Under the pieces are notes generated by a model. The model was not told the origin of the DNA and searched no databases. It was given only the letters and a program-made list of their open reading frames with translations. The position numbers and the translations under genes are program-made. Below are positions 1 to 64,000 of a stretch of DNA of 64,000 nt, piece by piece. The DNA lies in NCBI GenBank assembly GCA_031414535.1, contig JANNVQ010000014.1, forward strand, positions 160,001 to 224,000, in the 5' to 3' direction. Every line of letters begins with the position of its first letter. Within the stretch, counting starts at the first letter, position 1. Origin of the DNA: Gemmatimonas sp. Lineage in GTDB: Bacteria > Gemmatimonadota > Gemmatimonadetes > Gemmatimonadales > Gemmatimonadaceae.

Positions 1-4
1 GCTC

Positions 5-304
5 GTGGCGATAGTAGACACGCTCCTGGCGCGCCGCCTAGATGTGACGGTGCTCTTGTATCCGCGCATGCCAAGCACGCTCACTCCGACGGCACGGCAG
101 ACGACCCTGCCCCGCTTCCTCGCCCTCGCCCAAGCGGCCTTGCGCGGGCGTCCGGTGCGCGTGCTCGATCTCACCGATGTCGCGCCCTTAACAGACGCCG
201 ACTTTGGCGAGGATTTCGATCACCTTCTGCCGGCGGCGAACGCACGCTTTTCTGGCTGGGCTTTGGATGGTCCTTTTGCGTTCTTGCTTGAGGGCACGCG
301 ATGA
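5..304 (+). CDS. C-terminal fragment of SGNH-like protein (DltD/AlgJ-like MBOAT partner); runs off the window 5' edge
   Basis: DFDHL (DxxH) motif near the C-terminus; stop overlaps the MBOAT ATG (ATGA 301-304). Confidence 0.5.
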   Translation: MAIVDTLLARRLDVTVLLYPRMPSTLTPTARQTTLPRFLALAQAALRGRPVRVLDLTDVAPLTDADFGEDFDHLLPAANARFSGWALDGPFAFLLEGTR

Positions 305-1716
305 CTCCCACGAGTGTGGCATTCGCGCTGTTAGTGCTGACCGCCCTACTCCTGCACTGGACGGGTCCTCACACCTCCCGGTGGCAGAATAGCGTCCTGC
401 TGGGGTCGAGTGCCCTCTTCTACTGGTCCTGGTCGCCCGCTTGGCTGCCGGTGCTCGCGCTGTCCACGCTCGTGGATTTCTGGGCCGCACGGAAGATTGG
501 CGATGCCACCGGGGCCCCAACCCTGCGGCGATTCGCGCTCTGGTTAGGCCTTGGCAGCAACCTCGGCGTACTGCTGTGGTTCAAATACGCAGGCTTGCTG
601 CTCGACTCTGGTTCACTCGCGCTGCCGATCGGCCTCTCGTATTACACGCTCATTCGTGTTGGCTATCTGCTCGACCTGCGCTACGGACGAATCGTGGCTG
701 AGCGCTCGCTGCTGAACTTTGCGACGTTCATTTGGTTTTTCCCTCAGATGGTCGCGGGCCCCATCACTCGCGCCCGTGCGATGTTGCCGCAGTTCTCGTC
801 CGCCCGTTCGTGGCGCGACGTGAATTTCGGGAGTGCTGCCGCCGCGTTATTGCTCGGCTGGACGCTCAAGGCTTACGTGGCCGACTGGATTGGGCCCGCG
901 CTCGTGGAGCCCGTGTTTGCCTCAAGTGCAAGGTTTGGCGCGGCGGCCCACTGGCTCGCGTTAGTGAGTTACGCACTGCAGGTCTTTGGCGACTTCGCCG
1001 GCTACTCACTACTCGCCATCGGCGTGGCCGCGCTCTTTGGCATGTCGCTGCCCGTCAACTTTGACCGTCCCTTCCTCAGCCGGTCGATGCCGGAGTTCTG
1101 GCGGCGTTGGCATATCACGCTCAACACATGGCTCTTTGACTACGTGTTTGGGCCGCTGACCACGGGCGGCGGAGTGCTTCATGGACGCATCGCCTACAAC
1201 CTCGTGTTGATTTTCATGATCTCCGGGCTTTGGCACGGCGCGGAGTGGACCTTTGTGATCTGGGGACTGCTACACGGCCTGGCGCTCGCGGCGCACCACG
1301 GCTGGGATGTGTGGTACCGCGCGCAGTGCCGTCGCGACCGACGCTTCGTGACTGTTCGGAAGTCCGGCGCCTATGCATGGGCGGCTTGGGTGCTCACACA
1401 GGGCTGGTTCTTGGGCTCACTGGTTCTTTTCAAGAGTAGTGACCTCGCAAGCGCGGGTCGGTACCTCGGCGCACTCTTCGTCGCCGAGGGCACCGCATTC
1501 CCCTCGCTGGACTCCATGGCGCTGGCGAGCCTCCTCGGAGCCTTGCTGGTTGTCGCCTGGCATCATGCTGAGGGTTTGAGCTTAGGCGCGAGGCTGCGCG
1601 CGCGGTTTGACGCACTCCCTGCCCCGGTGATTGGCGCGGTCTTGGGGCTCGGGCTCGCGTGGTTGCTCATCTTCGCCCCCTTGGCCCGCACTAGCTTCAT
1701 TTATGCTCAGTTTTGA
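301..1716 (+). CDS. MBOAT family O-acyltransferase (AlgI/DltB-like)
   Basis: Multi-TM; LPIGLSYY, FFPQMVAGPI, DFAGYS, FWRRWHITL, ISGLWHGA (catalytic His); C-terminal FIYAQF. Confidence 0.92.
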   Translation: MTPTSVAFALLVLTALLLHWTGPHTSRWQNSVLLGSSALFYWSWSPAWLPVLALSTLVDFWAARKIGDATGAPTLRRFALWLGLGSNLGVLLWFKYAGLLLDSGSLALPIGLSYYTLIRVGYLLDLRYGRIVAERSLLNFATFIWFFPQMVAGPITRARAMLPQFSSARSWRDVNFGSAAAALLLGWTLKAYVADWIGPALVEPVFASSARFGAAAHWLALVSYALQVFGDFAGYSLLAIGVAALFGMSLPVNFDRPFLSRSMPEFWRRWHITLNTWLFDYVFGPLTTGGGVLHGRIAYNLVLIFMISGLWHGAEWTFVIWGLLHGLALAAHHGWDVWYRAQCRRDRRFVTVRKSGAYAWAAWVLTQGWFLGSLVLFKSSDLASAGRYLGALFVAEGTAFPSLDSMALASLLGALLVVAWHHAEGLSLGARLRARFDALPAPVIGAVLGLGLAWLLIFAPLARTSFIYAQF

Positions 1717-1718
1717 CT

Positions 1719-1982
1719 ATGCATAGCGACGCTGAACTCCGGCACGTGATCGTCGAGTGGCTGGACGACCAGTACCACTTTGGCGATGCCAGCTCGCTCA
1801 TCAAAAGTGACGAGCAGTCCTTCTTGGATACGGGAGTGCTGACCAGTCTTGGGTTCGTGCAGTTGGTGCTGTTTCTCGAAGGCAAGTTGCACATCGTCAT
1901 CGAACGCGGCGCACTGACCCGCGAGAACTTCGACGGCATGGGCAAGATTCTCGCCTTTGTGCGAGCCTGCCGGCTGCGCTGA
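1719..1982 (+). CDS. Acyl carrier protein
   Basis: 87 aa acidic protein, FLDTGVLTSLGFVQLVLFLE; ATG at 1719; stop overlaps next ATG. Confidence 0.8.
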   Translation: MHSDAELRHVIVEWLDDQYHFGDASSLIKSDEQSFLDTGVLTSLGFVQLVLFLEGKLHIVIERGALTRENFDGMGKILAFVRACRLR

Positions 1983-3946
1983 TGGATTCAGACGTTCTGT
2001 GGAATCCTGATCCTGCTGTAGCCTCGACATCGCAACTCGGGGCCTTCCAGCGCTTCTGCGAGCGTGAGACGGGCGAGGCGTTGACGAGTTGGCAGGACTT
2101 CCACGCGTTCTCGGTAAGGCGCTTCGAGGACTTCTGGAATCTATTTCTGCGCTGGAGCGGCGTCCGCACGAGCGGTGAACCGAGCCCCGTCTGCACGTCG
2201 CGCGATGTGGAGTCGGCAAGATTCTTCCCGAATGTTCGGCTGTCGTTCACGGAGTCTTTGTTGAGCGGGGCCGGCGTTGCGGATGAGGCGGCGGCCATCG
2301 TTGTCTGCAGCGAGGGGAGGCCGCCGCGCACGGTGACGCGTGGCGAACTCCGCTCGCGCGTGCGGCGCCTCGCTCGTGCATTGACGGCCCTCGGCGTCGG
2401 GCCAGGCAGCCGAGTAGCCGGACTCACGTCGCACGACGACGACACTATTGCGGTGGCGCTGGCCGCCGTTGGAATTGGCGCCACGTGGTCTGCATGTGGG
2501 CCAGAGCTCGCGGCAGATGCGGCGGTGGCGCGCTTCAGCGTCTTTGCACCCACGCATTTGGTTCTCAGCGTACAGACGCCGCGCGCAGATGCCGGGGATG
2601 AACCGTTGGCGCGCGCGCGCCATGTGGCCGCCCGTCTTCCCTCGCTGGTTCAGACCTTGCTGATTGGTCCCGATGCGGCCGCCGAGGCTATTGCCGAGGC
2701 TCTTTCGAACTGGCCGCAGGCTTGCGCGCCGCTCGCGCCACTGGAGCAGGCGCAGTCGGATGGTGCGTTTGAGTGGCCGCTTTTCGCGTTCGATCATCCG
2801 CTCTACGCGCTCTTTTCCTCGGGCACGACCGGCCCGCCAAAGGCCATCGTGCACGGTGCAGGCGGCACCTTGCTCGAGCATCTCAAGGAGCACAGGCTGC
2901 ACGGGGATCTTGGGTCGACTGACCGACTCTACTTCCAGACATCCTGTGGCTGGATGATGTGGCACTGGACGGTTTCGGCCCTCGCCACCGGCGCCTCAAT
3001 CGTTACCTACGATGGTTCGATTGCGGCCGATGGACCCGACACACTCTGGCGACTCGCCTCCGATACGCGCGTCACCGCGCTCGGGATTTCACCCAGCTTC
3101 GTCCAATACCAACGAAGCACGGCGGTGCATCCGCGCCGCCACGATCTCGCGGCGCTCCGGCTCGTGCTCTCCACGGGCTCAATTCTCTTCGACCGCGACT
3201 TCGACTGGCTGCATGAGCAGCTCGGTCCGCTACCCATTCACTCCATCTCTGGTGGCACGGACATCATCGGATGCTTCGTGCTCGGCAATCCGACTCTCCC
3301 TGTGTACCGAGGAGAAAGTCAATGCATCAGCTTGGCGATGGATGTACAGGCCGTTGCTGATACGGACGGCGGCCCAGACGAGTTGGTGTGCGCGAATCCG
3401 TTTCCGTCGCGGCCGGTTGCGTTCTTGAATGACTCGGACGGGACGCTGCGGCACGAGGCCTACTTCGCGCAGCGCCCGGGGTTGTGGACACACGGAGACT
3501 TTGTCGCTCTGCGTCCGCGCGGCTCAGCGCGCGTGCTCGGGCGCGCCGATGGCGTGATGAAAGTGCGTGGTATCCGCATCGGTCCAGCCGAACTCGTTGG
3601 CATCGTGGAGGCCTTGCCAGAGATTGAGGCCGCGATGGCCGTGGCCCAAGATGCGCCCGACGAACCCGGTGGTGCGCGCATCGTGCTTCTGGTGGTGCTC
3701 CGCGAGGGCGAGGTGCTGGACCGCGCGCTCACGTACCGCATCAAGCGGGCGGTGCGCGACGGCGCATCAGCCGATCACGTGCCATCACGCGTGGTAACGG
3801 TTCCCGCATTGCCCGTGACACTCAACGGCAAACGCTCAGAGCGCGCGGCACGTGACATCGTAAATGGTCGCACACCGGCGAATCTCGCCGCCCTGCGCGA
3901 CCCAGACCTCGCCGCGCGAATTAGCGAGGCGCTGCGACGGGAGTGA
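1982..3946 (+). CDS. Acetoacetate--CoA ligase family adenylating enzyme
   Basis: FSSGTTGPPKAIVHGAGGTLLEHLKEH, GWMMW, SISGGTDIIGCF, WTHGD, GIRIG, TLNGK motifs typical of acetoacetyl-CoA synthetases. Confidence 0.88.
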   Translation: MDSDVLWNPDPAVASTSQLGAFQRFCERETGEALTSWQDFHAFSVRRFEDFWNLFLRWSGVRTSGEPSPVCTSRDVESARFFPNVRLSFTESLLSGAGVADEAAAIVVCSEGRPPRTVTRGELRSRVRRLARALTALGVGPGSRVAGLTSHDDDTIAVALAAVGIGATWSACGPELAADAAVARFSVFAPTHLVLSVQTPRADAGDEPLARARHVAARLPSLVQTLLIGPDAAAEAIAEALSNWPQACAPLAPLEQAQSDGAFEWPLFAFDHPLYALFSSGTTGPPKAIVHGAGGTLLEHLKEHRLHGDLGSTDRLYFQTSCGWMMWHWTVSALATGASIVTYDGSIAADGPDTLWRLASDTRVTALGISPSFVQYQRSTAVHPRRHDLAALRLVLSTGSILFDRDFDWLHEQLGPLPIHSISGGTDIIGCFVLGNPTLPVYRGESQCISLAMDVQAVADTDGGPDELVCANPFPSRPVAFLNDSDGTLRHEAYFAQRPGLWTHGDFVALRPRGSARVLGRADGVMKVRGIRIGPAELVGIVEALPEIEAAMAVAQDAPDEPGGARIVLLVVLREGEVLDRALTYRIKRAVRDGASADHVPSRVVTVPALPVTLNGKRSERAARDIVNGRTPANLAALRDPDLAARISEALRRE

Positions 3947-5072
3947 TGTTGTGAAAGCGCTTCTGACGTGAGGTCTGCCACGGCGCATCGGAGCGGAGCA
4001 CTTCCAAGAACTGCTCCGCGCTGCGACCGTCGCCAAAGTGCTGCGAAGGAGCCACGCCAGACGGCAGGTTGGTGAGCACCTGCTTGATGGCCCCGGCTTC
4101 CGCTGGCACGTTCACGATTGACGGATATATAAACCGGTCAGACTGCCGCGTCCCCACGTTCACCGTGGGGACGCCATAGACCGGCGCCTCGCGAATCCCG
4201 GCGCTGGAGTTTCCGACAATCGCCTGGGCGTGCTTCAGCAGCGAGAGGAAGTACTCAAAGCGCATGGACGGCAGCATGCGGAAGCGGGGATTCCCCTCGA
4301 AGGTCTTGTAGTGCCGCAGGATGATATCGGCGCCAAAGTCGTTGTTGGGATACACCACCACGAAGTTCCGCCCCGACTCCACGGCGGCCCGCACGATCTC
4401 CGCGCTCTGGACCTCCAGCTGGTCGTGTTCCGTCGTGACCGGGTGGAACATCAGGATGCAGTGCTCGTCGAACGGAATCTCGTAGCGCTCGCGCACCACA
4501 GCCATCGTCGGCAGTGTGTCGCCGAGCATGACGTCAATGTCTGGCGAGCCAATCACGAAGATGGACGAGGGCTGCTCACCCAACTGCACGAGGCGATCGC
4601 GCGCTTCATCGTTGGCCACGAAGTGTAGGTGCGACAGCTTCGTCACCGCGTGCCTAATGAGATCATCAATGGTCCCCGAGATCTCGCCACCCTCGATGTG
4701 CGCCACGAGGATGTTATTCAGCGAGCCCACAATTGCGCCGGCAAGCGCCTCGATCCGATCGCCGTGCACGACAAGCAGATCGGGCGTGGCCTCGCGCACG
4801 TAGTGGCCGAGGCCCTGCACTGTCGTCGCAAGCACGAGATCCATCTGCGACGTCACTGCACCGTCCTGATTCACGAACGGATGGATGCGGTCGAACCCGG
4901 CATCGCGAATCTCCTTCACCGTGCGGCCGTACCGGGCGAGCATATGCATCCCAGTGGCGAAGATGTCGTACTCTAGCCCCGGTGTCGCCTTCACGCTGGC
5001 GATGAGCGGCTTGATTTTTCCAAAGTCGGCGCGCGTGCCGCTCAGGAAGAGAATGCGGCGGGTAGTGGTCAC
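3921..5072 (-). CDS. neuC: UDP-N-acetylglucosamine 2-epimerase (hydrolysing)
   Basis: GTRADFG, HGDRIE, HIEGGEISGTIDD, GNSSAGIRE, GDG motifs; coupled to neuB. Confidence 0.93.
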   Translation of the reverse strand: MTTTRRILFLSGTRADFGKIKPLIASVKATPGLEYDIFATGMHMLARYGRTVKEIRDAGFDRIHPFVNQDGAVTSQMDLVLATTVQGLGHYVREATPDLLVVHGDRIEALAGAIVGSLNNILVAHIEGGEISGTIDDLIRHAVTKLSHLHFVANDEARDRLVQLGEQPSSIFVIGSPDIDVMLGDTLPTMAVVRERYEIPFDEHCILMFHPVTTEHDQLEVQSAEIVRAAVESGRNFVVVYPNNDFGADIILRHYKTFEGNPRFRMLPSMRFEYFLSLLKHAQAIVGNSSAGIREAPVYGVPTVNVGTRQSDRFIYPSIVNVPAEAGAIKQVLTNLPSGVAPSQHFGDGRSAEQFLEVLRSDAPWQTSRQKRFHNITPVAAPR

Positions 5073-6124
5073 GCCGAGGCGCCGAGCGCCGGGTTGACGT
5101 CAGCAAAGCGAAGCTGCGCGTTCTTGGGGATTGCGCTCGTCGCCGTGCGGCCGAGCAGGGATTCGAAGTGCACGGCCTTGATCTCGCCAGTGCCGGGACG
5201 CTTCACCCACACGTTCTCGCGCGTGAGCTTGCCGCCAGCGGGGATGTCCTCTATTGCCACGACGCATGCGTAGGCGAAGTCAATCGTCGGCTGTTCTTCC
5301 GGCAGGATGGTCTTACCGCCACCGAGCGCGGCGTGCACGGCGCGGGTACCACGTACCAAGTCGCCGAGTTCGGCTGGATCGAGCGAGATTGGCACGTCGG
5401 GGCCGGGCCAAGACTTGTCGCTCGTGAAGTGCTTCTCGAGGATGCTCGCACCCAGCGCGACGGCGGCGAAGCAGGTGTAGTTGCCAAGCGAGTGGTCGCT
5501 GAGGCCGAGCACAGCGTCGGGGAATGCGGCGGCGAGATCGCCGATGCCGCCGAGGCGCACGCGCTCGTAGGGCGTGGGATACATGGACGTGCAGTGCAAC
5601 AGGGCGTAGGGCACCTTGGCCTGACGCAGGATTTCCACCGACGGCGCAACGCTCGCGATGTCGTTCATGCCGGTGCTGAGAATAATCGGCTTGCCATACG
5701 ACGCAATGTGGCGAATGAGCGGGTAGTTGTTGCACTCGCCCGAGCCAATCTTGTACGCCGGCACACCCATGGACTCAAGTCGCACGGCGGCCGCCCGCGA
5801 GAACGGCGTGCTCAGGAACATCAAGCCTTTGGACTGGGTGTACGCCATCACCTTGCGCTCCTCGGCCTCCGTGAGCGCACAGCGCGACATGATGTCCCAG
5901 ATGGATTCCTTGGCGTTTCCGGGAATCACGTTGTTGGGGATCATTTCATCCTCAATCACATGACTCTGGAACTTGGCGCACTCCGCCCCGACTGCGGCGG
6001 CATCGTCCACCATCTGGATGGCCTTGTCGAGGCTACCCTCGTGATTGATGCCGATTTCGGCAATGACGAACGGGGGATGGTCTGGACCGATGTCGCGGTC
6101 TTGGATGCGGAGTGAGGGTGCCAT
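5069..6124 (-). CDS. neuB: N-acetylneuraminate synthase with C-terminal SAF domain
   Basis: IAEIGINHEG, KIGSGE, LSTGM, HCTSMYP, SDHS, EKHFT, KRPGTG; start reassigned to ATG 6124 (MAPSLRI). Confidence 0.93.
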   Translation of the reverse strand: MAPSLRIQDRDIGPDHPPFVIAEIGINHEGSLDKAIQMVDDAAAVGAECAKFQSHVIEDEMIPNNVIPGNAKESIWDIMSRCALTEAEERKVMAYTQSKGLMFLSTPFSRAAAVRLESMGVPAYKIGSGECNNYPLIRHIASYGKPIILSTGMNDIASVAPSVEILRQAKVPYALLHCTSMYPTPYERVRLGGIGDLAAAFPDAVLGLSDHSLGNYTCFAAVALGASILEKHFTSDKSWPGPDVPISLDPAELGDLVRGTRAVHAALGGGKTILPEEQPTIDFAYACVVAIEDIPAGGKLTRENVWVKRPGTGEIKAVHFESLLGRTATSAIPKNAQLRFADVNPALGASA

Positions 6125-6168
6125 AGCCGAGAAGGTTAGCAGTTCAGGCCAAGGCGGCGAAAGTGCAG

Positions 6169-7197
6169 CTAGGCACCGATTCGCCGAAGGGCCTCGACCT
6201 CGGCGAGCCAGTCCGCCGGAACCTTGCCGAGGACGGCCGACACGCCATTCAGCAGGGCTCGGCGCGTGGCCTCCGGGGCGGCGCCCTCGGCGTCCCAAAT
6301 GATGGGCGCGCCGAAGACGCTGCGAAGCGCGAAGGCAGGCTCAGCGTCCTCGGCGTTCCGCGCAGGAAAGCCGCCGCAGAGCACTGCGCTCGTCGGACGT
6401 CCCGGACCTAGAGCGTCGAGGTAGGCCTCAATAGCGGGCCCGAGCGCCAATCCGCGTAGGTCGAGGCTCGCTTCCCGGCCCTCGGAGCCGGCGGGTGCTT
6501 CGCTCCAGGCGGCAAGGCGCGCCCGCTGGAGGTCCTGCGCGGAATCAATGTCCACGGACGCCGCTGCATCCATCGAGACGCCCAGAGTAGTGCCAGCCAC
6601 GAGGAACGCGCGATGGCGCTCGAGCTCGTCGAGGCGCGTGACGTACACGGCCCCGTTCGGCCACAAGGCCACGGGATTGTCCTGGCGCCGCGTGCTGATG
6701 GGTGCAGCGCCGAGCGCGAAGGAGAGCGGCTGGGAGTCGCCGCCGTACATCGCGAGAGCAATCGGGTGACTGGCTTCGATGACCGTGACTGCCGATGGCG
6801 CGCCTGCGGCCTGCGCCGCATTCCAGCACGCGCTAACATGTTCGGCGCGGCGCATGGGCGAGGTGGGCTGGAGCAGGATCAGCCACTGGGCCTCGCGTTC
6901 GAGCCGGTTCCAGGCGTGGAGCACGTTGTCCACGGTCTGCGTGGTGTCGGCGGCGAGTTCGCTGGGACGGAGGAATGGCAGCTCGCCTCCCCAGCGCCGT
7001 CCTTCCGCCCCAATCTGCTCACCGTCGGTGTCCACCAAGATCCGTGCGCGATCTTCAAGACCACTCGTACGCAGGAAGGCGCGTGCGGCGAGTACTGCGC
7101 GCCCCACCAGACTCACACCGGCGACGCTTGCGAGGTTCTTTCCCGGCAGGCCTTTGGAGTTGGCGCGGGCGGGAATCAGCAGCAGCAAGTCACGCAT
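6169..7197 (-). CDS. neuA: CMP-N-acetylneuraminate synthetase (acylneuraminate cytidylyltransferase) with C-terminal extension
   Basis: IPARANSKGLPGKN, RPSELA, LQPTSPMR, NGAVY, VDID; start reassigned to ATG 7197. Confidence 0.88.
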   Translation of the reverse strand: MRDLLLLIPARANSKGLPGKNLASVAGVSLVGRAVLAARAFLRTSGLEDRARILVDTDGEQIGAEGRRWGGELPFLRPSELAADTTQTVDNVLHAWNRLEREAQWLILLQPTSPMRRAEHVSACWNAAQAAGAPSAVTVIEASHPIALAMYGGDSQPLSFALGAAPISTRRQDNPVALWPNGAVYVTRLDELERHRAFLVAGTTLGVSMDAAASVDIDSAQDLQRARLAAWSEAPAGSEGREASLDLRGLALGPAIEAYLDALGPGRPTSAVLCGGFPARNAEDAEPAFALRSVFGAPIIWDAEGAAPEATRRALLNGVSAVLGKVPADWLAEVEALRRIGA

Positions 7198-8953
7198 GGC
7201 GGGTGGATTCGGAGAGGAGACGTTGAATCTCGGCGACGGCGCGCGCACTGCACTCGCCGTCGAGAGGACCGAGGAAGTCCGGATCATTGGGTGGAGGCAG
7301 TGGCTGCTTGGCAGCCGAGGCGGCGAGCGTCTTCAGGTGGCGCTCCAGCGAGGCATCGTCGGTCGCGCGCAGGCCTCGGAGGTTCACGAACGAATCGGGA
7401 ATGGGCTGCCCCGTGAAGTCCACGAGGAGCAACTGTCGCCCGAGGATGTCGGCCTCGAAGGCCACGCTCGAGGTCTGCACCATCACGATGTCGCTCAGCT
7501 GGATGAGTGTGTCAATGAGTACATCGGCGGCGAGCACCATGCGAGTGCGAGGCGTGGCCGCCGCGAGCTGGTGGTGTACCGTCTGATCCTCGGACGGATG
7601 GGGGCGCAGCACTAGGAACAACTGCGGTATGCGCAACACGGACTCCACCACGCGACGGACAAAAGCAGCATCCTGCCCGTACTGGGTGGCAAAGAGCAGA
7701 ATCGGGCGATCACTGGGGAGCGCCAGCGCCTCGCGCTTGACTCCCACATCCGGTGACTGCTCGCCGCGGCGCATGGCATCGTACCGCGGCTGGCCGACGA
7801 TGACGGTCCGATCCTCGGCGAAGCCGTCCGCTTCGAGGAGGCGTTTCAGGTGGCGTCCATTCGTGCCGATGCGGTCCGCCGTCAGCCAGCGCCACTGCGG
7901 CATGTCGGCGGCGATGCCGTCCTGCAGGCAGAAGGTCGGAATGCCCTTCGCGCGCGCCGCGAGCACCCACGCGGAACCAACCCACCAGCGATCATTCCCC
8001 ACCACCACCTCCCGAGGCGGCGCCTTAGCTATGCGCTTGGCGACGGCCTCGAAGTGCGCTTCTTGCCTCGGCAGGTGCAACTCAATGGCGCTGATTGACG
8101 CGCGCAGCACCGTTCCGGCGCCGCCGGCGGGCAACTTCGGCGTCGCAGCGGACCACAGGGCGTCACGTAGCGCGGCCGCTGACTGTGAACTCTCATGTGC
8201 AAGGGGCTCGCAGAGCGCGAGGGGAGAGATGGAGGACGCCGCGTGGTGGAGGTGTTCAACGTCCGAAAGGCCTGCGCGGCGAGCAGCGCCGTGCACGGCC
8301 TCCATCATCAGGTCCATCGGACGCGTCCACGAAATGAGAAGCGTGCGCCCCGCCGTGGACGGAGTCGGCGAATCCAACGCCGGCGCCGATGCCGTGGGCA
8401 TCGCGGGCCGCGAAATCATGCGTGCAGCGAGCGAAAGCAGGCGCGAAGCGCGCAACGATAGGCCATATTCCGCCGCATCCGTGACGAGCGCGTGCGCGAG
8501 AGCGCTGTCCAGTGTGAACAATCGAACTGCCTTGATGCCCACCGAAGCGACGTGGCGGCACAGGGCTGACATCAGCTCAAAGCGGCGGAGGTCTTCCTGC
8601 AGGTCCAAGGCGTTGAACAGCAAGAGGCGATCGCCGAGTTCGAGCGAGGCGGGCGCATCGAGGGACATGAGTCCGCGAGACAGGGCCAGAGTGCGTGCGT
8701 CGGCGTCGCGCCTCGCGGCGTCCGGCAGCGCATTGAAGAGCGAACGGCGCGGCACCCGCGGCAAAACCTGAGCCAAGTCGAGGGCACCGCCGCCGGGCGA
8801 GTAGATAACAAGTTCGCTGGGAGCGGCGCGAAAGCCGGCCCCCAGCCGGAGAGCCTCGCGCAAGAACGCGCGCCCGCGTTCAGATCCGCGCCAGTCAATC
8901 AGCCAGAGGGACCCGTTTGCGTCAGTCGCCAATCCCCCGCGCGCGTCGTTCAT
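7190..8953 (-). CDS. GT-B fold capsule-biosynthesis protein, candidate sialyltransferase
   Basis: LQDG, VGQPRYD, RPHPSE, TSSVAFEA motifs; first gene of the neu operon; start reassigned to ATG 8953. Confidence 0.55.
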   Translation of the reverse strand: MNDARGGLATDANGSLWLIDWRGSERGRAFLREALRLGAGFRAAPSELVIYSPGGGALDLAQVLPRVPRRSLFNALPDAARRDADARTLALSRGLMSLDAPASLELGDRLLLFNALDLQEDLRRFELMSALCRHVASVGIKAVRLFTLDSALAHALVTDAAEYGLSLRASRLLSLAARMISRPAMPTASAPALDSPTPSTAGRTLLISWTRPMDLMMEAVHGAARRAGLSDVEHLHHAASSISPLALCEPLAHESSQSAAALRDALWSAATPKLPAGGAGTVLRASISAIELHLPRQEAHFEAVAKRIAKAPPREVVVGNDRWWVGSAWVLAARAKGIPTFCLQDGIAADMPQWRWLTADRIGTNGRHLKRLLEADGFAEDRTVIVGQPRYDAMRRGEQSPDVGVKREALALPSDRPILLFATQYGQDAAFVRRVVESVLRIPQLFLVLRPHPSEDQTVHHQLAAATPRTRMVLAADVLIDTLIQLSDIVMVQTSSVAFEADILGRQLLLVDFTGQPIPDSFVNLRGLRATDDASLERHLKTLAASAAKQPLPPPNDPDFLGPLDGECSARAVAEIQRLLSESTRHA

Positions 8954-9000
8954 ACGTCGCGGAGGATAGATGATCCCACGACACTCCGCCAGCCCAAGCG

Positions 9001-10458
9001 ATGAGCGCGCGCAAAGGATTCGCACGGCACACCATTATCTACGGCGCCGGCATCGTCATCAGCCGCCTCGTCTCGTTCGTGATGTTGCCCGTTTATACCC
9101 GCTATCTGACGCCGGCGGACTACGGAGTGATGGCGCTGTTGGATATGACGCTCGACATCGTGGCTATCGTGGCGGGTGCCAAGATTGCCGGCGGCGTCTT
9201 CCGTTTCTATTACAAGGCGACTGATGACGAGTCGCGCAAGCGCGTAGTCTCCACGGCGATGCTGCTGCTCGGAGCATCTTTCGCCCTGCTCGCCCTCATC
9301 ACGGGCCTGCTAGCCGAACCGGTCGCGCGGCTCGCCTTCGGCACCGCCGAACACGCGACGCTCGTGCGCGTTGGTGCCGCCAGCTTGGGCCTCCAGGGCT
9401 TCGTGATCGTCCCGCTGGCACTGGTACAGCTTCAGCAGCGCTCCGTGGCGTACACTGCCATCACGACGTTCAAGATGTTCATGCAGCTCGGCCTCTCAGT
9501 CTTGTTCCTCGTGCACTTCGAGATGGGCGTGCTGGGCATTCTCACGAGCACGCTCGTGGCCAACGCGGTGGTGGCGACAGGTTTGGTGATCTATTCCATC
9601 CGCCAAGTCGGGCTCAAGTTCTCACCCCCACTCGCCACGGCGCTTGTGGCCTTTGGATTGCCGCTGGTGGGCACACAGGTCGCCACCTTCACCTCGACCT
9701 TCGCCGACCGCTACTTCATCAACGCCTTCGTGGATAGTGCGGCAGTCGGGCTCTATAGCTTGGGATACCAATTTGGATTCCTGCTTGTGGCCGTGGGCTA
9801 TTCTCCCTTCGCCATGTTCTGGGAACCGGAGCGCTTTCGCGCGGCCGAGCAGCCAGACCGGGATGCGCGATTCCAACGCGCACTGCTCTTCGCGAGCCTC
9901 CTGCTCGCGACAGTCGCAGTGGGCATCGGGATTTGGGTGGAGGACGTACTCCGAATCATGGCCACCCCCGCGTACCGGCCGGCCGCACGCATCGTACCGC
10001 TACTGCTCGTGGCATACTCGCTCCAAGGGTGGAGTGCGTTCATGGAAGCCGGCATCCTTATCCGGGAACGTACGGGAATCATCGCAGCAGCCAATTGGAC
10101 CGCCGCGCTCTCCAGCCTCGCCGCAAATGCCGTTCTCGTGCCGCGCTTTGGCATGTTGGGCGCCGCTTCGGCCACCGTCATCGCGTTTGGTCTCCGCACG
10201 ATGCTCATTCACTACTGGGCACAACGTCTGTACTTCGTCCCTTTCGATTGGCGACCCACGCGGATGCTCGCGCTGCTGGCGGCTACAACGGTCACGGCGT
10301 CGTACCAGCTACCCGAACTCCAGTTGATGTACTCCGTCCCCATTCGCCTCGCACTGCTCGGCGCCTTTGCACTCGCGGTATGGCAGCTGAAAATCTTGCC
10401 GGAGGCTGAGGTACGGACTCGCCTGCTCGGTCTGCGGGCGCGATTTATTGGGCCGTAA
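9001..10458 (+). CDS. wzx: Wzx-type oligosaccharide flippase
   Basis: About 12-14 TM; LPVYTRYLTPADYG, DRYFI..VGLYS, LVPRFGMLGAA. Confidence 0.88.
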   Translation: MSARKGFARHTIIYGAGIVISRLVSFVMLPVYTRYLTPADYGVMALLDMTLDIVAIVAGAKIAGGVFRFYYKATDDESRKRVVSTAMLLLGASFALLALITGLLAEPVARLAFGTAEHATLVRVGAASLGLQGFVIVPLALVQLQQRSVAYTAITTFKMFMQLGLSVLFLVHFEMGVLGILTSTLVANAVVATGLVIYSIRQVGLKFSPPLATALVAFGLPLVGTQVATFTSTFADRYFINAFVDSAAVGLYSLGYQFGFLLVAVGYSPFAMFWEPERFRAAEQPDRDARFQRALLFASLLLATVAVGIGIWVEDVLRIMATPAYRPAARIVPLLLVAYSLQGWSAFMEAGILIRERTGIIAAANWTAALSSLAANAVLVPRFGMLGAASATVIAFGLRTMLIHYWAQRLYFVPFDWRPTRMLALLAATTVTASYQLPELQLMYSVPIRLALLGAFALAVWQLKILPEAEVRTRLLGLRARFIGP

Positions 10459-10460
10459 CT

Positions 10461-11573
10461 CTAGGGATTCGCGAGGTAGAGGCGTTCGTACTCGCGGGCC
10501 ATCCGCTCGGCGCTGTAGCGCTCATCAAAGCGGCGGCGCGCGCTGGCGCTGAAGCGCGCGCGCCGAGCGGCATCGCCGAGGACCGTCGCGAGTCCCGCCT
10601 CGAGCGCGGGCACATCCTTCGGTGGCACCAACCAAGCCGACTCATCGTGCTCCAGCGCGTCTGGCACGCCGCCCACCGCCGTCGCCACGACTGGACACCC
10701 GACCGCCATCGCCTCAAGAATCACCATCGGCAAACCCTCCCACAGCGACGGCAGCACGAAGACGTCGAAGGCCTGCAGGAGCTCCGCGACATCTCGGCGC
10801 ACGCCGAGGAAGCGCACCGTGCCATCGAGGCCCAACGCGCTTGAGCGCGCGCGCAGCTCAGCGTCCAACTCACCATCGCCGGCGATGAGCACCTGCAGCC
10901 CCGGAAAGCGTGCGGCCAATCCCACCGACGCCTCAAGCAAGTAGGAAATGCCCTTTTGCTCGGCGAGCCGCGAGGCGAAGCCAATCACGGGCGCGTCGGA
11001 CGCGATCCCAAGTGCGGCGCGCACGGCCGCGCGCTGGCCGCGCGCCGCGTACTTTCCGCCCTCGATGCCGTTGATGATGGTGCGCAGCTTGCGTTCGGGG
11101 ATCTTCTCATAGCGCCGCAGGTTCTCCGTCGTGTGCTCCGACACGCCAACCATAGCGCGCGCAAAGTACGACAGGACGTGCTCCGAGAGCATGTGGCGGA
11201 ACATGTCGGGGAAGGGACGCGCGTGATCGGTGTGGATCACCACGGGCGTTCCCGCCATCAGTGCGCCAATCGTTCCGTTGACAAACGGTTCGGTGTTGTG
11301 CGTGTGAATGACATCAATCTTTTGCGCGCGCAGTACGCGGGCCACGCGACGAAACGCGAAGTAGTCCGGACGTCCCTCGGGCCGCTCAAGCTCAATGACG
11401 CTGAAGCCGTCGGCCTCAAGCGAGTCGGCGAGCGGCCCCTTGCCCCGCAAGCAGAGCACTGAGACCTCAAAGCGCGTCGGATCAATCGTGCGGCACAGCG
11501 TTTCCACCACCCGCGGCAGTCCACCGACCCCGAGGTCGTGCGTTACCTGCATCACCTTCAATCGGGGCGTCAC
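10461..11573 (-). CDS. Glycosyltransferase family 4
   Basis: DVFVLPSLWEGLPMVILEAMA, TAVGGVPD; GTG start 11573 overlaps upstream TGA. Confidence 0.9.
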   Translation of the reverse strand: MTPRLKVMQVTHDLGVGGLPRVVETLCRTIDPTRFEVSVLCLRGKGPLADSLEADGFSVIELERPEGRPDYFAFRRVARVLRAQKIDVIHTHNTEPFVNGTIGALMAGTPVVIHTDHARPFPDMFRHMLSEHVLSYFARAMVGVSEHTTENLRRYEKIPERKLRTIINGIEGGKYAARGQRAAVRAALGIASDAPVIGFASRLAEQKGISYLLEASVGLAARFPGLQVLIAGDGELDAELRARSSALGLDGTVRFLGVRRDVAELLQAFDVFVLPSLWEGLPMVILEAMAVGCPVVATAVGGVPDALEHDESAWLVPPKDVPALEAGLATVLGDAARRARFSASARRRFDERYSAERMAREYERLYLANP

Positions 11574-12676
11574 GGAGCCTTGGGTAGCCACGCCGCAATC
11601 GCGCTCGCGAAGTCCTCGGCCATCTGGAGATTGCCGGGCGAGGTCAGGTGGCAATCGTCGAAGAACAGATTGTCCGACAAACTATGCGGCACATGCCCTG
11701 CTCGCCCACCAGCCAAGCGCATGGAATCAGCAACACCACGCAGTCGCGCTGCGAGAGTATCGCGCACCTGCTGCGTGGTTTCGGCGTCGACCACCCAGTA
11801 ACTGATGCTTGAGACATCAGCCGGCTTGTACTTCGTGCGCAGCGACGACGGCGGCGTCGAGAGCAGGAGTACCGCGCCAGCGCTGTCGGCAATCGCGGCT
11901 ATGCGATGCAGGTTTCGTGTGAAGATTTCGATGCCCTCGGGATGCACCTTCTCCGTTGGGCGCGCCACTTGAATCTGACGGTTCGTCGTCGCATCGCGCA
12001 GCACGCCTGGCAAACGGGCAACCATGAGCATGTGCTTGGTCCGCGACCACAGCGACGGACCGCCAGCTGCGTCCTCGGCGCGCAGCCGACGGAGGACGGA
12101 CTCCCAGATTAGCATCCGCTCGTCAGGGTCCTGAAGGTTTGGTATGCGCACATTGCGCACATCGTTGATGCCCGTATTGACGATGACGATATCGGGCCGA
12201 TACTTCACGCCCTCAGCGCGCAGGCGCTCGACGATGGCATTGGAGTCAAAGCCATCGAGCGCCAGGTTGAGCACCTCGAAGCGCATGCCCGGATGACGGC
12301 TGGCCAGTACCTCGCGCAGGTGTGCATCAATGGTTGCGCTGTCTTCGACGCCCCAGCCGTGTGTGGTGGAGCCGCCAAGCAGGATGATGCGCACCGCGCC
12401 GGCAGGCTTCGCGAGACTGACTTCCGGTCCGCGGTAGCCCAATGAGTTCGCGCTCGCGGTTGCGCCGTTGCGATAGGTGAGACTGGTACCGGGACGTTGG
12501 CGGTATCCGAGGCGTCCGATTGGCACGATCTGCACCGCGAGCGGGTCGTAACTGCGCAACGTTCTCGCGAGCGCTGGGTTGGACGCCGAGGCCACGCGCA
12601 GCGCGGCTTCCGTCAGGCCAAGCAAGAGCGCGCCGACGACGCCGAGCGCGAGCAGTACCACTTGAAGCCGCCTCAC
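11570..12676 (-). CDS. Membrane-anchored SGNH/GDSL hydrolase-fold protein
   Basis: N-terminal TM, NSLGYRG, LGGSTT, GIND, DDCHL. Confidence 0.82.
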   Translation of the reverse strand: MRRLQVVLLALGVVGALLLGLTEAALRVASASNPALARTLRSYDPLAVQIVPIGRLGYRQRPGTSLTYRNGATASANSLGYRGPEVSLAKPAGAVRIILLGGSTTHGWGVEDSATIDAHLREVLASRHPGMRFEVLNLALDGFDSNAIVERLRAEGVKYRPDIVIVNTGINDVRNVRIPNLQDPDERMLIWESVLRRLRAEDAAGGPSLWSRTKHMLMVARLPGVLRDATTNRQIQVARPTEKVHPEGIEIFTRNLHRIAAIADSAGAVLLLSTPPSSLRTKYKPADVSSISYWVVDAETTQQVRDTLAARLRGVADSMRLAGGRAGHVPHSLSDNLFFDDCHLTSPGNLQMAEDFASAIAAWLPKAP

Positions 12677-13995
12677 GTCGTCGCCGCCTCACGCGCGGCT
12701 TGCAGCTCGGCGCGACGTGCTCGGTCGAGCGAGTGGTACAGAAGCATATTCAATCCGATCAAGTTGAAGAAAGTCGAGTAGTACAACTGGTCGTAGAAGA
12801 ATGCGCAGCCCAGGAAGCCCACCATGGCGCACTCCATGCCGATAAGGACTGAGCGCAGGTCCCAGTCGGGTCCGGCGCGCGCTTCCCAGATGCGCTGGTA
12901 GCTACGCCTGCGAAGCTTCCAGTTCTTGGCCACGAAATCAAAAATCATCCACAGATAGACGGCAGCGCCCACCGTGCCGAGCTCCGCGAGAATCTGCACA
13001 TACACGTTGTGCGGGACGCGATTGTAGATGCGCCCGGCCTCGATGTATGGTCCGCCGAGTTCTCCGTCTTCAAAGAAAGAGGCGCCAGTGGCACCGAAGT
13101 TCGCGGGACCTACGCCCAGCACCGGGTGCGCCGCGTACAGTTGGAGGGCCGCCGACCACAGATACATGCGATCGGAGCCTGTCTCATCCTCGGTACCATC
13201 CTTGATGGTGGCCATCTCCGCCCAGAATTCGCCCTTGGGAAACAGGACCTTGGTCGCGCCGAGCATGAAGATTGCGATGACCACAGCGAAGCCCATTGAT
13301 CGGATTTTGTGGGACGAGCGCAACCACATCACCACAAGCACCAGTGCCGCCGAGAGTACCGCACCTCGCGCAAAGGACGCCACCACACCGATGACGCAGA
13401 GCATAGCCGCGATTCCGGCAATCCATCGATAGCGCGGACGGCTCTGCCCAACAGCCACGATTCCGGCAAAGCCAATTCCCATCACCGCCACAGGACCGTA
13501 GCCGTCTTCGTTGCCATACACGCTGTGCCACAGCACACGACCATCCGGTAGCCCATGTATGCTCCACCAAGCCCAAGAGCATAGGTAGAGCAGGAGCAGC
13601 GTTGGCATCTGCTCGGGCCTGCGGAACACGGCGGCGGAGGCGGCCAGCAGCCCCCAGGTGAAGATCACGAACCGCAAGGCCCACTGTACGTAGCCCATGT
13701 TCTCCGAGCCCGGCCCCGACAGCAAGTGCACAATCAGGAAGGCGAACACCGGCGGCACAATGGTGCGCAGGTTCAGCCGGTACAGCGCAAACGCCACCGC
13801 GAACGGGAAAATGAGCGTCGGGATACGCCTGAGGGGGCCAAGGCCGAAGCTGGCCAGAAACCACTCGGGCTCATACAGTTGAAGCACCCACATAAAAACC
13901 AGCACAGAGGAGACGCTGAGGCGCATGCTCGGCAGACCCGACGCGCTCGCGCGGCCTGGCTGCGCGAGCGAGACGTCGGCGGCAGTGCTGTCCAT
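12673..13995 (-). CDS. O-antigen ligase / Wzy-like polymerase
   Basis: Multi-TM; SFARGA, R..LW, HPVLGVGPANF, HNVYVQILAELG. Confidence 0.85.
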   Translation of the reverse strand: MDSTAADVSLAQPGRASASGLPSMRLSVSSVLVFMWVLQLYEPEWFLASFGLGPLRRIPTLIFPFAVAFALYRLNLRTIVPPVFAFLIVHLLSGPGSENMGYVQWALRFVIFTWGLLAASAAVFRRPEQMPTLLLLYLCSWAWWSIHGLPDGRVLWHSVYGNEDGYGPVAVMGIGFAGIVAVGQSRPRYRWIAGIAAMLCVIGVVASFARGAVLSAALVLVVMWLRSSHKIRSMGFAVVIAIFMLGATKVLFPKGEFWAEMATIKDGTEDETGSDRMYLWSAALQLYAAHPVLGVGPANFGATGASFFEDGELGGPYIEAGRIYNRVPHNVYVQILAELGTVGAAVYLWMIFDFVAKNWKLRRRSYQRIWEARAGPDWDLRSVLIGMECAMVGFLGCAFFYDQLYYSTFFNLIGLNMLLYHSLDRARRAELQAAREAATT

Positions 13996-14081
13996 CTGAG
14001 TATCTTATCGCGCTGGCGAAGAGCCGTCACCAGCCTTCTGTGCTTTTTACCCGCTCCTGCAGCCGAGACTGACCAACAGCA

Positions 14082-16031
14082 ATGTGCGGATTCGCCGGAC
14101 TATTTGTGCGTGGTGGCGCGGCGCCCGGTGCCCTCGAGGCTGACGCTCGGGCGCTGATTGGGCCCATCGTACACCGCGGACCTGACGACAGCGGAGTCTG
14201 GGAAAACGCCGATGCCGGCGTCGGTTTTGGATTTCGTCGCTTGGCGATTCTCGACCTCTCGCCGCTCGGCCACCAGCCCATGCATTCGAGGTCAGGGCGG
14301 TACACCATCACCTTCAACGGTGAGGTCTACAACCACCGCGACCTGCGGCGCGAGCTCGAGGCGACGGGGCATCCCTTCCGCGGCCATTCGGACACCGAAG
14401 TGATGCTCGCGGCCTGCGAGGCTTGGGGGTCGCGCGAGGCCATCTCGCGCTTTGCGGGCATGTTCGCCTTCGCCCTCTGGGACAACGCCGAGCGTCGGCT
14501 TACGCTGGCCCGCGACCGGCTGGGCAAAAAGCCGCTGTTCATTTTCCATCACGGCGGCGTGCTCCTGTTCGGCTCTGAACTCAAAGCCTTGGCCGAGCAT
14601 CCGCGCTTTCTGCGCGTGGTTGACCCAGACGCTGTCGCCTCGTACCTGCGCTACGGCTACGTTCCTGCGCCTGGCGCCATCTACCGTCACGTGCAGAAGC
14701 TGCGTCCGGGACATTTCCTTGAGGTTACGGACCCTGCTCAGCCCCTGCCGGAGAGCAAGGCCTACTGGGATGTGGTCGCGGTGGCGGACGCGGCGCGCAG
14801 GCGCCCTCTGACCGACGAGCGCAGAGGACTTGACGATCTCTCGGCGCTGCTCGACGACGCCGTAAAGCGCCGCCTAGAATCGGACGTACCGCTCGGCGCC
14901 CTATTGTCGGGCGGCATCGACTCCTCGCTGATTGTGTCCCGAATGCAGGCCGTGTCTGGGCAGCGCGTGCGCACGTTCACCATTGGGTTTGACGAGCCGG
15001 AGTGGGATGAGTCTTCGCACGCGGCCGATGTGGCGGCGCACATCGGGACGGACCACACGATGCTTCGCCTCAGTGGAAGCGACGCTCTCGCGGTGGTGCC
15101 AGACCTGCCGATGCTGTTCGACGAACCGCTGGCCAATCCTTCGCATATCCCCACACTGCTCGTTTGCCGGCTCGCTCGGCGCGACGTGACCGTCGCGCTC
15201 TGCGGCGACGGCGGAGACGAGCTGTTTGGCGGATACAATCGCTACGTGGCGGGCCCAACATCCATCGCCCAGGCGCTGCGCGTGCCGCCGGTGCTACGCG
15301 GATTGGGCAGTCGCGTGCTGCTCGGCGTCTCGGCGCCCACGTGGGATGCGGTGGCGCGCGCCTTGGTGCCGAGTCGCTGGCGGCCTCGGCTCGCCGGGGA
15401 GAAAGCGCAGAAGCTCGGCCGCATGCTGGCCGCTGGCAACGTGTCCGATGCCTACCGCTGGCTTGTGTCGGCGGCGGGCGATCCGGCCGAGCTCATGACC
15501 GCAGGGCGAGAGCCGCAGCGTCGCGACAGTGAAATACTGGCCGATGCGTCACGCGGCACGATGGCCGAGCGCATGATGCTCGCGGACCAGATGTTTTACT
15601 TGCCGGACGACCTGCTGGCCAAGGTGGACCGCACCAGCATGGCCGTGAGCCTCGAGGTGCGCGCTCCGCTGCTCGATGCTCGGCTTGTAGAGTTTGCCTG
15701 GCAGATGCCGCTCGACATGAAAATCCGCAGCGGCATCACCAAGTGGGCGCTGCGCGAGTTGCTTGCGCGCGACGTGCCCCGCGCGATGTTTGAGCGCCCC
15801 AAGATGGGATTCAGCGTTCCCATCCGAGCCTGGCTCACCGGCCCGCTTCGTCCGTGGGCGGAGGATCTTCTCTCGGATGCCTCGCTGCGCGAGGTGCCGT
15901 TGTTGTCGGCCCCTGCCGTGCAGCGCGAGTGGCAGGCGCTGGTGGCGGGCCGTGCTGGCAGCGGCTACGGGATGTGGACCTTGCTGCAGCTCATCGCTTG
16001 GTGGCGGGTCTGGAAGCCGACCGTGGGCTGA
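14082..16031 (+). CDS. asnB: Asparagine synthase (glutamine-hydrolysing) family amidotransferase
   Basis: MCG N-terminus, HRGPD, NGEVYN, SDTE, LSGGIDSS, GDGGDELFGGY, KVDR..MA.SLE.R. Confidence 0.92.
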   Translation: MCGFAGLFVRGGAAPGALEADARALIGPIVHRGPDDSGVWENADAGVGFGFRRLAILDLSPLGHQPMHSRSGRYTITFNGEVYNHRDLRRELEATGHPFRGHSDTEVMLAACEAWGSREAISRFAGMFAFALWDNAERRLTLARDRLGKKPLFIFHHGGVLLFGSELKALAEHPRFLRVVDPDAVASYLRYGYVPAPGAIYRHVQKLRPGHFLEVTDPAQPLPESKAYWDVVAVADAARRRPLTDERRGLDDLSALLDDAVKRRLESDVPLGALLSGGIDSSLIVSRMQAVSGQRVRTFTIGFDEPEWDESSHAADVAAHIGTDHTMLRLSGSDALAVVPDLPMLFDEPLANPSHIPTLLVCRLARRDVTVALCGDGGDELFGGYNRYVAGPTSIAQALRVPPVLRGLGSRVLLGVSAPTWDAVARALVPSRWRPRLAGEKAQKLGRMLAAGNVSDAYRWLVSAAGDPAELMTAGREPQRRDSEILADASRGTMAERMMLADQMFYLPDDLLAKVDRTSMAVSLEVRAPLLDARLVEFAWQMPLDMKIRSGITKWALRELLARDVPRAMFERPKMGFSVPIRAWLTGPLRPWAEDLLSDASLREVPLLSAPAVQREWQALVAGRAGSGYGMWTLLQLIAWWRVWKPTVG

Positions 16032-17145
16032 GCTGTTCGGCAATCAGGGGCAGCACCTGAGCGGTGAGAAGCGCGTGTCCCGCAGCCGTAAAGTGCTGGT
16101 CCACCGTTCCATAGAGGTGAGTGCCCGCCCGCTGCGCCTCGCGGAAGGCCGGCAACACGTCAATGTTGCGGAGACCACGCGCCGTCATCGCCGCGGCGAG
16201 CAAGCGGTTCGGTTGCTCCGCGTCAATTGATGCGGTGTCTAGCCCGAATCCGCGCGCGTATTGCATCATGAGCGCCGGATCAATCTGGTAGGGCGCTGGA
16301 AGCAGGACGAATATGGGCTCCACGCCCGTCTTCCGAGCGGCAACCGCAATCTCCTCGAGGATTGTCGCCGTGTTGTCCCAACGTCCATCCTCAGCGACCG
16401 ACTTGTTGAAATCCGGTGGGAAGTACGCCGCCGTAAGTCCGAGGCGCATGCGTAGGGTCTCGAGCCGGCTTTTCAGCAGCACGAAAAGATGTGAGCGCTC
16501 CTCGAGGAAGTCGTTCACCGGATACAGCAGAGCGTCCACGAACTCGCGCGCCGAGAGTTGGCGCGGAAAGCGCAGGCTGTGGAGCTCCGTCGGTGTACGC
16601 GGCCTGTAGGCGGGAGTTCGCCACTGCATGATGTCGTTGCCCAAGTACACGGCGACCAGCGCGGCGCTGAACTGAGTCTCACGGACCAGTGCCTCCGCGC
16701 GCAAGCGATACTGCTCTGGGTTCCAGCCGCCTACGCCGGCGTTCCAGGTTTCCAGCGTCGGGTCCGCCAGGGTAGTCCGCAGCGCCGCTTGGAGAAGCCC
16801 GGCCGTGCTGGAGTCGTGCTCCACCTGAATGGCTTCCATAAACGAGTCCCCAAGGATGAGCACCTTTCGGGCATCGGGAACGCGTGTGGTCCCGGGGGCG
16901 ATTCGGAGTGCCCGAGGGTCCGTGGCGAGAGTCACCTCGCCCTCACCGGTGTTGATCGTGGTAACGATGTTGGGCTGATGCAGCCAACCGAGGGTGTCCG
17001 CGGCTTGGTAGATATCGGCCCGCCTAATGATCAACTGTTGTGGCACCGCGATGCGCACGGCTACCTCGCCGAGTCCGCAGGCAAAGAGGCCAGAGAGGCC
17101 GACGAGCAATCCATTGAGCAGGAGCGTGCGAAACAGACGGTTCAC
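15991..17145 (-). CDS. Membrane-anchored SGNH/GDSL hydrolase-fold protein
   Basis: N-terminal TM, LGDSFM, NAGVGG, GND, DQHF; GTG start 17145. Confidence 0.82.
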   Translation of the reverse strand: MNRLFRTLLLNGLLVGLSGLFACGLGEVAVRIAVPQQLIIRRADIYQAADTLGWLHQPNIVTTINTGEGEVTLATDPRALRIAPGTTRVPDARKVLILGDSFMEAIQVEHDSSTAGLLQAALRTTLADPTLETWNAGVGGWNPEQYRLRAEALVRETQFSAALVAVYLGNDIMQWRTPAYRPRTPTELHSLRFPRQLSAREFVDALLYPVNDFLEERSHLFVLLKSRLETLRMRLGLTAAYFPPDFNKSVAEDGRWDNTATILEEIAVAARKTGVEPIFVLLPAPYQIDPALMMQYARGFGLDTASIDAEQPNRLLAAAMTARGLRNIDVLPAFREAQRAGTHLYGTVDQHFTAAGHALLTAQVLPLIAEQLSPRSASRPATKR

Positions 17146-17291
17146 GGCAGCTGATTGAGTGGAAGGGCAAAACCTGTGTTCTGGAGCAAGTGACTTAGCC
17201 GTTGCCCTAGTCAGCCTTGCGGCAGATGCGTCCAACCCCCAAATCTAGACCGGGTGACAGCGCGCTGACAGCATTGGAAGGAGCGTATGGA

Positions 17292-18806
17292 ATGCGGATA
17301 ACGGGACAGTGGATAGTGGGGTTTGCGGTGGTATTGGCCACTGCGGGTGCGGCATGTGCCGACAAGGAGAATTGCACGCTCACGGAGCCGCTCTGTGACG
17401 TGGAAACAGTCACCATGGAACCAACCACCGCGACCATCACGACAATTGGCGGGACGGTGCAGTTGACCTTGGTGGCGCGCGACGCTGCCAACGCGGTGCT
17501 CAGCGTTACCGGAATCCCGGTGACTTGGGTATCGAGCAACATGGCGGTGGCAACCGTGAGCGCGTCGGGTCTCGTGACGGGTGTGGCGGCCGGCAGCAGC
17601 ACGATTACGGCCACATCGCAGCTCTTCCCTGGTGAGACGCGCACGGCCGCCGTGACGGTGGATCTCTCGGCGGTGGCTACGCAACTCGGCGTCAGCACCC
17701 AGCCTGGCGGTGCGGTGTCGGGCTCGGCGCTCTCGCCCCAGCCCGTGGTGCAGGTGCGAAACGCGGCTGGCACGCTCGTCTCGTCAACGGCAGCGGTCAC
17801 CGCCTCAATCGCGTCTGGCGGCGGCACGCTCAGTGGTACTACCACCGTGAACGCCGTGGGCGGCGTGGCCACATTCACCAACCTCGTGGTCACCGGCACC
17901 GCTGGTGCGCGGATGCTGCAGTTCACATCAGCTGGTCTCACGACCGCCACCTCCTCCAGCTTCACCGTGACCGCGCCGCCCGTAGGCGGTCCGACACCGT
18001 GGTTCTTGGAAGACTTCAGTACCTATACCAATACGGCCGATCTCACCACCATTGGCGGTGGTCGTCCATTCACGACGTTCTACTCAGAAGACGGCGGATC
18101 GTTCGCGCTCGACAATACCGGCGTGAATATCAATGGATTCAACCTCACGAAGTCGCTGCGGGTGAACTTTCCAAGCAGCGCGACTTGGACGGACGATTCG
18201 CGCGTCGTGAATGGGACAGCGGATCGCTGCGACAACTACACGATGCGTCCCGTGCTTCAGCCAAACGGTTCGCAATTCGGAACCCAGAGGCATCTATGGT
18301 TCGAGTTCTATATCCGCTTCTCCTCGAACTGGACGACCGTTCCGACGGCAGCTTGGGGCTGCTCAGGAGCGCCGGACCACAAGACTTGGCTGATGGAACC
18401 ACAGGGCGGATCCGGCCGATGGGAAATCAAGATTGGATTCGGGTCCGGCGGGCTCGGACCGGCGGTGACCGTTGGCGATCCCGTCTTTGGTCAGACTCAG
18501 TTCCCTAACGTCAAAAGCTGGTTGAATAACGACCCCGAGGCCGTGGCTCCAACCTATTGGAACAACCAATGGCACCGGGTTCGCGTCGAGGTGTTCCTCG
18601 GCACTTCCGCTGGAGCGAATGACGGGGTGTTCCGAGTGTGGATGAACGACACGCAGATTCACAATCGCACTGGCATCACGTACAACGCGGCGTCCACCGG
18701 TTTCTCATCGATGCAGATGGGTGCCAACCGCAATCACGGCCAAGGCGAGGCCATGAGCTTCTCGTGGGGCCTCGTCCGCATCTTCAATACGAACCCTGGC
18801 TGGTAA
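17292..18806 (+). CDS. Lipoprotein with Ig-like (Big_2-type) domains and a C-terminal beta-jellyroll (polysaccharide lyase/lectin-like) domain
   Basis: Signal peptide with AGAA-C lipobox; VTWVSSNMAVATVSASGLVTGV; WHRVRVEV..GANDGVFRVWMND; ATG 17292. Confidence 0.7.
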   Translation: MRITGQWIVGFAVVLATAGAACADKENCTLTEPLCDVETVTMEPTTATITTIGGTVQLTLVARDAANAVLSVTGIPVTWVSSNMAVATVSASGLVTGVAAGSSTITATSQLFPGETRTAAVTVDLSAVATQLGVSTQPGGAVSGSALSPQPVVQVRNAAGTLVSSTAAVTASIASGGGTLSGTTTVNAVGGVATFTNLVVTGTAGARMLQFTSAGLTTATSSSFTVTAPPVGGPTPWFLEDFSTYTNTADLTTIGGGRPFTTFYSEDGGSFALDNTGVNINGFNLTKSLRVNFPSSATWTDDSRVVNGTADRCDNYTMRPVLQPNGSQFGTQRHLWFEFYIRFSSNWTTVPTAAWGCSGAPDHKTWLMEPQGGSGRWEIKIGFGSGGLGPAVTVGDPVFGQTQFPNVKSWLNNDPEAVAPTYWNNQWHRVRVEVFLGTSAGANDGVFRVWMNDTQIHNRTGITYNAASTGFSSMQMGANRNHGQGEAMSFSWGLVRIFNTNPGW

Positions 18807-18827
18807 GCGTTCGCTTTACGACCGATT

Positions 18828-18865
18828 AAGAGGGGGCGATCGGAATCAACCGGGCGCCCCCTCTT
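18828..18865 (+). terminator. Probable intrinsic terminator hairpin
   Basis: Perfect 11-bp inverted repeat AAGAGGGGGCG (18828-18838) / CGCCCCCTCTT (18855-18865), 21 nt after the stop at 18806; weak U-tract. Confidence 0.65.
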
Positions 18866-18886
18866 GCGTGGCCCTAGATTCCCTGC

Positions 18887-19798
18887 GTGCGATCCGCTTT
18901 CCGTCTGCTGGCCGAACACTTGTTGGATAGCTCGGGCCTGACCGCGCTCGCCCTGCGAAGCAGGACGGGCGGGCGACTCATTCTCGCCTTCCACAACGTC
19001 GTTCCCGACGACACCGCGCGCATCGGCGATCAGGCCCTGCACCTGCCGCTCTCCACGTTTCGTAGTGTGCTCGACGAGTGCTCGGCCTTCGGGGACATCG
19101 TCCCACTCGCCAGCGCATTGCACGACGACCTCGGCGAAAACGCGCGCCCTCGCATCGCCATCACCTTCGACGATGCCTACCAAGGCTGCTTACGGTACGC
19201 GCTACCCGAACTCCATCGGCGGCGCCTGCCCGCCACCATCTTCGTCGCCCCCGGAATCCTCGGAGGACGCACGATGTGGTGGGATGCCATCGCCGAGTTG
19301 CACGGCCTCGCGCCTGAAGCTCGCAACAGGGCCCTCAATAAGCACGCCGGTGACCACATCCAGATTCATCACGACTGGCGCGGCCGTAACGCCGCATGGG
19401 CGACACTCCCCGACGACTGGCAGACGGCCCACGAAACGCAGCTGAAGGCAGCCATCGAGCATGACCAGATCAGACTCGCCCCGCATTCGTGGAATCACCG
19501 CAACCTCATGCGCTGCAGCAACACAGAGCTCAACGAGGAACTGCAGCGCCCAGTGGAGTGGCTCTCCGAGTTCGCTGGAGATCGGTGCCTGCCTCATGTG
19601 CTCGCGTATCCGTACGGGCTTCATGACGATCGCGTCGAGACTGCCACCCTCGCCGCCGGTTACGCGCAGGCCCTCCGGGTGGATGGAGGATGGTGGCAAG
19701 GCGCCACGCCGCCGACAATGCGAATCCCGCGGCTCAACGTTCCCGCCGGCATCACACGGCGGGGTTTCCGACTCCGGCTCGCCGGTCTGCTTCAGTGA
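18887..19798 (+). CDS. Polysaccharide deacetylase (CE4/NodB-like)
   Basis: AFHNV, ITFDDAY, HSWNH, LAYPYG. Confidence 0.88.
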   Translation: MRSAFRLLAEHLLDSSGLTALALRSRTGGRLILAFHNVVPDDTARIGDQALHLPLSTFRSVLDECSAFGDIVPLASALHDDLGENARPRIAITFDDAYQGCLRYALPELHRRRLPATIFVAPGILGGRTMWWDAIAELHGLAPEARNRALNKHAGDHIQIHHDWRGRNAAWATLPDDWQTAHETQLKAAIEHDQIRLAPHSWNHRNLMRCSNTELNEELQRPVEWLSEFAGDRCLPHVLAYPYGLHDDRVETATLAAGYAQALRVDGGWWQGATPPTMRIPRLNVPAGITRRGFRLRLAGLLQ

Positions 19799-20991
19799 CC
19801 ATTCTCGCACCACAGCGCATCCTGGTCACCGATGGCGAGCAACGAGCGGCGCTCGCGGCCATTCGCTCACTCGGCGCCGCCGGTCATCAGGTGACCGTGA
19901 TCTCCTCGCGCGCACCCTGCATCGGTTCGGTGTCGCGCTTTGCCGCTCGGCAGGCCCTGATGCCCTCGCCGATGCGGGACGGGGCCGCGTTTGCGAAGGC
20001 CATTTGGGCGCGGGCCGCAGCAGACGGTTGCAGATGGATTCTTCCCATCACCGAGGAATCCGTGCTGGCGCTGGATCCCGCGTCTGCGCCACAGGGCGCG
20101 GCGCGATTGCTCGCGCCACCAATGGAAATTTTTCGCCGTCTGTCGGACAAAGAACTCGTGCTCGCGACGGCTGCTCAGCAGGGCATTCGCGTACCGAGGC
20201 AATGGGTGATTACACGGCCTAACGAGGAACTTCCACAATCACTCCCACCACGCGTCGCCATCAAGGCGGCACGGTCCATCGTCGGTGAAGGTGGCAACCG
20301 CCAGCGCAACAACGTGCAGTACGCCGAGGGGCGCGACGCTGTGGTGGCCGCGCTGGCACAGCTACCATCGGCAGCGTTCCCTGTGCTCGTACAGGAGCGC
20401 ATTCGAGGCCAAGGCATCGGCGCCTTCCTGCTGCGTTGGGATGGGCGTACGGTGGCGCGCTTCGCTCACCGACGCCTGCGCGAGAAGCCTCCCACGGGCG
20501 GCGTGAGCGTCTGCGCCGAGAGTGTCGCGCTGGACCCGGCTCTCGCGGCGGCAAGCGAACGGCTCGTGAGCGCGCTGGGTCTTGAGCATGGCGTGGCGAT
20601 GGTGGAGTACAAGCAGGACGCGCAAACCGGCGAGCCCGTCTTGATGGAAATCAACGGGCGTCTGTGGGGTTCGCTGCAGTTGGCCATCGACTCGGGCGTG
20701 GATTTCCCCGCGCTATGGCTGGCGTGTGCAAATGATGCGGCGCCTCCAGTTCCACCTACTTGGCGACTGGGTCAACGTCTGCGCTGGCGCTGGGGCGAGA
20801 TTGACCATCTCATCGCTCGGCTTCGCCGGCGTTACGAGGCGGACGATCTCCCGCCAAATGATCTTGGCCTGATGCGAACAATGATGGATGTTCTGCGCCC
20901 GCTCGCTTCAAACGAACGAAGTGAACTCGCACGGCCCGACGATCCGGCTCCGTCTCGTCGAGAGACGTTCGATTGGCTGCACCGACGCTAA
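19795..20991 (+). CDS. ATP-grasp domain protein
   Basis: LVQERIRG, REKPPTGG.S, MVEYK, LMEINGRLWGS; GTG start 19795 overlaps upstream TGA. Confidence 0.85.
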   Translation: MTILAPQRILVTDGEQRAALAAIRSLGAAGHQVTVISSRAPCIGSVSRFAARQALMPSPMRDGAAFAKAIWARAAADGCRWILPITEESVLALDPASAPQGAARLLAPPMEIFRRLSDKELVLATAAQQGIRVPRQWVITRPNEELPQSLPPRVAIKAARSIVGEGGNRQRNNVQYAEGRDAVVAALAQLPSAAFPVLVQERIRGQGIGAFLLRWDGRTVARFAHRRLREKPPTGGVSVCAESVALDPALAAASERLVSALGLEHGVAMVEYKQDAQTGEPVLMEINGRLWGSLQLAIDSGVDFPALWLACANDAAPPVPPTWRLGQRLRWRWGEIDHLIARLRRRYEADDLPPNDLGLMRTMMDVLRPLASNERSELARPDDPAPSRRETFDWLHRR

Positions 20992-21066
20992 GCACGACCG
21001 GAGCGCGCGCGACCCGACTCTGGCATCGCGCTTGCATCACTGTGTCCTGACCACTACCCTGCCCCG

Positions 21067-22086
21067 ATGCCCTCGACTGCTACACCCACGACCATTGCCG
21101 TAATCGGCGCCGGCGCCATCTCGCGCAGCTTCCACCTGCCCGCGCTCGCGCGACGCGACGACCTGCGGCCGCATGTGATCGTCGTGGACCGAGATCTCTC
21201 CCGCGCGCGCGCGCTGATGGGCGAGTTTGGCTTCGCCTCTGCCGCGAGCGACCTGCGGGAAGTGCTGGGTGTAGCCACCGGCGCCGTGATTGCCGTGCCG
21301 CACCATCTGCACGTGCCGCTGACGCACGATTGCCTGCGCGCCGGCGTGCACGTGCTTTGCGAGAAGCCACTTGCCGAGTCTGCCGAGGAAGTGGCCGCAT
21401 TGGGCGCGGAAGCCACGGCGGCCGGACTCACGCTGCTCGTGAACAACACGCGGCGCCTCTATCCGTCCACGCGCGCAATCCGCGAGGCCATCGTGCGCGG
21501 CGACCTCGGACATGTCACGCGGATTGAGTTTGAGGAAGGCGGGGCTTACGACTGGCCCGCGGCCGGCGACGGCTACTTTGGGGTGAAGGCTGGCGGGCGC
21601 GGCGTGCTCTTCGATATCGGTGCGCATGTACTCGACCTCGTCTGCTGGTGGCTCGACAGCACGCCCCGCGTGGAGCGTTACGCAGATGACTCCTACGGCG
21701 GCACCGAAGCGGTGGCGCAGGTAGACCTCAGAACCGATAAGGCCGAGGTGCACATTCGCTTGTCGTGGTTGAGCAAGTTGCAGAATCGGTTTCGCATCGT
21801 GGGCTCCAACGGCGCCTCCATCGAGCACGGCATCTACGATTGGCGTGATCCCGTCTTCGTGGCGGCCGACGGGCGCCGACGCGTCATCAAGACTGATCCC
21901 GGCCCCCGCACCTACGCGGGATTCGGCGATGTCCTCATTGAAAACTTTGTGGATGCCATTCACGGGAAAGCTGCGCCACTCGTGCCCGCCGCGGCCGTAG
22001 CGCCGTCCATCGCCTTGCTGGCGCAGTGCTATGCACAACGCAGCCGACTGCCCGAACCCTGGCATCTCCCGGAGGTGAAGTCGTGA
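21067..22086 (+). CDS. Gfo/Idh/MocA family oxidoreductase
   Basis: GAGAI, HVLCEKP, GGRGVLFDIGAHVLD. Confidence 0.88.
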   Translation: MPSTATPTTIAVIGAGAISRSFHLPALARRDDLRPHVIVVDRDLSRARALMGEFGFASAASDLREVLGVATGAVIAVPHHLHVPLTHDCLRAGVHVLCEKPLAESAEEVAALGAEATAAGLTLLVNNTRRLYPSTRAIREAIVRGDLGHVTRIEFEEGGAYDWPAAGDGYFGVKAGGRGVLFDIGAHVLDLVCWWLDSTPRVERYADDSYGGTEAVAQVDLRTDKAEVHIRLSWLSKLQNRFRIVGSNGASIEHGIYDWRDPVFVAADGRRRVIKTDPGPRTYAGFGDVLIENFVDAIHGKAAPLVPAAAVAPSIALLAQCYAQRSRLPEPWHLPEVKS

Positions 22087-23150
22087 GCGCGCGTCCGAAG
22101 GTTCTCATCACGGGCGCGGGTGGCTTCGTGGGCGGCCGCTTCGCCGAGCTCTTTCATGCATGGGGCGTTGGCGAGGTGCGCGCGGGGCTTCGCCGTTGGA
22201 GCAGTGGTGCGCGCGTCGGGCGCACGCCGGTTGAACTGGTCCTCTGCGATGTGACGCGCGCCGAATCCGTGCGCGCAGCACTGGAGGGTGTGGATCTCGT
22301 GGTGCACTGCGCCGTCGGCGGGCGCGATGCCACGGTGACGGGTACGCGGACCCTCTTGGACGAGTCCCTGCGCGCTGGAGTGAAGCGCGTCGTGCACATC
22401 AGCACCATAGACGTGTACGGCTCAACAGATGGCGAGTGCCGAGAGGACGCGGCGCTCACGAAGACCGGCCGCGAGTATGGCGACACCAAAATCGAGGCCG
22501 AGGAAGCCTGCCGCGAGTACCTGCAGCGCGGCCTGGCCGTGAGCATGCTGCGTCCCACTCTGGTGCACGGCCCCTTCTCAGCGCTTTGGAGCGTGGAGAT
22601 TGCGGGTCGCGTCCAGCAACGTCCGTTTCCGCTCCCCGAGACTGTGTGCGGCGGCACCTGCAATCTCGTCTACGTGGACGACGTGGTGCTAGCAGGTAAG
22701 CTCGCGCTCGAGCGGCCCGAGGCTGTGGGCGAAGCGTTCAACGTGGGCGGTCCGGAAGTACCGACATGGAACGCGTACTTCGAGGCGCTGAACACGGCAC
22801 TCGGCCTCCCGCCGCTCGCGCGTCAGGCGGAGGGTGGATCGCGGGCCACAAGCTTACTTGTGCATCCCGTGCGCATGGCCGCGAAGTTCGGCATGAAGCA
22901 GTTCGAGAAGCAGATCATGACTGTGTACCAGAGCTCAGCCGCCGCTAAGAACCTGATGAAGCGGGCGGAGAAGCTCATTCGCGGCACACCCGGTTTGGAC
23001 GAGTTCAGCTACTATGGGCGGCGCGGCACGTATCCAATTGATAAAGCGAGGCGGCTACTAGGCTACGCGCCTGCCTTCGATATGGCTCGCTCTTTGCCGC
23101 TGACGGCGGCCTGGTTGCGCGCACACGGGTACATCGGCACGCCTAGCTGA
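22083..23150 (+). CDS. NAD-dependent epimerase/dehydratase (extended SDR)
   Basis: ITGAGGFVG, HIST, YGDTK (YxxxK), LVYVDDV; GTG start 22083. Confidence 0.88.
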   Translation: MSARPKVLITGAGGFVGGRFAELFHAWGVGEVRAGLRRWSSGARVGRTPVELVLCDVTRAESVRAALEGVDLVVHCAVGGRDATVTGTRTLLDESLRAGVKRVVHISTIDVYGSTDGECREDAALTKTGREYGDTKIEAEEACREYLQRGLAVSMLRPTLVHGPFSALWSVEIAGRVQQRPFPLPETVCGGTCNLVYVDDVVLAGKLALERPEAVGEAFNVGGPEVPTWNAYFEALNTALGLPPLARQAEGGSRATSLLVHPVRMAAKFGMKQFEKQIMTVYQSSAAAKNLMKRAEKLIRGTPGLDEFSYYGRRGTYPIDKARRLLGYAPAFDMARSLPLTAAWLRAHGYIGTPS

Positions 23151-24315
23151 TGCGCGCGCTGGCCCAGGCGGCGGCGCGTTGAAGATCCGCATCGCTTACC
23201 CGCGAGTGCACGGGTAGCGTGACGAGGCGTGCCGCCAATGCGCGCGCGCCTTCCCACGGGCCGCCTGCACTAGATGACACGCGAGTGAAGCCAGGCAGAT
23301 CACAGAGCGCGAGTGGATATCCAGGCTCAATCCCAAGCTCGCGAGAGCTGCGCTCGCCGCGGCCCACGGTACCGCGCAACACCACTGGCATGCGTAAGTA
23401 GCCCGCGACGCCATTCGGCGGCAGGGCGAGCGCAGCGCTGGCTGGAAGCCTCTGTTGCATTCGTCGGGCGCGCTCGCTGCGCGCAACACTTTCCTTACCC
23501 TCAAGCTCAAGCGCGGCACGCACGAGTTCCGCTGCACGAGCGTCCAACCTCATCGCGGGGTGTGCGGCGTGGTACGGCGTGTCGCCCAAGCCGAGTGCCG
23601 GAACTCGGGCTGGCACGCCATAAAAGGCGGGGTGCGAGAGCAGGTCTTGGCCCAGCATCTTGAGCGCCCGCAGAAGGCCAGCCTGCTCACCGACGGAGAG
23701 CGCACGAATCAATTGAATGGCTCGCCCATCCAAGGCCGGCTCTCGAACGAGTAGCGCACCCCCGCCGCCGGCAGAACGTCCCTTCCCTCGACCGAAAGAG
23801 AGCAGGCTGAGGTCACCGTGTGCGCCGAGTGGCTTACCGTTCAGACTGCCACCCACTCCTTGAGCCGCGTCCTCGATGAGCAGCGCGCCGGCTTGCCGGC
23901 AGCGTTTCCCAACCTCGGCCAAGTTCACCGGCACACCGTAGAGGTGCACCGCGACCACCGCAGCGGCCCCCGTCGCCAACACCCGGTCAAGGCTCGCGAG
24001 ATCGGCCGACAGAGTTCGCGGATCCACATCGTACAGCGCGACTTCGACGCCAGCGGCATCGGCGGCGGTCGCGAGATCAAAGCAGCCGTAGGCAGGCAAG
24101 GCCACCACGCGGTGGGGGCTCTGCTCCACGGCCAACTGCATCGCCAAGGCGAGGGCGCTGGTGCCGCTATCTACGAGGTGCGCCGCCGTGGCCGCGAAGC
24201 GCTCGGTGAGTAGGCGCTCCACGCCTTTTACCGCCTCGCCGCGGCCCAGACTCGCGAGGGCGGCCGACCAGGACATGGGGGAGTAGGCGGGCGGGACCCA
24301 GCGCCAAGGATTCAT
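23143..24315 (-). CDS. DegT/DnrJ/EryC1/StrS family PLP aminotransferase
   Basis: SGTSAL, VHLYG, IEDAAQ, SFGRGK, LVTLP. Confidence 0.82.
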   Translation of the reverse strand: MNPWRWVPPAYSPMSWSAALASLGRGEAVKGVERLLTERFAATAAHLVDSGTSALALAMQLAVEQSPHRVVALPAYGCFDLATAADAAGVEVALYDVDPRTLSADLASLDRVLATGAAAVVAVHLYGVPVNLAEVGKRCRQAGALLIEDAAQGVGGSLNGKPLGAHGDLSLLSFGRGKGRSAGGGGALLVREPALDGRAIQLIRALSVGEQAGLLRALKMLGQDLLSHPAFYGVPARVPALGLGDTPYHAAHPAMRLDARAAELVRAALELEGKESVARSERARRMQQRLPASAALALPPNGVAGYLRMPVVLRGTVGRGERSSRELGIEPGYPLALCDLPGFTRVSSSAGGPWEGARALAARLVTLPVHSRVSDADLQRAAAWASARIS

Positions 24316-24337
24316 CTCGGTAAGTTACGGGGCCGCT

Positions 24338-25723
24338 ATGTCTGAGAATACTGCAACCGCGCGGAGTTGGTGGGTGCTGCTCGCCGTCATCGCCCTCGCG
24401 GCGCTGCTGCGCTTCCCACTGCTCGACATTTTCCCGGGCTCGACGCCCGACGAAGGCGGCTGGCCCTTGGCCGTCCGCTCCTGGGTGGACGATGGCGACC
24501 GGACCTACGACCTCCACTCGGCGCCGGGCTACCATGTGCTGCTCGGCATCCCCTTCGCGATTGCGGGCTCCAGCTTCGAGGTGGCTCGTGCTGCATCGGT
24601 TACGGCTGGACTCATCGCCCTGTTGTTTTGGTTCTTCGCGGCATCGGCGGCGGCGGGCCGGACTGCGGCGCTGATTTCAGCGCTCTTGATTGCCACGAGC
24701 TTCGACGCCATCACGAATGACCGCCGAGCGCTGATTGAGCCTTACCAGATGCTTGCGATGTCGGCGCTCTTCTGGGCTTGGAGCACGCGCGAGCGCCGAC
24801 GAAGTATTTGGATTGCGCTCCTAACGGCGGTCCTATTGCTCACGAAAGCCATCGCCATCGTGTTCGTGGGTGCCTTTGGCGTCTCCACGTGGTTTGAGTC
24901 CACTCGCGATCCGCGCACTCGCCGCGCCGACCGCTTGGCGCTGCTCGCTGGCGTGGGGCTCGCCATCGCCGCTTACCTCGGCCTGTACCTAAGCGACCCG
25001 CCAACCTTCTTGCGGGGCTGGGGCGATAACGTCGGTCTCGCCACGTACGAGGCATCCGACGCCCTCTTCCGCGTGGGGCGCTTCGGCTTCGCGCCTGAAA
25101 CCGTGAAGACTTCGCTGCTCGCGATGTCGCACGCCGACCCCGTCGTCCTTGCCGCCGCGCTGATGGGGTTCGTGGCCGCACTCAAAAAGCGCGTGCTCTT
25201 ACCGCTCGCGTTTGGTATTCCGTTCACGCTGGGGTTCTTGCTGCTTCAGGTGTGGCAGGCGGGAAACTACTTCCACCCCATCACACCAATGGCCTGCATC
25301 CTGGCAGGCTGGTGGGTGTCCACGCAGCGGAGACAGTGGCAAGTGGCGCTGGTATTCTCGGCCGCACTGCTCTCGGGAGTCCGTATTGTTCGCGGCGCCT
25401 CCGCGGCCGACCCCGCCGAGCGCATAGCCACAGTGGAGCTCGCGACCCGCCTGCAGGGAAGCGACCATGTGCTGTCGGCCGCGTATCTCGCCATGCGCCT
25501 GCCCGGCGCGGTGACCTCGTACCCTGAGTTCCCGCCCCCGTACATGCCAGCGCTCGACACCCTTCGCGCACGCAGCATCACTTGGCTCCTCTACGATAAA
25601 CGCGAATGGGCCTACGCACACCGGCAGGTGCCGCAGGACTCCGTGCGTGCATGGCTCAATTCCTGTTGCGTGGCCGAGCCAGGCCTCGGCGGCGGCGTAT
25701 TTCTTGCGTACCGGGTGCGATGA
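24338..25723 (+). CDS. ArnT/PMT-like (GT-C) membrane glycosyltransferase
   Basis: Multi-TM; DEG after first TM, H.APGY, LLTK. Confidence 0.68.
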   Translation: MSENTATARSWWVLLAVIALAALLRFPLLDIFPGSTPDEGGWPLAVRSWVDDGDRTYDLHSAPGYHVLLGIPFAIAGSSFEVARAASVTAGLIALLFWFFAASAAAGRTAALISALLIATSFDAITNDRRALIEPYQMLAMSALFWAWSTRERRRSIWIALLTAVLLLTKAIAIVFVGAFGVSTWFESTRDPRTRRADRLALLAGVGLAIAAYLGLYLSDPPTFLRGWGDNVGLATYEASDALFRVGRFGFAPETVKTSLLAMSHADPVVLAAALMGFVAALKKRVLLPLAFGIPFTLGFLLLQVWQAGNYFHPITPMACILAGWWVSTQRRQWQVALVFSAALLSGVRIVRGASAADPAERIATVELATRLQGSDHVLSAAYLAMRLPGAVTSYPEFPPPYMPALDTLRARSITWLLYDKREWAYAHRQVPQDSVRAWLNSCCVAEPGLGGGVFLAYRVR

Positions 25724-25754
25724 CTTCGCTTTCATCACGCTTAGTTTCCACCAC

Positions 25755-26858
25755 GTGACGTCAACCGCTGCTTCCGAGCCGACGCTAAACCTCAGCGTCG
25801 CTGATTCCGCCCCAGCCGGGTGGGACGCCTTCGTGCGTGCCACCCCGACGGCGACGCACGCGCATCTGGCCGGATGGCAGCATGTGTTTGACGGCGTGCT
25901 TGGGCATCGCACTCGCTATGCAATACTCGAGCATTCTGACGGATCTGTGGCCGGCGTCCTGCCGATTGTTGATGTGCGCAGCCGCATTTTTGGACGCTAC
26001 TTGATGTCCATGCCATTCTTGAATGCTGGCGGGCCCATTGGCGGCGCGGCCGCTCAGCGGCAACTCGCCGCCTGGGCGCAACGCGAAGCGGTCGCGGCGA
26101 ACTCCAAGTTACTGGAGCTTCGCTGGACGGCCGACATCGCGGCGGTCCCACGAACCGTGGGTGGAGATTTTCCCCGCCCAGCTTCGCTCCCCGAGACGCT
26201 CGCGGTGTCTGACCGCAAGATCACGGTGGCGATGCCGCTGCCTGAGACCGCGACCGAGCTCTTTGAGAAGGGGCTTAAGTCCAAACTGCGCAGCCAAGTT
26301 CGGCGACCCATGAAGGAAGGCCTCACGGCGCGCTTCGGTGCCGACCAGTGCGCGCCATTCTACGATGTGTTCGCGCGGAACATGCGAGAGCTGGGCACGC
26401 CCGTTTTGCCACGAAAGTTCTTTGAGGCCTTGCTCACCAGCTTTCCGAACGAAGTGGTGTTCGCCACGGTCTGGCGCGGTGACACGCTGATGGCTGGCGG
26501 CTGCGGATTTCTCTACGCCAACAGCTTTGAGATCACCTGGGCCTCGTCGCTGCGCGAGTTCAACCAACTCTCTCCCAATATGCTGCTCTACTGGGCCATG
26601 ATGGAGCACGTCATTGGCGCGGGTGCGCGGCGCTTCGACTTTGGACGCTGCACGCCGGGCAGTTCTACCCATCGCTTCAAGACGCAGTGGGGCGCAGTTG
26701 ATGAGCGGCTGCCATGGGCCTCGTGGTCGAGTACTCCAGACTCGGGCGTGCCGAAGCAAGACTCCGGCGCATTCGCACTCGCCTCGAGAGTCTGGACCCG
26801 TTTGCCCCTCTCGGTGACTAACGCGCTCGGTCCATTCCTCGCCAAATCAATTCCGTGA
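25755..26858 (+). CDS. FemAB-like protein (XrtA/PEP-CTERM-associated type)
   Basis: WDAFV, SMPFLNAGG, LGTPV, SPNMLLYW, FDFGR, FKTQWG; GTG start 25755. Confidence 0.85.
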   Translation: MTSTAASEPTLNLSVADSAPAGWDAFVRATPTATHAHLAGWQHVFDGVLGHRTRYAILEHSDGSVAGVLPIVDVRSRIFGRYLMSMPFLNAGGPIGGAAAQRQLAAWAQREAVAANSKLLELRWTADIAAVPRTVGGDFPRPASLPETLAVSDRKITVAMPLPETATELFEKGLKSKLRSQVRRPMKEGLTARFGADQCAPFYDVFARNMRELGTPVLPRKFFEALLTSFPNEVVFATVWRGDTLMAGGCGFLYANSFEITWASSLREFNQLSPNMLLYWAMMEHVIGAGARRFDFGRCTPGSSTHRFKTQWGAVDERLPWASWSSTPDSGVPKQDSGAFALASRVWTRLPLSVTNALGPFLAKSIP

Positions 26859-28087
26859 GCCAGACTCGAGGCGCAGTACTCAAGGTCTGGGATTCCGAGT
26901 ATCCCTGGGACGTCCGCACGGAGAAGGTGTGTCAGGCGCTCACGGGTGCCGGCTACGCTGTGCACATGGTGGCGCGAAATCGCGACGGTCGTGTGCTTGA
27001 GGAGACGCTCCCCGAATGCACGGTGCATCGGCTCGCACCGTGGCGTGCATTGGGCGCGCGCGTGGACGCGGCCTCGCAGTTCCCCGCGTTTTTCAATCCG
27101 CGCTGGACCTCGCGGATGCGCGAGGTTGGCCGACGCGAGCGCGCGCAGGTGGTATTGGTTCGCGACCTCCCACTGGCACCGGCCGCGATTCGTGTGGCGC
27201 AGCAACTCAAGTTGCCGGTGGTACTGGACATGGCCGAGAACTATCCGGCGATGATCCGCGATCTGTGGACCACCGGGGCCACACGGCTCGGCGACCGGCT
27301 GGTGCGGAATCCCAAAATGGTGGAAGCCGTCGAGAACTGGGTGCTCCCGCGCCTCGATCACTGTGTGGTGGTGGTGGAGGAGTCGCGTGATCGGCTCATC
27401 AAGCTGGGCGTGCCTGCCGACCGGGTGACGGTAGTAAGCAACACACCTGCACAGAGTCGCATTGACGAGTATGCCGCGCTGCGCGACGCTGCAGAGGCAC
27501 AGCACACTGACGCGCCGCTGCGCCTGACCTACCTCGGTCTCATGGAGGAAGCGCGCGGTGTGCGCTTGGTGCTTGACGCCGTTGCGCTGCTGGCGCGAGA
27601 GGGCGTGGTCGTCGCGCTCGATCTCATCGGTGATGGGCGGGCCCGTAAGGCGCTCGAGTCGCACGCCACAGCACTCGGACTCGACTCATCCCACGTACGC
27701 TTCTTTGGGCACGTGCCCTACCGCGACGCATTAAAGATTGTGGCCGAGGCGGATGCGGGGCTCATTCCTCATTACGCCAATGAGAGTTGGCAGACGACCA
27801 TTCCCAATAAGCTCTTCGACTACATGTCCCTCGGGCTCGCCGTCATCTCCTCGGACGTCACGCCCGTGGTGCGCGTGCTCGCTGAGACGGGCGCCGGCGT
27901 GACGTTTATGGATCGGAAGGCGGACGACCTCGCACGCGTGCTGCGTTCACTAAATCGCAGCGCCGCTCGAGCGCAGGGCGTGAAGGGCAGGCAATCCGTG
28001 CGCAATCGCTATAACTGGGAGCGCGACGCCGAGCATCTCATAGCTGTTATCAATCGCGTGATCGCCGACGGGAAGAAATCGCATTGA
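26855..28087 (+). CDS. Glycosyltransferase family 4
   Basis: YPWDVR, PNKLFDYMSLGLAVISSD, YNWE. Confidence 0.88.
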   Translation: MSQTRGAVLKVWDSEYPWDVRTEKVCQALTGAGYAVHMVARNRDGRVLEETLPECTVHRLAPWRALGARVDAASQFPAFFNPRWTSRMREVGRRERAQVVLVRDLPLAPAAIRVAQQLKLPVVLDMAENYPAMIRDLWTTGATRLGDRLVRNPKMVEAVENWVLPRLDHCVVVVEESRDRLIKLGVPADRVTVVSNTPAQSRIDEYAALRDAAEAQHTDAPLRLTYLGLMEEARGVRLVLDAVALLAREGVVVALDLIGDGRARKALESHATALGLDSSHVRFFGHVPYRDALKIVAEADAGLIPHYANESWQTTIPNKLFDYMSLGLAVISSDVTPVVRVLAETGAGVTFMDRKADDLARVLRSLNRSAARAQGVKGRQSVRNRYNWERDAEHLIAVINRVIADGKKSH

Positions 28088-29235
28088 GGTCAGCGGCCCT
28101 GACTCCTCCTCGTGAACAGCTCCGCATCGTCCATTCCTGCACGCCGGCCAGCGTGGGTGGACTGGAGCGCGTGGTGCAGGGTCTCGCTTCGGGACTCGCA
28201 GCGCGCGGCCACTGGATTGACGTAATCGCCGTGGTGGAGCCCGATGTGCGCACGGACGATCTTCGCGCTCCGCTCGATGCGGCTGGCGTGACCGTGCACG
28301 AGCTCCGCCTTGGCGGACGCGATTACCTCGGAGAGATTCGCGGCGTTGGCGCCCTGCTCCGCCAGTTGGCGCCCGACGTGCTGCACACGCACGGCTATCG
28401 CGCCGACTTGATGCACGGGCTGCTCGTACGGCCCCGCCGCACAGCGAACGTGAGCACGCTGCACGGCTCCAGCCGCCTCGGCGGCATCTCCCACGCATTC
28501 GAGTGGGTTCAGGAGCGCGCGCTACGGCGTTTTGATGGCGTGGTCGCGGTCTCTACGCCTTTGGAAAAGCAGTTGCTTGCCTTGGGAGTCCCGCGGGCGG
28601 CCCTGCATCGCATTCCCAACGCCACGAACGCGCCGCCGCTACTGCCTCGCGCGGAAGCACGTGCGGCGCTTGGCGTGGCTGGCGCTGGCGTAGTGATCGG
28701 ATTTATCGGGCGTCTGATTCCCATCAAGGGCACGGACGTGTTGGTCCAAGCCTTAGCAAGCGTAAGTGACTTGCCTTGGGACGCCGTAATCGTGGGCGGT
28801 GGCCCAGAGCGCGAGCGTCTCGAGAGCCTCGCGGCATCGTTGGGGCTTGGCGCGCGTGTACAGTTTGCTGGCGAACGTGAGCATGCGGCTCGCTATCTCG
28901 CGGCCTTCGATCTCTTCGTGTTGCCATCGCGCTCGGAGGGCACGCCCATCGTGCTGCTTGAAACGCTTGCCGCGGGTGTGCCCGTCATCGCGAGCGCGGT
29001 GGGAGGCGTGCCTGATCTGATTGCGGCGCCCGCCGAAGGCGCCTTGGTGCCGCCTGATGATGCGGTCGCACTCGCCGCAGCTATTCGCGCCGCACTCGGC
29101 GCACCAGCAGCTGCACAGGCTGCCGCAAGGTCCGCACAAGAGCACGTTCGCCGCGAGTATGACTTCGAGACATGGATCTCGCGGCACGAGGCGCTCTACG
29201 TCGCCGCGATGCAGCGGCGCGGGCTCGCACCTTAG
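28084..29235 (+). CDS. Glycosyltransferase family 4
   Basis: GGLE, GRLIPIKG, FVLPSRSEGTPIVLLE. Confidence 0.9.
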   Translation: MRSAALTPPREQLRIVHSCTPASVGGLERVVQGLASGLAARGHWIDVIAVVEPDVRTDDLRAPLDAAGVTVHELRLGGRDYLGEIRGVGALLRQLAPDVLHTHGYRADLMHGLLVRPRRTANVSTLHGSSRLGGISHAFEWVQERALRRFDGVVAVSTPLEKQLLALGVPRAALHRIPNATNAPPLLPRAEARAALGVAGAGVVIGFIGRLIPIKGTDVLVQALASVSDLPWDAVIVGGGPERERLESLAASLGLGARVQFAGEREHAARYLAAFDLFVLPSRSEGTPIVLLETLAAGVPVIASAVGGVPDLIAAPAEGALVPPDDAVALAAAIRAALGAPAAAQAAARSAQEHVRREYDFETWISRHEALYVAAMQRRGLAP

Positions 29236-29247
29236 GACACCGGCGCC

Positions 29248-30087
29248 TCAGCGCTTGCGAGCCACGAGCAGCACGAGGTCGCCAAGTCGGTACGGCAGCT
29301 CCACACCACGCGCCGCAGCAGGGGCAGGCAGCCCGAGAACTTCCAGACCGCGGGCCAGCGAAATCCAACGAGTCACTGAACCATACGACACCCAAGACCA
29401 CTCAGTCTCTGGCAGAAGTCTCCGCAGGGATCGGCGGTTGAACCATGTCGTCACGCGCTCTGGCGACCATTGGTGCCAGCGCGCACCACTCATTCGTGCG
29501 ACTAGTGCATCGCGGTCCCACGTTTCGATGCAGAGCAAGCCGCCAGGGGCGAGCATGCGCCGTGCCCGCGCAACTGCGCGCGCGGGCTCCGCACAATGCT
29601 CCAGTACGTTCAGCATCGTCACGGCATCTCGCGACCCTGCTTCCCCCGCGTCACCGTCCACGGCGTCAAAGGCCTCCGTGCGCACCTTGAGCCCAGCCAG
29701 TCGCGCGTGGTCAGTTGCCCACGCACTCACGTCTGCGCCGGCCGCCTGCCAGCCACGGCTCTCGGCCTCGCGGAGCAGAAATCCGGCTGCACACCCAACG
29801 TCAAAGAGCCGGCGCCCTTCGTTGACCCTCTCGAGCCGCCGCAAATATCGGGCGGCCTGACGACGTAGCGTCGGCCCCTCAGCGAGATAGTCGGCGTAGC
29901 CGTCCGACGCATCGCCACGGAAGTACTCAGGGGCAAATCGCGTGGCCGCCTGCGCCGAATCAAACGGGCGATGATATACCGCGTCGCAGAGCCCACAACG
30001 CCAGAGTCGGTGCACCCCAATATCCACTGCGCGGGCCTGCTCACTCGCGCAGATAAGACAGCGAGGCGCTAAAAGCTCATCAGGCAC
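29248..30087 (-). CDS. Class I SAM-dependent methyltransferase with N-terminal CxxC-CxxC
   Basis: CLIC..CGLC, DVGCAAG, VLEH, LAPGG; GTG start 30087. Confidence 0.82.
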   Translation of the reverse strand: MPDELLAPRCLICASEQARAVDIGVHRLWRCGLCDAVYHRPFDSAQAATRFAPEYFRGDASDGYADYLAEGPTLRRQAARYLRRLERVNEGRRLFDVGCAAGFLLREAESRGWQAAGADVSAWATDHARLAGLKVRTEAFDAVDGDAGEAGSRDAVTMLNVLEHCAEPARAVARARRMLAPGGLLCIETWDRDALVARMSGARWHQWSPERVTTWFNRRSLRRLLPETEWSWVSYGSVTRWISLARGLEVLGLPAPAAARGVELPYRLGDLVLLVARKR

Positions 30088-31750
30088 CAGTCGCGAGGCT
30101 GAGGAGCCGTGAAGCGAACGGAAGCTGAACAGGCTCGATGGGCAGCGATGCATCCACCAGTTCGCAGCCAGTCACGCAGGTCGCTGCGAGGCGCCGCACT
30201 TCCTCGTAGCTCTGCGGCCCAACACCACCATAGCGCGCACGCAGGAATGCGTCTGTGTCACGCACCTCACGCGACACGGCGCGCTCCACATCGCGGAAGG
30301 CGACCATGACATTCTGTACAACCACATGCTCAACCTTTTTCCGGCCGTAACCGATACCCACTACCGCGCCTGCAGGTAACGCAAGACCACGCCAAATGGT
30401 GCAGAAATCGAATAGCCGCGGCGAAGGCAGAGCTTGCAAAGCGTGTGACGCTAGCGGCCGATACAGCTCGTGCGCGACTGCCGCGAACAAGGCGTCGGCA
30501 CCGCTAAGCGCGCGCTCAAGATCCTGCGTGAAGCAGTCCTCAAGACCGAGGCGGCGAATATTGACGTCGTCCGGCTTCACGAAGGGATCGTGCACGATGA
30601 CGTCCGCGCCAGCCTCGCGCGCGAGCTTCGCAAAGATCAGCGCCGCAGAGTTGCGCGTGTCCTCCGACTCGGCGCGGTACGCCGCACCGAGCACTGCAAT
30701 GCGCTTCCCGCGCGGATCACCGAGCGCGGCGTTTACTCTCGCCCAAGCCAAGGTCGGCGACACGTCATTCACCTCGCGGCTCGCGAGAATCAAACTCTTT
30801 GCTGCAGCGGGGTCCCGAGCTTCAAGCCGCCGCCACCAGAGGAGCACTCCGTCCTTCGGCAAACAGTGGCCGCCCACGCCCACGGTGGGTACCAGCACGC
30901 CGCCGTGCGGCACGGCCGTTGGGTCTTGGCTCGCGTTGTCCTCCTGCGCGAGTCCCGCGTTCACGCGGTCGCGAAGATCAAAGAAGTCCAGGTTCTCAGC
31001 GTCACACCAACGTGCCAACTCCGCCGAGAAGGCGATGCGAACATCGCGATAGGCGTTCTCCAAGGTCTTCACGATTTCGGCCGTGAGGCTGTCCGTGACG
31101 TGAAGCGTACCGGCCGTGACGATGCCCGAGTACAGCGTCGCGACCTCAGCTGCCGTGGCGGGATCGAGCGCTCCGACGAGCTTGTCGCTCGCAGCGACTC
31201 GCGCCACCAGCCGGCCCGGCATCACACGGTTTGGTGAGTTCGCAAGGCGCACATGCTGACCTTCGATAAGGCCCTGCGCCGCGAATCGCTCGCGCACCAC
31301 CGTGGCCATAGACGAGGGCGCCAACGTGGACTCAATGATGACGAGCGGCGCGCTAAGACCTGGGCGCCGCGCGCGAAACGCTATGGCGAGCGCATCGAGC
31401 GCCGCAAAGAGCGGCACGTAGTCCGGCGCGATGCCATCCTTGTCCGTCTGCACGCAGACGAGAACGATTTCAGCGTTCGCGAGATCGTCCACATCATGCG
31501 TGGCGCCGAGGTGGCCGCTCGCGACCGTGCGTCGCACGATTGCATCGAGGCTTGGCTCCGCCCCGCCAATCGGAGATTCACCCCGATTGATGGCGCCCAC
31601 CTTCCAGCCTGAGGTCGCGGAGTTGCGCTGAACCACGAGCACGCGCCGGCCCGCTGAGCCGCGCTTCGCCTCGACATCCGCCAAGAGTGCTGCCATGGGC
31701 ATCCCGACGATACCCGGGCCGATTACGCCGATCAGTGATGTCGTCATCAA
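30080..31750 (-). CDS. Nucleotide-sugar dehydrogenase (UDP-glucose/GDP-mannose dehydrogenase family, WecC/WbpA-like)
   Basis: IGPGIVG, IEST, RVMPG, AEIVKTLENAYRDV, GVGGHCLPKD, DTRNS. Confidence 0.88.
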   Translation of the reverse strand: MMTTSLIGVIGPGIVGMPMAALLADVEAKRGSAGRRVLVVQRNSATSGWKVGAINRGESPIGGAEPSLDAIVRRTVASGHLGATHDVDDLANAEIVLVCVQTDKDGIAPDYVPLFAALDALAIAFRARRPGLSAPLVIIESTLAPSSMATVVRERFAAQGLIEGQHVRLANSPNRVMPGRLVARVAASDKLVGALDPATAAEVATLYSGIVTAGTLHVTDSLTAEIVKTLENAYRDVRIAFSAELARWCDAENLDFFDLRDRVNAGLAQEDNASQDPTAVPHGGVLVPTVGVGGHCLPKDGVLLWWRRLEARDPAAAKSLILASREVNDVSPTLAWARVNAALGDPRGKRIAVLGAAYRAESEDTRNSAALIFAKLAREAGADVIVHDPFVKPDDVNIRRLGLEDCFTQDLERALSGADALFAAVAHELYRPLASHALQALPSPRLFDFCTIWRGLALPAGAVVGIGYGRKKVEHVVVQNVMVAFRDVERAVSREVRDTDAFLRARYGGVGPQSYEEVRRLAATCVTGCELVDASLPIEPVQLPFASRLLSLATGA

Positions 31751-33621
31751 TCAATAAAGGTCCGAAACCAGATTTCGAGATTGAGCAATCCCCACGATTG
31801 CCGTGAAAAATCACGCTCATGCCGTAGCAAACCTTCCACGCCTGCGGGGTCGAAAATTCCGCGCTCGCGTGCGCGCGACGACATGAGGGTGTCATGGATG
31901 AAGTCACGCGAGGGCCCGCGTGTCCACAGGTGCAGCGGCACCGGGAAGCCCATCTTGTCCTTGCGGGCAAGCACGGTCTCCGGCACGACACCCTGCGCCG
32001 CCTTCTTCAACAAGTATTTGAGTTCACCGCCACGGAATTTCAGTCGTGGCAACAGCGTGGCCATGAACTCCACAAGTCGGTGATCAAGCAAGGGAACCCG
32101 CGATTCTAATCCAGAGGCCATACTCGCACGATCTTCAACTTGCAGCAGCGCTGGCAAGCCGGCCGTGAGGTCGAAGTGCGTCATCTTGTTGAAGTACGAC
32201 TGCGTATCGGGACGATTAAAGCGTTCGGAGAAGCGCTCGAAGGTGCGCTCCGGATCATGAGAGGCGCGCCAATCTGAACCCAGCACGCTAACGGCGCCGC
32301 CGAGGCGGTCGAGCAAGCGGAAGTACCGACGATCCATCGGCTCAAACACCCCGCTGCGCCAGAACTGCTGGAGCATCGGCGCGTAGCGCTGCAAGGTCGG
32401 GAGGTTCGGGAGAATCGAACGCAGGGATACGATGTGCTCGGCTTCCTCGTTGGTCTCGTAGATGGCGCCCTTGAGCGCTTGCTCGAGATAGGCCACGAGG
32501 TAGCGCGTATAGCCGCCAAAGACCTCATCTCCACCTTGGCCACCGAGCGTAACCTTCACGTGGCGCGCCGCATACGCCGAGACGGCAAACTGCGGAATCA
32601 CGCCAGGACCAGCGGCCGGCTCATCGAGATGCCACACCAAGCGCGGTAGCAGCGTCGAGATGTCGCCCACGTCGGGCACGATCTCGTGCAAAGCCAATCC
32701 ACGCGATTCGGCTACCGCGCGCGCGTACGGCGTCTCGTCAAAGTCCGGTCCCTCACGGAACACGCCAGTGAAGGCATGCATTCCCGCTGCGAGATTCGGT
32801 GCGGCCAGGCAGGCGATCATTGAAGAGTCAAGTCCACCGCTGAGATGACTTCCCACGGGCACGTCGCTGCGCAACTGAAGCCGCACGGCGTCCTCAAGCA
32901 ATGCACGGAGGCGTTCGACGGCGTCCGCTTCCGTGATCGAGGAGTCCACGTTGTAGCTGGGTGACCAATAGGTCGCGCTTTGCACGCGGCCGTCAGCGAG
33001 CCCAACAAGTTGATACGTGCCGGGCTCTAGCTTGTAGATACCGCGGAACAGGGTGCGATCGCCGAGCACGAACTGATACGTCAGATAGTCTTCGAGCGCC
33101 TCAAGGTCCACCGCGCGTTCGAGGTCGGGAAGCTCCAACAGTGCCTTGATCTCCGAGGCCCACGCGAAGCGCCCGCTAACGCGCGTCCAGTAAAGCGGCT
33201 TGATGCCCAGCCGATCGCGTGCCGCGAAGATGTGCCCGCGCGCGGAATCCACCAAGACGAAAGCGAACATGCCGTTGAGCCGCGACAGCGCATCCGTGCC
33301 CCATTCGCGATACGCCTTGAGGATCACCTCCGTGTCGGAAGCGGTGCGGAACTGGTGCCCGCGACCGCGCAGTTCATCGCGCAGTTCACGATAGTTGTAG
33401 ATTTCGCCGTTGTAGGTGATGGCGAGATCACCGTCGTGCATCGGTTGTGCGCCGGTGGCGACATCGATGATGGCTAAGCGCGCGTGGAAGAGCGCCACCG
33501 CACCGGCCGTGGACACCGCAAGTCCGTCGGGACCGCGATGCTGAATGCGCTCACCTAGCCGCCGCGCGAGTTCTGGTTCCGCCGCACGCCCAGGCGCAAA
33601 GACCGCAACGATGCCGCACAT
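31747..33621 (-). CDS. asnB: Asparagine synthase (glutamine-hydrolysing) family amidotransferase, second copy
   Basis: MCGI, HRGPDG, NGEIYN, LSGGLDSS, GQGGDEVFGGY, RKDKMGF. Confidence 0.92.
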   Translation of the reverse strand: MCGIVAVFAPGRAAEPELARRLGERIQHRGPDGLAVSTAGAVALFHARLAIIDVATGAQPMHDGDLAITYNGEIYNYRELRDELRGRGHQFRTASDTEVILKAYREWGTDALSRLNGMFAFVLVDSARGHIFAARDRLGIKPLYWTRVSGRFAWASEIKALLELPDLERAVDLEALEDYLTYQFVLGDRTLFRGIYKLEPGTYQLVGLADGRVQSATYWSPSYNVDSSITEADAVERLRALLEDAVRLQLRSDVPVGSHLSGGLDSSMIACLAAPNLAAGMHAFTGVFREGPDFDETPYARAVAESRGLALHEIVPDVGDISTLLPRLVWHLDEPAAGPGVIPQFAVSAYAARHVKVTLGGQGGDEVFGGYTRYLVAYLEQALKGAIYETNEEAEHIVSLRSILPNLPTLQRYAPMLQQFWRSGVFEPMDRRYFRLLDRLGGAVSVLGSDWRASHDPERTFERFSERFNRPDTQSYFNKMTHFDLTAGLPALLQVEDRASMASGLESRVPLLDHRLVEFMATLLPRLKFRGGELKYLLKKAAQGVVPETVLARKDKMGFPVPLHLWTRGPSRDFIHDTLMSSRARERGIFDPAGVEGLLRHERDFSRQSWGLLNLEIWFRTFID

Positions 33622-33623
33622 CG

Positions 33624-34592
33624 CTAGCGTGCGCCGATGACGCGCGTCTTCAACGCCGTCGCGTCGAGTCGCGACGCAAAAGCGCCGAGCGTTTGCACAT
33701 CGAATCCGTCGCGCAGGCGCACCAAGGTCTCGCGCACGAACGCCCGCTTCTGCGCGCCAGGCAAGTCCATTCCGGGAAAGAAGCGCAGGCCTGCGACGTC
33801 GTCGCCGCCGAGGAAGTCCAGTGGATGCAACAAGAGGCTAGGCGGCGTTCCCGTGGCGCGGCAGAGGCTGAGCGCGGTGCGGAAGTACCCGCGCGCGAGC
33901 GCCGGTGAGCGGCGGGCGAGGTAGATGAGATAGCTCGGATGAAACGGTGCGCGAGTCACAGGCATGGTCGTCACCGGAATCTCCAGCAATGCGGCACCGG
34001 ACCGCAACTGCAAGCGATGCGGAGCGAGTGGGCGGAATCCGTCGGCGAAGCGCCCAAATAGCAATCGGCGCGTGTTGCGTGCCTCAGCACTCAGCTTTGC
34101 CGCGCGAAAATAGTACCAGCGAGCGAGTGGGCCGATGAAGGTCGGTAGCGTGGATGCGTCATAGCGGTAGCCGCGAGCCGCGAGCAGCTCGAGCAGGGCC
34201 GGACTCCAACTGTAGCCCGGTCCCCGGAAACCCACCGGCCGGCAACCCGTGGCCGCGATAATGGCCGCCTCGCTACGATCCAACTCCGCACTGAGTTGCT
34301 CCACGCTGTACTCGTGCAACCACGACTCATGCTCGTGCGAGTGATTGCCAATCTCGTGCCCGTCTTCCGCAAGACCACGCAGCAGAGCAGCGTTCTCGGG
34401 CCGCGCGGCATCGGCACCAACCACGAAGACCGTAAGCCGCAGGTCGAGATCACGCAGCGCGGCGCGCACGATAGGGATGAATATCGCGAGATAGCTCGGA
34501 CGAGATTCCCATCGCGGATCGCCTTGGACCTTGAGGTAGGTCCACTCGTCGTCGAGGTCGAGCGACAGCGTGGCCAGCGGGCGGGCGGGCAT
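33624..34592 (-). CDS. Polysaccharide deacetylase family protein
   Basis: SLDLDD, HEIGNHSHEH, GFRGPG, YDAS, LHPLDF. Confidence 0.85.
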   Translation of the reverse strand: MPARPLATLSLDLDDEWTYLKVQGDPRWESRPSYLAIFIPIVRAALRDLDLRLTVFVVGADAARPENAALLRGLAEDGHEIGNHSHEHESWLHEYSVEQLSAELDRSEAAIIAATGCRPVGFRGPGYSWSPALLELLAARGYRYDASTLPTFIGPLARWYYFRAAKLSAEARNTRRLLFGRFADGFRPLAPHRLQLRSGAALLEIPVTTMPVTRAPFHPSYLIYLARRSPALARGYFRTALSLCRATGTPPSLLLHPLDFLGGDDVAGLRFFPGMDLPGAQKRAFVRETLVRLRDGFDVQTLGAFASRLDATALKTRVIGAR

Positions 34593-35920
34593 CAGGCTGA
34601 GGTGGACGCGAGCGCTGCTTCCAATGCAGGCAGGGAGCGCTCGGCCAAGCCAACCGTCTCATTGGCGTTGAGCGTGCCGTTCACAATCTGCGCGGAGTTC
34701 ACGATGTAGAGCCCGGGAATTGACGTCGTCATCGCAGGACAGGCGTCGCGACTGTAGTTGAGCGTGGGCACGGCCTGCACTTCTCGCGCCCTCGACACCG
34801 ACGCATGCTTGATGGCCTCGGGGGGCAGCTTCGGGAAGAGCCGACCAACTCCGCGTTGGAATTCGTCGAGCACCTCAGCGTCGGACTTCGACCACCAGGA
34901 ATCAGACGCCGTACAGTAGCGTGGAACATAGGCCAGCGTGAGGCCACCAAACTCACTGGGCGGCACCAACGCCGTCATCTCCACCACGGTGGTGAATGGA
35001 AATCCCGGTTCTGTGATATTGGTGACGTAGTAGCCCGAGAGCGGGCGATCGAGCAGCAGGCTCGCGCAGATCACACCTTGGTACACCACGCGCCCGAGGC
35101 GCGCGTGCTCGCCTGCTTGCAGGCTCGGGCAGAGCCGCGTCACCACACCACAGGGCACCGTGAGGACCACGGAGTCAAACCGTCGCACGACACCGCCCAC
35201 CTGCAACTCGACCCCCCGCCCATTCTCGCGAACCGCTTCGACCCGCTCCACGCGCTGGCCAACTTCGATCACGCCGCTCGCAGATTCGAACGCGCTTCGC
35301 AGCGCACGAAGCGTCGTCGCGTACCCGCCTGCCAAATAACCGAAGCGCTCACGCTTAAGCCCCGAGCGCCGCGCCGCGTACATCCTCGCGATGATGGCCC
35401 AAATAAATGAAGCGCTTGCGAGCCGCCAATTCTCACCAAGCTTGGCCTCGAGCAGTGGGCGCCAGATTCGTTGGAAGGTTCGTTCACCCGACCAGCGACG
35501 CAGCCAGACATCTACCGGTTCCCGCTCAAGCGGCGCTGCATCGCGGATATTGGCGGCGCGCAGAATGGTCGCCGCGAGCCTTGCTTTGTCCACGAGCCCG
35601 AGCGGTGGGAAACGCAGGAACTCCACCGCGCTCGACATCGAGTGAAATCGACCGTCCGTGTAGAAGCCAGTGCGCGTCGTGCCCCACCGGAGTTCACCGC
35701 GCAGTCCAAGCTCGGCAAGAAGCCCGAGCAGTGCGCGGTCTGACTCCAGTGTCACGTGATAGAACCGGTCCCACGTGAAGCCGCCGAGCTCCTGCGGCGC
35801 CGCCAGTCCACCAAGCTCGGCATTTCCTTCGAGCACCCGCACGCGATGACCACGCTGCGCGAGTCGCAATCCAAGTGTGAGGCCAAGTATGCCTCCGCCG
35901 ACTACGGCGACCTCAGCCAT
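34592..35920 (-). CDS. FAD-dependent oxidoreductase (protoporphyrinogen oxidase-like fold)
   Basis: VVGGGILG, E...LGGLA, DRFYH. Confidence 0.78.
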   Translation of the reverse strand: MAEVAVVGGGILGLTLGLRLAQRGHRVRVLEGNAELGGLAAPQELGGFTWDRFYHVTLESDRALLGLLAELGLRGELRWGTTRTGFYTDGRFHSMSSAVEFLRFPPLGLVDKARLAATILRAANIRDAAPLEREPVDVWLRRWSGERTFQRIWRPLLEAKLGENWRLASASFIWAIIARMYAARRSGLKRERFGYLAGGYATTLRALRSAFESASGVIEVGQRVERVEAVRENGRGVELQVGGVVRRFDSVVLTVPCGVVTRLCPSLQAGEHARLGRVVYQGVICASLLLDRPLSGYYVTNITEPGFPFTTVVEMTALVPPSEFGGLTLAYVPRYCTASDSWWSKSDAEVLDEFQRGVGRLFPKLPPEAIKHASVSRAREVQAVPTLNYSRDACPAMTTSIPGLYIVNSAQIVNGTLNANETVGLAERSLPALEAALASTSA

Positions 35921-37644
35921 CAGTTGCGCACGCGTGGGGCAAGACCCACCGAGCCCCAGACCCGCCCCAGCAACAAGCGCGCAATCATCACAAGATGACC
36001 GCCGATAATGCGAAGAATGCGGAGCTTCGAGCGACCAAGCATTCGCACTTCAAGCGTCGTCGGGAACTCAACAATGCGGTGCCCCGCCAAGTCGAGACGG
36101 CATAGCATCTCCGTCACACCCAAGAATCCCGTACGGTCGAGAGTCATCCCAGCCATTGCCTCGCGGCGGTATACACGGAAGCAACTGGTGTAGGTCGCGA
36201 GTTGGTTGCGCAGCACCAAGCGATACAGACGCGAAAGATTCCTGGAGAGCGCGAGCCGCCAAGTGGGGACGTTCCGCACCGCGCCACGCGGATGGTAGGG
36301 CGATGCCGTGACCAGCGCGACACCCGACGTCAGCAGCGGAATCATTTCGGCGAGGCGATGCGGATCGTAAGTACAGTCGCAGTCAATCGAGCAGATGACG
36401 TCCGTCCCCGCCTCCGCGATGCCCCGCAGAATGGCACCCGCTGGACCCTCATTCGCTCGCAGCCGTAGAATCCTGCAGTTGGCGTGCGTTCCAAAGAGCC
36501 TTTCGAGAGACGCCGCCGTGCCGTCCGTGCTACAATCATCCACGAAGATGAAGCGCAGATCGTAGGACCGACTGAGTTCAGCCTCCACGGAGCGCAGCGT
36601 GTTTGCCAGGTAGGGGAGAATCAACTCCTCGTTATAACAAGGCACCACCACCGTAACGGCCTGCTGCGTCGTAGGCTCTCGCGAACTCTCGCTCACAGCA
36701 GGAGCGGCCAACGCCGCCGCTAGAGAAGCATCGCTCGCACGCGGCGAGACGAGTTGTGCCGTTTCGCCGCGATCTAGCCCGAGATAATCACTGATCGAGG
36801 TGAATGGAACCTCGCGAAGGAACCACCCCAGCCGCTCGGGCATCATTTCGAGATTGCGATAATGACGCAAGCGCTGCGCTGCCCGCGCCGCGCTGATGCG
36901 CGGTTGGTCGGCATCCAACTCCCACGTGTGGAAGTAGAGCACTAGGGGAGCACTTTCACCCGCTAGCCACTGCCGTGCGCCGAGACGCACGAGCCACTGC
37001 GGAAGTTGCCTGAGGTAGTTGCCACCGAGCGGCACGTTCCGCCCCAACACACGCATGCTCGCGACCGGAAACTCCCAAATGCTCCCGTCGCCCACCCGAT
37101 GCCGATGCGAGACGCCGCGCCAATGATGCTCGGAGTTCTGACCAAGTCGCGGGGCGAAACTCGAGTCATAGCGGTAGCCCTGTGCCGTCAGGACGTCGAG
37201 CGCCCAAAGGTCGGCCTCTTGAAGCCACTCACCTGCCACCCGATACCCATGCACGCGTCGGCCGGAGGCTCGCTCAATGGCATCGCGTGCGCGCAGGAGA
37301 TCGTCCGCAAACTCCCCGGGCGTCATCCCGCCGATGTTGCGGTGGTAGTACCCCTTACTCGCCACCTCGTGGCCGCGGTCCGCTACCTCACGCACCAGCT
37401 CGGGCACCTGCTCCGCCACCCAGCCGAGCACGAAGAAGGTGGCGCGCACTTTGTGTTCGTCGAGCAGGTCAAGCGTCCGGCGAGTGCCATGCTCCACCCG
37501 CGACTCAAAGCGATACCACTCACCCCGCTGCACCAGTTGGTTGAAGGCCCCAACCTGGAAGTAGTCCTCCATCGCAACTGTGAGCAGGTGCTGCCCCGAG
37601 GTTATGCTCTGGGGAGCGCCTTGTGCATTCGGTGATTGAGGCAA
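35920..37644 (-). CDS. Fusion: XrtA-type polysaccharide deacetylase-like domain + GT2 glycosyltransferase
   Basis: N-terminal EDYF, ATFFVLGWVAE, YDSS, YFHTWELD; C-terminal VVVPCYNEE, VDDCSTDGT, IDCD. Confidence 0.85.
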   Translation of the reverse strand: MPQSPNAQGAPQSITSGQHLLTVAMEDYFQVGAFNQLVQRGEWYRFESRVEHGTRRTLDLLDEHKVRATFFVLGWVAEQVPELVREVADRGHEVASKGYYHRNIGGMTPGEFADDLLRARDAIERASGRRVHGYRVAGEWLQEADLWALDVLTAQGYRYDSSFAPRLGQNSEHHWRGVSHRHRVGDGSIWEFPVASMRVLGRNVPLGGNYLRQLPQWLVRLGARQWLAGESAPLVLYFHTWELDADQPRISAARAAQRLRHYRNLEMMPERLGWFLREVPFTSISDYLGLDRGETAQLVSPRASDASLAAALAAPAVSESSREPTTQQAVTVVVPCYNEELILPYLANTLRSVEAELSRSYDLRFIFVDDCSTDGTAASLERLFGTHANCRILRLRANEGPAGAILRGIAEAGTDVICSIDCDCTYDPHRLAEMIPLLTSGVALVTASPYHPRGAVRNVPTWRLALSRNLSRLYRLVLRNQLATYTSCFRVYRREAMAGMTLDRTGFLGVTEMLCRLDLAGHRIVEFPTTLEVRMLGRSKLRILRIIGGHLVMIARLLLGRVWGSVGLAPRVRN

Positions 37645-37681
37645 TGCCGGTGAAGCGATTTGTGGGTCCGACTAGAGGAGG

Positions 37682-37716
37682 ATGCGCAATATCTCAATGA
37701 TTGCGCCTCGCGCAAC
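37682..37716. promoter_or_regulatory. Candidate regulator site ATGCGCAA-N11-TTGCGCCTCGCGCAAC in a divergent intergenic region
   Basis: Dyad TTGCG/CGCAA; similar arrangement at 54132-54171. Confidence 0.3.
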
Positions 37717-37846
37717 CGAGTGGGCCATCGCGCCGGAGATGCCCCAACCTGCTTCCATCTGTTGCACATACGCCACACTTTCCGCAGATTCGCTTCGTGG
37801 CCTCTACACTCATGCTCCGTGATGAGCATTGAGGCGGCCGACAAGC

Positions 37847-37861
37847 AGGCACGGCTCTGGC
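37847..37861 (+). promoter_or_regulatory. Possible sigma54 -24/-12 promoter upstream of the NRPS
   Basis: AGGCACGGCTCTGGC vs consensus TGGCACGnnnnTTGC; correct GG-N10-GC spacing, two mismatches. Confidence 0.28.
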
Positions 37862-37995
37862 GTAATGCGTTGTCCTGTTTAAACTTACACTGCCTTCCGA
37901 TTCGGTCCAAAACGCTTCGGATTGCGGCCCTACTCCTGCTGTAGTTCACTGCGTTAGTGGACCGCCGTCAAGATTTCGACTTCCCGAGTTGCGTA

Positions 37996-40900
37996 ATGCC
38001 GAACCGCCCCTTCTCCTGCTTCTTGATTGGCACCGAGTCTCTGCTGATTGGCTGCGCCGAAACCCTGCGCGAAACCGGCCAGCAGATTCTCGGCGTCATC
38101 ACAGACGAGCCATCAATCGTCGCATGGTGCAATGAGCGCGGCCTTCGCGTGATTCCCAGCGCGGATGACTACACGGCAATCTTAGCCGAGCAGCCCTTCG
38201 ACTTCCTGCTATCCATCACCAATCTCACAATCATCCCCGCCGGAGCACTGAAGTTGCCGCGGCGTGGGGCGGTGAACTTCCACGACGGCCCACTGCCCCG
38301 TTTTGGTGGCTTGTACGCACCGGCGTGGGCACTGATGGCGGGCGAAGCCGAGTACGGCATCACTTGGCACCAGTTGACGGGGGCCGTGGACGAGGGCGAC
38401 ATCGTCTTGCAGCGTCGCTTTGCAATCAGCGACGGCGAGACTTCGCTCAGCTTGAACACCAAGTGCTTTGAAGCGGGGCTCGAGTCGTTCCCGGAGCTGG
38501 TAGAAATTCTCTCCGGCACCGGCACACCGCCCCTGAAGCACGCGCTCGACAGGTCCACCTATCACGGTCTCTCGGATCGCCCGCGTGCGCTTGCCTCGCT
38601 CGACTGGTCGCGCCCTGCGGAGGAACTCGCCTCGCTGGTGCGGGCGCTCGACTTCGGCACGTATACCAATCCACTCGGCATCGCACGGATCCTCGGCAGC
38701 AAAGCCTGCGTGATCGTGGGCCGGCTTGAGGCTCTCGACAACGCAGTAGACTCCGCCCCCGGAACGGTACTCGCGGCAGAAGGCGACTCGCTCCGCGTTG
38801 CAGCAATGGGCGGCGTGTTGGTGCTCACGCGCTTGCTGAGCGCTGACGGCGCCCCGCTCTCGGCACGGGACGCACTCGGCGCACTGGGCGTAGCAGTTGG
38901 CAGCACGCTCCCATCGCCGGATGCTACGCTCGCGGATGCCTTGGATAGCTGGGCGGGAAAGTACGCTCGCTTCGAAGGCGCGTGGGCTTCGCGTCTCGCG
39001 GCGGTTGATCCCGTCGAGCTGCCCTTTGCCGAACGGGCGAGCGACCGGAGCGCACGCCGCGAGCGCGTACCGGTGGGCCGCACTGAGCAGCGCGAACGCG
39101 CGGCCGCGACATTCGCCGCGCTGACCGCTCGTTTGGCAGGCCGCGCGCGTTTTGACCTCGCGTTCCGCGAGTCAGGCAGTGTCGGCGCTGATGCCGCACT
39201 CGGGGCCGTGATTTCTGCGGCCGTTCCGCTGCGCATCTCGCTCCCAGAGCAGGGCTCGCTCGCCGATGCGCGTGCTTCGGTTGACGCATCGCTCGCGTGG
39301 GTACGGAAGCGGGGTGGCTTCTCGCGCGACATCGCCGCGCGCCGCCCGGCGCTCCGCGCCTCGCTTGGCCGCCCCTTCACCCTCGCCGTCGGCATTGAAC
39401 TCGTCGAGACCCTCAGCGATGCCGCGATGATTGGCAGCGACCTCACACTGGTTTTGGCACGCGACGGAAGCGCGGCATTCGACTTCGATGCCGCGGTGCT
39501 CGACCCCGCTCGCGTGAACGCGATGGTGGCGCAATGGCAGGCCCTGCTTGGTGCCACCGACGAGACGCGCTGGCTGGAAATCTCGCTGATGTCTGCCGAG
39601 GAGCGCACTCGTTTGCTCGAAACCTGGGGCACGGCACCCCGCGAGCTACGGCAGGGCCAAACAATTCACGAGATGATTGCCGCGCAGGCAGCGCGCACGC
39701 CCGAAGCCGTGGCGGTAGCGTTTGAAGACCGGCAGATGACGTATCGCGAACTCGATGTCGCGGCCAATCGGCTCGCGCACAAGTTGCGTAGCCTTGGCGC
39801 CGGCGCCGACACGCTAGTGGCGCTTTGCTGCGAACGCTCCTTGGATATGCTCGTCGGCATGCTCGGCGTCCTCAAGTCGGGCGCCGCGTATGTGCCTATC
39901 GACGCGGCCTACCCTGGCGATCGCATCGAATACATGCTCGAGGATTCGCAGGCCAAGATCCTCGTGACGCAAGAAGCGGTGCTCGGCGAACTGCCCGACA
40001 CGCGCGCCGACATCGTCTGTCTTGATCGCGATGCGGCGGCGCTCGCCAAGGAGCCCGAGACGCTCCCCGTCGAGGGCGCCACGAGCGCCAACCTCGCGTA
40101 CTGCATCTATACCTCGGGCTCCACCGGCCGCCCCAAGGGCGTGATGGTAGAGCACCGCAACGTTGTGAACTTCTTTGGCGCGATGGACGAGCGCCTTGGC
40201 ACGGAGCCCGGCGTGTGGCTTGCGGTCACGAGCCTGTCCTTTGACATCTCGGTGCTCGAGCTGCTGTGGTCGCTCACGCGCGGCTACAAGGTCGTGGTGT
40301 ACGCTGACGAGAATCGCGCCGCTGGTGCAACGGCCGGACTCGCCAACGCCCACAAGGCCGTCGGCTTCTCGCTCTTCTACTTCTCGGCGGACGAGAACGC
40401 CAACGCCGGTGATCGCTACCGCGTGTTGATGGAGGGTGCGCGCTTCGGCGACAAGCACGGGTTCACGGCAGTGTGGACACCCGAGCGCCACTTCCACGCA
40501 TTTGGCGGCTTGTATCCTAATCCGGCTGTGACTGGTGCGGCCGTCGCCGCCGTGACCTCGAGGATCGGCGTGCGTGCTGGCAGTTGCGTCCTGCCGCTGC
40601 ATCATCCGGTACGCGTCGTCGAAGAGTGGTCGGTGGTGGACAATCTCTCCAACGGCCGCGTCGGCATCTCCTTCGCCGCCGGTTGGCAGCCCAATGATTT
40701 TATCTTCCAACCGCAGAACTATGCGGACGCGAAGAACAAGACGATTGAGATGATCGAGACTGTACGCCAGCTGTGGCGTGGCGAGACGCTCTCGTTCCCG
40801 GGCCCGCGCGGCGACGTGCCGGTGCGCACGCTGCCACGCCCGGTGCAGAGTGAGTTGCCGATCTGGTATACCACGGCCGGCAATCCTGAGTCCTACGAGC

Positions 40901-42633
40901 TCGCGGGAACGCTGGGCGTGAACGTGCTCACGCATCTGCTCGGGCAGAGCGTGGACGAACTCGCCGACAAGATCACGCTCTACCGCAAGGCGTGGAAGGC
41001 CGCTGGCCACAAGGGCCAAGGGCAAATCTCCTTGATGTTACACACCTTCGTCGGCGACAGCGATGCCGAAGTGAAGGAAGTGGTGCGTGCACCGATGAAG
41101 GCCTACCTCGGCACCTCCATCTCGCTCATCAAGGGGTTCGCCTCGGCGTTCCCGACATTCAAGAAGAGCAAGGACGGCAAGGCTCCAGAACTCGATTTCG
41201 CCAGCCTCACGCCCGACGAGATGGACGCGCTGCTCGAGTACTCGTTCGAACGCTACTACGAGACCAGCGGACTGTTTGGCACCGTTGAGACCTGCGCCAA
41301 GATCGTGGACCGCCTGAAGGGCATCGGCGTGGACGACATCGCCGCCTTGATCGACTTCGGCGTGGACACGGATCTCGTGCTGCGCCATCTGCGGCAGTTG
41401 AACCGCCTGCGCGCGCAGACCAGCCGTCCGCGTGCGGCCTTTGCCGACTACTCCGTGGCGGCGCTCATCGCGCGGCACCGGGTGACGCACCTGCAGTGCA
41501 CGCCTTCAATGGCCGCGATGTTGGTTGCCGAGGACCGCAGCCGCGACGCGCTCCGCAACCTGCGCACGATGTGCGTGGGTGGCGAGGCATTCCCGCCCTC
41601 GCTTGCTGCCGATCTGCAGCGTCTCATTCCTGGCGACGTGCACAATATGTACGGCCCCACGGAGACGACGATTTGGTCGTCGATGTTCACGCTGGGCGGC
41701 AAGCTCGACGCCGTTCCGCTGGGGACGCCGCTGGCCAACAACGAACTCTACGTACTCGACGCCTTCCGCCAGCCAGTGCCGCCAGGCGTCGCCGGCGAGC
41801 TCTACATCGGCGGCGCGCAGGTGGTGCGCGGCTACTGGCGTCGTGCCGAACTGACGGCCGAGCGCTTTACGGCGCATCCGTTCAAGCGCGACCCAGCGGC
41901 GCGCGTCTATCGCACGGGCGATCTTGTGCGCTGGCGTGAGGACGGGCGTTTGGAATTCCTCGGGCGCGTGGACTTCCAAGTGAAGGTCCGCGGCTATCGC
42001 ATCGAACTCGGCGAGATCGAAGCCGCGCTGGCGTCGCATCCCGCCGTGCGCGAGGCCGTGGTGGTGGCGCGCAAGGACGCCGATGACGCCGACCCGCGAC
42101 TTGTTGGCTACGTGACGTGGAAGCGGGAGGCACCCGCCGACTTTGTCACGGTGCTGCGTGAGCATCTCCGCGTGGGACTGCCGGAGTTCATGATCCCCAG
42201 CCATCTGATTGCCCTGCGCGACCTCCCGCGCACACCCAATCAGAAGGTGGATCGCAAGGCGCTACCCTCGCCGGCACAGGTGGTGGAGGCGGCACCGCGG
42301 AACGAGCCGGCCATCGCACCGGCTGGCGAGTTGGAGACGGTCATCGCCGGCATTTGGCAGGAAGTGCTCAAGCTTCCCGCTGTCGGTGTCGCCGATAATT
42401 TCTTTGACCTCGGCGGCCACTCGCTGCTCGCGGTCCAGGTACACTCGCGGCTGAAGAAGGCCCTGCAGCGCGATCTCGCCATCACGGACCTCTTCCGCTT
42501 TCCCACGGTGCGTGGACTGTCGGAGTTCCTCGGCGGCGGTGGCCAAGACGACACGGCAGTAAAGAGCGGGATGGACCGCGCTGCGCAGCGGCGAGAGATG
42601 GCGGCGCGCCGGACGCGCCGCCCAACCAAGTAA
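37996..42633 (+). CDS. NRPS-like protein: formyltransferase - degenerate C remnant - A domain (Gly-type) with inserted luciferase-like monooxygenase - PCP
   Basis: NFHDGPLP..DEGDI (formyltransferase N/H/D); YTSGSTGRPKG, FDIS, YGPTE, YRTGD, NQKVDR; WTPERHFHAFGGLYPNP (LLM); FFDLGGHSL; ATG 37996. Confidence 0.9.
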   Translation: MPNRPFSCFLIGTESLLIGCAETLRETGQQILGVITDEPSIVAWCNERGLRVIPSADDYTAILAEQPFDFLLSITNLTIIPAGALKLPRRGAVNFHDGPLPRFGGLYAPAWALMAGEAEYGITWHQLTGAVDEGDIVLQRRFAISDGETSLSLNTKCFEAGLESFPELVEILSGTGTPPLKHALDRSTYHGLSDRPRALASLDWSRPAEELASLVRALDFGTYTNPLGIARILGSKACVIVGRLEALDNAVDSAPGTVLAAEGDSLRVAAMGGVLVLTRLLSADGAPLSARDALGALGVAVGSTLPSPDATLADALDSWAGKYARFEGAWASRLAAVDPVELPFAERASDRSARRERVPVGRTEQRERAAATFAALTARLAGRARFDLAFRESGSVGADAALGAVISAAVPLRISLPEQGSLADARASVDASLAWVRKRGGFSRDIAARRPALRASLGRPFTLAVGIELVETLSDAAMIGSDLTLVLARDGSAAFDFDAAVLDPARVNAMVAQWQALLGATDETRWLEISLMSAEERTRLLETWGTAPRELRQGQTIHEMIAAQAARTPEAVAVAFEDRQMTYRELDVAANRLAHKLRSLGAGADTLVALCCERSLDMLVGMLGVLKSGAAYVPIDAAYPGDRIEYMLEDSQAKILVTQEAVLGELPDTRADIVCLDRDAAALAKEPETLPVEGATSANLAYCIYTSGSTGRPKGVMVEHRNVVNFFGAMDERLGTEPGVWLAVTSLSFDISVLELLWSLTRGYKVVVYADENRAAGATAGLANAHKAVGFSLFYFSADENANAGDRYRVLMEGARFGDKHGFTAVWTPERHFHAFGGLYPNPAVTGAAVAAVTSRIGVRAGSCVLPLHHPVRVVEEWSVVDNLSNGRVGISFAAGWQPNDFIFQPQNYADAKNKTIEMIETVRQLWRGETLSFPGPRGDVPVRTLPRPVQSELPIWYTTAGNPESYELAGTLGVNVLTHLLGQSVDELADKITLYRKAWKAAGHKGQGQISLMLHTFVGDSDAEVKEVVRAPMKAYLGTSISLIKGFASAFPTFKKSKDGKAPELDFASLTPDEMDALLEYSFERYYETSGLFGTVETCAKIVDRLKGIGVDDIAALIDFGVDTDLVLRHLRQLNRLRAQTSRPRAAFADYSVAALIARHRVTHLQCTPSMAAMLVAEDRSRDALRNLRTMCVGGEAFPPSLAADLQRLIPGDVHNMYGPTETTIWSSMFTLGGKLDAVPLGTPLANNELYVLDAFRQPVPPGVAGELYIGGAQVVRGYWRRAELTAERFTAHPFKRDPAARVYRTGDLVRWREDGRLEFLGRVDFQVKVRGYRIELGEIEAALASHPAVREAVVVARKDADDADPRLVGYVTWKREAPADFVTVLREHLRVGLPEFMIPSHLIALRDLPRTPNQKVDRKALPSPAQVVEAAPRNEPAIAPAGELETVIAGIWQEVLKLPAVGVADNFFDLGGHSLLAVQVHSRLKKALQRDLAITDLFRFPTVRGLSEFLGGGGQDDTAVKSGMDRAAQRREMAARRTRRPTK

Positions 42634-42646
42634 GCGGATCTATTGA

Positions 42647-45600
42647 ATGTCTGAGCCACGGGAACTGCAGGGCAACGAAATCGCCATCGTCGGCATGGCG
42701 GGACGCTTTCCAGGCGCGCGCAGCTTGGCGGAGTTCTGGCGCAACCTCGAGGGCGGCGTCGAGTGCATCCGCATGCTGAGTGACGAAGAGCTGCGGGCAG
42801 CGGGAGTGTCGGAGCGTCAGCTCGCCGACCCCAACTACGTGCGCGCCGCGGCCATCCTCGACGACATGGAGAGCTGGGACGCCCCGTTCTGGGGATTCAC
42901 ACCGCTCGACGCGAGCATCATGGATCCGCAGCATCGCCTGTTCCTGGAATGCGCGTGGGAGGCATTCGAGGACGCCGGTCACGCGCCCGAACAGTTCGCT
43001 GGCGCGATTGGCGTATTCGCAGGCTGCGGCATGCAGGCCTACATGTCGTACAACCTGCTGCCCAACAAGAAGCTGATGGACAGCACGGGACTCTTTCTCG
43101 TGCGCCACACCGGCAACGAGAAGGACTTCCTCGCGACCCGCGTCTCGTACCAGATGAACCTGCGCGGCCCCAGCGTGAGCGTGCAGACGGCCTGCTCCAC
43201 CTCGCTGGTCGCGTTGCATCAAGCTTCGCAGAGCCTGCTCAGCGGCGAGTGCGACATGGCCATCGCCGGTGGCGTGACGATCGAGATGCCGCATCGCGTG
43301 GGCTACACGTACAAGGAGAACGAGATCCTCTCGCCGGACGGCCATTGCCGCGCTTTCGACGCCGAGTCCAAGGGCACGGTGTTCGGCTCTGGCGCGGGCG
43401 CCGTGGTGCTGCGTCGCCTTGAGGACGCGCTGCGTGATGGCGATCGCATTCACGCCGTGGTGCTCGGCTCGGCCATCAACAACGACGGTTCCAACAAGGT
43501 CGGATATCTCGCGCCGTCCGTGGATGGGCAGTCGGCGAGCATCGTCGAGGCGCTTGGCGTCGCGAACGTATCGCCCGACAGCATCAGCTACGTAGAGACG
43601 CACGGCACGGGCACGCCCGTCGGTGATCCCATCGAAGTCACGGCGCTCACCCAAGCCTTTCGTACGGGCACGGACCGTACGGGCTTCTGCGGCATCGGCT
43701 CGCTCAAGACCAGCATCGGGCACCTCGACACCGCCGCCGGTGTGGCGAGCCTCATCAAGACCGTGCTGGCCATGGCGCACCGCAAGCTGCCGCCGAGCCT
43801 CAACTTCACGGCGCCGAATCCCGCCATCGACTTTGCCGCGAGCCCGTTCTATGTGAACGCCTCGCTCAAGGACTGGAACGCTGAGCCGCGCCGTGCTGGC
43901 GTGAGCTCACTTGGCGTGGGTGGCACCAACGCGCATGTCATCGTCGAAGAGCCGCCAGTCGCCACGCCCTCGGGCCCTTCGCGTCCTTGGCAGCTCCTCA
44001 ACGTGTCCGCGCGCACGCGCACGGCACTGGATGTCGCGAGCGCCAATCTCGCGGACCATCTCGATGCCAATCGCGAGTTGCCGCTCGCCGATGCCGCGTT
44101 CACCCTGAGCACCGGACGTCAAGCGCTCAAGGAGCGGCGCATCGTGGCCGCCCGCACGCACGAGGAAGCACGCCGTTTGCTCGATGCGAACGAGAAGGAG
44201 CGCGTGTTCTCCGACACCGCGTCGGATCGCGCACAGGCGGCATTCCTGTTTGCCGGCGGTGGCGCGCAGTATGCGGGAATGGGCGCTGAGCTCTACGCGG
44301 CTGAGCCCGTCTACAAGCGGGCGGTGGATGAATGCCTGCAGCAGCTCGATGCGGACATCGCGCGCGAAGTACGAGCGTTGCTGCTGCCCGCCGCTGGAAC
44401 CGAAGCCGAAGGCTCGGCCCGACTCGAGCGCCCCTCGCTCGCCTTGCCGGCGCTCTTCAGCACGCAGTACGCGATGGCCAAGCTGCTGGAGTCCTGGGGC
44501 ATTGTCCCGGAATCGATGATCGGCCATTCGATGGGCGAGTACACGGCCGCGCATCTCGCGGGCGTCTTCTCGTTGAAGGACGCACTGCGTCTCGTGGCGC
44601 TCCGTGGTCGCCTGTTTGAAACGGTGCCTGCAGGTGCAATGCTCAGCGTACCGCTCTCCGAAGCTGAGTTGCGCCCCCTGCTCGGTACCGAACTCAGCAT
44701 CGCCGCCGTGAACGCGCCCCAGCTCTGCGTGGCGTCCGGACCTGTTGCAGCGATTGACGCGCTGGCCGCTGCGCTGGCGTCCAAGGAAATTGATGCCAAG
44801 AAGCTGCACATCGCCGTGGCTGCACACTCGGCGATGCTGGAGCCCATCCTGAAGGAGTTCGGCGACTTCTTCCGCACCATCAAGATGAGTGCGCCAAAGC
44901 GGCCGTTCGTCTCCAATGAGTCGGGCACTTGGATTACCAAGGAGCAGGCGACGGACCCAGAGTATTGGGTGCGCCACCTACGCAATACCGTACGCTTCGC
45001 CGACGGCGTCGCCGAACTCGTGCGCGATTCCGCGCGCGTGCTCGTGGAAGTCGGTCCGGGACGCGTACTCGCCACGCTGGCCCGTCAGCACCCCGACCGT
45101 CAGCAGTCGCAGTTAGTGATGACCACGATGCGTTCGTTCAGCGACGAAGGGGCGGACCTTCAGTTCGCACTCACCGCACTCGGTCGGCTCTGGGCGCGCG
45201 GCCTCAAGCCCGATTGGTCTGCCTACTGGAGCGATGAATCGCGTCGCCGGGTGTCGCTGCCGACCTATCCCTGGGAGCGTCAGCGGCACTGGATTGACGC
45301 ACCCGTCGCCGGCGCGAACGCCGAGCCTGACGAATCCCGCCGCACGCGCGTCGAGGATTGGCTGGCACGGCCCTCGTGGAAGCAGACACTTCCGCCATCG
45401 CCGATCACGGCCAAGGATGGGCGCGTGCTGGTGTTCGCCGACGAGACGGGCTTCAGCGATCTCTTGGCGGAACAGCTCCGCGCCGCCGGCCGTACGGTCC
45501 GCCGCGTCGTCGCGGGCAATGCGTATGGGCAGAATGCGGACGGCGGCTTCACCGTCCGTGCCGGCGCCATGGAAGACCACGGCAAGATGCTTGCGGCCCT

Positions 45601-48400
45601 CGTGGCCGAGGGCGGGACGCCTGAGCACGTGGTGTTCGCATGGGGCATCACCTCAAGCGGTGTCAGCGCTGAGCAAATCACGGAGCGTGGTTTCCACGGT
45701 CTCCTCGCCTTCGCTCAGGCACTCGCCAGCGAGGATCCCGACGCACACATCACGCTCGACCTGCTGACCAACGACTTGCAACGCGTCGGTGACAGCGACG
45801 GCCTCGAGCCGGCCAAGGCGCTCTTGCTTGGCCCCACTCGCGTGATGCCACGCGAGTACACGAATCTGCGCAGCCGTGCGATTGACCTGCGCTTGCCGCA
45901 GGCCGCGCCATCGCGCACCCGCCTTTCATCGCTTGTGGCCCGCGAAATTCTGAGCGAGCCCCTCGAGGAAACCCTAGCCTTCCGCGGTGGCGATCGCTTT
46001 GTGCAAACGCTCGAGCCCATGCCTGCAGTGGGTGAGTCGCCCGCGCTTCGCGAAGGCGGCGTGTATCTGATCACCGGTGGCTTGGGTGGCATCGGCTTCG
46101 CGCTGGCCGAGCATCTCGCCAAGTCGGTACGAGCGAAACTTGTTCTCGTAGGCCGCGGCGCAACCGGAGCGCGCAGCAAGAGCAAGATTGCCGCCCTCGA
46201 GGCCTTGGGCGCTCAGGTAGAAGTCGTGCAGGCGGACATCACGCGTGCCGATCAGGCTCGCTCTGCTGTCGAAGCTGCCGCTCGTCGCTTTGGCGCGCTC
46301 CACGGTGTCTTCCACGCAGCCGGCACGCTCGGCGATTCTCTTATTGCACTCAAGACCCAAGAAGACGCCGAGCGCGTGCTCGCACCGAAGGTGCGAGGCA
46401 CACTGAATCTCGATGCCGCGGTGGAAGGTCTCACGCTTGATGTATTCGTGTGCTTCTCGTCTATCTCGGCCGTGGCCGGACTCGCGGGCCAAGCGGACTA
46501 TGCGGCGGCGAACGCTTTTCTTGATGCGTTTGCTGCGGCGCGCAGCCTCCGCACGGGCCAGCGCACCGTGGCCATTGGATGGAGCGCCTGGAAGGACGTC
46601 GGTATGGCGGCAGCAATCGCCAGTGGCGCAGGAGCAGGCGGCGGAGTTGGCGAGCGCGTGCATCCGGTCCTTGGCACGCGCATCTGGGCCAGCGCCGAAG
46701 AGGAGCTCTTTGGCGGCGAGCTCGGCAACAACACGCACTGGATGCTCGAGGAGCATCGTCTGCGCGGCGGCCGTGCACTGATTCCCGGCACCGGCTATCT
46801 GGAAATCGCACGCGCGGCCGTCGAAGCACGCAGTGGGAGTGGCGCGGTGGAACTGCGCGACGTGGCCTTTATGTCGCCGTTCGTCGTCGAGGACAACACG
46901 CCGCGTGAGATGCGTGTGCACTTGGGCCACGGTGCCGGCAACACGCTGGTGATCGCCGGCCGCACCACCGCGGAGGACGGCAGCGTGCGTTGGCAGGAGC
47001 ATGTGACGGCGCAGGCGAGCTGGGTGGATGCGGAGGCACCGGCGCCACTGGACCTCGCCGGCATCCAATCGCGCTGCACCGCGCGCACGCAATCATTCAC
47101 GGGAAAGGAAGAGAATCCACACCTCGACTTTGGTCCGCGCTGGAAGAATCTGCGCGAGATCCGATACGGCAAGGACGAAGCCCTCGGCACGCTCGAGCTA
47201 CCGGCAGCGTTCCACGCCGACCTCGAGGAGTATCGGCTGCATCCTGCGATGATGGATATGGCCACGGCCTGCGCCGAATCACTCGTACCAGGCTTTGACG
47301 AAGCGAGCGACTTCTACGTGCCGCTTTCCTACACGCGGCTCACGATGTTCGCGCCGTTGCCCGCCCGCATCCACACGCACGTACGCTTGGCCCCGAGCGA
47401 CTTCGATCCTAAGGAGATCGTGGTGTTCGACGTCACGATCACCGACGATAGCGGTCGGGTGTTGGTGGACATCGGCGAGTTCATGATGACGCGCGTGACG
47501 GACACGGCACAGTTGCAGGATGTGGGCACGCGTACGTCTGCACGGCGCACGCATGTGCACTTGGAGCCGCCCGCGCAGGCCACTGAACAGCCAGCGCTCG
47601 TGCAAGGCCTCGAAGATGCCATTGGTACGGCCGAGGGCATGCGCGCCATTGAATGCATTCTCGCTGGACCCGATGTACCGCTGGTCTACGCCACGCCGAT
47701 GGACGTGCGGCATCTCTTGGTCGAACTGCGTAGCGCGATGATGCCTTCGCGGCCCGCGGCGACACCGGCCCTGCCGACGCCAACACTACCGCTGCACGAA
47801 ATTGAAGCGGTGCTCTCCACGCACGAGGTAGTCAGCCAGTGCGTGGTGCTGCAGCGCATGAATCGTCCGGGTGAATTGAAGCTCGTGGCCTACGTGGTCT
47901 TTGCGCCGGGCGAGAGCGCCACCGTCTCGGACCTGCGCCGCTTCCTCAAGTCGCGGTTGCCGGAGCACATGGTGCCGAGCACCTTCGTGGAGCAGGACGC
48001 CCTGCCGCTCAAGGTGGACGGCGCCGTGGACCGCGAGGCCCTGCCGGATCCCTTCGGCGCCGCCGACGACTACGTGGCGCCGCGCAGCGACACCGAGAAG
48101 CTCATCGCCGAGATCTGGAAGGAAGTGCTCGGCATCGGCCGCGTGAGTGTCTACGACAACTTCTTCGATGCCGGCGGCCACTCGTTGCTGGCCGTACGTG
48201 TGGTCACGCGCATTGACAAGAAACTTGGCGTGCGCCTCAACCAGGCCATCATGGTGCTGCAGACCCTCGAGCAGATTGCCGCGGAGTGCGACAAGCGCCG
48301 CGGCTCGCAGCCGGGATCGGCCACGCCCGACGCGCCGCCTGCACCAGAGAGCAGCGGTGGACTCGGCAAGAAGCTCTTCAACGCCCTGAGGGGTAAGTGA
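42647..48400 (+). CDS. Single-module type I PKS: KS-AT-KR (with nested DH)-vestigial A subdomain-PCP-type carrier
   Basis: TACSTS, HGTGT, KTSIGH (KS); GHSMG (AT); GGLGGIG, YAAAN (KR); HRLRGGRALIPG, HPAMMD (DH); FFDAGGHSL. Confidence 0.92.
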   Translation: MSEPRELQGNEIAIVGMAGRFPGARSLAEFWRNLEGGVECIRMLSDEELRAAGVSERQLADPNYVRAAAILDDMESWDAPFWGFTPLDASIMDPQHRLFLECAWEAFEDAGHAPEQFAGAIGVFAGCGMQAYMSYNLLPNKKLMDSTGLFLVRHTGNEKDFLATRVSYQMNLRGPSVSVQTACSTSLVALHQASQSLLSGECDMAIAGGVTIEMPHRVGYTYKENEILSPDGHCRAFDAESKGTVFGSGAGAVVLRRLEDALRDGDRIHAVVLGSAINNDGSNKVGYLAPSVDGQSASIVEALGVANVSPDSISYVETHGTGTPVGDPIEVTALTQAFRTGTDRTGFCGIGSLKTSIGHLDTAAGVASLIKTVLAMAHRKLPPSLNFTAPNPAIDFAASPFYVNASLKDWNAEPRRAGVSSLGVGGTNAHVIVEEPPVATPSGPSRPWQLLNVSARTRTALDVASANLADHLDANRELPLADAAFTLSTGRQALKERRIVAARTHEEARRLLDANEKERVFSDTASDRAQAAFLFAGGGAQYAGMGAELYAAEPVYKRAVDECLQQLDADIAREVRALLLPAAGTEAEGSARLERPSLALPALFSTQYAMAKLLESWGIVPESMIGHSMGEYTAAHLAGVFSLKDALRLVALRGRLFETVPAGAMLSVPLSEAELRPLLGTELSIAAVNAPQLCVASGPVAAIDALAAALASKEIDAKKLHIAVAAHSAMLEPILKEFGDFFRTIKMSAPKRPFVSNESGTWITKEQATDPEYWVRHLRNTVRFADGVAELVRDSARVLVEVGPGRVLATLARQHPDRQQSQLVMTTMRSFSDEGADLQFALTALGRLWARGLKPDWSAYWSDESRRRVSLPTYPWERQRHWIDAPVAGANAEPDESRRTRVEDWLARPSWKQTLPPSPITAKDGRVLVFADETGFSDLLAEQLRAAGRTVRRVVAGNAYGQNADGGFTVRAGAMEDHGKMLAALVAEGGTPEHVVFAWGITSSGVSAEQITERGFHGLLAFAQALASEDPDAHITLDLLTNDLQRVGDSDGLEPAKALLLGPTRVMPREYTNLRSRAIDLRLPQAAPSRTRLSSLVAREILSEPLEETLAFRGGDRFVQTLEPMPAVGESPALREGGVYLITGGLGGIGFALAEHLAKSVRAKLVLVGRGATGARSKSKIAALEALGAQVEVVQADITRADQARSAVEAAARRFGALHGVFHAAGTLGDSLIALKTQEDAERVLAPKVRGTLNLDAAVEGLTLDVFVCFSSISAVAGLAGQADYAAANAFLDAFAAARSLRTGQRTVAIGWSAWKDVGMAAAIASGAGAGGGVGERVHPVLGTRIWASAEEELFGGELGNNTHWMLEEHRLRGGRALIPGTGYLEIARAAVEARSGSGAVELRDVAFMSPFVVEDNTPREMRVHLGHGAGNTLVIAGRTTAEDGSVRWQEHVTAQASWVDAEAPAPLDLAGIQSRCTARTQSFTGKEENPHLDFGPRWKNLREIRYGKDEALGTLELPAAFHADLEEYRLHPAMMDMATACAESLVPGFDEASDFYVPLSYTRLTMFAPLPARIHTHVRLAPSDFDPKEIVVFDVTITDDSGRVLVDIGEFMMTRVTDTAQLQDVGTRTSARRTHVHLEPPAQATEQPALVQGLEDAIGTAEGMRAIECILAGPDVPLVYATPMDVRHLLVELRSAMMPSRPAATPALPTPTLPLHEIEAVLSTHEVVSQCVVLQRMNRPGELKLVAYVVFAPGESATVSDLRRFLKSRLPEHMVPSTFVEQDALPLKVDGAVDREALPDPFGAADDYVAPRSDTEKLIAEIWKEVLGIGRVSVYDNFFDAGGHSLLAVRVVTRIDKKLGVRLNQAIMVLQTLEQIAAECDKRRGSQPGSATPDAPPAPESSGGLGKKLFNALRGK

Positions 48401-49179
48401 ACCCGATTTTCTTCGGCCGCGCACCGCGGTCGCTGTTTGGTGTCTACCATCCACCCAAGGCCGCGCAGGCGCGCGCTACGGGCGTGGTGCTGTGCTATCC
48501 GTTTGGGCAGGAGTACATGCGCGCGCACCGCGCATACCGGCAGATGGCGCTGCTGCTGAGCAAGGCGGGCTTCCACGTGATGCGCTTTGACTACTACGGC
48601 ACGGGTGATTCCAGTGGCGATGCCGTGGATGCCTCGCTCACGCAGTGGGTCGAAGACGCACGCAGCGCAGCGGACGAGTTGAAGGAGACCGCCGAGATCA
48701 AGCGCGTCGCCTTCGTTGGCCTGCGCTTGGGTGCTGCCGTTGCTGCACTCGCCGCAGAGGGCCGCGACGACGTGGACCAAGTGGCCCTTTGGGATCCGGC
48801 AGTCACGGGTGCAGCGTATCTCGCCGAGATTACGGAGCAGCGCACGGATTCGGTGGGCAACTCGCGGCACTCCACCAGTGAAGGCGGTTTGGTGGGCGTG
48901 CTCGGATTTCCCATTACCGACGCGCTCCGAAAGGACCTCGGGGCGATGGATTTGCGTGAGGTCGGCGCGCCAAAGGGGAGCGGGCGACTTATCGTCGCCG
49001 CACATGAGCGTGAGGAGTACAGCGCGCTCGGCAACTTGCCCGTGGACGGCGTACGAGTGAAGTATCAGGTGGTGCCCAGCGAGGGCAATTGGAATGAAGT
49101 GGACGACTACGGCGGTGCCCTGATTCCGGTGTTCCTGATTCAGGCCATCGTTGCGCACCTTTCGCAGGAGATTCGATGA
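48397..49179 (+). CDS. Alpha/beta hydrolase-fold protein resembling exosortase-associated hydrolase 2
   Basis: RFDYYGTGDS, nucleophile elbow GLRLG, LWDP; GTG overlaps the PKS stop. Confidence 0.75.
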   Translation: MNPIFFGRAPRSLFGVYHPPKAAQARATGVVLCYPFGQEYMRAHRAYRQMALLLSKAGFHVMRFDYYGTGDSSGDAVDASLTQWVEDARSAADELKETAEIKRVAFVGLRLGAAVAALAAEGRDDVDQVALWDPAVTGAAYLAEITEQRTDSVGNSRHSTSEGGLVGVLGFPITDALRKDLGAMDLREVGAPKGSGRLIVAAHEREEYSALGNLPVDGVRVKYQVVPSEGNWNEVDDYGGALIPVFLIQAIVAHLSQEIR

Positions 49180-50126
49180 CCGCTGTTACGTATGGAAGAG
49201 AGAAGGCGCTGCGCTTTGGCTCGGGCTCGTCCCTCGTGGGCGTGCTCACGGAAGCGGCGGCCGGCAGCGCGGCGGCGGGCCGCCCCGGCGTCATCTTCCT
49301 GAACTCCGGCATCCTGCACCGCGTGGGCTCGTGCCGCCTCCATGTGCGTTTGGCTCGCGCCATGAGCGCGGCGGGTTTCCATGCGCTGCGCTTTGACTAT
49401 TCGGGCATCGGCGACAGCGACCAGCGTCGCGATTCGCTGCCCTTCGAGGAGAGCGCCGTGCTCGAGACGAAGGAGGCGATGGATTACCTCGCCAAAGCCA
49501 AGGGCGCGCAGAAGTTCATCCTCATTGGCCTTTGCTCCGGCGCCGACATGGCGCATGAGACCGCGCTGCGCGACGAGCGTGTGGCCGGGTTGATGCTCTT
49601 GGATGCCTGGGCGTATCGGAACCCTGGCTACTACATGCATCACTATGGCCCCAAGCTCTTCAACGTGAACGTGTGGCGGAACTCGATTGGCATTCGATTG
49701 AAGATGCTCCGCGGCAGCGACAACGACACGCGGGTCTGCATCCCGGGCTCCGAAGGTGTGGAATACGACGTGCCAAAGTACGTGCGTGTCTTTCCGCCCA
49801 AGGAGCGCATCGGTGCTGATCTGCGTGCCTTCGTCAAGCGTGGCGTCGAGATGCGCTTCGTGTGGACGGGTGGCCTCGAGGAGTACAACCACGAGGGTCA
49901 GTACGCGTCCACGTTCCGCGACGTCGGCCTGGGCAAACTGTTCGAAGAAGCGTACATGCCCGACGCCGATCATATCCTGACGGGCCTCGAGCATCAGGAC
50001 CAGGTCATTGATCGCACCCTGCGCTGGGCCACGCAGCGCTGGCCTGCGCAGAACGCTGGCAAGCCGTCGGCCGCTGCCGCAGCCGCAGTGCCATCGGCAG
50101 TCGAACGTCCAGCATCCGTCGCGTAG
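49176..50126 (+). CDS. Alpha/beta hydrolase-fold protein resembling exosortase-associated hydrolase 1
   Basis: HRVG, RFDYSGIGDS, elbow GLCSG, ADH near C-terminus. Confidence 0.75.
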   Translation: MTAVTYGREKALRFGSGSSLVGVLTEAAAGSAAAGRPGVIFLNSGILHRVGSCRLHVRLARAMSAAGFHALRFDYSGIGDSDQRRDSLPFEESAVLETKEAMDYLAKAKGAQKFILIGLCSGADMAHETALRDERVAGLMLLDAWAYRNPGYYMHHYGPKLFNVNVWRNSIGIRLKMLRGSDNDTRVCIPGSEGVEYDVPKYVRVFPPKERIGADLRAFVKRGVEMRFVWTGGLEEYNHEGQYASTFRDVGLGKLFEEAYMPDADHILTGLEHQDQVIDRTLRWATQRWPAQNAGKPSAAAAAAVPSAVERPASVA

Positions 50127-50128
50127 CG

Positions 50129-51397
50129 TTGCGTTCCGCCCGCACGTGGCTGGTTGCACTCTTTGCCGCCGTCGTGAGTGTCGCCTGCGGTGCCGAGGCG
50201 CCGCTCGCGCCATCTGAGCAAACAGCGGTAAGCGCGGCACCGGAGTTGACTTTGCTCAGATCGGCGCTCCGCTTGCGCGTGGACACGCTGGCGCGCGGCC
50301 TGAAGGTTCCGTGGGCCGTCGTCACGCTTCCCGACGGTCGCCTGCTCATCTCGGAGCGCGGCGGGCGGATTGTCGCGCTCGACACGTCCAGTGGACAACA
50401 GACCGAATGGGCGCGCCTCTCGGTGTACGCCGAAGATCCTGACTGGGGCCCCGAATCGGGTTTGCTCGGCCTCGCGCTCGCGCCGGACTTTGAGAAGTCC
50501 AAGCAGGTGTTCGCCATGGCCACGCGCTGGAAGAGCGCTGGCGATCGGGACGGCGCGCTGTTGCGTCGCGTGCAGCGCCGCGTCGCTGGACTGATGAAGC
50601 CCGAGTGGGGACTACCCTTCGAGAATCAGATCATCCGCCTCACCGAGCGCGATGGTATCGGGACGGATTCCGTGGTGATGGTGCGTAGACTTCCCGCCAA
50701 TCATTACCACGTCGGGGGCGGATTGGCCTTCGGTCCTGATGGCATGCTCTACGCGAGCGTCGGCGATGTCCTACATCCCAAGCTCGCGCTCAAGACGCGC
50801 TCCAGCGCAGGAAAGATCCTGCGGTATCGGCCCGATGGATCTGTGCCAGACGACAATCCGGACGCCGGCTCACCCGTGTGGGCCTCCGGACTTCGCAATA
50901 CGCAGGCCTTCGATTGGTTATCCGACGGCACCATGCTCGGCACAGACCACGGGCCCACGGGCATGACGCAGGAAGCGGGTCGCGCCGGCAATGATGAGTT
51001 AAACGTGCTCATACGCGCTGCCTCATACGGCTGGCCAGACATCGCGGGCCTTCAGTCAGCTGAACCGCATCGGCAACCCATCTGGCTCTGGCGCCAAGCA
51101 ATCGCTCCGGCCGGGATGTCCGTCTACCGCGGCTTTGATGCGCGCTGGGCGTCCAGTGTATTCGTGGCCGGCCTGCGAGGCGGCGTGGAGCGCATCGCGC
51201 TTGCTCGCGATGACTCAGGTGCCTGGAGAGTTGCTGCTCGCGAGTCGTTGGCCTTGCCGAGCCTTGGTAGAGTGCGCGGTGTGCGCTCGTTGGGCGACGG
51301 GTCACTACTCGTATTCACGAGTAATCGCGACGCCCGCGGGCAGGCCGGACCCAACGACGACTTACTCCTGCGCCTTGTGCCGATGGACCTCAATTGA
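50129..51397 (+). CDS. PQQ-dependent glucose/sorbosone dehydrogenase family lipoprotein
   Basis: SVA-C lipobox; PW...LPDG, GLLGLALAPDF, H.GG.LAFGPDGMLY, GKILR, GLRN. Confidence 0.82.
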   Translation: MRSARTWLVALFAAVVSVACGAEAPLAPSEQTAVSAAPELTLLRSALRLRVDTLARGLKVPWAVVTLPDGRLLISERGGRIVALDTSSGQQTEWARLSVYAEDPDWGPESGLLGLALAPDFEKSKQVFAMATRWKSAGDRDGALLRRVQRRVAGLMKPEWGLPFENQIIRLTERDGIGTDSVVMVRRLPANHYHVGGGLAFGPDGMLYASVGDVLHPKLALKTRSSAGKILRYRPDGSVPDDNPDAGSPVWASGLRNTQAFDWLSDGTMLGTDHGPTGMTQEAGRAGNDELNVLIRAASYGWPDIAGLQSAEPHRQPIWLWRQAIAPAGMSVYRGFDARWASSVFVAGLRGGVERIALARDDSGAWRVAARESLALPSLGRVRGVRSLGDGSLLVFTSNRDARGQAGPNDDLLLRLVPMDLN

Positions 51398-51981
51398 TGC
51401 GCGCATTACGGCAATTGGCGAAGTATGTGCTGCGCACGCCCCAGCGCCTCCTGCATCCGCACCGGCGTCAGGCGGCAGAAGCGATGCTTCGCGCGGCTCC
51501 CGTCAACTCGGTGCTCGTGCTCTGTTTGGGCAACATCTGCCGCAGTCCCTACGCCGCGGCCCAATTGCGAGAGGCCTTGGGTCCGGCTTGGACAGGGCGC
51601 GTGGATTCCGCAGGCTTCGTTGGCCCAGGGCGCCCGTCGCCATGGGAGGCCGTGAATGTGGCCACGGAGCACGGCGTGGATTTGAGTGCGCATCGCTCAC
51701 GTACGGTAGTCGCCGAGGACATCACGCAGTTCGACCTCATCATCGTCATGGAAGCGGGGCAACACACCCGACTAAACAAGACCCTCAGCGCGTGCGCGCC
51801 ACGCGTGTTGGTGCTCGGCGATCTCGACCCGGAGCCAATCTCGCAGCGCACGATTGTTGATCCCTTTGGTCGCGGGCTAGGCGAGTTCCATTCAAGCTAC
51901 GCGCGCATCGATCGCTGCACCGCGCGCCTCGCAGCAGCAATCAGCGCGCTTCGCAGTACCGACCCGCGTCCGGCGCGCTGA
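51397..51981 (+). CDS. Low-molecular-weight protein-tyrosine phosphatase (Wzb-like)
   Basis: CLGNICRS P-loop, DSAG, DPF. Confidence 0.88.
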   Translation: MRALRQLAKYVLRTPQRLLHPHRRQAAEAMLRAAPVNSVLVLCLGNICRSPYAAAQLREALGPAWTGRVDSAGFVGPGRPSPWEAVNVATEHGVDLSAHRSRTVVAEDITQFDLIIVMEAGQHTRLNKTLSACAPRVLVLGDLDPEPISQRTIVDPFGRGLGEFHSSYARIDRCTARLAAAISALRSTDPRPAR

Positions 51982-52993
51982 GCAACGACTCCGCGAGCAC
52001 CTTGGCGGCAAGCGCGTAGCCGCGCGCTGATGCGTGGCCGTCGCGCGGCAAAAGGTATAAGATCGTGTCCGGCAGCCCCGACGAACGCAGCGGCGTGTGC
52101 AGGTCCACGTAGTGGTCGCCGCGGTCGCGGACCATGTCCTCAAACCAGCCGAACGTCGTGCGATTGCGATCCGCCAATGCATTGTGCGAAGGATACGCCG
52201 TGACGACGAGCGGAACGCCGAACTCGGCGGCGCGGGTTGCGAGAGCAGCGTATTGGTCGGCGTAGCGGCTCCGAAGCGAGTCAATGTCCGGTAGTGCGTG
52301 CTGACTGAGTGGAGCGTCGGCGCGACGACGACGCTCCACCGCGCCCATCCGTGTACGCGCGTCACGCAACAGAGACCAGAGCGCAAGGCGGCGCAGTACG
52401 GGGTACACCATGTTCATCGGGAACGCCGACTTCAGCTCGCGCGACTTGGCGAGTTGCTCCCAAAAGGTAGGCCGTCGCAGGTCCACAACATCGTTATCGT
52501 GGTGTACGAGGATGATGGCGTCAGGCTTCAATGGCAGCGCCCGTTCGAGGATGTCGCGCTGCGCGTCTATTGTGGAGCCGGGCAAGGCGAGGTTGAGCAC
52601 GCGCGAGTTGCGGCAACCCATCGCGAACTCCGCCTCAATCCGCGCTGGCAAGGTGGCGCTGTCGTCTACGAACTGCCCCCACGCGAAGGAATCACCGAGC
52701 ACGATGATTCGCCGCTCTCCTTCCGGTTTCTGCAGCCCAATCTCGGGTCCGCGAAAGCCTTGCTGGTTGATGCTCACGGCAAAGTGCAGTCCGCTGCGGC
52801 TGCGATCCACCCTGCTTTCGGCAGGAAAATGAACGCCCGGAAACTCGTCGAATCGGTCTTGATCAAGCGTGACGGCTGTGGGAGGGCTCGCAAGTCCGAG
52901 AACGCGCACGGCGAGCTCTCCTAGAGCGAGCGCGAACACGCTACCAATCACCGCGCCCAGAAGCAGGCGAACGAATCGGGGCCACTTCTTCAC
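51941..52993 (-). CDS. Membrane-anchored SGNH/GDSL hydrolase-fold protein
   Basis: N-terminal TM, INQQGFRG, LGDSFAWG, ND, DGHA; GTG start 52993. Confidence 0.82.
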   Translation of the reverse strand: MKKWPRFVRLLLGAVIGSVFALALGELAVRVLGLASPPTAVTLDQDRFDEFPGVHFPAESRVDRSRSGLHFAVSINQQGFRGPEIGLQKPEGERRIIVLGDSFAWGQFVDDSATLPARIEAEFAMGCRNSRVLNLALPGSTIDAQRDILERALPLKPDAIILVHHDNDVVDLRRPTFWEQLAKSRELKSAFPMNMVYPVLRRLALWSLLRDARTRMGAVERRRRADAPLSQHALPDIDSLRSRYADQYAALATRAAEFGVPLVVTAYPSHNALADRNRTTFGWFEDMVRDRGDHYVDLHTPLRSSGLPDTILYLLPRDGHASARGYALAAKVLAESLLSAPDAGRYCEAR

Positions 52994-54099
52994 TCGCGCG
53001 GCCACTCCGGCCGTTTCGCCAACCAACTTCCCGTGGCCTCGCCAAGCATCGCGTATCCGTCCGCGTTTGGGTGCTTGTTGTACGGCAGGAAGAGTTCAGC
53101 GCCAAGGCCGCGCGATTCCCACAATGCGTGAGCATCGAGGTATGGGATGCCCAAGCTGTCGAGCATGGCGCGCGCAAGCCGCGGGTAGGGGTGACGGCTC
53201 AGGTCGGTGCCGCGCACAATCACTTCGACAGGCATGATGACGACGTAGAGTGCAAAGCCACGCTCCGCAGCCAACTCTTGGAGCTCGGCGTAGAACTTCG
53301 GGATGCGGGCGAATCCTGCCGTATCAACCACGCCGGATTCAAGCAGACCCTCCACGCGATCGTATTCCATCTCGCCTGCACGCGCTCCGCTGACGGCCGC
53401 GCGCATCGTAGCTGCGGCGCGGCGAGCGACGAACAGTAAAGCTGATCGCCGCGCCACTCTCGACGCGATGCCCACTTTGTCCATCGCAGTCTCTGCGTCA
53501 TCCCACACGAAAAGGCCATTATCCGTCAGCACGCGCAGCGCGGGCTTCTGGATGGAATCGTTGACCAGATAGTCATTCCAGTAGAGGCCGTGGACGACAA
53601 CATCTGCGTGGACCTCGCGCAGCGTCTCTTGGAGCAGGTCGAGTTCCTGATTGATCTGATAGCTGATGACTCCGGCGTTAACCACGCGAACCGCAGCGCC
53701 GCGCGCACGCAGGGCCTGCTCGAGCCTCGCCGGGAACGTGGCGCTGTCATCCACACCCATGCCGAACGTAAAGCTGTCGCCTAACGCGATGACGGTTGCC
53801 GTCTCGGTGGTGTCTGAGGGGCCTGCCGAGTGCTGCCGCAGGCCATCGAGACCGACCGTGACTGAGCCCCCGAACGAGTACGCGCGTTGGTTGGGGCGTG
53901 GGGTGAAGAGGCGCGAGGGATGCGAGTCGTAGCGCAGCTGCGGAGCGGGGCGCTCGAGCGGTAGAGTAACGAGCCGACGGGCAAGAACCTCCGCGACTGC
54001 CACCAAGCTGGCGAGGACGAGCCCAACCAGAAGGACGGCGACGACCCGGATTTTCCGGGCAGCTGAGGGAGGCGCGGCGCTGGTATTCTCGAGGCTCAT
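52990..54099 (-). CDS. Membrane-anchored SGNH/GDSL hydrolase-fold protein
   Basis: N-terminal TM, LGDSFTFG, NAGVISY, WND, NKHP. Confidence 0.82.
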   Translation of the reverse strand: MSLENTSAAPPSAARKIRVVAVLLVGLVLASLVAVAEVLARRLVTLPLERPAPQLRYDSHPSRLFTPRPNQRAYSFGGSVTVGLDGLRQHSAGPSDTTETATVIALGDSFTFGMGVDDSATFPARLEQALRARGAAVRVVNAGVISYQINQELDLLQETLREVHADVVVHGLYWNDYLVNDSIQKPALRVLTDNGLFVWDDAETAMDKVGIASRVARRSALLFVARRAAATMRAAVSGARAGEMEYDRVEGLLESGVVDTAGFARIPKFYAELQELAAERGFALYVVIMPVEVIVRGTDLSRHPYPRLARAMLDSLGIPYLDAHALWESRGLGAELFLPYNKHPNADGYAMLGEATGSWLAKRPEWPRE

Positions 54100-54131
54100 T
54101 TGGCTTAGAGAGGAAACAGCCCGCCGAGCCT

Positions 54132-54171
54132 ATGCGCAAGTGTCTTTCGGGGCGTTGCGCTCGCGCAACGC
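54132..54171. promoter_or_regulatory. Palindromic candidate operator GCGTTGCGC-TC-GCGCAACGC preceded by ATGCGCAA
   Basis: Perfect 9-bp arms at 54152-54160 and 54163-54171, between divergent genes. Confidence 0.35.
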
Positions 54172-54321
54172 TATCGTACCGAATCCCTACTGGTACGCCT
54201 TCACCTCCACAGCTAAGTTCCTCTGTAGAAACAAGTTCGGGATTCGAAAGGGATTCCCCGCCTTCTGCGCGATTCTTGCGTAAGAGTGCTTGTTTCCTTC
54301 CCGCCCCCCGGAATCCCGCCA

Positions 54322-56160
54322 TTGACGCGTCCCACCGGAAAGTACGTCCTCGGCCTCTCGGCCTACTACCACGACAGCGCCGCCTGCATTGTGCGGGACG
54401 GCGAGATTATCGCCGCAGCGTCTGAAGAGCGCTTCACCCGCAAGAAGGCGGATGAGCGCTTTCCCGAGCACGCCGTTGATTACTGCTTGAAGGAAGCAGG
54501 AATCAGCATCGACCAGCTCGACGCCGTGGGTTTCTATGACAAGCCCCTGCTCAAGTTCGAGCGCATCCTCGAGACCTATCTCGGCGTCGCGCCCAAGGGA
54601 TTCCGTTCGTTCCTGATGGCCGGCCCGCTCTGGATCAAGGAGAAGCTCTACACCGACCGAGAGCTGCGCGCCGCCCTCGGTGGTTACCAGGGCCACCTCT
54701 ACTACTCCGAGCACCACGAGTCGCACGCCGCCAGCGCCTTCTTCCCGTCGCCGTTTGAAGAAGCCGCCATCCTTACCATGGACGGCGTAGGCGAGTGGGC
54801 GACGGCGTCCATCGGCATCGGACGCGGGGCAGACATCGAAATCCATGAGGAATTGCACTGGCCCGATTCGCTGGGCCTCCTCTACTCCGCGTTCACGTAC
54901 TACACCGGCTTCAAGGTGAACTCCGGTGAGTACAAGGTGATGGGCCTCGCCCCATACGGCCAGCCGAAGTACGTAGACCTCATCTTGAAGCACGTGATGG
55001 ACCTTCGCGAAGACGGGTCCTTCCGCTTCAACCAGAAGTACTTCAATTATCTCAACGGGCTCACCATGACGAGCCCGGCGTTCCATGAGCTGTTCGGTGG
55101 CCCGCCGCGCGAGCCCGAATCTCAGCTGACCCAGCGCGAGATGGACCTCGCCCGCTCGGTGCAGGACGTCTGCGAGCTGGTGATGATGAAGATGGCCACG
55201 CACGCCAAGAAGGTGACCGGCCTCGACAACCTCTGCCTCGCCGGCGGCGTCGCGCTCAATTGCGTGGGCAACGGCAAGTTGCTGCGCGACGGACCGTTTA
55301 AGAACATCTGGATTCAGCCTGCCTCCGGCGACGCCGGCGGCGCGCTTGGCGTGGCTCAGCTCATCGCGCACCGCGAGCTCAAGGTGCCACGTCGCGTCAC
55401 GCCTGGCACCGATGGCATGAAGGGCTCCTACCTCGGACCGTCCTACTCGGACGCCGAGATCCAAGCCTTCCTGGATTCGAAGAATATCCCGTACGAACAG
55501 GTGGCCGAGTCGGAACTGGCCGCCACGGTCGCCAAGGAACTCGCCGACCAGAAGATCATCGGATGGCTCCACGGCCGCATGGAATTTGGACCGCGCTCGC
55601 TCGGTGCCCGCAGCATCCTCGGCGATCCGCGCAGCCAGTCCATGCAGGCCGACATGAATCTCAAGATCAAGTTCCGCGAAAGCTTCCGCCCCTTCGCACC
55701 GAGCGTGCTGCGCGAGCGGGTGAGCGACTACTTCGAGTTGGATGGCGATTCACCGTACATGTTGCTCGTGGCACCGGTGAAGAAGGAGCGCCAGATCCCG
55801 ATGACCGACGACCAGGGCAAGCTCTTCGGCATCGACCTGCTCAACCAGCAGCGCTCCGACATCCCCGCCATCACGCACGTCGACTACTCCGCGCGCGTGC
55901 AGACCGTGCGGAAGGACGTCAACCCGATGTACCACGCGCTGCTCAGCGAGTTTGAGCGGCTCACCGGCTGCGCGGTTCTCGTGAACACCTCGTTCAACGT
56001 GCGTGGCGAACCGATCGTCATGACGCCCGAAGACGCCTACCGCTGCTTCATGCGCACGCACATCGACGTGCTGGTGCTGGGCAACCACGTTTTGCGCAAG
56101 CAAGCACAACCCAAATGGCAGGAGACCGAGCAATGGCAGGAAGAGTTTCAGCTCGACTGA
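54322..56160 (+). CDS. Carbamoyltransferase (NodU/CmcH/SxtI family)
   Basis: YHDSAA, EERFTRKK, HHESHAASAF, DGVGE, EYKVMGLAPYG, GGVALN, EFGPRSLG, KFRESFRPFAP, NTSFN; start approximate (TTG 54322 or GTG 54286). Confidence 0.93.
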   Translation: MTRPTGKYVLGLSAYYHDSAACIVRDGEIIAAASEERFTRKKADERFPEHAVDYCLKEAGISIDQLDAVGFYDKPLLKFERILETYLGVAPKGFRSFLMAGPLWIKEKLYTDRELRAALGGYQGHLYYSEHHESHAASAFFPSPFEEAAILTMDGVGEWATASIGIGRGADIEIHEELHWPDSLGLLYSAFTYYTGFKVNSGEYKVMGLAPYGQPKYVDLILKHVMDLREDGSFRFNQKYFNYLNGLTMTSPAFHELFGGPPREPESQLTQREMDLARSVQDVCELVMMKMATHAKKVTGLDNLCLAGGVALNCVGNGKLLRDGPFKNIWIQPASGDAGGALGVAQLIAHRELKVPRRVTPGTDGMKGSYLGPSYSDAEIQAFLDSKNIPYEQVAESELAATVAKELADQKIIGWLHGRMEFGPRSLGARSILGDPRSQSMQADMNLKIKFRESFRPFAPSVLRERVSDYFELDGDSPYMLLVAPVKKERQIPMTDDQGKLFGIDLLNQQRSDIPAITHVDYSARVQTVRKDVNPMYHALLSEFERLTGCAVLVNTSFNVRGEPIVMTPEDAYRCFMRTHIDVLVLGNHVLRKQAQPKWQETEQWQEEFQLD

Positions 56161-56555
56161 CCCCCGCCGAGGGCCGGAAGTTCGGCTTTACGGTCGGAAT
56201 CGCGTTCGGCGTCCTCGCCGCGGTCCTCTATTTCTGGCGGCACGCGACCACCGCGTCGGCGGTACTGGGCAGCCTCAGCGGATTCCTGCTCGTGGGCGGC
56301 CTCGTGGCACCGGTGCAACTCACGCCCATCGAACGGGCGTGGATGAAGCTGGCCCACATCATCTCCAAGGTCACCACTCCAATCTTCATGGCCGTGGTGT
56401 ACTTCGTGGTCATCGCGCCGGTCGGAATCGCTCGGCGCCTAATGGGCAAGAATGCGCTGGTACGCGTTGCCGGCGAGCCGCCTCAGACGCCTGCTGGCTA
56501 CTGGGTGCAGCGGCCCGTGGGCAAGCGTCAGGGCGACCTCTCGCGTCAGTTCTAA
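56133..56555 (+). CDS. SxtJ family membrane protein
   Basis: RKFG, W.KLA, P.G...R, YW, C-terminal RQF; directly follows the carbamoyltransferase; ATG 56133. Confidence 0.8.
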   Translation: MAGRVSARLTPAEGRKFGFTVGIAFGVLAAVLYFWRHATTASAVLGSLSGFLLVGGLVAPVQLTPIERAWMKLAHIISKVTTPIFMAVVYFVVIAPVGIARRLMGKNALVRVAGEPPQTPAGYWVQRPVGKRQGDLSRQF

Positions 56556-56579
56556 CTTCTTTCAGTTCCGAGTCCCTAC

Positions 56580-56741
56580 GTGAGCAAGCCAACTAGCCTG
56601 ACCCAAGAAGTGTGGGCCTTTCTCAAGGCCCGCAAGAAGTTCTGGATGCTGCCCATCATCCTCGTGATGGTGCTCATTGGCGCCCTGCTGGTCTTTGCCC
56701 AGGGATCGGCGCTGGCCCCGTTCATCTATACCATCTTCTAG
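56580..56741 (+). CDS. SxtK/DUF5989-like 53-aa membrane peptide (not in ORF track)
   Basis: Manual translation: MSKPTSLTQEVWAFLKARKKFWMLPIILVMVLIGALLVFAQGSALAPFIYTIF*; GTG 56580, TAG 56739-56741. Confidence 0.88.
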   Translation: MSKPTSLTQEVWAFLKARKKFWMLPIILVMVLIGALLVFAQGSALAPFIYTIF

Positions 56742-56785
56742 GGCCAGGTCGCACCGGTTGTGGGCCGGAAGAGCTCCTCTCTCCT

Positions 56786-57499
56786 TCAGGCGCTCTTTCT
56801 GGCCGCAACGACATATTGCGCCCCCATCGGTAACCAAGCCAATACACGGTCGATGGGACGCAGGAAGGGTATTCCGGGCGGCATGAACATCAGGTAGTCG
56901 GTGTGGAGATCGTAGCGCGCGACGTCGATGAGGCCGTGCCGCACCTCGCGCGCATCTAGCAGGACGGCATTCTCGTCAATCGGCGTACGCGCGATCACAA
57001 AGCGCACCAGCGGGTTGCGCGGGTTGTGCTCGAACACGTAAATGCGGCCGCCGGGCTTCAAGACGCGGCCAAGCTCACGGTACACAGCTGCACGCTCAAC
57101 AACGGGCACGTGGTGGAGCACCGCACTGATCGTGATGACATCAAACTGTTGATTGTCGAATGGCGTCTGCGCGCCGTCCTGCGCGGCGAGCCCCGGGGCC
57201 TTGCCAAGCGAAGCGGGCCATCGCTTGCCGGCTTCGGCCAACATCCCGAGCGACACGTCGCAGCCGGTGAACGAAGCGCGCGCGCCAAGGCCTACCAGCA
57301 CGCGCATCATGTCGCCGGCACCGCAGCCGTAGTCCAAGACCGCCAATCCGTTTCCACGCAGGTCCGGTTCGCGCCGCAACAACCAGCGCGCCTTCACAGC
57401 AATGAACTGGTCGGCTGAACTCCCCATCAAGCGCTTGACCGGGTTGTCGAGGCCGCCGTCGTAGTCTGCGGCGTGGCGGTCAAACTCCGCTTCGTGCAT
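56786..57499 (-). CDS. Class I SAM-dependent methyltransferase
   Basis: LDYGCGAG, VLHH, LKPGG, FEHNP.NP; ATG 57499 with purine-rich RBS. Confidence 0.85.
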   Translation of the reverse strand: MHEAEFDRHAADYDGGLDNPVKRLMGSSADQFIAVKARWLLRREPDLRGNGLAVLDYGCGAGDMMRVLVGLGARASFTGCDVSLGMLAEAGKRWPASLGKAPGLAAQDGAQTPFDNQQFDVITISAVLHHVPVVERAAVYRELGRVLKPGGRIYVFEHNPRNPLVRFVIARTPIDENAVLLDAREVRHGLIDVARYDLHTDYLMFMPPGIPFLRPIDRVLAWLPMGAQYVVAARKSA

Positions 57500-57699
57500 G
57501 TGGCCCCCTTGCATGTGTTGGCGAACGTTCGCAACAGCGGTGAAGATGCCGCGTTGCATCAGGCTGCGCATCGCCCACTCGATGACGACCCGGGCTAATC
57601 GTCGTGGGCGCAATGGCCTAGGCTCGTTGCGGATACTTTGCGTGCGCAACCTAATTTGTCGAGTCATCAGCAGAGCGAATTCTTCTCACCCGCTTAACA

Positions 57700-58728
57700 G
57701 TGATTGGGGAACATCCTGTGGCCGAGCCGAATGTGACCCAGGCGGTGCCGCGTGTAGCACGCGAGCCTTCGGATCGCACAAGACAGACAGTGACAATTTC
57801 GGTCGTCGTGCCCTGCTTCAATGAGCAGGAGGTCCTCCACGAGACGCATCGTCAGCTCAGTGCCGCGCTCGAGTCGCTGGACCGTTGCAACTGCGAGATC
57901 ATCTTCGTGGATGATGGAAGCAGGGACGCAACGCCGGTCATACTTCGATCGCTCGCAGCCGCGGACCCTCGCGTCAAGGCAGTGTTTCTGTCGCGGAACT
58001 TCGGTCATCAGATCGCTGTAACGGCCGGCATCGACTTCGCGGCTGGTGATGTTGTTGTGCTCATTGATGCGGACCTCCAGGACCCGCCGGCCGTCATCGC
58101 GGAAATGCTCGATGCGTGGCGGGCCGGCGCGGACGTCGCGTACGGACAGCGGCGGACACGGTCTGGAGAGTCGACATTCAAGCTCGCCACCGCGAAGCTA
58201 TTTTATCGCCTCCTCGACCGCCTGAGCGAAGTTCGGATTCCAATGGATACCGGGGACTTCCGATTGATGGACCGGCAAGTCGTCGAGGCGCTCCGCAAGA
58301 TGCCCGAGCGGCACCGTTTCATACGCGGGATGGTCGCGTGGGTTGGCTTCAGTCAGGTCCCCATCCCCTACGACCGCGAGAGCCGCTTCGCGGGCACGAC
58401 CAAGTACCCCTTCGCGCGCATGCTGCGTTTCGCAGTGGATGGCCTCACAGCCTTCTCCGTGGTCCCGCTGCGTTTGGCCACGTGGTTTGGTTTCTCAGCA
58501 GCGTGCATCGCGCTGGTGGGCATCCTGTATGCGCTGGTGTCCAGACTGCTCACGGACCAATGGGTGCCCGGCTGGGCCGCGACCTTCATTGCCATCCTGT
58601 TCATGGCAGGCGCGCAATTGCTCTGCATCGGAGTAATCGGTGAGTATCTCGGCCGCCTCGTCACCGAGGCAAAGGGACGTCCGCTATACCTCGTCTCCCA
58701 AGTGGCTGGGCGCACGCGTGAACGCTGA
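57700..58728 (+). CDS. GT2 polyprenol-phosphate glycosyltransferase (GtrB/ArnC-like)
   Basis: VVPCFNEQ, VDDGSRD, SRNFGHQ, DADLQDPP, GDFRL, two C-terminal TM, GEYLGR; start approximate. Confidence 0.9.
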   Translation: MIGEHPVAEPNVTQAVPRVAREPSDRTRQTVTISVVVPCFNEQEVLHETHRQLSAALESLDRCNCEIIFVDDGSRDATPVILRSLAAADPRVKAVFLSRNFGHQIAVTAGIDFAAGDVVVLIDADLQDPPAVIAEMLDAWRAGADVAYGQRRTRSGESTFKLATAKLFYRLLDRLSEVRIPMDTGDFRLMDRQVVEALRKMPERHRFIRGMVAWVGFSQVPIPYDRESRFAGTTKYPFARMLRFAVDGLTAFSVVPLRLATWFGFSAACIALVGILYALVSRLLTDQWVPGWAATFIAILFMAGAQLLCIGVIGEYLGRLVTEAKGRPLYLVSQVAGRTRER

Positions 58729-60478
58729 TCGCGATGCACCAGACATTTGGGTACTGCTGGTCATCGGCGTCCTCGCCGCCGGCGCGGGATGGTTCGCCGC
58801 GTCCGGGCACTCCGCGACGTTCGACGAGACATCTCATCTCGCCGCTGGGATGGAGTGGCTAGCCTCAGGAGAATTCCGCTACGAGGCGAAGCATCCGCCA
58901 CTCGGAAGGGCTACCGGAGCGCTAGGCCCCTGGATCCTCGGCGTTCGGCCTGCTGGGGAGCCGACCATCGCACGCGAGGGATGGCAACTGCTACACCAGA
59001 CAGGCGATCCAGTACGCGTCCTGTCGGTAGCGCGTGCGGGGATGGCGGTTTGGCTCGCGGCAATCGTAACGCTCGTGGGCTGGTGGGCGTGGACCCTTGG
59101 CGGGCGTGTGGCTGGCATCGCGGCAGCAGGGTTCGCCGCGACGTCTCCGTTACTCTTGGGCCATGGCGTGCTGGTGACGACCGACGCCGCCGGCACACTG
59201 GGATTGCTTCTCTCGTGCTTCCTCGCGGACCGTGCGGCGCGGGCGCCGACTCCGAAGTCGATGGCGCTTGCGGGCGTCGGCGGCGCCATCGCGCTTACCA
59301 CCAAAATGTCGGCCATTCTCCTGATGCCGGTGGGGATGGCAGTCGTTCTCCTGCTTGCGCTTGCCGATCGGCCCTCTGGCGAACGCGTCGCGCACTTCAA
59401 GCGCGGCCTGGCACTCTTGCCCATCTCGCTCCTCTCGATGGCGGGTGTGATTCTCGTCATCTATCGCTTCCGGTTCGGCTCCTTAGCCGATCCGGCATTT
59501 GCGCCGTATGAATCGATCGAATCGCGATTCGGCAGCGGGACTGCCCTGAGTGCGTGGCTCTCGTCATTGGTCTCGACCCCGTGGATACCTGCCTACGAGT
59601 TCTTCCTCGGTGTGCTCGAGGCGCTCAGGCACGGCGGTGGCGGACATCGCTCGTTCTTCCTCGGCGAGGTTGGAGAAAACGGCTGGCCGCACTTCTTTCC
59701 CGTCGTCCTCGCGGCGAAGAGCCCACTGCTGGTGCTGGCCTGCGCTGCCATCGCCGTCGCGCTTCGCCCGACCGTGCGGCAAGGCGTGGGACGCTGGCAA
59801 ACGTTCATCGTGCTCGGACTTGCCGCGGCGTGGCTTGCGGTCATGATTCCGCAAAGGGTCAACATCGGAAGCAGGCACGTGCTGGTGTTGTCCGCAACAC
59901 TTGCGATGCTCGCCGGCCTCGGCGCCGCTGCGCTCGCAGCGCGGCTACGCGACCGAACGCGGATGGGATTCATCGCCGGCGTCACCGCAGCGCAGCTGTC
60001 TTGCGTCGCGTTGGGCGCGCCCGACTTCGTCGGGTGGTTTAACGGGCTGGTGCGACATCCGGAGGACGTCGCGGTATTCAGTGACCTCGCGTGGGGCCAA
60101 GACTTCCGACGGCTGACGGACACCCTCAAGGGCCGGGGGGCTAGCAGCGTGGCGCTCGCCACGGGAATGAACGTGCCAGCCGAATGGCTCGCACGAGAAG
60201 GAATGCCGTCGCCACGGCACCTATCGCCGATGCGCCCTGATACGGGGTGGATTGCCGCCGACTGGTTTGCACTGCGAATCGGGTCCAACGCTGACCGTCG
60301 ACCCGGTCCCGCGGCATTTGCCTGGCTCCTCGCTCAACAACCCGTGGCCAGAATCGGACGTTCGATGTTGTTGTATCGCGTCGAGTCGCGCGTCGACATG
60401 CCGACGTCTTCGCCACCTCAAGACTTCATCACACCAGACAGCGCGGTCGTCTACTACATGCGGCGGCGCGCATGGTGA
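58718..60478 (+). CDS. ArnT/PMT-like (GT-C) membrane glycosyltransferase
   Basis: TFDE..H, HPPL, LVTTD, LTTK, WGQD; multi-TM; GTG 58718. Confidence 0.78.
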   Translation: MNADRDAPDIWVLLVIGVLAAGAGWFAASGHSATFDETSHLAAGMEWLASGEFRYEAKHPPLGRATGALGPWILGVRPAGEPTIAREGWQLLHQTGDPVRVLSVARAGMAVWLAAIVTLVGWWAWTLGGRVAGIAAAGFAATSPLLLGHGVLVTTDAAGTLGLLLSCFLADRAARAPTPKSMALAGVGGAIALTTKMSAILLMPVGMAVVLLLALADRPSGERVAHFKRGLALLPISLLSMAGVILVIYRFRFGSLADPAFAPYESIESRFGSGTALSAWLSSLVSTPWIPAYEFFLGVLEALRHGGGGHRSFFLGEVGENGWPHFFPVVLAAKSPLLVLACAAIAVALRPTVRQGVGRWQTFIVLGLAAAWLAVMIPQRVNIGSRHVLVLSATLAMLAGLGAAALAARLRDRTRMGFIAGVTAAQLSCVALGAPDFVGWFNGLVRHPEDVAVFSDLAWGQDFRRLTDTLKGRGASSVALATGMNVPAEWLAREGMPSPRHLSPMRPDTGWIAADWFALRIGSNADRRPGPAAFAWLLAQQPVARIGRSMLLYRVESRVDMPTSSPPQDFITPDSAVVYYMRRRAW

Positions 60479-60496
60479 GCGTCCACCACAACCCCC

Positions 60497-61453
60497 TCAG
60501 GAGCGGAGGAGTCGCGCGAGGCGAGCGCGCCACTGCTGTCTCACGGTGTCGCGCGCCCAGCGCCACTGCATGCCTCGCCACTCACTCGCGCTGATTGGGG
60601 CTTCGGGGCGCTGCGTGCGCAGATGATCGAGCAGCGTGCTCACGGGCACGAACCACCCGGCACGCTTCGCCAGAGCCCGTAGCCGCTCCTCGACGCGCGG
60701 GTCCAACACGCCGGCGGGGGCGAATCGCTTGCCGATGTGCGTCGCCACGATGCAAGCGCCGCCACGGCGCTCGAGGCGATCCAGATTCGCGTCGCTCAAA
60801 AGCGTCACGAACGCGTCCACATCCTCGGCGTCCGAAGCCGAGAACCACCAGCGTGCCAAGGGCCGCTGCGGGTCGGCATAGGGCATCGAGGGATTCACGG
60901 CGAGCGTATCAATCTCCGTGAAGGTGAGATTCCGCGCGTACGTCACAGCCTCCTGCGCCACGTCGCCCCACCAATAGGGAGAACCCTCGCGATGCCCGGA
61001 GTAGAAATCCTCCGGCACACCCGTAAACGGCAGGAAGAGTCGGCGAAGAATGGCGTCGTCGAGTCGGTCTACGCCCCAGTACAGATTCTCTCGATTGTAC
61101 GCGTGGTTGGCATGAACGCGTGGCGGATAACCGACAATCTCACGGAAGCGCTCAAAGCCCTCGAGCGTGCGCTCGCGCAGACTCGACTCCATGGTAGCCG
61201 CGTGCCACGACAGCTCGAAGCCCCGGTCGCGAAGGCTCAGCACGTAGGCCCTGTACGCTGGGTCCTCCAGCGTCTCAGACTCGTGGTAGGCCACGCTGCC
61301 CTCGGGGCACGCGAGCGGCCACACGGTCTTGGTCGTCCGCATGCCGAGCTCCGCGAGCAACTCATACACGGGCCGTATGTTCTGCAGCGTCGCGACGTCG
61401 GTGTCGTCGATAATCGTGAAGGCGAACCGTCGCCCGTCTGGAAAGCGAGGCAT
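60497..61453 (-). CDS. Putative polysaccharide deacetylase-like (CE4/NodB superfamily) protein
   Basis: FAFTIIDDTD, ELSWH, HANH, IVATH, WFVPVSTLLDHL; start ATG 61453 (or 61477/61480). Confidence 0.55.
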   Translation of the reverse strand: MPRFPDGRRFAFTIIDDTDVATLQNIRPVYELLAELGMRTTKTVWPLACPEGSVAYHESETLEDPAYRAYVLSLRDRGFELSWHAATMESSLRERTLEGFERFREIVGYPPRVHANHAYNRENLYWGVDRLDDAILRRLFLPFTGVPEDFYSGHREGSPYWWGDVAQEAVTYARNLTFTEIDTLAVNPSMPYADPQRPLARWWFSASDAEDVDAFVTLLSDANLDRLERRGGACIVATHIGKRFAPAGVLDPRVEERLRALAKRAGWFVPVSTLLDHLRTQRPEAPISASEWRGMQWRWARDTVRQQWRARLARLLRS

Positions 61454-61457
61454 GGCC

Positions 61458-62627
61458 TTAGAACGATTGGTCGGCATCACCGTCGCCGCGGGCGTGCCAC
61501 CACGCCTCGAAGCTCGGCGCCGGATCGCTCATCACTGACGGATGCACGATGAGATGCAGATTCCCGCCAATCTCCAAGTAGCCAAGCCGAGCGAGCAGCC
61601 GACGCGTCGGCGCATGCGGTGTGCTCGCAATCATCGCCTCGGCCAAACGCGTCTGCCGCAGATGCGCTTCCGCCGCGGCGAGCAAGCTTGCCGCGACTTC
61701 AAGACGGTTAGGCGGAAACAACAGATCAACGACGGGGCTCACGCGCAGGCCACCCAAACGCGGATCTCCCTCAGCGCTCGGTCGCTTGAGCACCACCCAG
61801 CCCACGAGCGCGCCAGCTTCGCGACCCTCAATCATGATGTAGCGCTCGGCCGCCACCGCGAAGCGCCAGCGCAAACGCTTGCCATCGCGCACGACGCTCG
61901 CCGCAATCTTCGCGGCACAACGCGCCCAGAGCGCATCGGCTTCGTCAAATCCATTCCAGCACGCGATGTCTGGCACGACCTGCGTCGTCACGCCGCGCGC
62001 GCGCGCGGCAGTGGCCGCCCAAAGTCGAAGCGCCCCACCGCCGAGCCAAGCGCCAAGCGTGGCCGCGCCCGTCCGCTTGGCCAAGGCGAAGTACCGTCCC
62101 GTGCGCGACGACAATCCGATGCGGGCCGGGTCAAGCCGGCGCGCCAGCGCCACCGCGTCGAGGAGGCGCAGTTGGTTGGGCACGGTGCCCACATGTCGCC
62201 AACCGAGCGCGGTGAAGATGCGCAGCGGGGCGTCGAGCACCGTGGTGCACATGGAGTTCGGCGCGACCTTCACCATCTCCTTGGCGACCATCACGCCGAG
62301 CGGACCGTTGCGATGTTCGGGAAGCACATGGAAACCCGCCGTCCACGCCACAGGCTGCGCCGCGCCCGCCATGGACAAGCGCTCCGGGATGCTCGTGAAG
62401 TGCGCGACGGGTTCGCCATCGAGCAATGCGAGAATTGTCGGGATGCGTCCATTCACCGCGCCAGGATTCACGCGAGCGATTGCAGCGCGGGACGCCTCGA
62501 CGCCTTCGGCGGTTGCGGCGGGATCCCAGACTTGCCGAATGAACGCGGCAAGAGCGGGTGCACGATCCGCGGTGTACTCCGCAATCTCGAGCGCCCTGCG
62601 CACCGGAGCGCCGTTCGGTCCGCTCAC
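61458..62627 (-). CDS. GNAT family acyltransferase
   Basis: FHVLPEHRNG motif A, LRWRF, C-terminal GDGD; coupled to the ACP. Confidence 0.7.
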   Translation of the reverse strand: MSGPNGAPVRRALEIAEYTADRAPALAAFIRQVWDPAATAEGVEASRAAIARVNPGAVNGRIPTILALLDGEPVAHFTSIPERLSMAGAAQPVAWTAGFHVLPEHRNGPLGVMVAKEMVKVAPNSMCTTVLDAPLRIFTALGWRHVGTVPNQLRLLDAVALARRLDPARIGLSSRTGRYFALAKRTGAATLGAWLGGGALRLWAATAARARGVTTQVVPDIACWNGFDEADALWARCAAKIAASVVRDGKRLRWRFAVAAERYIMIEGREAGALVGWVVLKRPSAEGDPRLGGLRVSPVVDLLFPPNRLEVAASLLAAAEAHLRQTRLAEAMIASTPHAPTRRLLARLGYLEIGGNLHLIVHPSVMSDPAPSFEAWWHARGDGDADQSF

Positions 62628-62854
62628 CAGCTCACGCCGTACGTCGTCAAGAGTTGCTTGACCGCGCCAACACTCTTGACGTCGAGCGCATCGGCTGGCG
62701 CGACGCTGATGCCGTATTCGCGCTCCAATTCGACAATCATCATCATGTGCGCCAGCGAATCCCAGGTCGCAATGGAGTCCGGCGACGAATCATCGCGCAG
62801 ATCCTGCGCTGGCACGTTGAACACACGGGCAAGAACCTGCTCGGGAGCGGTCAT
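62624..62854 (-). CDS. Acyl carrier protein
   Basis: WDSLAHMMMIVELE (Ppant Ser); ATG 62854 overlaps the FkbH stop. Confidence 0.88.
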   Translation of the reverse strand: MTAPEQVLARVFNVPAQDLRDDSSPDSIATWDSLAHMMMIVELEREYGISVAPADALDVKSVGAVKQLLTTYGVSW

Positions 62855-64000
62855 TTCGATTCCTTGGTTATCCACGTCGGCCACGGCAGTGCGGCCGGCA
62901 ACGCTAGCTCATAATAGGTGCTGCCATCGGCCTCGCGCGATGCCACTTGGAAACCGTGTCCGTCGTAGAACTCGCGCACCTGCATGTTCTTCTTGGTCGG
63001 GATGAACGCGGAGAGCATGCGCTGGGCCCCGCGCAGCTCTGCCTTCTCCCGTAGCTCGGCGAGCAGCGCCGCCTCGATTCCCTGTCCAATCACGCGGCAA
63101 CTCATCAGGAAGCTGTCCACGCGGAACGTGTCATCCTCGGTCACCCCGGCGGCAAACGCCACGAGCCCGTGGTCGCCGAATCGGTCACGCGCCCGTAGGG
63201 TGACGAGATGCCAGTCCGGATTCGCCAGCTGCGCCTCGACGTCAGCCTGCGTGTAGCGGCGCGTCGTCAGGTTGAACTGATTAGTGCGATTCAACAACTG
63301 CACCACGCGGGCCAGCGATTCGGGGCCCACTGCGGCAAGCTCGACGTGAATCTCGAGCGACTGCAGGTAGCCTTCCACCGATTCAGTCGTTGTCCGCAGG
63401 GCGTCGCGCGAACGGTTGGCGCGGTATTGCTCCACCCGTTGGAGGTCTTCACTCGTCACATCCAAGGCCTCGAACCACGGCAAGGCATCGAGTGTGGCAC
63501 GATACAACGACGGGTCCCGCGGTAACTGCACCGTGAGAACTTCGGGCAAGAACTGACGGACGCGCTCGCACTCCACGGGGTTGTCGTCCATGAAGACGAG
63601 GCTATCAATGCCGATGTTGAGCTCGGCAGCGATGCCGCGGAGGTTCTCGACCTTGGATTCCCAGTTGATGCGCACCGCGCTGAACGCATTCTCACGCAAC
63701 ACCATCCACGGATGGTTGCGAATGACCTCGAGCGCATCGTCAGGATTGTTCTTGCTGTTGAGCGCCAGCAGCACGCCGCGACGCGAGAGCGCGGCGATGC
63801 CCTGCTGGAACTCGCGATACTCGATGCCGGGTGCGGTGTCGCCGAGGCGAATTCCCGTCGGACCGTCTTCTCCGACGATTCCACCCCAGAGCGTGTTGTC
63901 GAGATCGAGCACCAAGCACTTCTTGGCGATGCCTTTGGCGGCGATGGCGGTGCGCACGTACGCCTGAGCCAGGGACGGCAGCACGCCGTCACCGAGGCGC
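62851..64000 (-). CDS. FkbH-like HAD-IIIC phosphatase / glyceryl transferase; start lies beyond the window
   Basis: DLDNTLWGG, SKNN, FMDD..E, RTNQFNLT, DRFGDHG, MSCRV. Confidence 0.9.
   Translation of the reverse strand, partial: RLGDGVLPSLAQAYVRTAIAAKGIAKKCLVLDLDNTLWGGIVGEDGPTGIRLGDTAPGIEYREFQQGIAALSRRGVLLALNSKNNPDDALEVIRNHPWMVLRENAFSAVRINWESKVENLRGIAAELNIGIDSLVFMDDNPVECERVRQFLPEVLTVQLPRDPSLYRATLDALPWFEALDVTSEDLQRVEQYRANRSRDALRTTTESVEGYLQSLEIHVELAAVGPESLARVVQLLNRTNQFNLTTRRYTQADVEAQLANPDWHLVTLRARDRFGDHGLVAFAAGVTEDDTFRVDSFLMSCRVIGQGIEAALLAELREKAELRGAQRMLSAFIPTKKNMQVREFYDGHGFQVASREADGSTYYELALPAALPWPTWITKESK

Follow-up and report, generated by a model that had tools for sequence, protein, structure and literature searches.

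A conserved gene cassette predicted to encode a carrier-fed MBOAT–SGNH acyl relay with an acetoacetate-CoA ligase-like loading enzyme

Analysis of a 64,000-nt stretch of Gemmatimonas sp. DNA (assembly GCA_031414535.1, contig JANNVQ010000014.1, positions 160,001–224,000, forward strand; referred to below as the window) revealed a four-gene cassette that probably (about 0.7) encodes a Dlt-like, carrier-fed MBOAT–SGNH relay loading acetoacetate or 3-hydroxybutyrate; the substrate, the exported group and the acceptor are predictions. In the proposed pathway (i) a phosphopantetheinyl transferase (PPTase) would prime the carrier at Ser43, (ii) the ligase would adenylate acetoacetate (or 3-hydroxybutyrate) with ATP and pass it to the carrier arm, not to CoA, (iii) by the established PatA/Dlt mechanism, the MBOAT protein would use His312 to move the acyl group across the inner membrane to Tyr468 of its own FIYAQF motif, and (iv) again as in PatA/Dlt systems, Ser74 of the anchored SGNH protein would take up the acyl group and esterify a periplasmic or surface glycan. 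It is very probable that the relay runs through the carrier.

Genetic organization and conservation of the cassette

The genes are located on the plus strand in the order SGNH–MBOAT–ACP–ligase, and a check of the sequence and its ORFs found all four. They encode (i) an SGNH-fold transferase with a putative DltD/PatB role (353 aa; 3′ part at positions 1–304), (ii) an MBOAT acyltransferase (471 aa; 301–1716), (iii) a dedicated DltC/PCP-like carrier protein (87 aa; 1719–1982) and (iv) an acetoacetate-CoA ligase (AACS)-like adenylating enzyme, the predicted carrier loader in the role of DltA (654 aa; 1982–3946). The tight coupling described in the initial annotation was borne out: the SGNH stop and MBOAT start codons overlap (ATGA, 301–304), the ACP ATG (1719) follows the MBOAT stop (1716) after a gap of 2 nt, and the ACP stop and ligase start overlap (TGATG, 1980–1984). 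Its first gene, given as a 99-aa ORF (5–304), was wrong, the true start (G000:C14:159243) being located 757 bases 5′ of the window.

Linkage was examined at loci anchored on SGNH homologs (92 non-redundant loci, including 54 “long” ones with at least 4 kb of downstream DNA). All four genes are held by 47 of the 54 long loci, in the same order in 44. The records are named as Gemmatimonadota, Myxococcota, Gamma-, Beta- and Alphaproteobacteria, Entotheonella, Spirochaetaceae, Planctomycetota and Acidobacteriota. The complete cassette is also present in Povalibacter uvarum DSM 26723 (L062), which is in culture. As a control, 112 canonical AACS loci were inspected, none of which had an ACP or MBOAT gene within 1.5 kb; the linkage is far beyond chance (47/54 versus 0/112, with different flank lengths in the two sets). 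A reverse test in 251 genomes of another phylum newly identified seven ligases of the cassette clade (described below), six with an ACP gene directly upstream and the seventh with SGNH–MBOAT–ACP elsewhere in the same genome. Co-occurrence of the AACS-like ligase, ACP and MBOAT genes, suggested for inspection in the initial annotation, is conserved.

Export components

The SGNH protein has an N-terminal membrane anchor (a single hydrophobic segment, residues 25–43) and the catalytic motifs GSSH (Ser74), encoded outside the window, and DxxH, present as DFDH (Asp324/His327), encoded within it. Ser74, Asp324 and His327 are invariant in 66/66 aligned homologs. The protein itself matched no Pfam (even at E 10) or NCBIfam family; PF13472 is present in 13 of 68 homologs. 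Its predicted model (pLDDT 93.7) matched SGNH hydrolases by structure (best Z 14.1); DltD (Z 11.8) gave the longest aligned length (229–245 residues), with several GDSL esterases scoring higher. As judged from sequence and model, the first gene encodes a membrane-anchored SGNH-fold transferase with a Ser-Asp-His triad and a predicted DltD/PatB role.

The MBOAT protein matched PF03062 (113 bits; cut-off 27) and scored 166 bits against the DltB equivalog model TIGR04091, below the cut-off of 375, and thus does not qualify as a DltB equivalog. Residues 103–353 align with the solved DltB, including the WHG histidine (His312, in GLWHG). The C-terminus is FIYAQF (codons 1696–1713, plus strand), a tyrosine acyl-shuttle motif containing Tyr468, the predicted shuttle residue. 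Among 62 distinct complete homologs, the C-terminal end conforms to F[ILV]YxxF in 61 and to YxxF in every case. Shuttle function of this C-terminal motif was shown for PatA (FIYANF, FIYSSF; PMC12148441). No separate DltX microprotein is encoded, since the abutting cassette genes leave no room for a further ORF, and with FIYAQF ending the MBOAT chain itself DltX would be unnecessary. By virtue of this fused shuttle, the export half appears PatA/AlgI-like, not DltB/DltX-like. The motif had been overlooked in the initial annotation.

The carrier protein and candidate acceptors

The window ACP gave only weak DltC/ACP family matches, below cut-off. DltC models are matched by all 42 aligned carriers, with the window protein scoring under the cut-off, and the carrier profile matched DltC and peptidyl carrier structures (E 1e-8 to 1e-7). 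The predicted phosphopantetheine site, Ser43 (LTSLG; codon 1845–1847), is invariant in 42/42 members; the preceding residue (n = 67) is Asp in 48, Thr in 9, Ser in 5, Asn in 3 and Ala in 2. The carrier is kept in 49/54 long loci. A PPTase gene directly adjoins the cassette in 5/92 non-redundant loci and is located 9.4 kb upstream of it in this genome. On these sequence comparisons, the carrier is DltC/PCP-like and not fatty-acid-ACP-like.

The type of carrier bears on an alternative that is compatible with the carrier-fed relay and has nearly an even chance that at least one of its two parts holds: (i) the acceptor may be a lipid-linked sugar, LPS or GT-C-handled glycoprotein and not bulk exopolysaccharide, or (ii) a housekeeping ketoreductase may reduce the carrier-bound acyl group, so that 3-hydroxybutyryl is exported. 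Acetoacetyl-ACP is the normal FabG substrate, and a MaoC-SDR gene is present at one locus (L098), but the carrier is not of the fatty-acid type and no reductase recurs among the flanking genes. As for the acceptor, PMT_2-type genes occur in 18/92 loci, LPG_synthase_TM flippase-like genes in at least six and an ArnC/ArnD-like GT2-deacetylase module in 18. The window encodes a GT-C/PMT_2-like membrane protein (24338–25723, plus strand), a candidate partner in acceptor building, which itself matched no NCBIfam or Pfam family; it does match the products of genes just downstream of the ligase at L020, L023, L055, L047, L096 and L103, the last of which carries PMT_2. Its gene is approximately 20 kb from the ligase here and directly follows the ligase in the closest relatives. 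A six-gene module (29248–37644, minus strand) encoding a deacetylase-GT2 fusion, an FAD oxidoreductase, a deacetylase, an AsnB-type amidotransferase, a nucleotide-sugar dehydrogenase and a methyltransferase is a candidate acceptor-glycan source. It is found again next to cassettes of other genomes: 18/92 non-redundant and 16/54 long loci contain one or more of five module genes. However, many cassettes have no glycan gene nearby, so that no single acceptor is indicated. The likeliest acceptor in this genome is the Wzx/Wzy polysaccharide whose locus surrounds the cassette.

The ligase and the loaded acid

The ligase scored 576 bits against TIGR01217 (acetoacetate-CoA ligase; cut-off 520.9), 597 bits against NF002937 (below the cut-off of 639) and 91 bits against the amino-acid adenylation domain model (cut-off 317), and is thus not classed as DltA-type. 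The closest solved structure is 4WD1. A second, canonical AACS is encoded beside hppD in this genome (861 bits, compared to 576 for the cassette ligase); the two copies are 41% identical. A 269-sequence tree places 51 cassette ligases together with 34 carrier-fused enzymes in a single clade (support 0.995) on a long stem, separate from canonical AACS, and IQ-TREE with 44 sequences recovered the same clade together with one stand-alone sister (99.2/1). This sister, L243, shares several clade residues, is located beside scoAB, has no carrier gene within 20 kb and is not separated from the clade by IQ-TREE (35.8). A PP-binding domain is present in 34 of the 40 nearest cluster representatives, a set picked by likeness to the query ligase, and the carrier profile matched none of 91 representatives outside the clade. 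In one fusion protein (P0095) the carrier domain is related to the cassette ACP. These carrier-fused sister enzymes had escaped notice in the initial annotation. The enzymes of the clade pass the AACS cut-off and are annotated as catabolic, although their probable role is carrier-protein loading; metabolic reconstructions would be misled by such annotation.

In both trees the cassette ligase does not cluster with catabolic AACS, as the initial view of it as a DltA equivalent would predict. That core of the proposal is supported. Rather than a recent co-option of the catabolic gene of this genome, the “recruitment” is better taken to mean that the ligase belongs to an old carrier-associated clade, given 41% identity between the two copies. 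The suggestion that acetoacetate or a close C4 acid is loaded gains support from the unchanged acyl pocket and from acetoacetate-making neighbours. The pocket motifs WMMW, STGS and SISGGTD are common to the cassette ligase and canonical AACS and differ from Acs. HMG-CoA lyase, ScoAB or HMG-CoA synthase/thiolase genes adjoin the cassette in 6/92 non-redundant (4/54 long) loci of three lineages, 38–52% identical in SGNH; HMG-CoA lyase is also found beside 4/112 canonical AACS loci. No acetoacetate-making gene adjoins the cassette in this window, and scoAB was not found in this genome. Acetoacetate is somewhat more likely than not to be the loaded acid; 3-hydroxybutyrate is unlikely, and some other acid equally so.

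It is quite unlikely that the same relay handles another small acid (e.g. lactate, glycolate, 3-hydroxypropionate or 3-hydroxy-3-methylglutarate), or an acid that varies by lineage. Such a shift would fit the substitutions that set the clade apart beside the pocket motifs (Ile/Val for Pro after STGS, Gln/His for Ala before SISGG). It would also fit residue 328, which is Asn in 77/78 canonical and 45/51 cassette enzymes but His in 5/51 cassette enzymes, including the window ligase. Most loci also have no supply gene, and L083 and L124 contain HMG-CoA synthase and thiolase genes without a lyase. However, the ligase keeps the core pocket residues of canonical AACS, the HMG-CoA lyase and ScoAB reactions share acetoacetate alone as a product, and the neighbour survey gave no other recurring acid-making enzyme.

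We tentatively propose that acetoacetyl may be exported unreduced, giving surface glycans with reactive beta-keto esters, some lineages having coupled a small ketogenesis pathway (thiolase, HMG-CoA synthase/lyase, ScoAB) as supply. We know of no bacterial polysaccharide with a beta-keto ester (acetoacetyl) substituent. If present, such esters could bind metals or, more speculatively, condense with free amines generated by the co-occurring deacetylases and cross-link the matrix.

The CoA-binding region was compared with Acs using positions that we take to follow the Salmonella enzyme. The motif G[YF]x[YF]xG[KR], which aligns with the Acs loop binding the CoA phosphates (PMC10455477), is found in 54/79 canonical, 0/51 cassette and 0/34 fused enzymes. 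The net charge of the C-terminal subdomain is +5.1 in cassette and +1.0 in canonical enzymes, with no shift in the fused ones (+1.1). Arg592 is retained in the window ligase; the position is basic in 74/78 canonical enzymes and Arg in only 9/51 cassette enzymes. The argument from this region is indirect, since canonical AACS have Tyr at the position of the main CoA-binding Arg of Acs. By its sequence, the cassette ligase is not the catabolic enzyme, an acetoacetate-type acyl pocket being kept and the CoA-binding region apparently remodelled.

It is very unlikely that the ligase is still a CoA ligase producing local acetoacetyl-CoA, with the MBOAT protein drawing on the CoA thioester in the manner of PatA, or with transacylation loading the carrier later. 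This would agree with the TIGR01217 score, the retained Arg592, the carrier-less L243 and the use of acyl-CoA by the fused-shuttle MBOATs characterised to date (PMC12148441). Many cassette genomes also show no second AACS: at E 1e-100, 29/42 (incomplete) cassette-linked genomes gave one or no AACS-family match, so that in many of them the cassette ligase may be the sole copy and could also serve CoA. Nevertheless, the carrier and its Ser are conserved, there is no recurring transacylase, carrier fusions occur only in the cassette-ligase clade, and the DGYxYxGK loop is lost. Moreover, a CoA ligase alongside ScoAB in one operon would be superfluous or set up a futile cycle, which would not be so for a carrier loader supplied by ScoAB.

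The neighbouring neuC gene (hydrolysing UDP-GlcNAc 2-epimerase; 3921–5072, minus strand; TIGR03568, 392 bits) is the end of a convergent neuA-neuB-neuC block and overlaps the ligase gene tail to tail by 26 bases. It was rightly described as abutting the cassette, but its strand and the tail-to-tail overlap place it outside the cassette's transcription unit. A nonulosonic acid from this block, the target implied earlier, is a highly improbable destination of the acyl group: although the shared large glycan locus could make a nonulosonate residue of the finished polymer the acceptor here, and 3-hydroxybutyryl groups are known on nonulosonic acids, neuA/neuB are found at 0/54 cassette loci, the two neuC-like matches are only 23–26% identical, the closest relatives have the PMT_2-like gene after the ligase, and N-acylation of nonulosonates takes place in the cytoplasm with CoA thioesters as donors, which requires no MBOAT.

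Comparison with known systems

The carrier-fed relay is directly testable, since the ligase and carrier are soluble and the whole cassette is available in cultured P. uvarum. Export of acetoacetyl would give glycans an unusual substituent that is chemically reactive, and export of 3-hydroxybutyryl would make the cassette a route for attaching that group outside the cytoplasm.

Canonical AACS (EC 6.2.1.16; TIGR01217; Streptomyces lividans 4WD1, Sinorhizobium meliloti AcsA2) share with the cassette ligase the fold, adenylation motifs, catalytic Lys617 and acyl-pocket motifs. The cassette ligase differs in its separate long-stem clade, lost DGYxYxGK loop, basic C-terminal subdomain and adjacent or fused carrier, the canonical copy being kept separately beside hppD. 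The AACS-like A-T-TE, A-T-hexapeptide and A-T-GNAT fusions (e.g. BYI23_D001940 of Burkholderia sp. YI23), annotated as acetoacetate-CoA ligases, belong to the same ligase clade. Here a fused domain serves as the carrier, and a thioesterase-like, hexapeptide or GNAT domain, not an MBOAT protein, is predicted to release the acyl group. A literature search found no experimental study of these fusion proteins.

With the Dlt pathway (DltA, DltC, DltB, DltX and DltD; teichoic acid D-alanylation) the cassette shares an adenylating enzyme, a dedicated DltC-like carrier with a phosphopantetheine Ser, an MBOAT protein with the WHG histidine, an anchored SGNH protein with GSS and DxxH, and a tyrosine hexapeptide shuttle. 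It differs in that the loader belongs to the AACS family and not to DltA, the shuttle is fused to the MBOAT protein without DltX, no window component reaches a Dlt family cut-off, the hosts are Gram-negative lineages and the gene order is SGNH-MBOAT-ACP-ligase.

The PatA/PatB and AlgI/AlgJ-type O-acetyltransferases share an MBOAT protein with the catalytic His and a fused C-terminal FIYxxF, a separate SGNH transferase and location in glycan loci. In a 2025 mechanism paper, a carrier protein is regarded as particular to Dlt, and the other MBOAT/SGNH pathways, including the PatA/AlgI type, are described as using acyl-CoA without a carrier (PMC12148441). The cassette, in contrast, includes both a conserved carrier and a loader, and its acyl group is probably C4, not acetyl. 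Across several Gram-negative phyla, it would couple a Dlt-type front end to a fused shuttle of the PatA type.

Organization of the cassette

The cassette comprises four genes on the + strand, encoding an SGNH protein, an MBOAT protein, a carrier protein and an AACS-like ligase, and the tight coupling ascribed to them in the initial annotation was borne out. The SGNH gene ends at position 304, overlapping the start of the MBOAT gene (301-1716), which is followed by the carrier gene (1719-1982) and the ligase gene (1982-3946). The first of them is not a 99-aa ORF: it encodes a 353-residue protein that begins 757 bases upstream of the window, and a gene for a polyprenyl-phosphate sugar transferase ends 15 bases before its start. 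Promoter and terminator scans gave signals at chance level.

The SGNH protein contains a single N-terminal hydrophobic segment, as well as GSSH and DxxH motifs whose residues are invariant in all 66 aligned homologs. No match to it was found in Pfam or NCBIfam, and its profile gave no significant match with the sequences of solved structures. Structure comparison of the predicted model (pLDDT 93.7) identified SGNH hydrolases; among the best 50 matches listed, DltD (Z 11.8) gave the longest alignment, while generic GDSL esterases scored higher (Z 14). The closest titled relatives (54-57%) are mostly from Gemmatimonadota. Two further GDSL/SGNH proteins of the same locus, encoded without an adjoining MBOAT gene (11570-12676 and 15991-17235, both on the - strand), might accept acyl groups from the shuttle of the cassette.

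We propose, with a probability of approximately 0.7, that the cassette constitutes a relay for acetoacetate or 3-hydroxybutyrate. Once the ligase has loaded the acid on the carrier, the MBOAT protein would shift the acyl group to Tyr468 in its own chain, from where the SGNH protein would pass it to a glycan.

Conservation of the four-gene linkage

A search with the SGNH alignment yielded 59 genome and 51 metagenome loci, which were collapsed at 90% identity to 92 loci, 54 of them with at least 4 kb of downstream sequence (long loci). MBOAT, carrier and ligase genes are present at 47 of the 54 long loci, in the same order in 44; the neighbourhood search across genomes suggested in the initial annotation therefore revealed a conserved linkage. 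The remaining long loci either lack a full ligase gene (2) or contain the SGNH gene alone (5), and for two lone copies (loci L239 and L241) the other cassette genes are located elsewhere in the same genome. The distribution is patchy: among 301 genomes from the host phylum, only 3 gave a strong SGNH match. The ligase and MBOAT genes of one cassette copy (L241:9489-13525) are seemingly broken by a stop codon and frameshifts, which may reflect an assembly error or decay.

In the reverse test, 251 genomes from a single other phylum were searched with a ligase profile. This search gave 13 matches above 850 bits, followed by a gap down to 760; seven were new. Six of these clade ligases have a carrier gene directly upstream, and the genome of the seventh contains SGNH-MBOAT-ACP genes on another contig. 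Three of the six come from genomes that carry MBOAT and SGNH genes, with an intact shuttle, at another place. Another of them is located at the end of a contig, and only a distant MBOAT was found in that genome. Searching 251 more genomes, from a different phylum, retrieved the known case only. No carrier or MBOAT match was detected within 1.5 kb of canonical AACS genes at any of 112 loci.

One further locus (L219:2545-8663) encodes a clade ligase with its cognate carrier, yet a more distant MBOAT (39%, C-terminus FLYRQF), and a different GDSL protein gene sits between the MBOAT and ligase genes. This arrangement suggests that loader and carrier can be transferred as a unit to other pairs of MBOAT and SGNH proteins.

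Candidate substrates of the ligase

Acetoacetate is the product common to HMG-CoA lyase and CoA-transferase. Genes for its supply adjoin the cassette in 6 of 92 loci (4 of the 54 long loci), representing three lineages with SGNH identity of 38-52%. HMG-CoA lyase, scoA and scoB genes directly precede the SGNH gene in loci L047 and L103, scoAB also occurs in L096, and an HMG-CoA lyase gene precedes the cassette in L100. L083 carries HMG-CoA synthase, thiolase and DUF35 genes before the cassette and scoAB after it; HMG-CoA synthase and thiolase genes are likewise found in L124. The triad in these two loci (L083:7384-9976 and L124:3024-5633), placed directly before the cassette in a bacterial glycan locus, is of archaeal type.

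In the acyl pocket, the cassette ligase shares the motifs WMMW, STGS and SISGGTD with canonical AACS, and these differ from Acs. Bacterial AACS can also act on 3-hydroxybutyrate. For AcsA2, PMC5596199 confirms only the reaction with acetoacetate.

That the same relay is loaded with another acid is unlikely in view of this pocket and these neighbours, although most loci, including the window, have no acetoacetate-supply gene by the cassette, HMG-CoA lyase genes adjoin 4 of 112 canonical AACS loci too, and the window ligase has His in place of the usual Asn328. No scoAB match was found in this genome; an HMG-CoA lyase gene is present elsewhere in it.

The 309 flanking genes were reduced to 180 cluster representatives, approximately 155 of which were scanned directly and most others via cluster mates. 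No reductase or 3-hydroxybutyrate dehydrogenase recurred, either among the clusters present in at least 3 loci or among the scanned representatives; a housekeeping ketoreductase could still reduce the acyl group while it is bound to the carrier.

Phylogeny and CoA region of the ligase

The cassette ligase passes the TIGR01217 model and its closest solved structure is the S. lividans AACS, as might be expected of a plain CoA ligase encoded next to a CoA-using MBOAT. This explanation appears improbable given the linkage to carrier genes and the phylogeny described below. A FastTree analysis of 269 sequences, for which six distant homologs provided the root, placed the 34 fused enzymes in one clade with every one of the 51 cassette ligases (support 0.995); the clade also includes seven context-free representatives and one ligase with partners elsewhere in its genome. 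A PP-binding domain is present in 34 of the 40 nearest cluster representatives, arranged as A-T-TE, A-T-hexapeptide, hexapeptide-T-A or A-T-GNAT, and no carrier match was found among 91 representatives outside the clade (of 150 representatives, 45 were scanned with Pfam and all with a local carrier profile). In a fast IQ-TREE run with SH-aLRT on 44 sequences, the clade plus one stand-alone sister (L243) was supported at 99.2/1, but the clade was not separated from the sister (35.8). The comparison with housekeeping AACS envisaged in the initial annotation thus set the cassette ligase apart from the catabolic enzymes. The second AACS of this genome (861 bits) is encoded beside hppD, which fits tyrosine catabolism; its 41% identity to the cassette enzyme and its different clade rule out a recent duplication of the catabolic gene.

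The sister ligase gene follows scoA-scoB (L243:8341-11789), and no gene for a carrier was found within 20 kb; certain features of the clade may therefore be older than its linkage to carriers. A complete cassette is present at another place in that genome. Fusions of the AACS-like enzyme, in the forms A-T-TE, A-T-hexapeptide, A-T-GNAT and A-T-TE-GDSL, are widespread (cluster representatives P0073-P0112; loci L314-L316), and those on Burkholderia and Cupriavidus plasmids are annotated as acetoacetate-CoA ligase. A distant AACS-like subfamily from several genomes (L227-L232; 630-700 aa, approximately 400 bits on TIGR01217) served as an outgroup only.

The DGYxYxGK loop, whose counterpart in the alignment with this genome's Acs is the arginine loop, occurs in 54 of 79 canonical AACS, in none of the 51 cassette ligases and in none of the 34 fused enzymes. 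At a second position, 74 of 78 canonical enzymes carry a basic residue, and 9 of the 51 cassette ligases, that of the window among them, have Arg. Canonical AACS have Tyr at the position provisionally mapped to Arg191 of Salmonella Acs (the mapping of Arg584 is likewise provisional), so the evidence from the CoA region is indirect. PMC10455477 places Arg191 and Arg584 on the CoA phosphates. The C-terminal subdomain has a net charge of +5.1 in cassette ligases (+1.0 in canonical and +1.1 in fused enzymes), as would be expected for the docking of a free acidic carrier.

Predicted MBOAT shuttle and carrier

The MBOAT protein shares the WHG histidine with DltB and ends in FIYAQF; of 62 complete and distinct homologs, 61 have F[ILV]YxxF at the C-terminus. 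PatA transfers the acyl group to the tyrosine in an FIYxxF-type motif, from which PatB then accepts it, and DltX is described as bearing the same tyrosine motif (PMC12148441). In the carrier, one serine is invariant, and profile comparison shows a resemblance to DltC and peptidyl carriers. A predicted ligase-carrier complex scored 0.23 (mark 0.32) and was counted neither for nor against loading.

An Sfp-type PPTase gene lies 9.4 kb upstream of the cassette, and PPTase genes adjoin the cassette in 5 of 92 loci. The Sfp-type PPTase could serve, besides the cassette carrier, a hybrid NRPS/PKS pair encoded after the glycan locus (37957-48400, +), which consists of a formyltransferase-adenylation-luciferase-like-carrier protein (1558 aa) and a 1917-aa PKS with KS, AT, KR, DH and carrier domains.

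Glycan neighbourhood

The acceptor of the acyl group is likely a surface glycan. Wzc-, Wza-, GT2- and WecB-like genes were recognised by eye upstream of the cassette, and wzx, wzy-like, GT4, AsnB and more SGNH genes are located downstream. Recurrent neighbours include flippase-like genes and PMT_2-type GT-C genes (18 of 92 loci). At least one gene of a six-gene module (29248-37644, -; deacetylase-GT2, FAD oxidoreductase [PRK07233], deacetylase, AsnB, nucleotide-sugar dehydrogenase and methyltransferase) also occurs in 18 of 92 loci, and the module is kept beside the cassette in several phyla. It resembles a lipid-carrier sugar pathway.

Nonulosonate as the acyl target is highly improbable: the noted adjacency of neuC (TIGR03568) holds, in that it shares 26 bases with the end of the ligase gene, but neuC is on the opposite (-) strand and neither neuA nor neuB was found at any of the 54 long loci, which rules out nonulosonic acid as a conserved target. 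In the closest relatives a PMT_2-like gene directly follows the ligase gene, and its homolog in the window is at 24338-25723; the intervening neu genes are therefore particular to this lineage. A NeuA-like cytidylyltransferase (6169-7287, -) has a C-terminal extension of approximately 110 residues without a family match.

Relation to known systems

Searches of the main texts of open-licence literature found no paper on a system of MBOAT, acyl carrier protein and acetoacetate-CoA ligase, nor on acetoacetyl, exopolysaccharide and MBOAT. The proposed relay would work like Dlt, but the cassette is not a member of that pathway, having no DltA, a DltB match below the cut-off and no DltX. Its MBOAT has a PatA-type shuttle; however, PatA-type systems are carrier-free (PMC12148441 states this of MBOAT/SGNH pathways other than Dlt), whereas the cassette encodes its own carrier.

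Follow-up and report, generated by a model that had tools for sequence, protein, structure and literature searches.

An exopolysaccharide (EPS) locus of a Gemmatimonadaceae bacterium carries a compact NRPS–PKS cassette in which, judging from sequence comparison, the usual terminal thioesterase (TE) has been exchanged for a pair of α/β-fold proteins, one with an arginine and one with a cysteine at the nucleophile position, resembling the pair found next to carrier proteins where exosortase A is encoded. The NRPS and PKS genes (g1 and g2) form an orphan NRPS–PKS cassette that is among the most widely distributed of its kind, with polysaccharide genes around it in most lineages; here the Cys/Arg pair (g4 and g3) stands in for the TE. 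Our tentative model, to which we give somewhat less than an even chance, is that g1 and g2 build a short acyl chain derived from formyl-glycine, which would be unloaded by g4 and g3 and likely passed to a sugar of the EPS. This provides a testable hypothesis for two uncharacterised systems, in which a cysteine acyl-enzyme would deliver carrier-bound acyl groups to surface polymers. If the model is true, both the polysaccharide substituent and the chemistry of its off-loading would be of a new type; if the product is instead a free metabolite, a release mechanism would still have been assigned to a very common cryptic cluster.

A coupled NRPS–PKS cassette among polysaccharide genes

The window analysed here is a 64,000-nt stretch of a Gemmatimonas sp. 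assembly (GCA_031414535.1, JANNVQ010000014.1, 160,001–224,000) from an uncultured Gemmatimonadaceae bacterium, and all coordinates are window positions unless a contig is named. Re-reading the open reading frames and their junctions bore out the four coupled plus-strand genes that a first-pass annotation had placed at 37996–50126, encoding an NRPS, a PKS and two α/β-fold proteins (Table 1). g1 and g2 are spaced by 13 nt, whereas g2/g3 and g3/g4 overlap by GTGA (48397–48400) and ATGA (49176–49179), respectively. Because a glucose/sorbosone dehydrogenase (GSDH) gene starts 2 nt past g4 and is itself overlapped by 4 nt by a low-molecular-weight phosphotyrosine phosphatase (LMW-PTP) gene, the transcription unit probably extends beyond g4 through both genes to 51981. 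The GSDH gene also lies directly 3′ of g4 in one relative locus (G007), and the LMW-PTP gene is found 3′ of g4 in another (L128).

Profile searches of the window (Pfam/NCBIfam) also confirmed the polysaccharide genes previously claimed on both flanks. The divergent block upstream adjoins g1 with the same order and orientation in two relatives (G007 and G015), at 59–67% identity. The annotation's statement that there is no exporter holds within 37996–50126 but not for the wider locus, because the window also contains Wzx-like and Wzy_C genes; 1–11 kb ahead of its start there are further genes for a Wzz/kinase-like protein, a priming transferase and an Sfp-type PPTase. The locus further carries XrtA-type accessory genes, namely an amidotransferase, FemAB, a DUF3473 deacetylase and stp glycosyltransferases.

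Table 1 Features of the cassette and its surroundings, in window positions
Feature	Position	Strand	Description	Basis
g1	37996..42633	+	NRPS loading module, 1545 aa: F, truncated C-like, A (predicted Gly) split by monooxygenase, PCP	Pfam/NCBIfam
g1 formyltransferase (F)	37996..38895	+	~residues 1-300	Formyl_trans_N/C
g1 C-like	38863..39690	+	Truncated condensation-like domain (predicted), residues 290-565, 276 aa	AlphaFold + Foldseek
g1 A, N-terminal part	39679..40356	+	To motif A4	AMP-binding profile positions 2-256
g1 LLM	40366..41412	+	Luciferase-like FMN monooxygenase inserted in A domain	TIGR04020, PF00296
g1 A, C-terminal part	41452..42246	+	A5-A10	Profile match + translation
g1 PCP	42343..42531	+	GGHS motif	PP-binding
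g2	42647..48400	+	Type I PKS, 1917 aa: KS-AT-KR-DH-A-subdomain relic-PCP, without TE	Pfam
g2 KS	42674..43807	+		Pfam
g2 AT	44243..45175	+		Pfam
g2 KR	46058..46597	+		Pfam
g2 DH	46661..47512	+		Pfam
g2 A-subdomain relic	47798..48013	+	Dead	Pfam
g2 PCP	48101..48283	+		Pfam
g3	48397..49179	+	α/β-fold protein, Arg (GLRLG) at nucleophile position, hydr2_PEP-like	TIGR03101
g4	49176..50126	+	α/β hydrolase, Cys nucleophile (GLCSG), hydr1_PEP-like	TIGR03100
GSDH	50129..51397	+	PQQ-type glucose/sorbosone dehydrogenase, lipoprotein-like signal	PF07995 + N-terminus reading
LMW-PTP	51394..51981	+	Low-molecular-weight phosphotyrosine phosphatase, Wzb-like	Profile search
Divergent block	30080..37644	-	Deacetylase-DUF3473-GT2 fusion, FAD amine oxidase family, deacetylase, AsnB-type amidotransferase, NDP-sugar dehydrogenase	Profile searches
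Wzx-like gene	9001..10458		Within window	
Wzy_C gene	12673..13995		Within window	

A predicted glycine-loading module split by a monooxygenase

The product of g1, which has full-length relatives at 44–73% identity, had been read as formyltransferase-A-LLM-PCP. All of these domains are present, but the LLM does not follow the A domain: it sits inside it, between motifs A4 and A5, bounded by FD(I)S and NxYGPTE motifs and matching TIGR04020 at 497 bits (cut-off 244). In the F domain, the residues N94, H96 and D132 (Asn/His/Asp) are invariant in 5/5 sequences. An apparent lack of this domain at two loci (G176 and G199) was withdrawn, because the compared sequence ends too near the gene. Like LgrA, the F-A-PCP linear gramicidin synthetase, g1 places a predicted N-terminal formyltransferase domain ahead of an A-PCP loading module; unlike that of LgrA, its F domain is closer to Met-tRNA formyltransferase and ArnA, its best matches among solved sequences (82 and 68 bits, versus a marginal 21–22 bits for the LgrA F domain), and a C-like domain lies between F and A. 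This C-like region drew no Pfam or BLAST match and was recognised by fold search only: its model (pLDDT 91.7) predicts a partial condensation-domain fold, and all top Foldseek matches in the PDB are NRPS C domains, with E values down to 5e-11. The HHxxxDG motif is absent from it.

The specificity code of the A domain, read by eye at the motif positions and without a prediction program, is DILQCGMIWK. It is identical at 9/10 positions to DILQLGMIWK, the code that the accessible part of one survey gives for all four monooxygenase-bearing Gly domains covered there (PMC12283262), and glycine is the predicted substrate on the strength of this code. MtaG/MelG (C-A-MOX-A-T-TE) and SolF share with g1 both the code, at nine of ten positions, and an LLM that interrupts a Gly-type A domain between A4 and A5. 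According to excerpts of the respective papers, the monooxygenase domain of MtaG/MelG α-hydroxylates glycine, which leads to cleavage (PMC11411415), and in SolF glycine is α-hydroxylated and the hydroxyglycine retained (PMC10204066). In those proteins a functional C domain supplies the module, which serves for extension or termination, whereas g1 is a loading module that has an F domain and, in place of a complete C domain, a truncated C-like one lacking HHxxxDG.

A polyketide synthase without a thioesterase

Pfam matched KS, AT, KR, DH and PP-binding domains in g2, in agreement with the KS-AT-KR/DH-carrier reading of the first-pass annotation, and the active-site motifs of the KS, AT, KR and DH are intact. 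The carrier is of the PCP type (GGHS), with the A-subdomain relic ahead of it, and the C-terminus of g2 is 47.6% identical to the A-subdomain and PCP of a relative's C-A-PCP protein. The domain order is KS-AT-KR-DH, with no ER. Because KR before DH is atypical of modular PKSs, we considered that g2 might act iteratively and extend the formyl-glycine starter into a longer chain, unsaturated or hydroxylated, giving a lipid-like anchor or glycolipid instead of a C4 substituent. Iteration would fit a genome in which this single PKS module is accompanied by no other NRPS or PKS that we could find, and the GT2 and flippase genes that neighbour Rhodobacterales relatives. However, among solved sequences the KR and DH find their nearest matches in modular and trans-AT PKSs and in MAS, the search of solved-structure sequences gave no support for kinship with PUFA or enediyne synthases, and no sequence feature demonstrates iteration; we judge this reading improbable.

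The claimed absence of a TE proved right, because g2 ends directly after its PCP. Among the 53 g2 relatives with enough downstream sequence, 50 carry a fused TE, and the other three comprise two Gemmatimonadaceae loci with g3–g4 and one locus in which a C domain follows. By this comparison, the lack of a TE is an unusual feature, and its replacement by the Cys/Arg pair places the window in a minority.

Because the TE of most relatives appears to be an ordinary one (Ser nucleophile in 4/5 checked), release could be plainly hydrolytic. The product would then be a free diffusible small metabolite, such as a formamido- or oxo-butenoic acid, free or glycosylated, which g4 merely hydrolyses from the carrier, and the EPS setting would reflect co-regulation with biofilm functions, with no covalent attachment. 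This is consistent with the Chloroflexota versions, which lie within larger NRPS clusters, and with the Roseobacter lineage, in which the available text of one study describes a compact, conserved four-gene cluster (NRPS, PKS, glycosyltransferase and PPTase) in 28/57 genomes, with its product unknown (PMC4337385, citing Martens et al.). Exosortase loci, too, have been connected with free N-acyl amino acids, which different enzymes produce, according to part of a further source (PMC4897644, citing Craig et al. 2011). Yet the Cys/Arg pair replaces the TE in lineages that have the cassette among XrtA-type EPS genes, plain hydrolysis would be an odd task for a Cys enzyme paired with a dead protein, and the operon showed no transporter specific to a small molecule. 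A free metabolite is an alternative that we take seriously but consider rather unlikely.

An Arg/Cys pair related to exosortase-A hydrolases

Both g3 and g4 match the α/β-hydrolase fold family (Pfam/NCBIfam), as had been claimed, but score below the curated cut-offs of the specific families: g3 reaches 105.4 bits against hydr2_PEP (cut-off 202.75) and g4 reaches 89.1 bits against hydr1_PEP (cut-off 168.45). The hydr2 cut-off is exceeded in 0/201 Gemmatimonadota genomes. In g4, C120, D143 and H266 are present in 24/24 sequences, and C120 aligns with the Ser of a solved hydrolase. A Luteitalea protein shares 63% identity with g4. The nucleophile elbow of g3 holds R110, kept in 44/46 representatives, within a predicted lipase/esterase fold (pLDDT 90.3), and g3 is probably a catalytically dead paralogue of g4.

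By NCBIfam names, the XrtA cassette consists of an acyl-CoA ligase (TIGR03098), a decarboxylase (TIGR03099), an ACP, hydrolase 2 (TIGR03101) and hydrolase 1 (TIGR03100). In canonical exosortase-A loci of Burkholderiales (3/3), an ACP-like ORF, hydr2 (Arg) and hydr1 (Cys) stand beside ligase_PEP_1 and the decarboxylase; at one of them (L140), the ACP-like ORF is followed by hydr2 at 318 bits and hydr1 at 350 bits. The window presents the same order of carrier protein, Arg-elbow protein and Cys-elbow protein in an EPS locus, and g3/g4 are, as far as sequence and order tell, kin to the exosortase-A pair. Unlike the XrtA cassette, it has an NRPS–PKS line in place of the ligase, PLP decarboxylase and free ACP. 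The g3–g4 pair lies directly behind a gene ending in a carrier domain in nine of the ten pair-bearing loci, and seven of the ten have EPS genes within about 10 kb. In the openly accessible literature, we found no paper in which the function of the exosortase-A hydrolases had been tested and none naming a product for the NRPS/PKS family.

Exosortase systems act on proteins, and by analogy with the sorting and lipidation systems of exosortase loci the kinship of g3/g4 could mean that the acceptor is a protein or membrane lipid instead of a glycan. However, no exosortase (PF09721) was matched in the window's own genome, which is 98.4% complete, or in four cassette-bearing relatives (G002, G005, G007 and G015), and the conserved neighbours are sugar-modifying enzymes, making such an acceptor very improbable. 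In favour of transfer to the EPS, all three Agarilytica loci have an exosortase gene as the immediate upstream neighbour of g1. A true hydr1_PEP was not found in two genomes with an exosortase match near g1 (L044 and L055).

Cysteine nucleophiles have precedents in the obafluorin ObiF and sulfazecin SulM TEs, α/β-fold domains that act on a carrier-bound thioester, and PHA synthase is a G-x-C-x-G acyl-enzyme α/β protein. g4, which would likewise act through a Cys on a carrier-bound chain, differs from the ObiF and SulM TEs in being free-standing, with its probably dead paralogue adjacent.

A portable pair with frequent polysaccharide neighbours

The g1/g2 pair is not rare but a widely spread orphan NRPS–PKS cassette, with at least 575 relatives in about nine phyla of one representative-genome collection. 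Polysaccharide-type genes occur within 10 kb at 55/80 related loci, and two or more at 40/80, compared with 18/295 and 1/295 control tiles of 11.3 kb; the panel used tblastn rather than HMMs, the controls come from the window's own genome only, and the 80-locus counts are heavily weighted towards 30 related Rhodobacterales loci. This enrichment supports a glycan link, short of proof. Co-occurrence of homologues with polysaccharide genes was seen at those 55 loci but not in Chloroflexota (0/12, with further NRPS genes or modules alongside in 6/12) or in Acidobacteriota (0/3). The pair is portable, and the Chloroflexota loci speak against a glycan link being necessary.

The Roseobacter cluster is represented by the 30 Rhodobacterales loci, where tblastn aligned full-length homologues of g1 (44–47% identity) and g2 (43–47%). 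It shares with the window the NRPS order F, C-like, A(MOx), PCP, as judged from the full-length alignment, the PKS order KS-AT-KR-DH-carrier and polysaccharide-type neighbours. Its PKS carries a fused TE, whereas the window has the Cys/Arg pair instead. A GT2 gene between the PKS and NRPS genes and an adjacent PPTase gene are also features of that cluster, and neither is present at g1/g2, which run in the order g1 to g2; a deacetylase–GT2 fusion is encoded divergently upstream of g1.

A counterpart with g3–g4 comes from a second phylum. In a Deltaproteobacteria-labelled MAG, g1 lies about 25 kb from g2–g3–g4 in the same kind of EPS locus, and homologues of the window's Wzx, GT4, deacetylase, aminotransferase and SGNH genes lie between them.

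A proposed route from glycine to a surface glycan

The domain order, the intact motifs, the missing TE, the Cys/Arg elbows and the conservation of the cassette and its EPS surroundings can be read from the sequences. In the assembly-line model built on them, g1 would load glycine, in line with its specificity code, and its F domain would N-formylate the carrier-bound residue; the LLM would likely hydroxylate the α-carbon, for which MtaG/MelG and SolF offer the analogy. g2 would then add one malonate in a single, non-iterative extension, followed by reduction and dehydration. g4, probably with g3 as its partner in a putative heterodimer, may take the short acyl chain off the PCP through an acyl-S-Cys intermediate on g4. 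The chain would likely be passed to a sugar of the EPS made by the surrounding locus; the acceptor is the least certain element, and a plausible one is an amino group exposed by a deacetylase encoded among the conserved neighbours. The claim of an assembly line that builds a polysaccharide substituent is supported in part: its first half fits the domains, the code and the intact motifs, while transfer to a sugar has its support in context only, from the polysaccharide enrichment, the EPS locus of the second phylum and the kinship of g3/g4 with the exosortase-A pair.

Some observations count against the model. The hydr1/hydr2 family is itself uncharacterised, the nearest Sfp-like PPTase gene (contig 14 positions 149186–149485) is about 48 kb upstream of g1, and the operon showed no flavin reductase.

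A more specific proposal, which we regard as speculative and on balance doubtful, is that the Cys/Arg pair is a dedicated carrier-protein-to-glycan acyltransferase, for which the F-A(MOx)-PCP/PKS line would supply a reactive formamido-hydroxy-enoyl unit, or alternatively an oxo-enoyl unit after loss of formamide, that decorates or cross-links a matrix polymer. If so, it would be the first known device for grafting acyl groups made by NRPS/PKS enzymes onto exopolysaccharides. A capsule-linked PKS, WcbR, is located in a capsule locus.

Architecture of the NRPS–PKS unit

The only NRPS/PKS genes in the host genome (3.7 Mb, 58 contigs, 98.4% complete) are g1 and g2, which lie in the window on contig C14 and open a run of tightly coupled genes. 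Re-reading the sequence confirmed the coupling described for g1–g4 in the first-pass annotation, with a 13-nt gap between g1 and g2, a GTGA overlap between g2 and g3 and an ATGA overlap between g3 and g4. Only 2 nt 3′ of g4 is a gene for a PQQ-type glucose/sorbosone dehydrogenase (GSDH) with a lipoprotein-like N terminus, which has a 4-nt overlap with a low-molecular-weight phosphotyrosine phosphatase gene; this spacing suggests that the transcription unit probably comprises six genes and ends at 51981. The gene for an Sfp-length PPTase (C14:149186-149485) sits close to Wzz/kinase-like and priming-transferase genes immediately 5′ of the window, and the exopolysaccharide (EPS) region therefore spans about 85 kb.

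Genes and features of the window discussed in the text
Feature	Coordinates	Strand	Remarks
DltB-like MBOAT	301-1716		adjoins acetoacetate-CoA-ligase-family enzyme
Acetoacetate-CoA-ligase-family enzyme	1982-3946		TIGR01217, 576 bits
NeuC-like epimerase, NeuB-like nonulosonate synthase, cytidylyltransferase	3921-7287	-	
SGNH/GDSL-family protein	11570-12676	-	
SGNH/GDSL-family protein	15991-17235	-	
g1	37996-42633	+	NRPS
g2	42647-48400	+	PKS
g3	48397-49179	+	alpha/beta-fold, Arg elbow
g4	49176-50126	+	alpha/beta hydrolase, Cys elbow
SGNH/GDSL-family protein	51941-53026	-	
SGNH/GDSL-family protein	52990-54099	-	
NodU/CmcH-type carbamoyltransferase, then small SxtJ-family protein	54286-56555	+	
ArnC/PgfS polyprenyl-phosphate-sugar synthase-type GT2, then PMT_2 (ArnT-like GT-C)	57700-60478	+	
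FkbH-domain protein, GNAT-like ORF beside	61458-63984	-	TIGR01686, 315 bits; reaches window edge

Pfam and NCBIfam assign Formyl_trans_N/C, AMP-binding in two pieces, AMP-binding_C and PP-binding domains to g1. These are the domains of the formyltransferase (F)–A–luciferase-like monooxygenase–PCP order proposed earlier, but the monooxygenase does not follow the A domain: a TIGR04020 MupA/Atu3671-type enzyme (497 bits; cut-off 244) lies between the two AMP-binding pieces, inserted between the A4 (FDIS) and A5 (NMYGPTE) motifs. The specificity code read from the motif positions is DILQCGMIWK; a 2025 survey gives DILQLGMIWK as common to all four Gly-activating domains with a monooxygenase insert (PMC12283262). 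Among solved proteins, the F domain is closest to Met-tRNA formyltransferase (82 bits) and to ArnA, with LgrA F at only 21–22 bits. The 276 residues between F and A were not recognised by Pfam, nor as a C domain by BLAST, but gave a confident structure model (pLDDT 91.7; 57-sequence alignment) for which the top PDB hits are without exception NRPS condensation domains (E down to 5e-11; TM 0.5–0.66 over the query). An HHxxxDG motif is absent from g1, and the modelled region is read as a truncated, probably non-catalytic C-like domain.

The KS–AT–KR/DH–carrier make-up reported for g2 was reproduced with Pfam, as was, by domain scan, the absence of a thioesterase (TE) after it. The order is KS, AT, KR, DH, a Pfam AMP-binding_C stretch and a PCP with GGHS; the KS motifs are complete (Cys and both His) and the AT motif is GHSMG. 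The C-terminal stretch shares 47.6% identity with the A-subdomain and PCP of a stand-alone C-A-PCP protein from the related genome G002 and 42% with the A-subdomain/PCP of g1 itself, and the A10 lysine of the AMP-binding_C stretch is substituted, which marks the carrier, on sequence grounds, as NRPS-derived and the A piece as a relic. In some Gemmatimonadota variants (loci L099, in G002, L128 and L129) the PKS is separated from g3–g4 by one or two complete C-A-PCP modules, and the relic looks like the leftover of an in-frame deletion of such a module.

A Cys/Arg hydrolase pair in place of the thioesterase

Pfam and NCBIfam likewise agree with the first-pass annotation that g3 and g4 are alpha/beta hydrolases. 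The two are paralogous (BLASTP E = 7e-8), with R110 of g3 opposite C120 of g4. The g4 elbow is GLCSG, C120, D143 and H266 are present in 24/24 aligned homologues, and the GLSMG serine of a solved S33-type hydrolase aligns with C120. The g3 elbow is GLRLG; 44 of the 46 representatives have Arg there and two have Gly. The g3 model has an ordinary small lipase/esterase fold (pLDDT 90.3). The g3 family holds 1,223 50%-cluster representatives at E <= 1e-30 and that of g4 714 proteins at E <= 1e-5. All 46 relatives of g3 keep its Cys33 and Pro35 despite loss of the canonical catalytic Ser; an equivalent of Cys33 is apparently not kept in canonical hydr2_PEP sequences.

Searching a single genome of each species for the F and C-like region of g1 gave at least 575 confirmed relatives. 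The best 80 of these loci come from Gemmatimonadota, Acidobacteriota, Chloroflexota, Planctomycetota, Myxococcota, Burkholderiales, Rhodobacterales (30 loci), Gammaproteobacteria, Rhodothermota and others, and in 60 of the 80 a g2 homologue adjoins g1. Where the sequence continues for 1.3 kb or more past the g2 match (53 loci), the g2 homologue carries a fused TE in 50, confirmed by PF00975 in 5/6 annotated loci. Of five such TEs checked, four have a Ser nucleophile and one, from a Methylibium MAG (locus L031), has Cys (elbow GLCAG). The Rhodobacterales layout (GT2, Wzx-like, PKS-TE, GT2, NRPS, PPTase) matches a conserved four-gene NRPS/PKS cluster with an uncharacterized product, reported from 28 of 57 Roseobacter genomes (PMC4337385). 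Full-length g1 occurs in 4/24 other genomes of the host's own genus.

The TE-less arrangement with the Cys/Arg pair recurs. Two relatives, G007 and G015, retain g1–g2, G007 additionally g3–g4–GSDH, and both keep the divergent block beside g1 (deacetylase-DUF3473-GT2, FAD amine-oxidase family, deacetylase, AsnB amidotransferase and NDP-sugar dehydrogenase; 59–67% identity). In G002 and locus L023, g1 is convergent with KS-AT-KR-DH-ACP, C-A-PCP, g3 and g4. Five more Gemmatimonadota loci (L125–L129) were located through g3; the pair is directly 3′ of NRPS/PKS genes in four (L125, L126, L128 and L129), and EPS genes are close in four (L125–L128). In a MAG labelled Deltaproteobacteria, g1 is about 25 kb from g2–g3–g4 (51–52% identity) on one contig, separated by homologues of the window GT4, SGNH, deacetylase, aminotransferase and Wzx (47%). 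Overall, the pair lies behind a carrier-ending gene in 9/10 loci, with EPS genes within about 10 kb in 7/10.

The top NCBIfam matches of g3 and g4 are exosortase A system-associated hydrolases 2 (105 bits, far under the cut-off of 203) and 1 (89 bits, far under 168). All 46 g3 relatives are likewise far below the hydr2 cut-off, which was reached in 0/201 Gemmatimonadota genomes; hydr1_PEP exceeded its cut-off in 30/151 Burkholderiales genomes searched. In 3/3 canonical Burkholderiales loci, Arg in the hydr2-like protein and Cys in hydr1 occupy the aligned positions, and the one annotated reads 83-aa ACP-like ORF (DSM serine motif), hydr2 (318 bits), hydr1 (350 bits), with ligase_PEP_1 (808 bits) and a PLP decarboxylase (634 bits) beside them. 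Thus g3/g4 share gene order, upstream carrier and Cys/Arg signature with the exosortase-A cassette, although by the curated cut-offs they fall outside both hydrolase families. No exosortase was found in the 98.4% complete host genome, nor in the relatives G002, G005, G007 and G015. The locus is a variant form of two known, uncharacterised systems, in which the Cys/Arg pair replaces the TE within an exosortase-less, XrtA-like EPS locus.

Polysaccharide context of related loci

Polysaccharide-type genes in the 10-kb flanks of the 80 related loci were counted with a tblastn protein panel (E <= 1e-6), a procedure that yields minimum numbers. One or more were present in 55/80 loci and two or more in 40/80. 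With the same panel, 295 non-overlapping 11.3-kb tiles of the host genome, window region excluded, gave at least one gene in 18 and at least two in 1; the comparison is limited by relatedness among the genomes, by a control drawn from one genome and by the shortness of many loci. At least one gene accompanied all loci of Rhodobacterales (30/30), Gammaproteobacteria (4/4) and Burkholderiales (5/5), some of those of Planctomycetota (5/8), Myxococcota/delta (4/6), Gemmatimonadota (3/5) and Rhodothermota (1/2), and none of those of Acidobacteriota (0/3) and Chloroflexota (0/12); further NRPS modules adjoin 6/12 Chloroflexota loci. Upstream of g1, each of the three Agarilytica loci carries an exosortase gene together with GNVR- and kinase-type genes; in the Pfam-annotated one (L044) this gene encodes an exosortase–DUF3485 fusion and is followed by a TPR gene.

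Proposed pathway

Glycine would be loaded on g1, formylated on its carrier by the F domain and hydroxylated at the alpha-carbon by the monooxygenase. In MtaG/MelG, hydroxylation at this carbon results in scission to an amide plus an alpha-keto acid (PMC11411415), and with SolF hydroxyglycine is retained (PMC10204066). Either fate is possible, giving a 4-formamido-4-hydroxy unit or, after formamide loss, an oxo unit. The PKS would add one malonate, then reduce and dehydrate it; iterative chain growth is a less likely alternative. An acyl-S-Cys intermediate would form on g4, with g3 as a non-catalytic partner. As acceptor we favour a sugar in the polymer made by this locus, perhaps at an amine that a nearby deacetylase has uncovered, because the Cys/Arg pair is seen at sites that bring together carrier proteins and XrtA-type EPS genes, and because EPS genes accompany the cassette across phyla; this acceptor is the weakest link. 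Plain hydrolytic release of a free metabolite is a strong alternative. The first-pass observation of an NRPS–PKS mini line in an EPS locus is confirmed, with its architecture, intact motifs, missing TE, Cys/Arg pair and conservation all evident from sequence, and the reading that it probably makes a polysaccharide substituent is partly supported.

Other genes of the window

The MBOAT and acetoacetate-CoA-ligase-family enzyme may form a second carrier-type acylation system in the EPS region, and the FkbH-domain region may provide a third carrier-dependent acyl supply. Judging by the Neu-type genes, the polymer probably contains a sialic-acid-type sugar. The GT2 and PMT_2 pair, together with the F domain and deacetylases, recalls the logic of the Arn pathway. 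The carbamoyltransferase is 72–77% identical in three relatives (G007, G015 and G176) and better conserved than its neighbours, and SGNH/GDSL homologues recur in related EPS loci.

What the first reader, a model, noticed from the sequence alone, without database searches (positions are those of the whole stretch)
51941..56741. Carbamoyltransferase-SxtJ-SxtK cassette looks like a DltX-style trans-membrane carbamoyl relay
Seen: the unannotated 53-aa peptide has a basic KARKK, one TM helix and a C-terminal FIYTIF. That matches the F-I-Y-x-x-F ending of the MBOAT in this window and DltX topology. It follows a carbamoyltransferase and an SxtJ-like protein, divergent from two membrane-anchored SGNH genes. 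Established: sxtI-J-K-L (L = GDSL) occur together in saxitoxin clusters with J and K of unknown function; the DltX Tyr carries acyl groups to the SGNH protein DltD. Inference: SxtK is a tyrosine shuttle passing carbamoyl from the cytoplasmic enzyme, via SxtJ, to periplasmic SGNH transferases for O-carbamoylation of polysaccharide. This would be an MBOAT-independent relay; I am not aware of it being described. How the Tyr gets loaded across the membrane is unexplained.
Basis: partly seen in the sequence, partly recalled or inferred. Interest (0 to 1): 0.82.

Follow-up and report, generated by a model that had tools for sequence, protein, structure and literature searches.

The report
Tyrosine shuttle for carbamoyl transfer
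A 53-residue membrane protein that always travels with one branch of carbamoyl-adding enzymes ends in an invariant tyrosine tail, the sister enzymes carry that tail fused to their own end, and it likely ferries carbamoyl groups across the membrane to esterase-fold enzymes predicted to decorate cell-surface sugars.

Summary
Observation confirmed: carbamoyltransferase (CT), SxtJ, a 53-aa DUF5989 peptide (K, ending FIYTIF) and two divergent membrane-anchored SGNH genes. K's Tyr is invariant (210 of 210 tails). K and one CT clade co-occur strictly (40 of 40 K-positive, 0 of 40 K-negative genomes). One SGNH subfamily occurs in 109 of 116 K-positive versus 18 of 124 K-negative genomes and clusters at the cassette edge. 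New evidence: the sister CT clade lacks J and K but carries a soluble [VIL]-Y-T-[FL]-x tail on its own C-terminus (35 proteins), followed by a soluble SGNH-fold gene in 7 of 7 loci read. This suggests that CT loads the Tyr itself and that J and K are the membrane-crossing form. Best reading (0.62): CT, then Tyr carbamate on K, then SGNH Ser, then a surface-glycan hydroxyl, without an MBOAT. Nothing is shown biochemically. The complex predictor was unavailable, and a monomer model did not dock the fused tail. K works like DltX but is not shown to be a DltX-family member. Paper searches found no description. This scan noted the same cassette before on two other genomes.

The parts
56580..56741 (+). 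K: 53-aa DUF5989 (SxtK-like) membrane microprotein; basic amphipathic N-terminal helix, one TM helix, uncharged tail ending FIYTIF; Tyr50 is the proposed carbamoyl carrier
   Evidence: Pfam PF19451; W22, P25, Y50 invariant in 126; Tyr in 210 of 210 tails
56133..56555 (+). J: SxtJ-family membrane protein; predicted helical hairpin plus a long kinked helix; likely scaffold joining CT and K (longest ORF starts at 56115)
   Evidence: PF19588; model helices 11-36, 39-58, 60-103, pLDDT 89; no invariant nucleophile; natural CT-J and J-K fusions
54322..56160 (+). CT: class III (TobZ/GdmN/NodU-type) carbamoyltransferase of the K-linked clade, no TM segment (longest ORF starts at 54286)
   Evidence: PF02543 + PF16861; E 1e-90 to 1e-75 to NovN/GdmN/TobZ structures; H17, H131, H135, D154, D337 invariant
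52990..54099 (-). SGNH protein 2, single N-terminal anchor, predicted periplasmic; GDS motif, Asn in place of Asp before the catalytic His
   Evidence: PF13472; charge bias; member of the K-linked subfamily
51941..53026 (-). SGNH protein 1, single N-terminal anchor, predicted periplasmic; GDS and D-G-H motifs
   Evidence: PF13472
11570..12676 (-). SGNH protein 3 of the same subfamily, inside the polysaccharide cluster; candidate further client of K
15991..17235 (-). SGNH protein 4 of the same subfamily (true start probably near 17139); candidate further client of K
301..1716 (+). Comparison only: MBOAT ending FIYAQF, a separate self-contained acylation system with an SGNH-like gene upstream of the window and a carrier-protein-like gene downstream

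Best explanation
K likely acts as a swinging tyrosine carrier: the membrane-tethered carbamoyltransferase would load a carbamoyl group on K's invariant Tyr, and the tail would then deliver it to membrane-anchored SGNH enzymes predicted to face the periplasm, which would transfer it to hydroxyls of surface glycans. Steps: (1) CT makes carbamoyl-AMP from carbamoyl phosphate and ATP (established for the TobZ/GdmN class; catalytic residues are present here). (2) J tethers CT to the membrane and binds K (inferred from natural fusions). (3) CT carbamoylates Tyr50 of K (inferred from the sister clade that carries the tail in cis, and from the near-invariant acceptor pocket). (4) The uncharged tail moves between the cytoplasmic and periplasmic faces along J (inferred; the weakest step). 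(5) An SGNH Ser takes the carbamoyl group and passes it to an acceptor OH, each divergent SGNH paralogue supplying acceptor specificity (inferred by analogy with DltD/PatB and from co-occurrence). No MBOAT is needed.
For: Tyr at -4 in 120 of 120 homologues, 210 of 210 tails from loci and 61 of 63 in CT-anchored metagenome loci, the other two being one cut-off and one with an N. K-type CT in 40 of 40 K-positive and 0 of 40 K-negative genomes, although 11 of the latter hold other CTs. SGNH subfamily in 38 of 40 vs 2 of 40, 36 of 40 vs 12 of 40, and 35 of 36 vs 4 of 44 genomes. SGNH within 1 kb of the cassette in 93 of 163 loci, 0.27 per kb against 0.009-0.017 at 3-7 kb; 11 of 17 K genes without CT or J have an SGNH within 1.2 kb. 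These SGNHs keep Ser in 103, His in 103, Asp in 87 of 105; 62 of 85 single-anchor ones show N-in charge bias. Sister CT clade: 35 of 52 hits end [VIL]-Y-T-[FL]-x with no TM segment; such an end occurs in 1 of 62,281 other ORFs. Quick tree: K-type clade 98, tail clade 100, both together with one unclassified CT 98. 7 of 7 tail-type loci read have an SGNH-like gene directly downstream and no J/K was found in the six scanned; these six SGNH-like proteins lack a TM segment. Median identity CT 61%, K 53%, J 26%, SGNH 19%. Segments lining the GdmN acceptor pocket are 0.83-0.97 conserved in K-type CTs against 0.73 for the whole protein.
Against: No biochemistry. An AlphaFold2 monomer of a tail-type CT left the tail unplaced (residues 574-588 pLDDT under 50). 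70 of 163 cassettes have no SGNH within 1 kb and 59 none within 3 kb; 7 of 116 K-positive genomes show none. The subfamily is not exclusive: 18 of 124 K-negative genomes have it, and only 4 of 20 such loci read lie next to an MBOAT. 9 of 85 SGNHs show the opposite charge bias, 14 none, and 15 of 109 have no anchor found. A 13-residue tail must reach a cytoplasmic active site and a periplasmic one, and no model shows how. From general chemistry (recalled), carbamoylated serine hydrolases usually turn over slowly and unsubstituted aryl carbamates can decay to cyanate. The SGNH profile was built partly from K-positive genomes that were then counted (about 10 of 40; 28 of the other 30 still match), and related genomes are not independent.
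Confidence: 0.62

Rival explanations
1. J and K are only a membrane anchor or activator for CT, which carbamoylates a lipid-linked or soluble precursor directly in the cytoplasm; the SGNH proteins are decarbamoylases or editing esterases, as proposed in print for SxtL.
For: PMC2679770 proposes that SxtI with J and K carbamoylates, and that SxtL decarbamoylates (passages). The CT-J fusions show an anchoring role. CgnD, the only solved structure matching the SGNH profile over nearly its full length in one stretch, was shown to be a slow hydrolase (PMC10070186 passages). Many cassettes lack a neighbouring SGNH.
Against: It does not explain an invariant terminal Tyr, a near-invariant acceptor pocket across phyla with different neighbouring pathways, or a soluble sister clade that keeps the tail and the SGNH partner but has no anchor. 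Lyngbya wollei lacks sxtL yet makes decarbamoyl analogues (PMC3037375 passages; its authors read this differently).
Confidence: 0.15
2. K's Tyr is the carrier, but the whole relay is on the cytoplasmic face: the hydrophobic tail is re-entrant and the SGNH domains face inward, so nothing crosses the membrane.
For: The tail is uncharged and hydrophobic (median hydropathy 1.04 against 0.22 for 11 MBOAT-type tails). The sister clade runs the same relay with soluble proteins. It removes the crossing problem.
Against: 62 of 85 anchored SGNHs, and all four in the window, show N-in/C-out charge bias. A membrane scaffold and anchors are found only with the free K form.
Confidence: 0.12
3. The tail is a non-covalent docking motif that couples CT, J and SGNH; the Tyr is conserved for binding, and the carbamoyl group travels as carbamoyl-AMP or another small carrier.
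For: The DltX tail also binds partner enzymes non-covalently (PMC13653941 passages). Trp22 and Pro25 are as invariant as Tyr50, so invariance alone does not prove catalysis.
Against: Tyr is never replaced by Phe in 210 tails or in 35 fused tails, whereas neighbouring aromatic positions vary; this points to the hydroxyl. Acyl-Tyr is shown for PatA (PMC12148441 passages).
Confidence: 0.11

Closest known systems
DltX with DltB (MBOAT) and DltD (SGNH), teichoic-acid D-alanylation
   Same: Single-pass microprotein with a C-terminal FxYxxF-like hexapeptide and invariant Tyr, linked to an anchored SGNH protein (PMC12148441 and PMC13653941, passages).
   Different: The donor enzyme is a soluble ATP-dependent carbamoyltransferase plus SxtJ and not an MBOAT; the tail is Pro-led, uncharged and more hydrophobic; the group moved would be carbamoyl; DltX is not among the 25 of 32 Pfam families listed for 126 K proteins at E up to 5.
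PatA/PatB and other MBOAT-SGNH pairs with a fused FxYxxF tail
   Same: The Tyr tail exists both fused to the donor enzyme and as a free microprotein, as found here for CT. Members of the same SGNH subfamily also sit beside MBOATs with such tails.
   Different: In MBOATs the catalytic His lies in the membrane and solves the crossing; CT is cytoplasmic, so the tail itself would have to cross.
sxtI-sxtJ-sxtK-sxtL of cyanobacterial saxitoxin clusters
   Same: Same gene set and sizes (1839, 405, 165 and about 1280 bp; J and K 'unknown'; PMC2679770 table). A Planktothrix plasmid carries SxtJ, DUF5989 and SGNH in that order.
   Different: Here the cassette lies in a polysaccharide and PKS/NRPS region of a genome whose K relatives are mostly Gemmatimonadota. 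In print SxtL is proposed to remove the carbamoyl group. I did not fetch SxtK itself, so SxtK = DUF5989 rests on gene order and size.
Class III carbamoyltransferases TobZ, GdmN, NovN
   Same: Two-domain enzyme; iron ligands, the catalytic His and the keystone Tyr align.
   Different: These transfer directly to a small-molecule hydroxyl and have variable pockets; the K clade has a near-invariant pocket and constant small partners.
Crocagin cluster: CgnI carbamoyltransferase and CgnD SGNH hydrolase
   Same: A carbamoyltransferase and an SGNH protein in one cluster; CgnD matches the SGNH profile at positions 49-335.
   Different: CgnD was assigned as a slow leader-peptide protease; genes named CgnJ and CgnK there are listed with unrelated homologues. 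I did not see the CgnI sequence.

Membership tests
DltX-type acyl shuttle | Single-pass microprotein, N-terminus inside | tested here: met
   One hydrophobic helix; basic K16, R18, K19, K20 before it in 90-100% of 126; topology inferred from charge
DltX-type acyl shuttle | C-terminal FxYxxF with invariant Tyr | tested here: met
   Tyr 210 of 210; strict FxYxxF 188 of 210
DltX-type acyl shuttle | Encoded with, and loaded by, a tail-less MBOAT | tested here: not met
   MBOAT in 6 of 206 loci; the three tail-less ones have their own separate microprotein
DltX-type acyl shuttle | Sequence match to the DltX family | tested here: inconclusive
   Not among the 25 of 32 Pfam families shown; hhalign to 11 motif-picked MBOAT and DltX-like tails gives probability 87% over 26 columns, which is partly circular
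DltX-type acyl shuttle | Covalent acyl-Tyr intermediate | not testable with these tools
   Needs mass spectrometry or labelling
Class III carbamoyltransferase (TobZ/GdmN) | Kae1-like plus YrdC-like domains with iron ligands and catalytic His | tested here: met
   PF02543 + PF16861; H17, H131, H135, D154, D337 invariant; Y72 aligns with GdmN/NovN Y82
Anchored SGNH transferase (DltD/PatB/AlgX-like) | Ser-His-Asp triad and N-terminal anchor with the domain outside | tested here: met
   Ser 103, His 103, Asp 87 of 105; N-in bias 62 of 85; topology is predicted only
Anchored SGNH transferase (DltD/PatB/AlgX-like) | Transfers rather than hydrolyses | not testable with these tools
   Needs an enzyme assay
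Saxitoxin sxtIJKL module | CT, SxtJ, an about 54-aa gene and a GDSL gene together | tested here: met
   identity of K with SxtK inferred from order and size
Saxitoxin gene cluster | Other sxt core genes around the module | tested here: inconclusive
   The 46 window proteins scanned look like a polysaccharide and PKS/NRPS region; the genome was not searched for sxt core genes

The most novel reading that the evidence does not exclude
A widespread two-format carbamoyl relay. One clade of class III carbamoyltransferases never meets the final substrate: it carbamoylates a Tyr tail, either fused to itself (soluble form, often beside NRPS genes) or on the DUF5989 microprotein held by SxtJ (membrane-crossing form), and interchangeable SGNH enzymes are the true carbamoyltransferases. 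This would be the first MBOAT-free, AT3-free route for trans-membrane acyl-type transfer via a Tyr shuttle, would give functions to DUF5989 and SxtJ, and would reassign SxtL-like proteins from decarbamoylases to transferases.
Probability: 0.5. Interest if true: 0.9.

Novelty: new variant of a known kind. Interest (0 to 1): 0.78.

Why it matters
The module is common: DUF5989 was found in 86 of 301, 46 of 301, 124 of 208, 36 of 151 and 95 of 151 genomes in five phylum samples, with 6,308 clusters at 50% identity matching the profile. It has no described mechanism in the papers searched. If right, it explains how groups made from cytoplasmic carbamoyl phosphate reach the cell surface, why one CT-J-K set coexists with up to 15-16 SGNH paralogues in a genome, and what the long-unassigned sxtJ and sxtK genes do. 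It is directly testable in a laboratory bacterium: Sinorhizobium meliloti 1021 carries SGNH, J, K and CT together on pSymB, and the soluble fused form needs only two purified proteins.

Tried and rejected
The complex predictor was not available, so neither K with SGNH nor K with CT and J was modelled. The AlphaFold2 monomer of a tail-type CT gave pLDDT under 50 for the tail: a flexible arm fits, docking is not shown. The J model found no PDB fold match (best E 1.8), and the Atlas search returned only SxtJ clusters. The K profile found no solved relative (best E 0.09). Longer K homologues in the protein sets looked like mis-called starts or frameshifts (21 read, 12). MAFFT aligned J's second half onto K but hhalign gave 0.7%, so J-K homology is rejected and that alignment was not used. 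J as a covalent relay is rejected: its only positions at 90% or more are Pro, Trp, Pro. K as shuttle for the window's MBOAT is rejected, since that MBOAT has its own tail. No other enzyme family replaces SGNH beside cassettes lacking one: 112 of 153 neighbours were scanned and are glycosyltransferases, flippases, ligases, epimerases and housekeeping genes. Doubtful fusions L178 and L325, and frameshifted L025, L048 and L197, were set aside. No K match in the phage collection. Schultz et al. 2023 was not held and is known here only through PMC12148441. The tree is the quick version; the careful search did not finish.
Full report
What is there. The five genes are real and at the stated places: two divergent SGNH genes, then a carbamoyltransferase (CT), an SxtJ-family gene (J) and a 53-aa DUF5989 gene (K). 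They lie in a long polysaccharide region with a flippase, a Wzy-type gene, many glycosyltransferases, a PKS/NRPS pair and two more SGNH genes. The genome holds one K and, by my own profiles, one CT, one J, six SGNHs of this subfamily (four in the window) and one MBOAT. That MBOAT has its own FIYAQF tail, an SGNH-like gene upstream and a carrier-protein-like gene downstream, so K is not needed as its shuttle.

The tail. I gathered 206 loci: 80 nearest by sequence, 120 picked from five phylum samples including weak matches, five plasmids and the window's own. An iterated profile gave 212 hits. I dropped one false hit and one C-terminally extended copy that still has the Tyr. In the remaining 210 tails Tyr at -4 is invariant; Pro at -7 is in 205, Phe at -6 in 196, Phe at -1 in 202, and strict FxYxxF in 188. 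Loci found through CT and not through K agree: 61 of 63. FXYXXF with an acylated Tyr is the published shuttle motif of DltX and PatA (PMC12148441, passages). K's last 13 residues are more hydrophobic and less charged than 11 MBOAT-type tails (1.04 vs 0.22; 0.17 vs 1.55 charged residues).

K and CT. Of 163 K genes with 4 kb of flank, 145 have CT and 139 have J nearby. In 80 genomes, K-type CT (about 900 bits or more, in pieces in four genomes) was in 40 of 40 K-positive and 0 of 40 K-negative genomes; 11 of the latter have other CTs. None of 38 non-K-type CT loci has J or K. CT keeps the iron ligands, catalytic His and keystone Tyr of GdmN (PMC9633730 passages). The segments that line the GdmN acceptor pocket are 0.83-0.97 conserved in 126 K-type CTs, against 0.73 for the whole protein and 0.31-0.64 in the mixed control set. 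Median identity is 61% for CT but 19% for the SGNHs. This fits one fixed acceptor for CT, with specificity residing in the SGNHs (inference).

J. J has no invariant Ser, Thr, Tyr, Cys or His, so it is probably a scaffold. The model shows helices 11-36, 39-58 and 60-103 and no PDB match. In-frame CT-J fusions (L117 and L140 clean, L282 with half of J, L178 doubtful) and J-K fusions (L137 and L341; L325 doubtful) put CT, both ends of J and K's N-terminus on the cytoplasmic side. These are assembled contigs and single cases could be errors.

K and SGNH. An SGNH lies within 1 kb of the cassette in 93 of 163 loci and within 3 kb in 104. Density is 0.27 per kb in the first kb and 0.009-0.017 at 3-7 kb. 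Of 17 K genes without CT or J nearby, 11 have an SGNH within 1.2 kb. Genome-wide the subfamily is in 109 of 116 K-positive and 18 of 124 K-negative genomes (38/40 vs 2/40; 36/40 vs 12/40; 35/36 vs 4/44). These were hand-picked subsets of the phylum samples. Caveats: the profile contains sequences from some counted genomes, kin are not independent, and many genomes are incomplete. The link is not exclusive: of 20 SGNH loci from K-negative genomes, 4 lie beside an MBOAT and 16 beside neither. The triad is intact, and charge bias points to periplasmic domains in 62 of 85 single-anchor proteins, with 14 neutral and 9 opposite.

The unexpected control. Among the 38 non-K CT loci, five had an SGNH-like neighbour, and four of these CTs end in ...RVYTFF. 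A search with that C-terminal region gave 52 proteins. Of these 35 end [VIL]-Y-T-[FL]-x, one more ends one residue short, and the other 16 have K-type or unrelated ends; none of the tails is a TM segment. Such an end occurs in 1 of 62,281 other closed ORFs. In a quick tree of 54 CTs (18 of 126 K-type, 16 tail-type, 20 of the 34 others) the K-type clade (98) and tail clade (100) group together with one CT that has neither feature but does have an SGNH-like neighbour (98). All seven tail-type loci read have a roughly 700-aa gene directly downstream with G-E-S and D-Y-C-H motifs. Four of the seven are close relatives. Pfam GDSL matches for four of these genes are weak (E 0.001-0.012, under the cut-off), and the six measured have no TM segment. 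Five of the seven lie beside NRPS-like genes, one on a Streptomyces plasmid. So the tail exists in cis with soluble partners, and in trans with J and anchored partners. This parallels PatA versus DltB plus DltX, and is the best evidence that CT itself acts on the Tyr. Against this, the monomer model left the fused tail unplaced.

Mechanism. Shown: gene content, invariance, co-occurrence, fusions and the sister clade. Established for relatives: carbamoyl-AMP chemistry and acyl-Tyr to SGNH-Ser transfer. Inferred: carbamoylation of Tyr50, movement of the tail across the membrane along J, transfer by the SGNHs, and a glycan acceptor. I give this 0.62; the crossing step and the turnover of a carbamoyl-Ser enzyme are the weak points. 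The complex predictor was unavailable, so docking is untested.

What is in print. 'DUF5989' gave 0 papers. SxtJ/SxtK/carbamoyltransferase with DltX/MBOAT/SGNH gave 11 listed papers, none mixing the two vocabularies. Searches showed nothing on a carbamoyl shuttle (listings only). PMC12148441 has no 'carbamoyl' in its main text. Saxitoxin papers list J and K as unknown or hypothetical and L as a GDSL lipase proposed to decarbamoylate (passages). L. wollei has a truncated sxtI, no sxtL, no sxtJ in the text, and still makes decarbamoyl analogues (passages), which fits L acting with I but is read otherwise by its authors. Schultz et al. 2023 and most subscription papers were not available; supplements were searched only for PMC10070186 (one file unreadable), so a mention elsewhere cannot be excluded.

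Earlier scan notes. Two notes describe the same cassette and idea on other genomes, and three describe related soluble Tyr-tail microproteins with carbamoyltransferases, seen after my own result. They are unchecked and are not counted as support.

Verdict. A real, widespread and undescribed module. It works like the DltX/PatA Tyr shuttle but with a different donor enzyme and no MBOAT: a new variant of a known kind, interest 0.78.

Noticed in passing
L006 10175-11526, L055 5108-6426, L071 13171-14399: Short MBOATs (372-403 aa) without a FxYxxF tail are each followed by a 36-44 codon membrane ORF ending FVYTGF or FIYSTF. These are DltB/DltX-like split systems in Gemmatimonadaceae and a Peribacter genome; PMC12148441 says other MBOAT pathways lack such a microprotein. 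No Pfam match.
   Followed up: partly
L228, L229, L231, L233, L267, L268, L347: Tail-type carbamoyltransferase plus a soluble SGNH/TPR-like gene, in five cases beside NRPS-like genes; likely tailoring of unknown natural products.
   Followed up: partly
L227 4570-8108: A CT that branches between the K-type and tail-type clades, has neither K nor a tail, but has an SGNH-like neighbour; no small Tyr-tail ORF was found in the locus.
   Followed up: partly
PDB 8a2n (CgnD): The crocagin 'slow protease' matches the K-linked SGNH profile over most of its length, and its cluster has a carbamoyltransferase; a transferase role is an untested possibility.
   Followed up: partly
window 37957-50126: An NRPS-like gene (formyltransferase, AMP-binding, luciferase-like domains), a PKS and two alpha/beta hydrolases resembling the exosortase-associated hydrolases sit inside the polysaccharide region.
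   Followed up: no
window 301-3946 and G000:C14:159321-161982: SGNH-like gene, MBOAT, carrier-protein-like gene and acyl-CoA-synthetase-like gene: a complete acylation unit with an unknown acyl group.
   Followed up: partly
L049, L101, L145, L178, L281, L305: Two K copies in one locus, sometimes with divergent tails; some Omnitrophota-like copies end FIYAG[IVF].
   Followed up: no
L084 9579-11418: A Planktothrix plasmid has J, K and SGNH with no CT in the 20 kb fetched, next to a sterol-desaturase-family gene.
   Followed up: no
plasmid collection hit list: 131 Ralstonia records hold a related carbamoyltransferase at about 46-48% identity to the tail-type query, while the K search of the same collection listed no Ralstonia; clade not determined.
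   Followed up: no
L024, L046, L048, L054: A second, more distant carbamoyltransferase gene lies directly upstream of the K-type CT.
   Followed up: no
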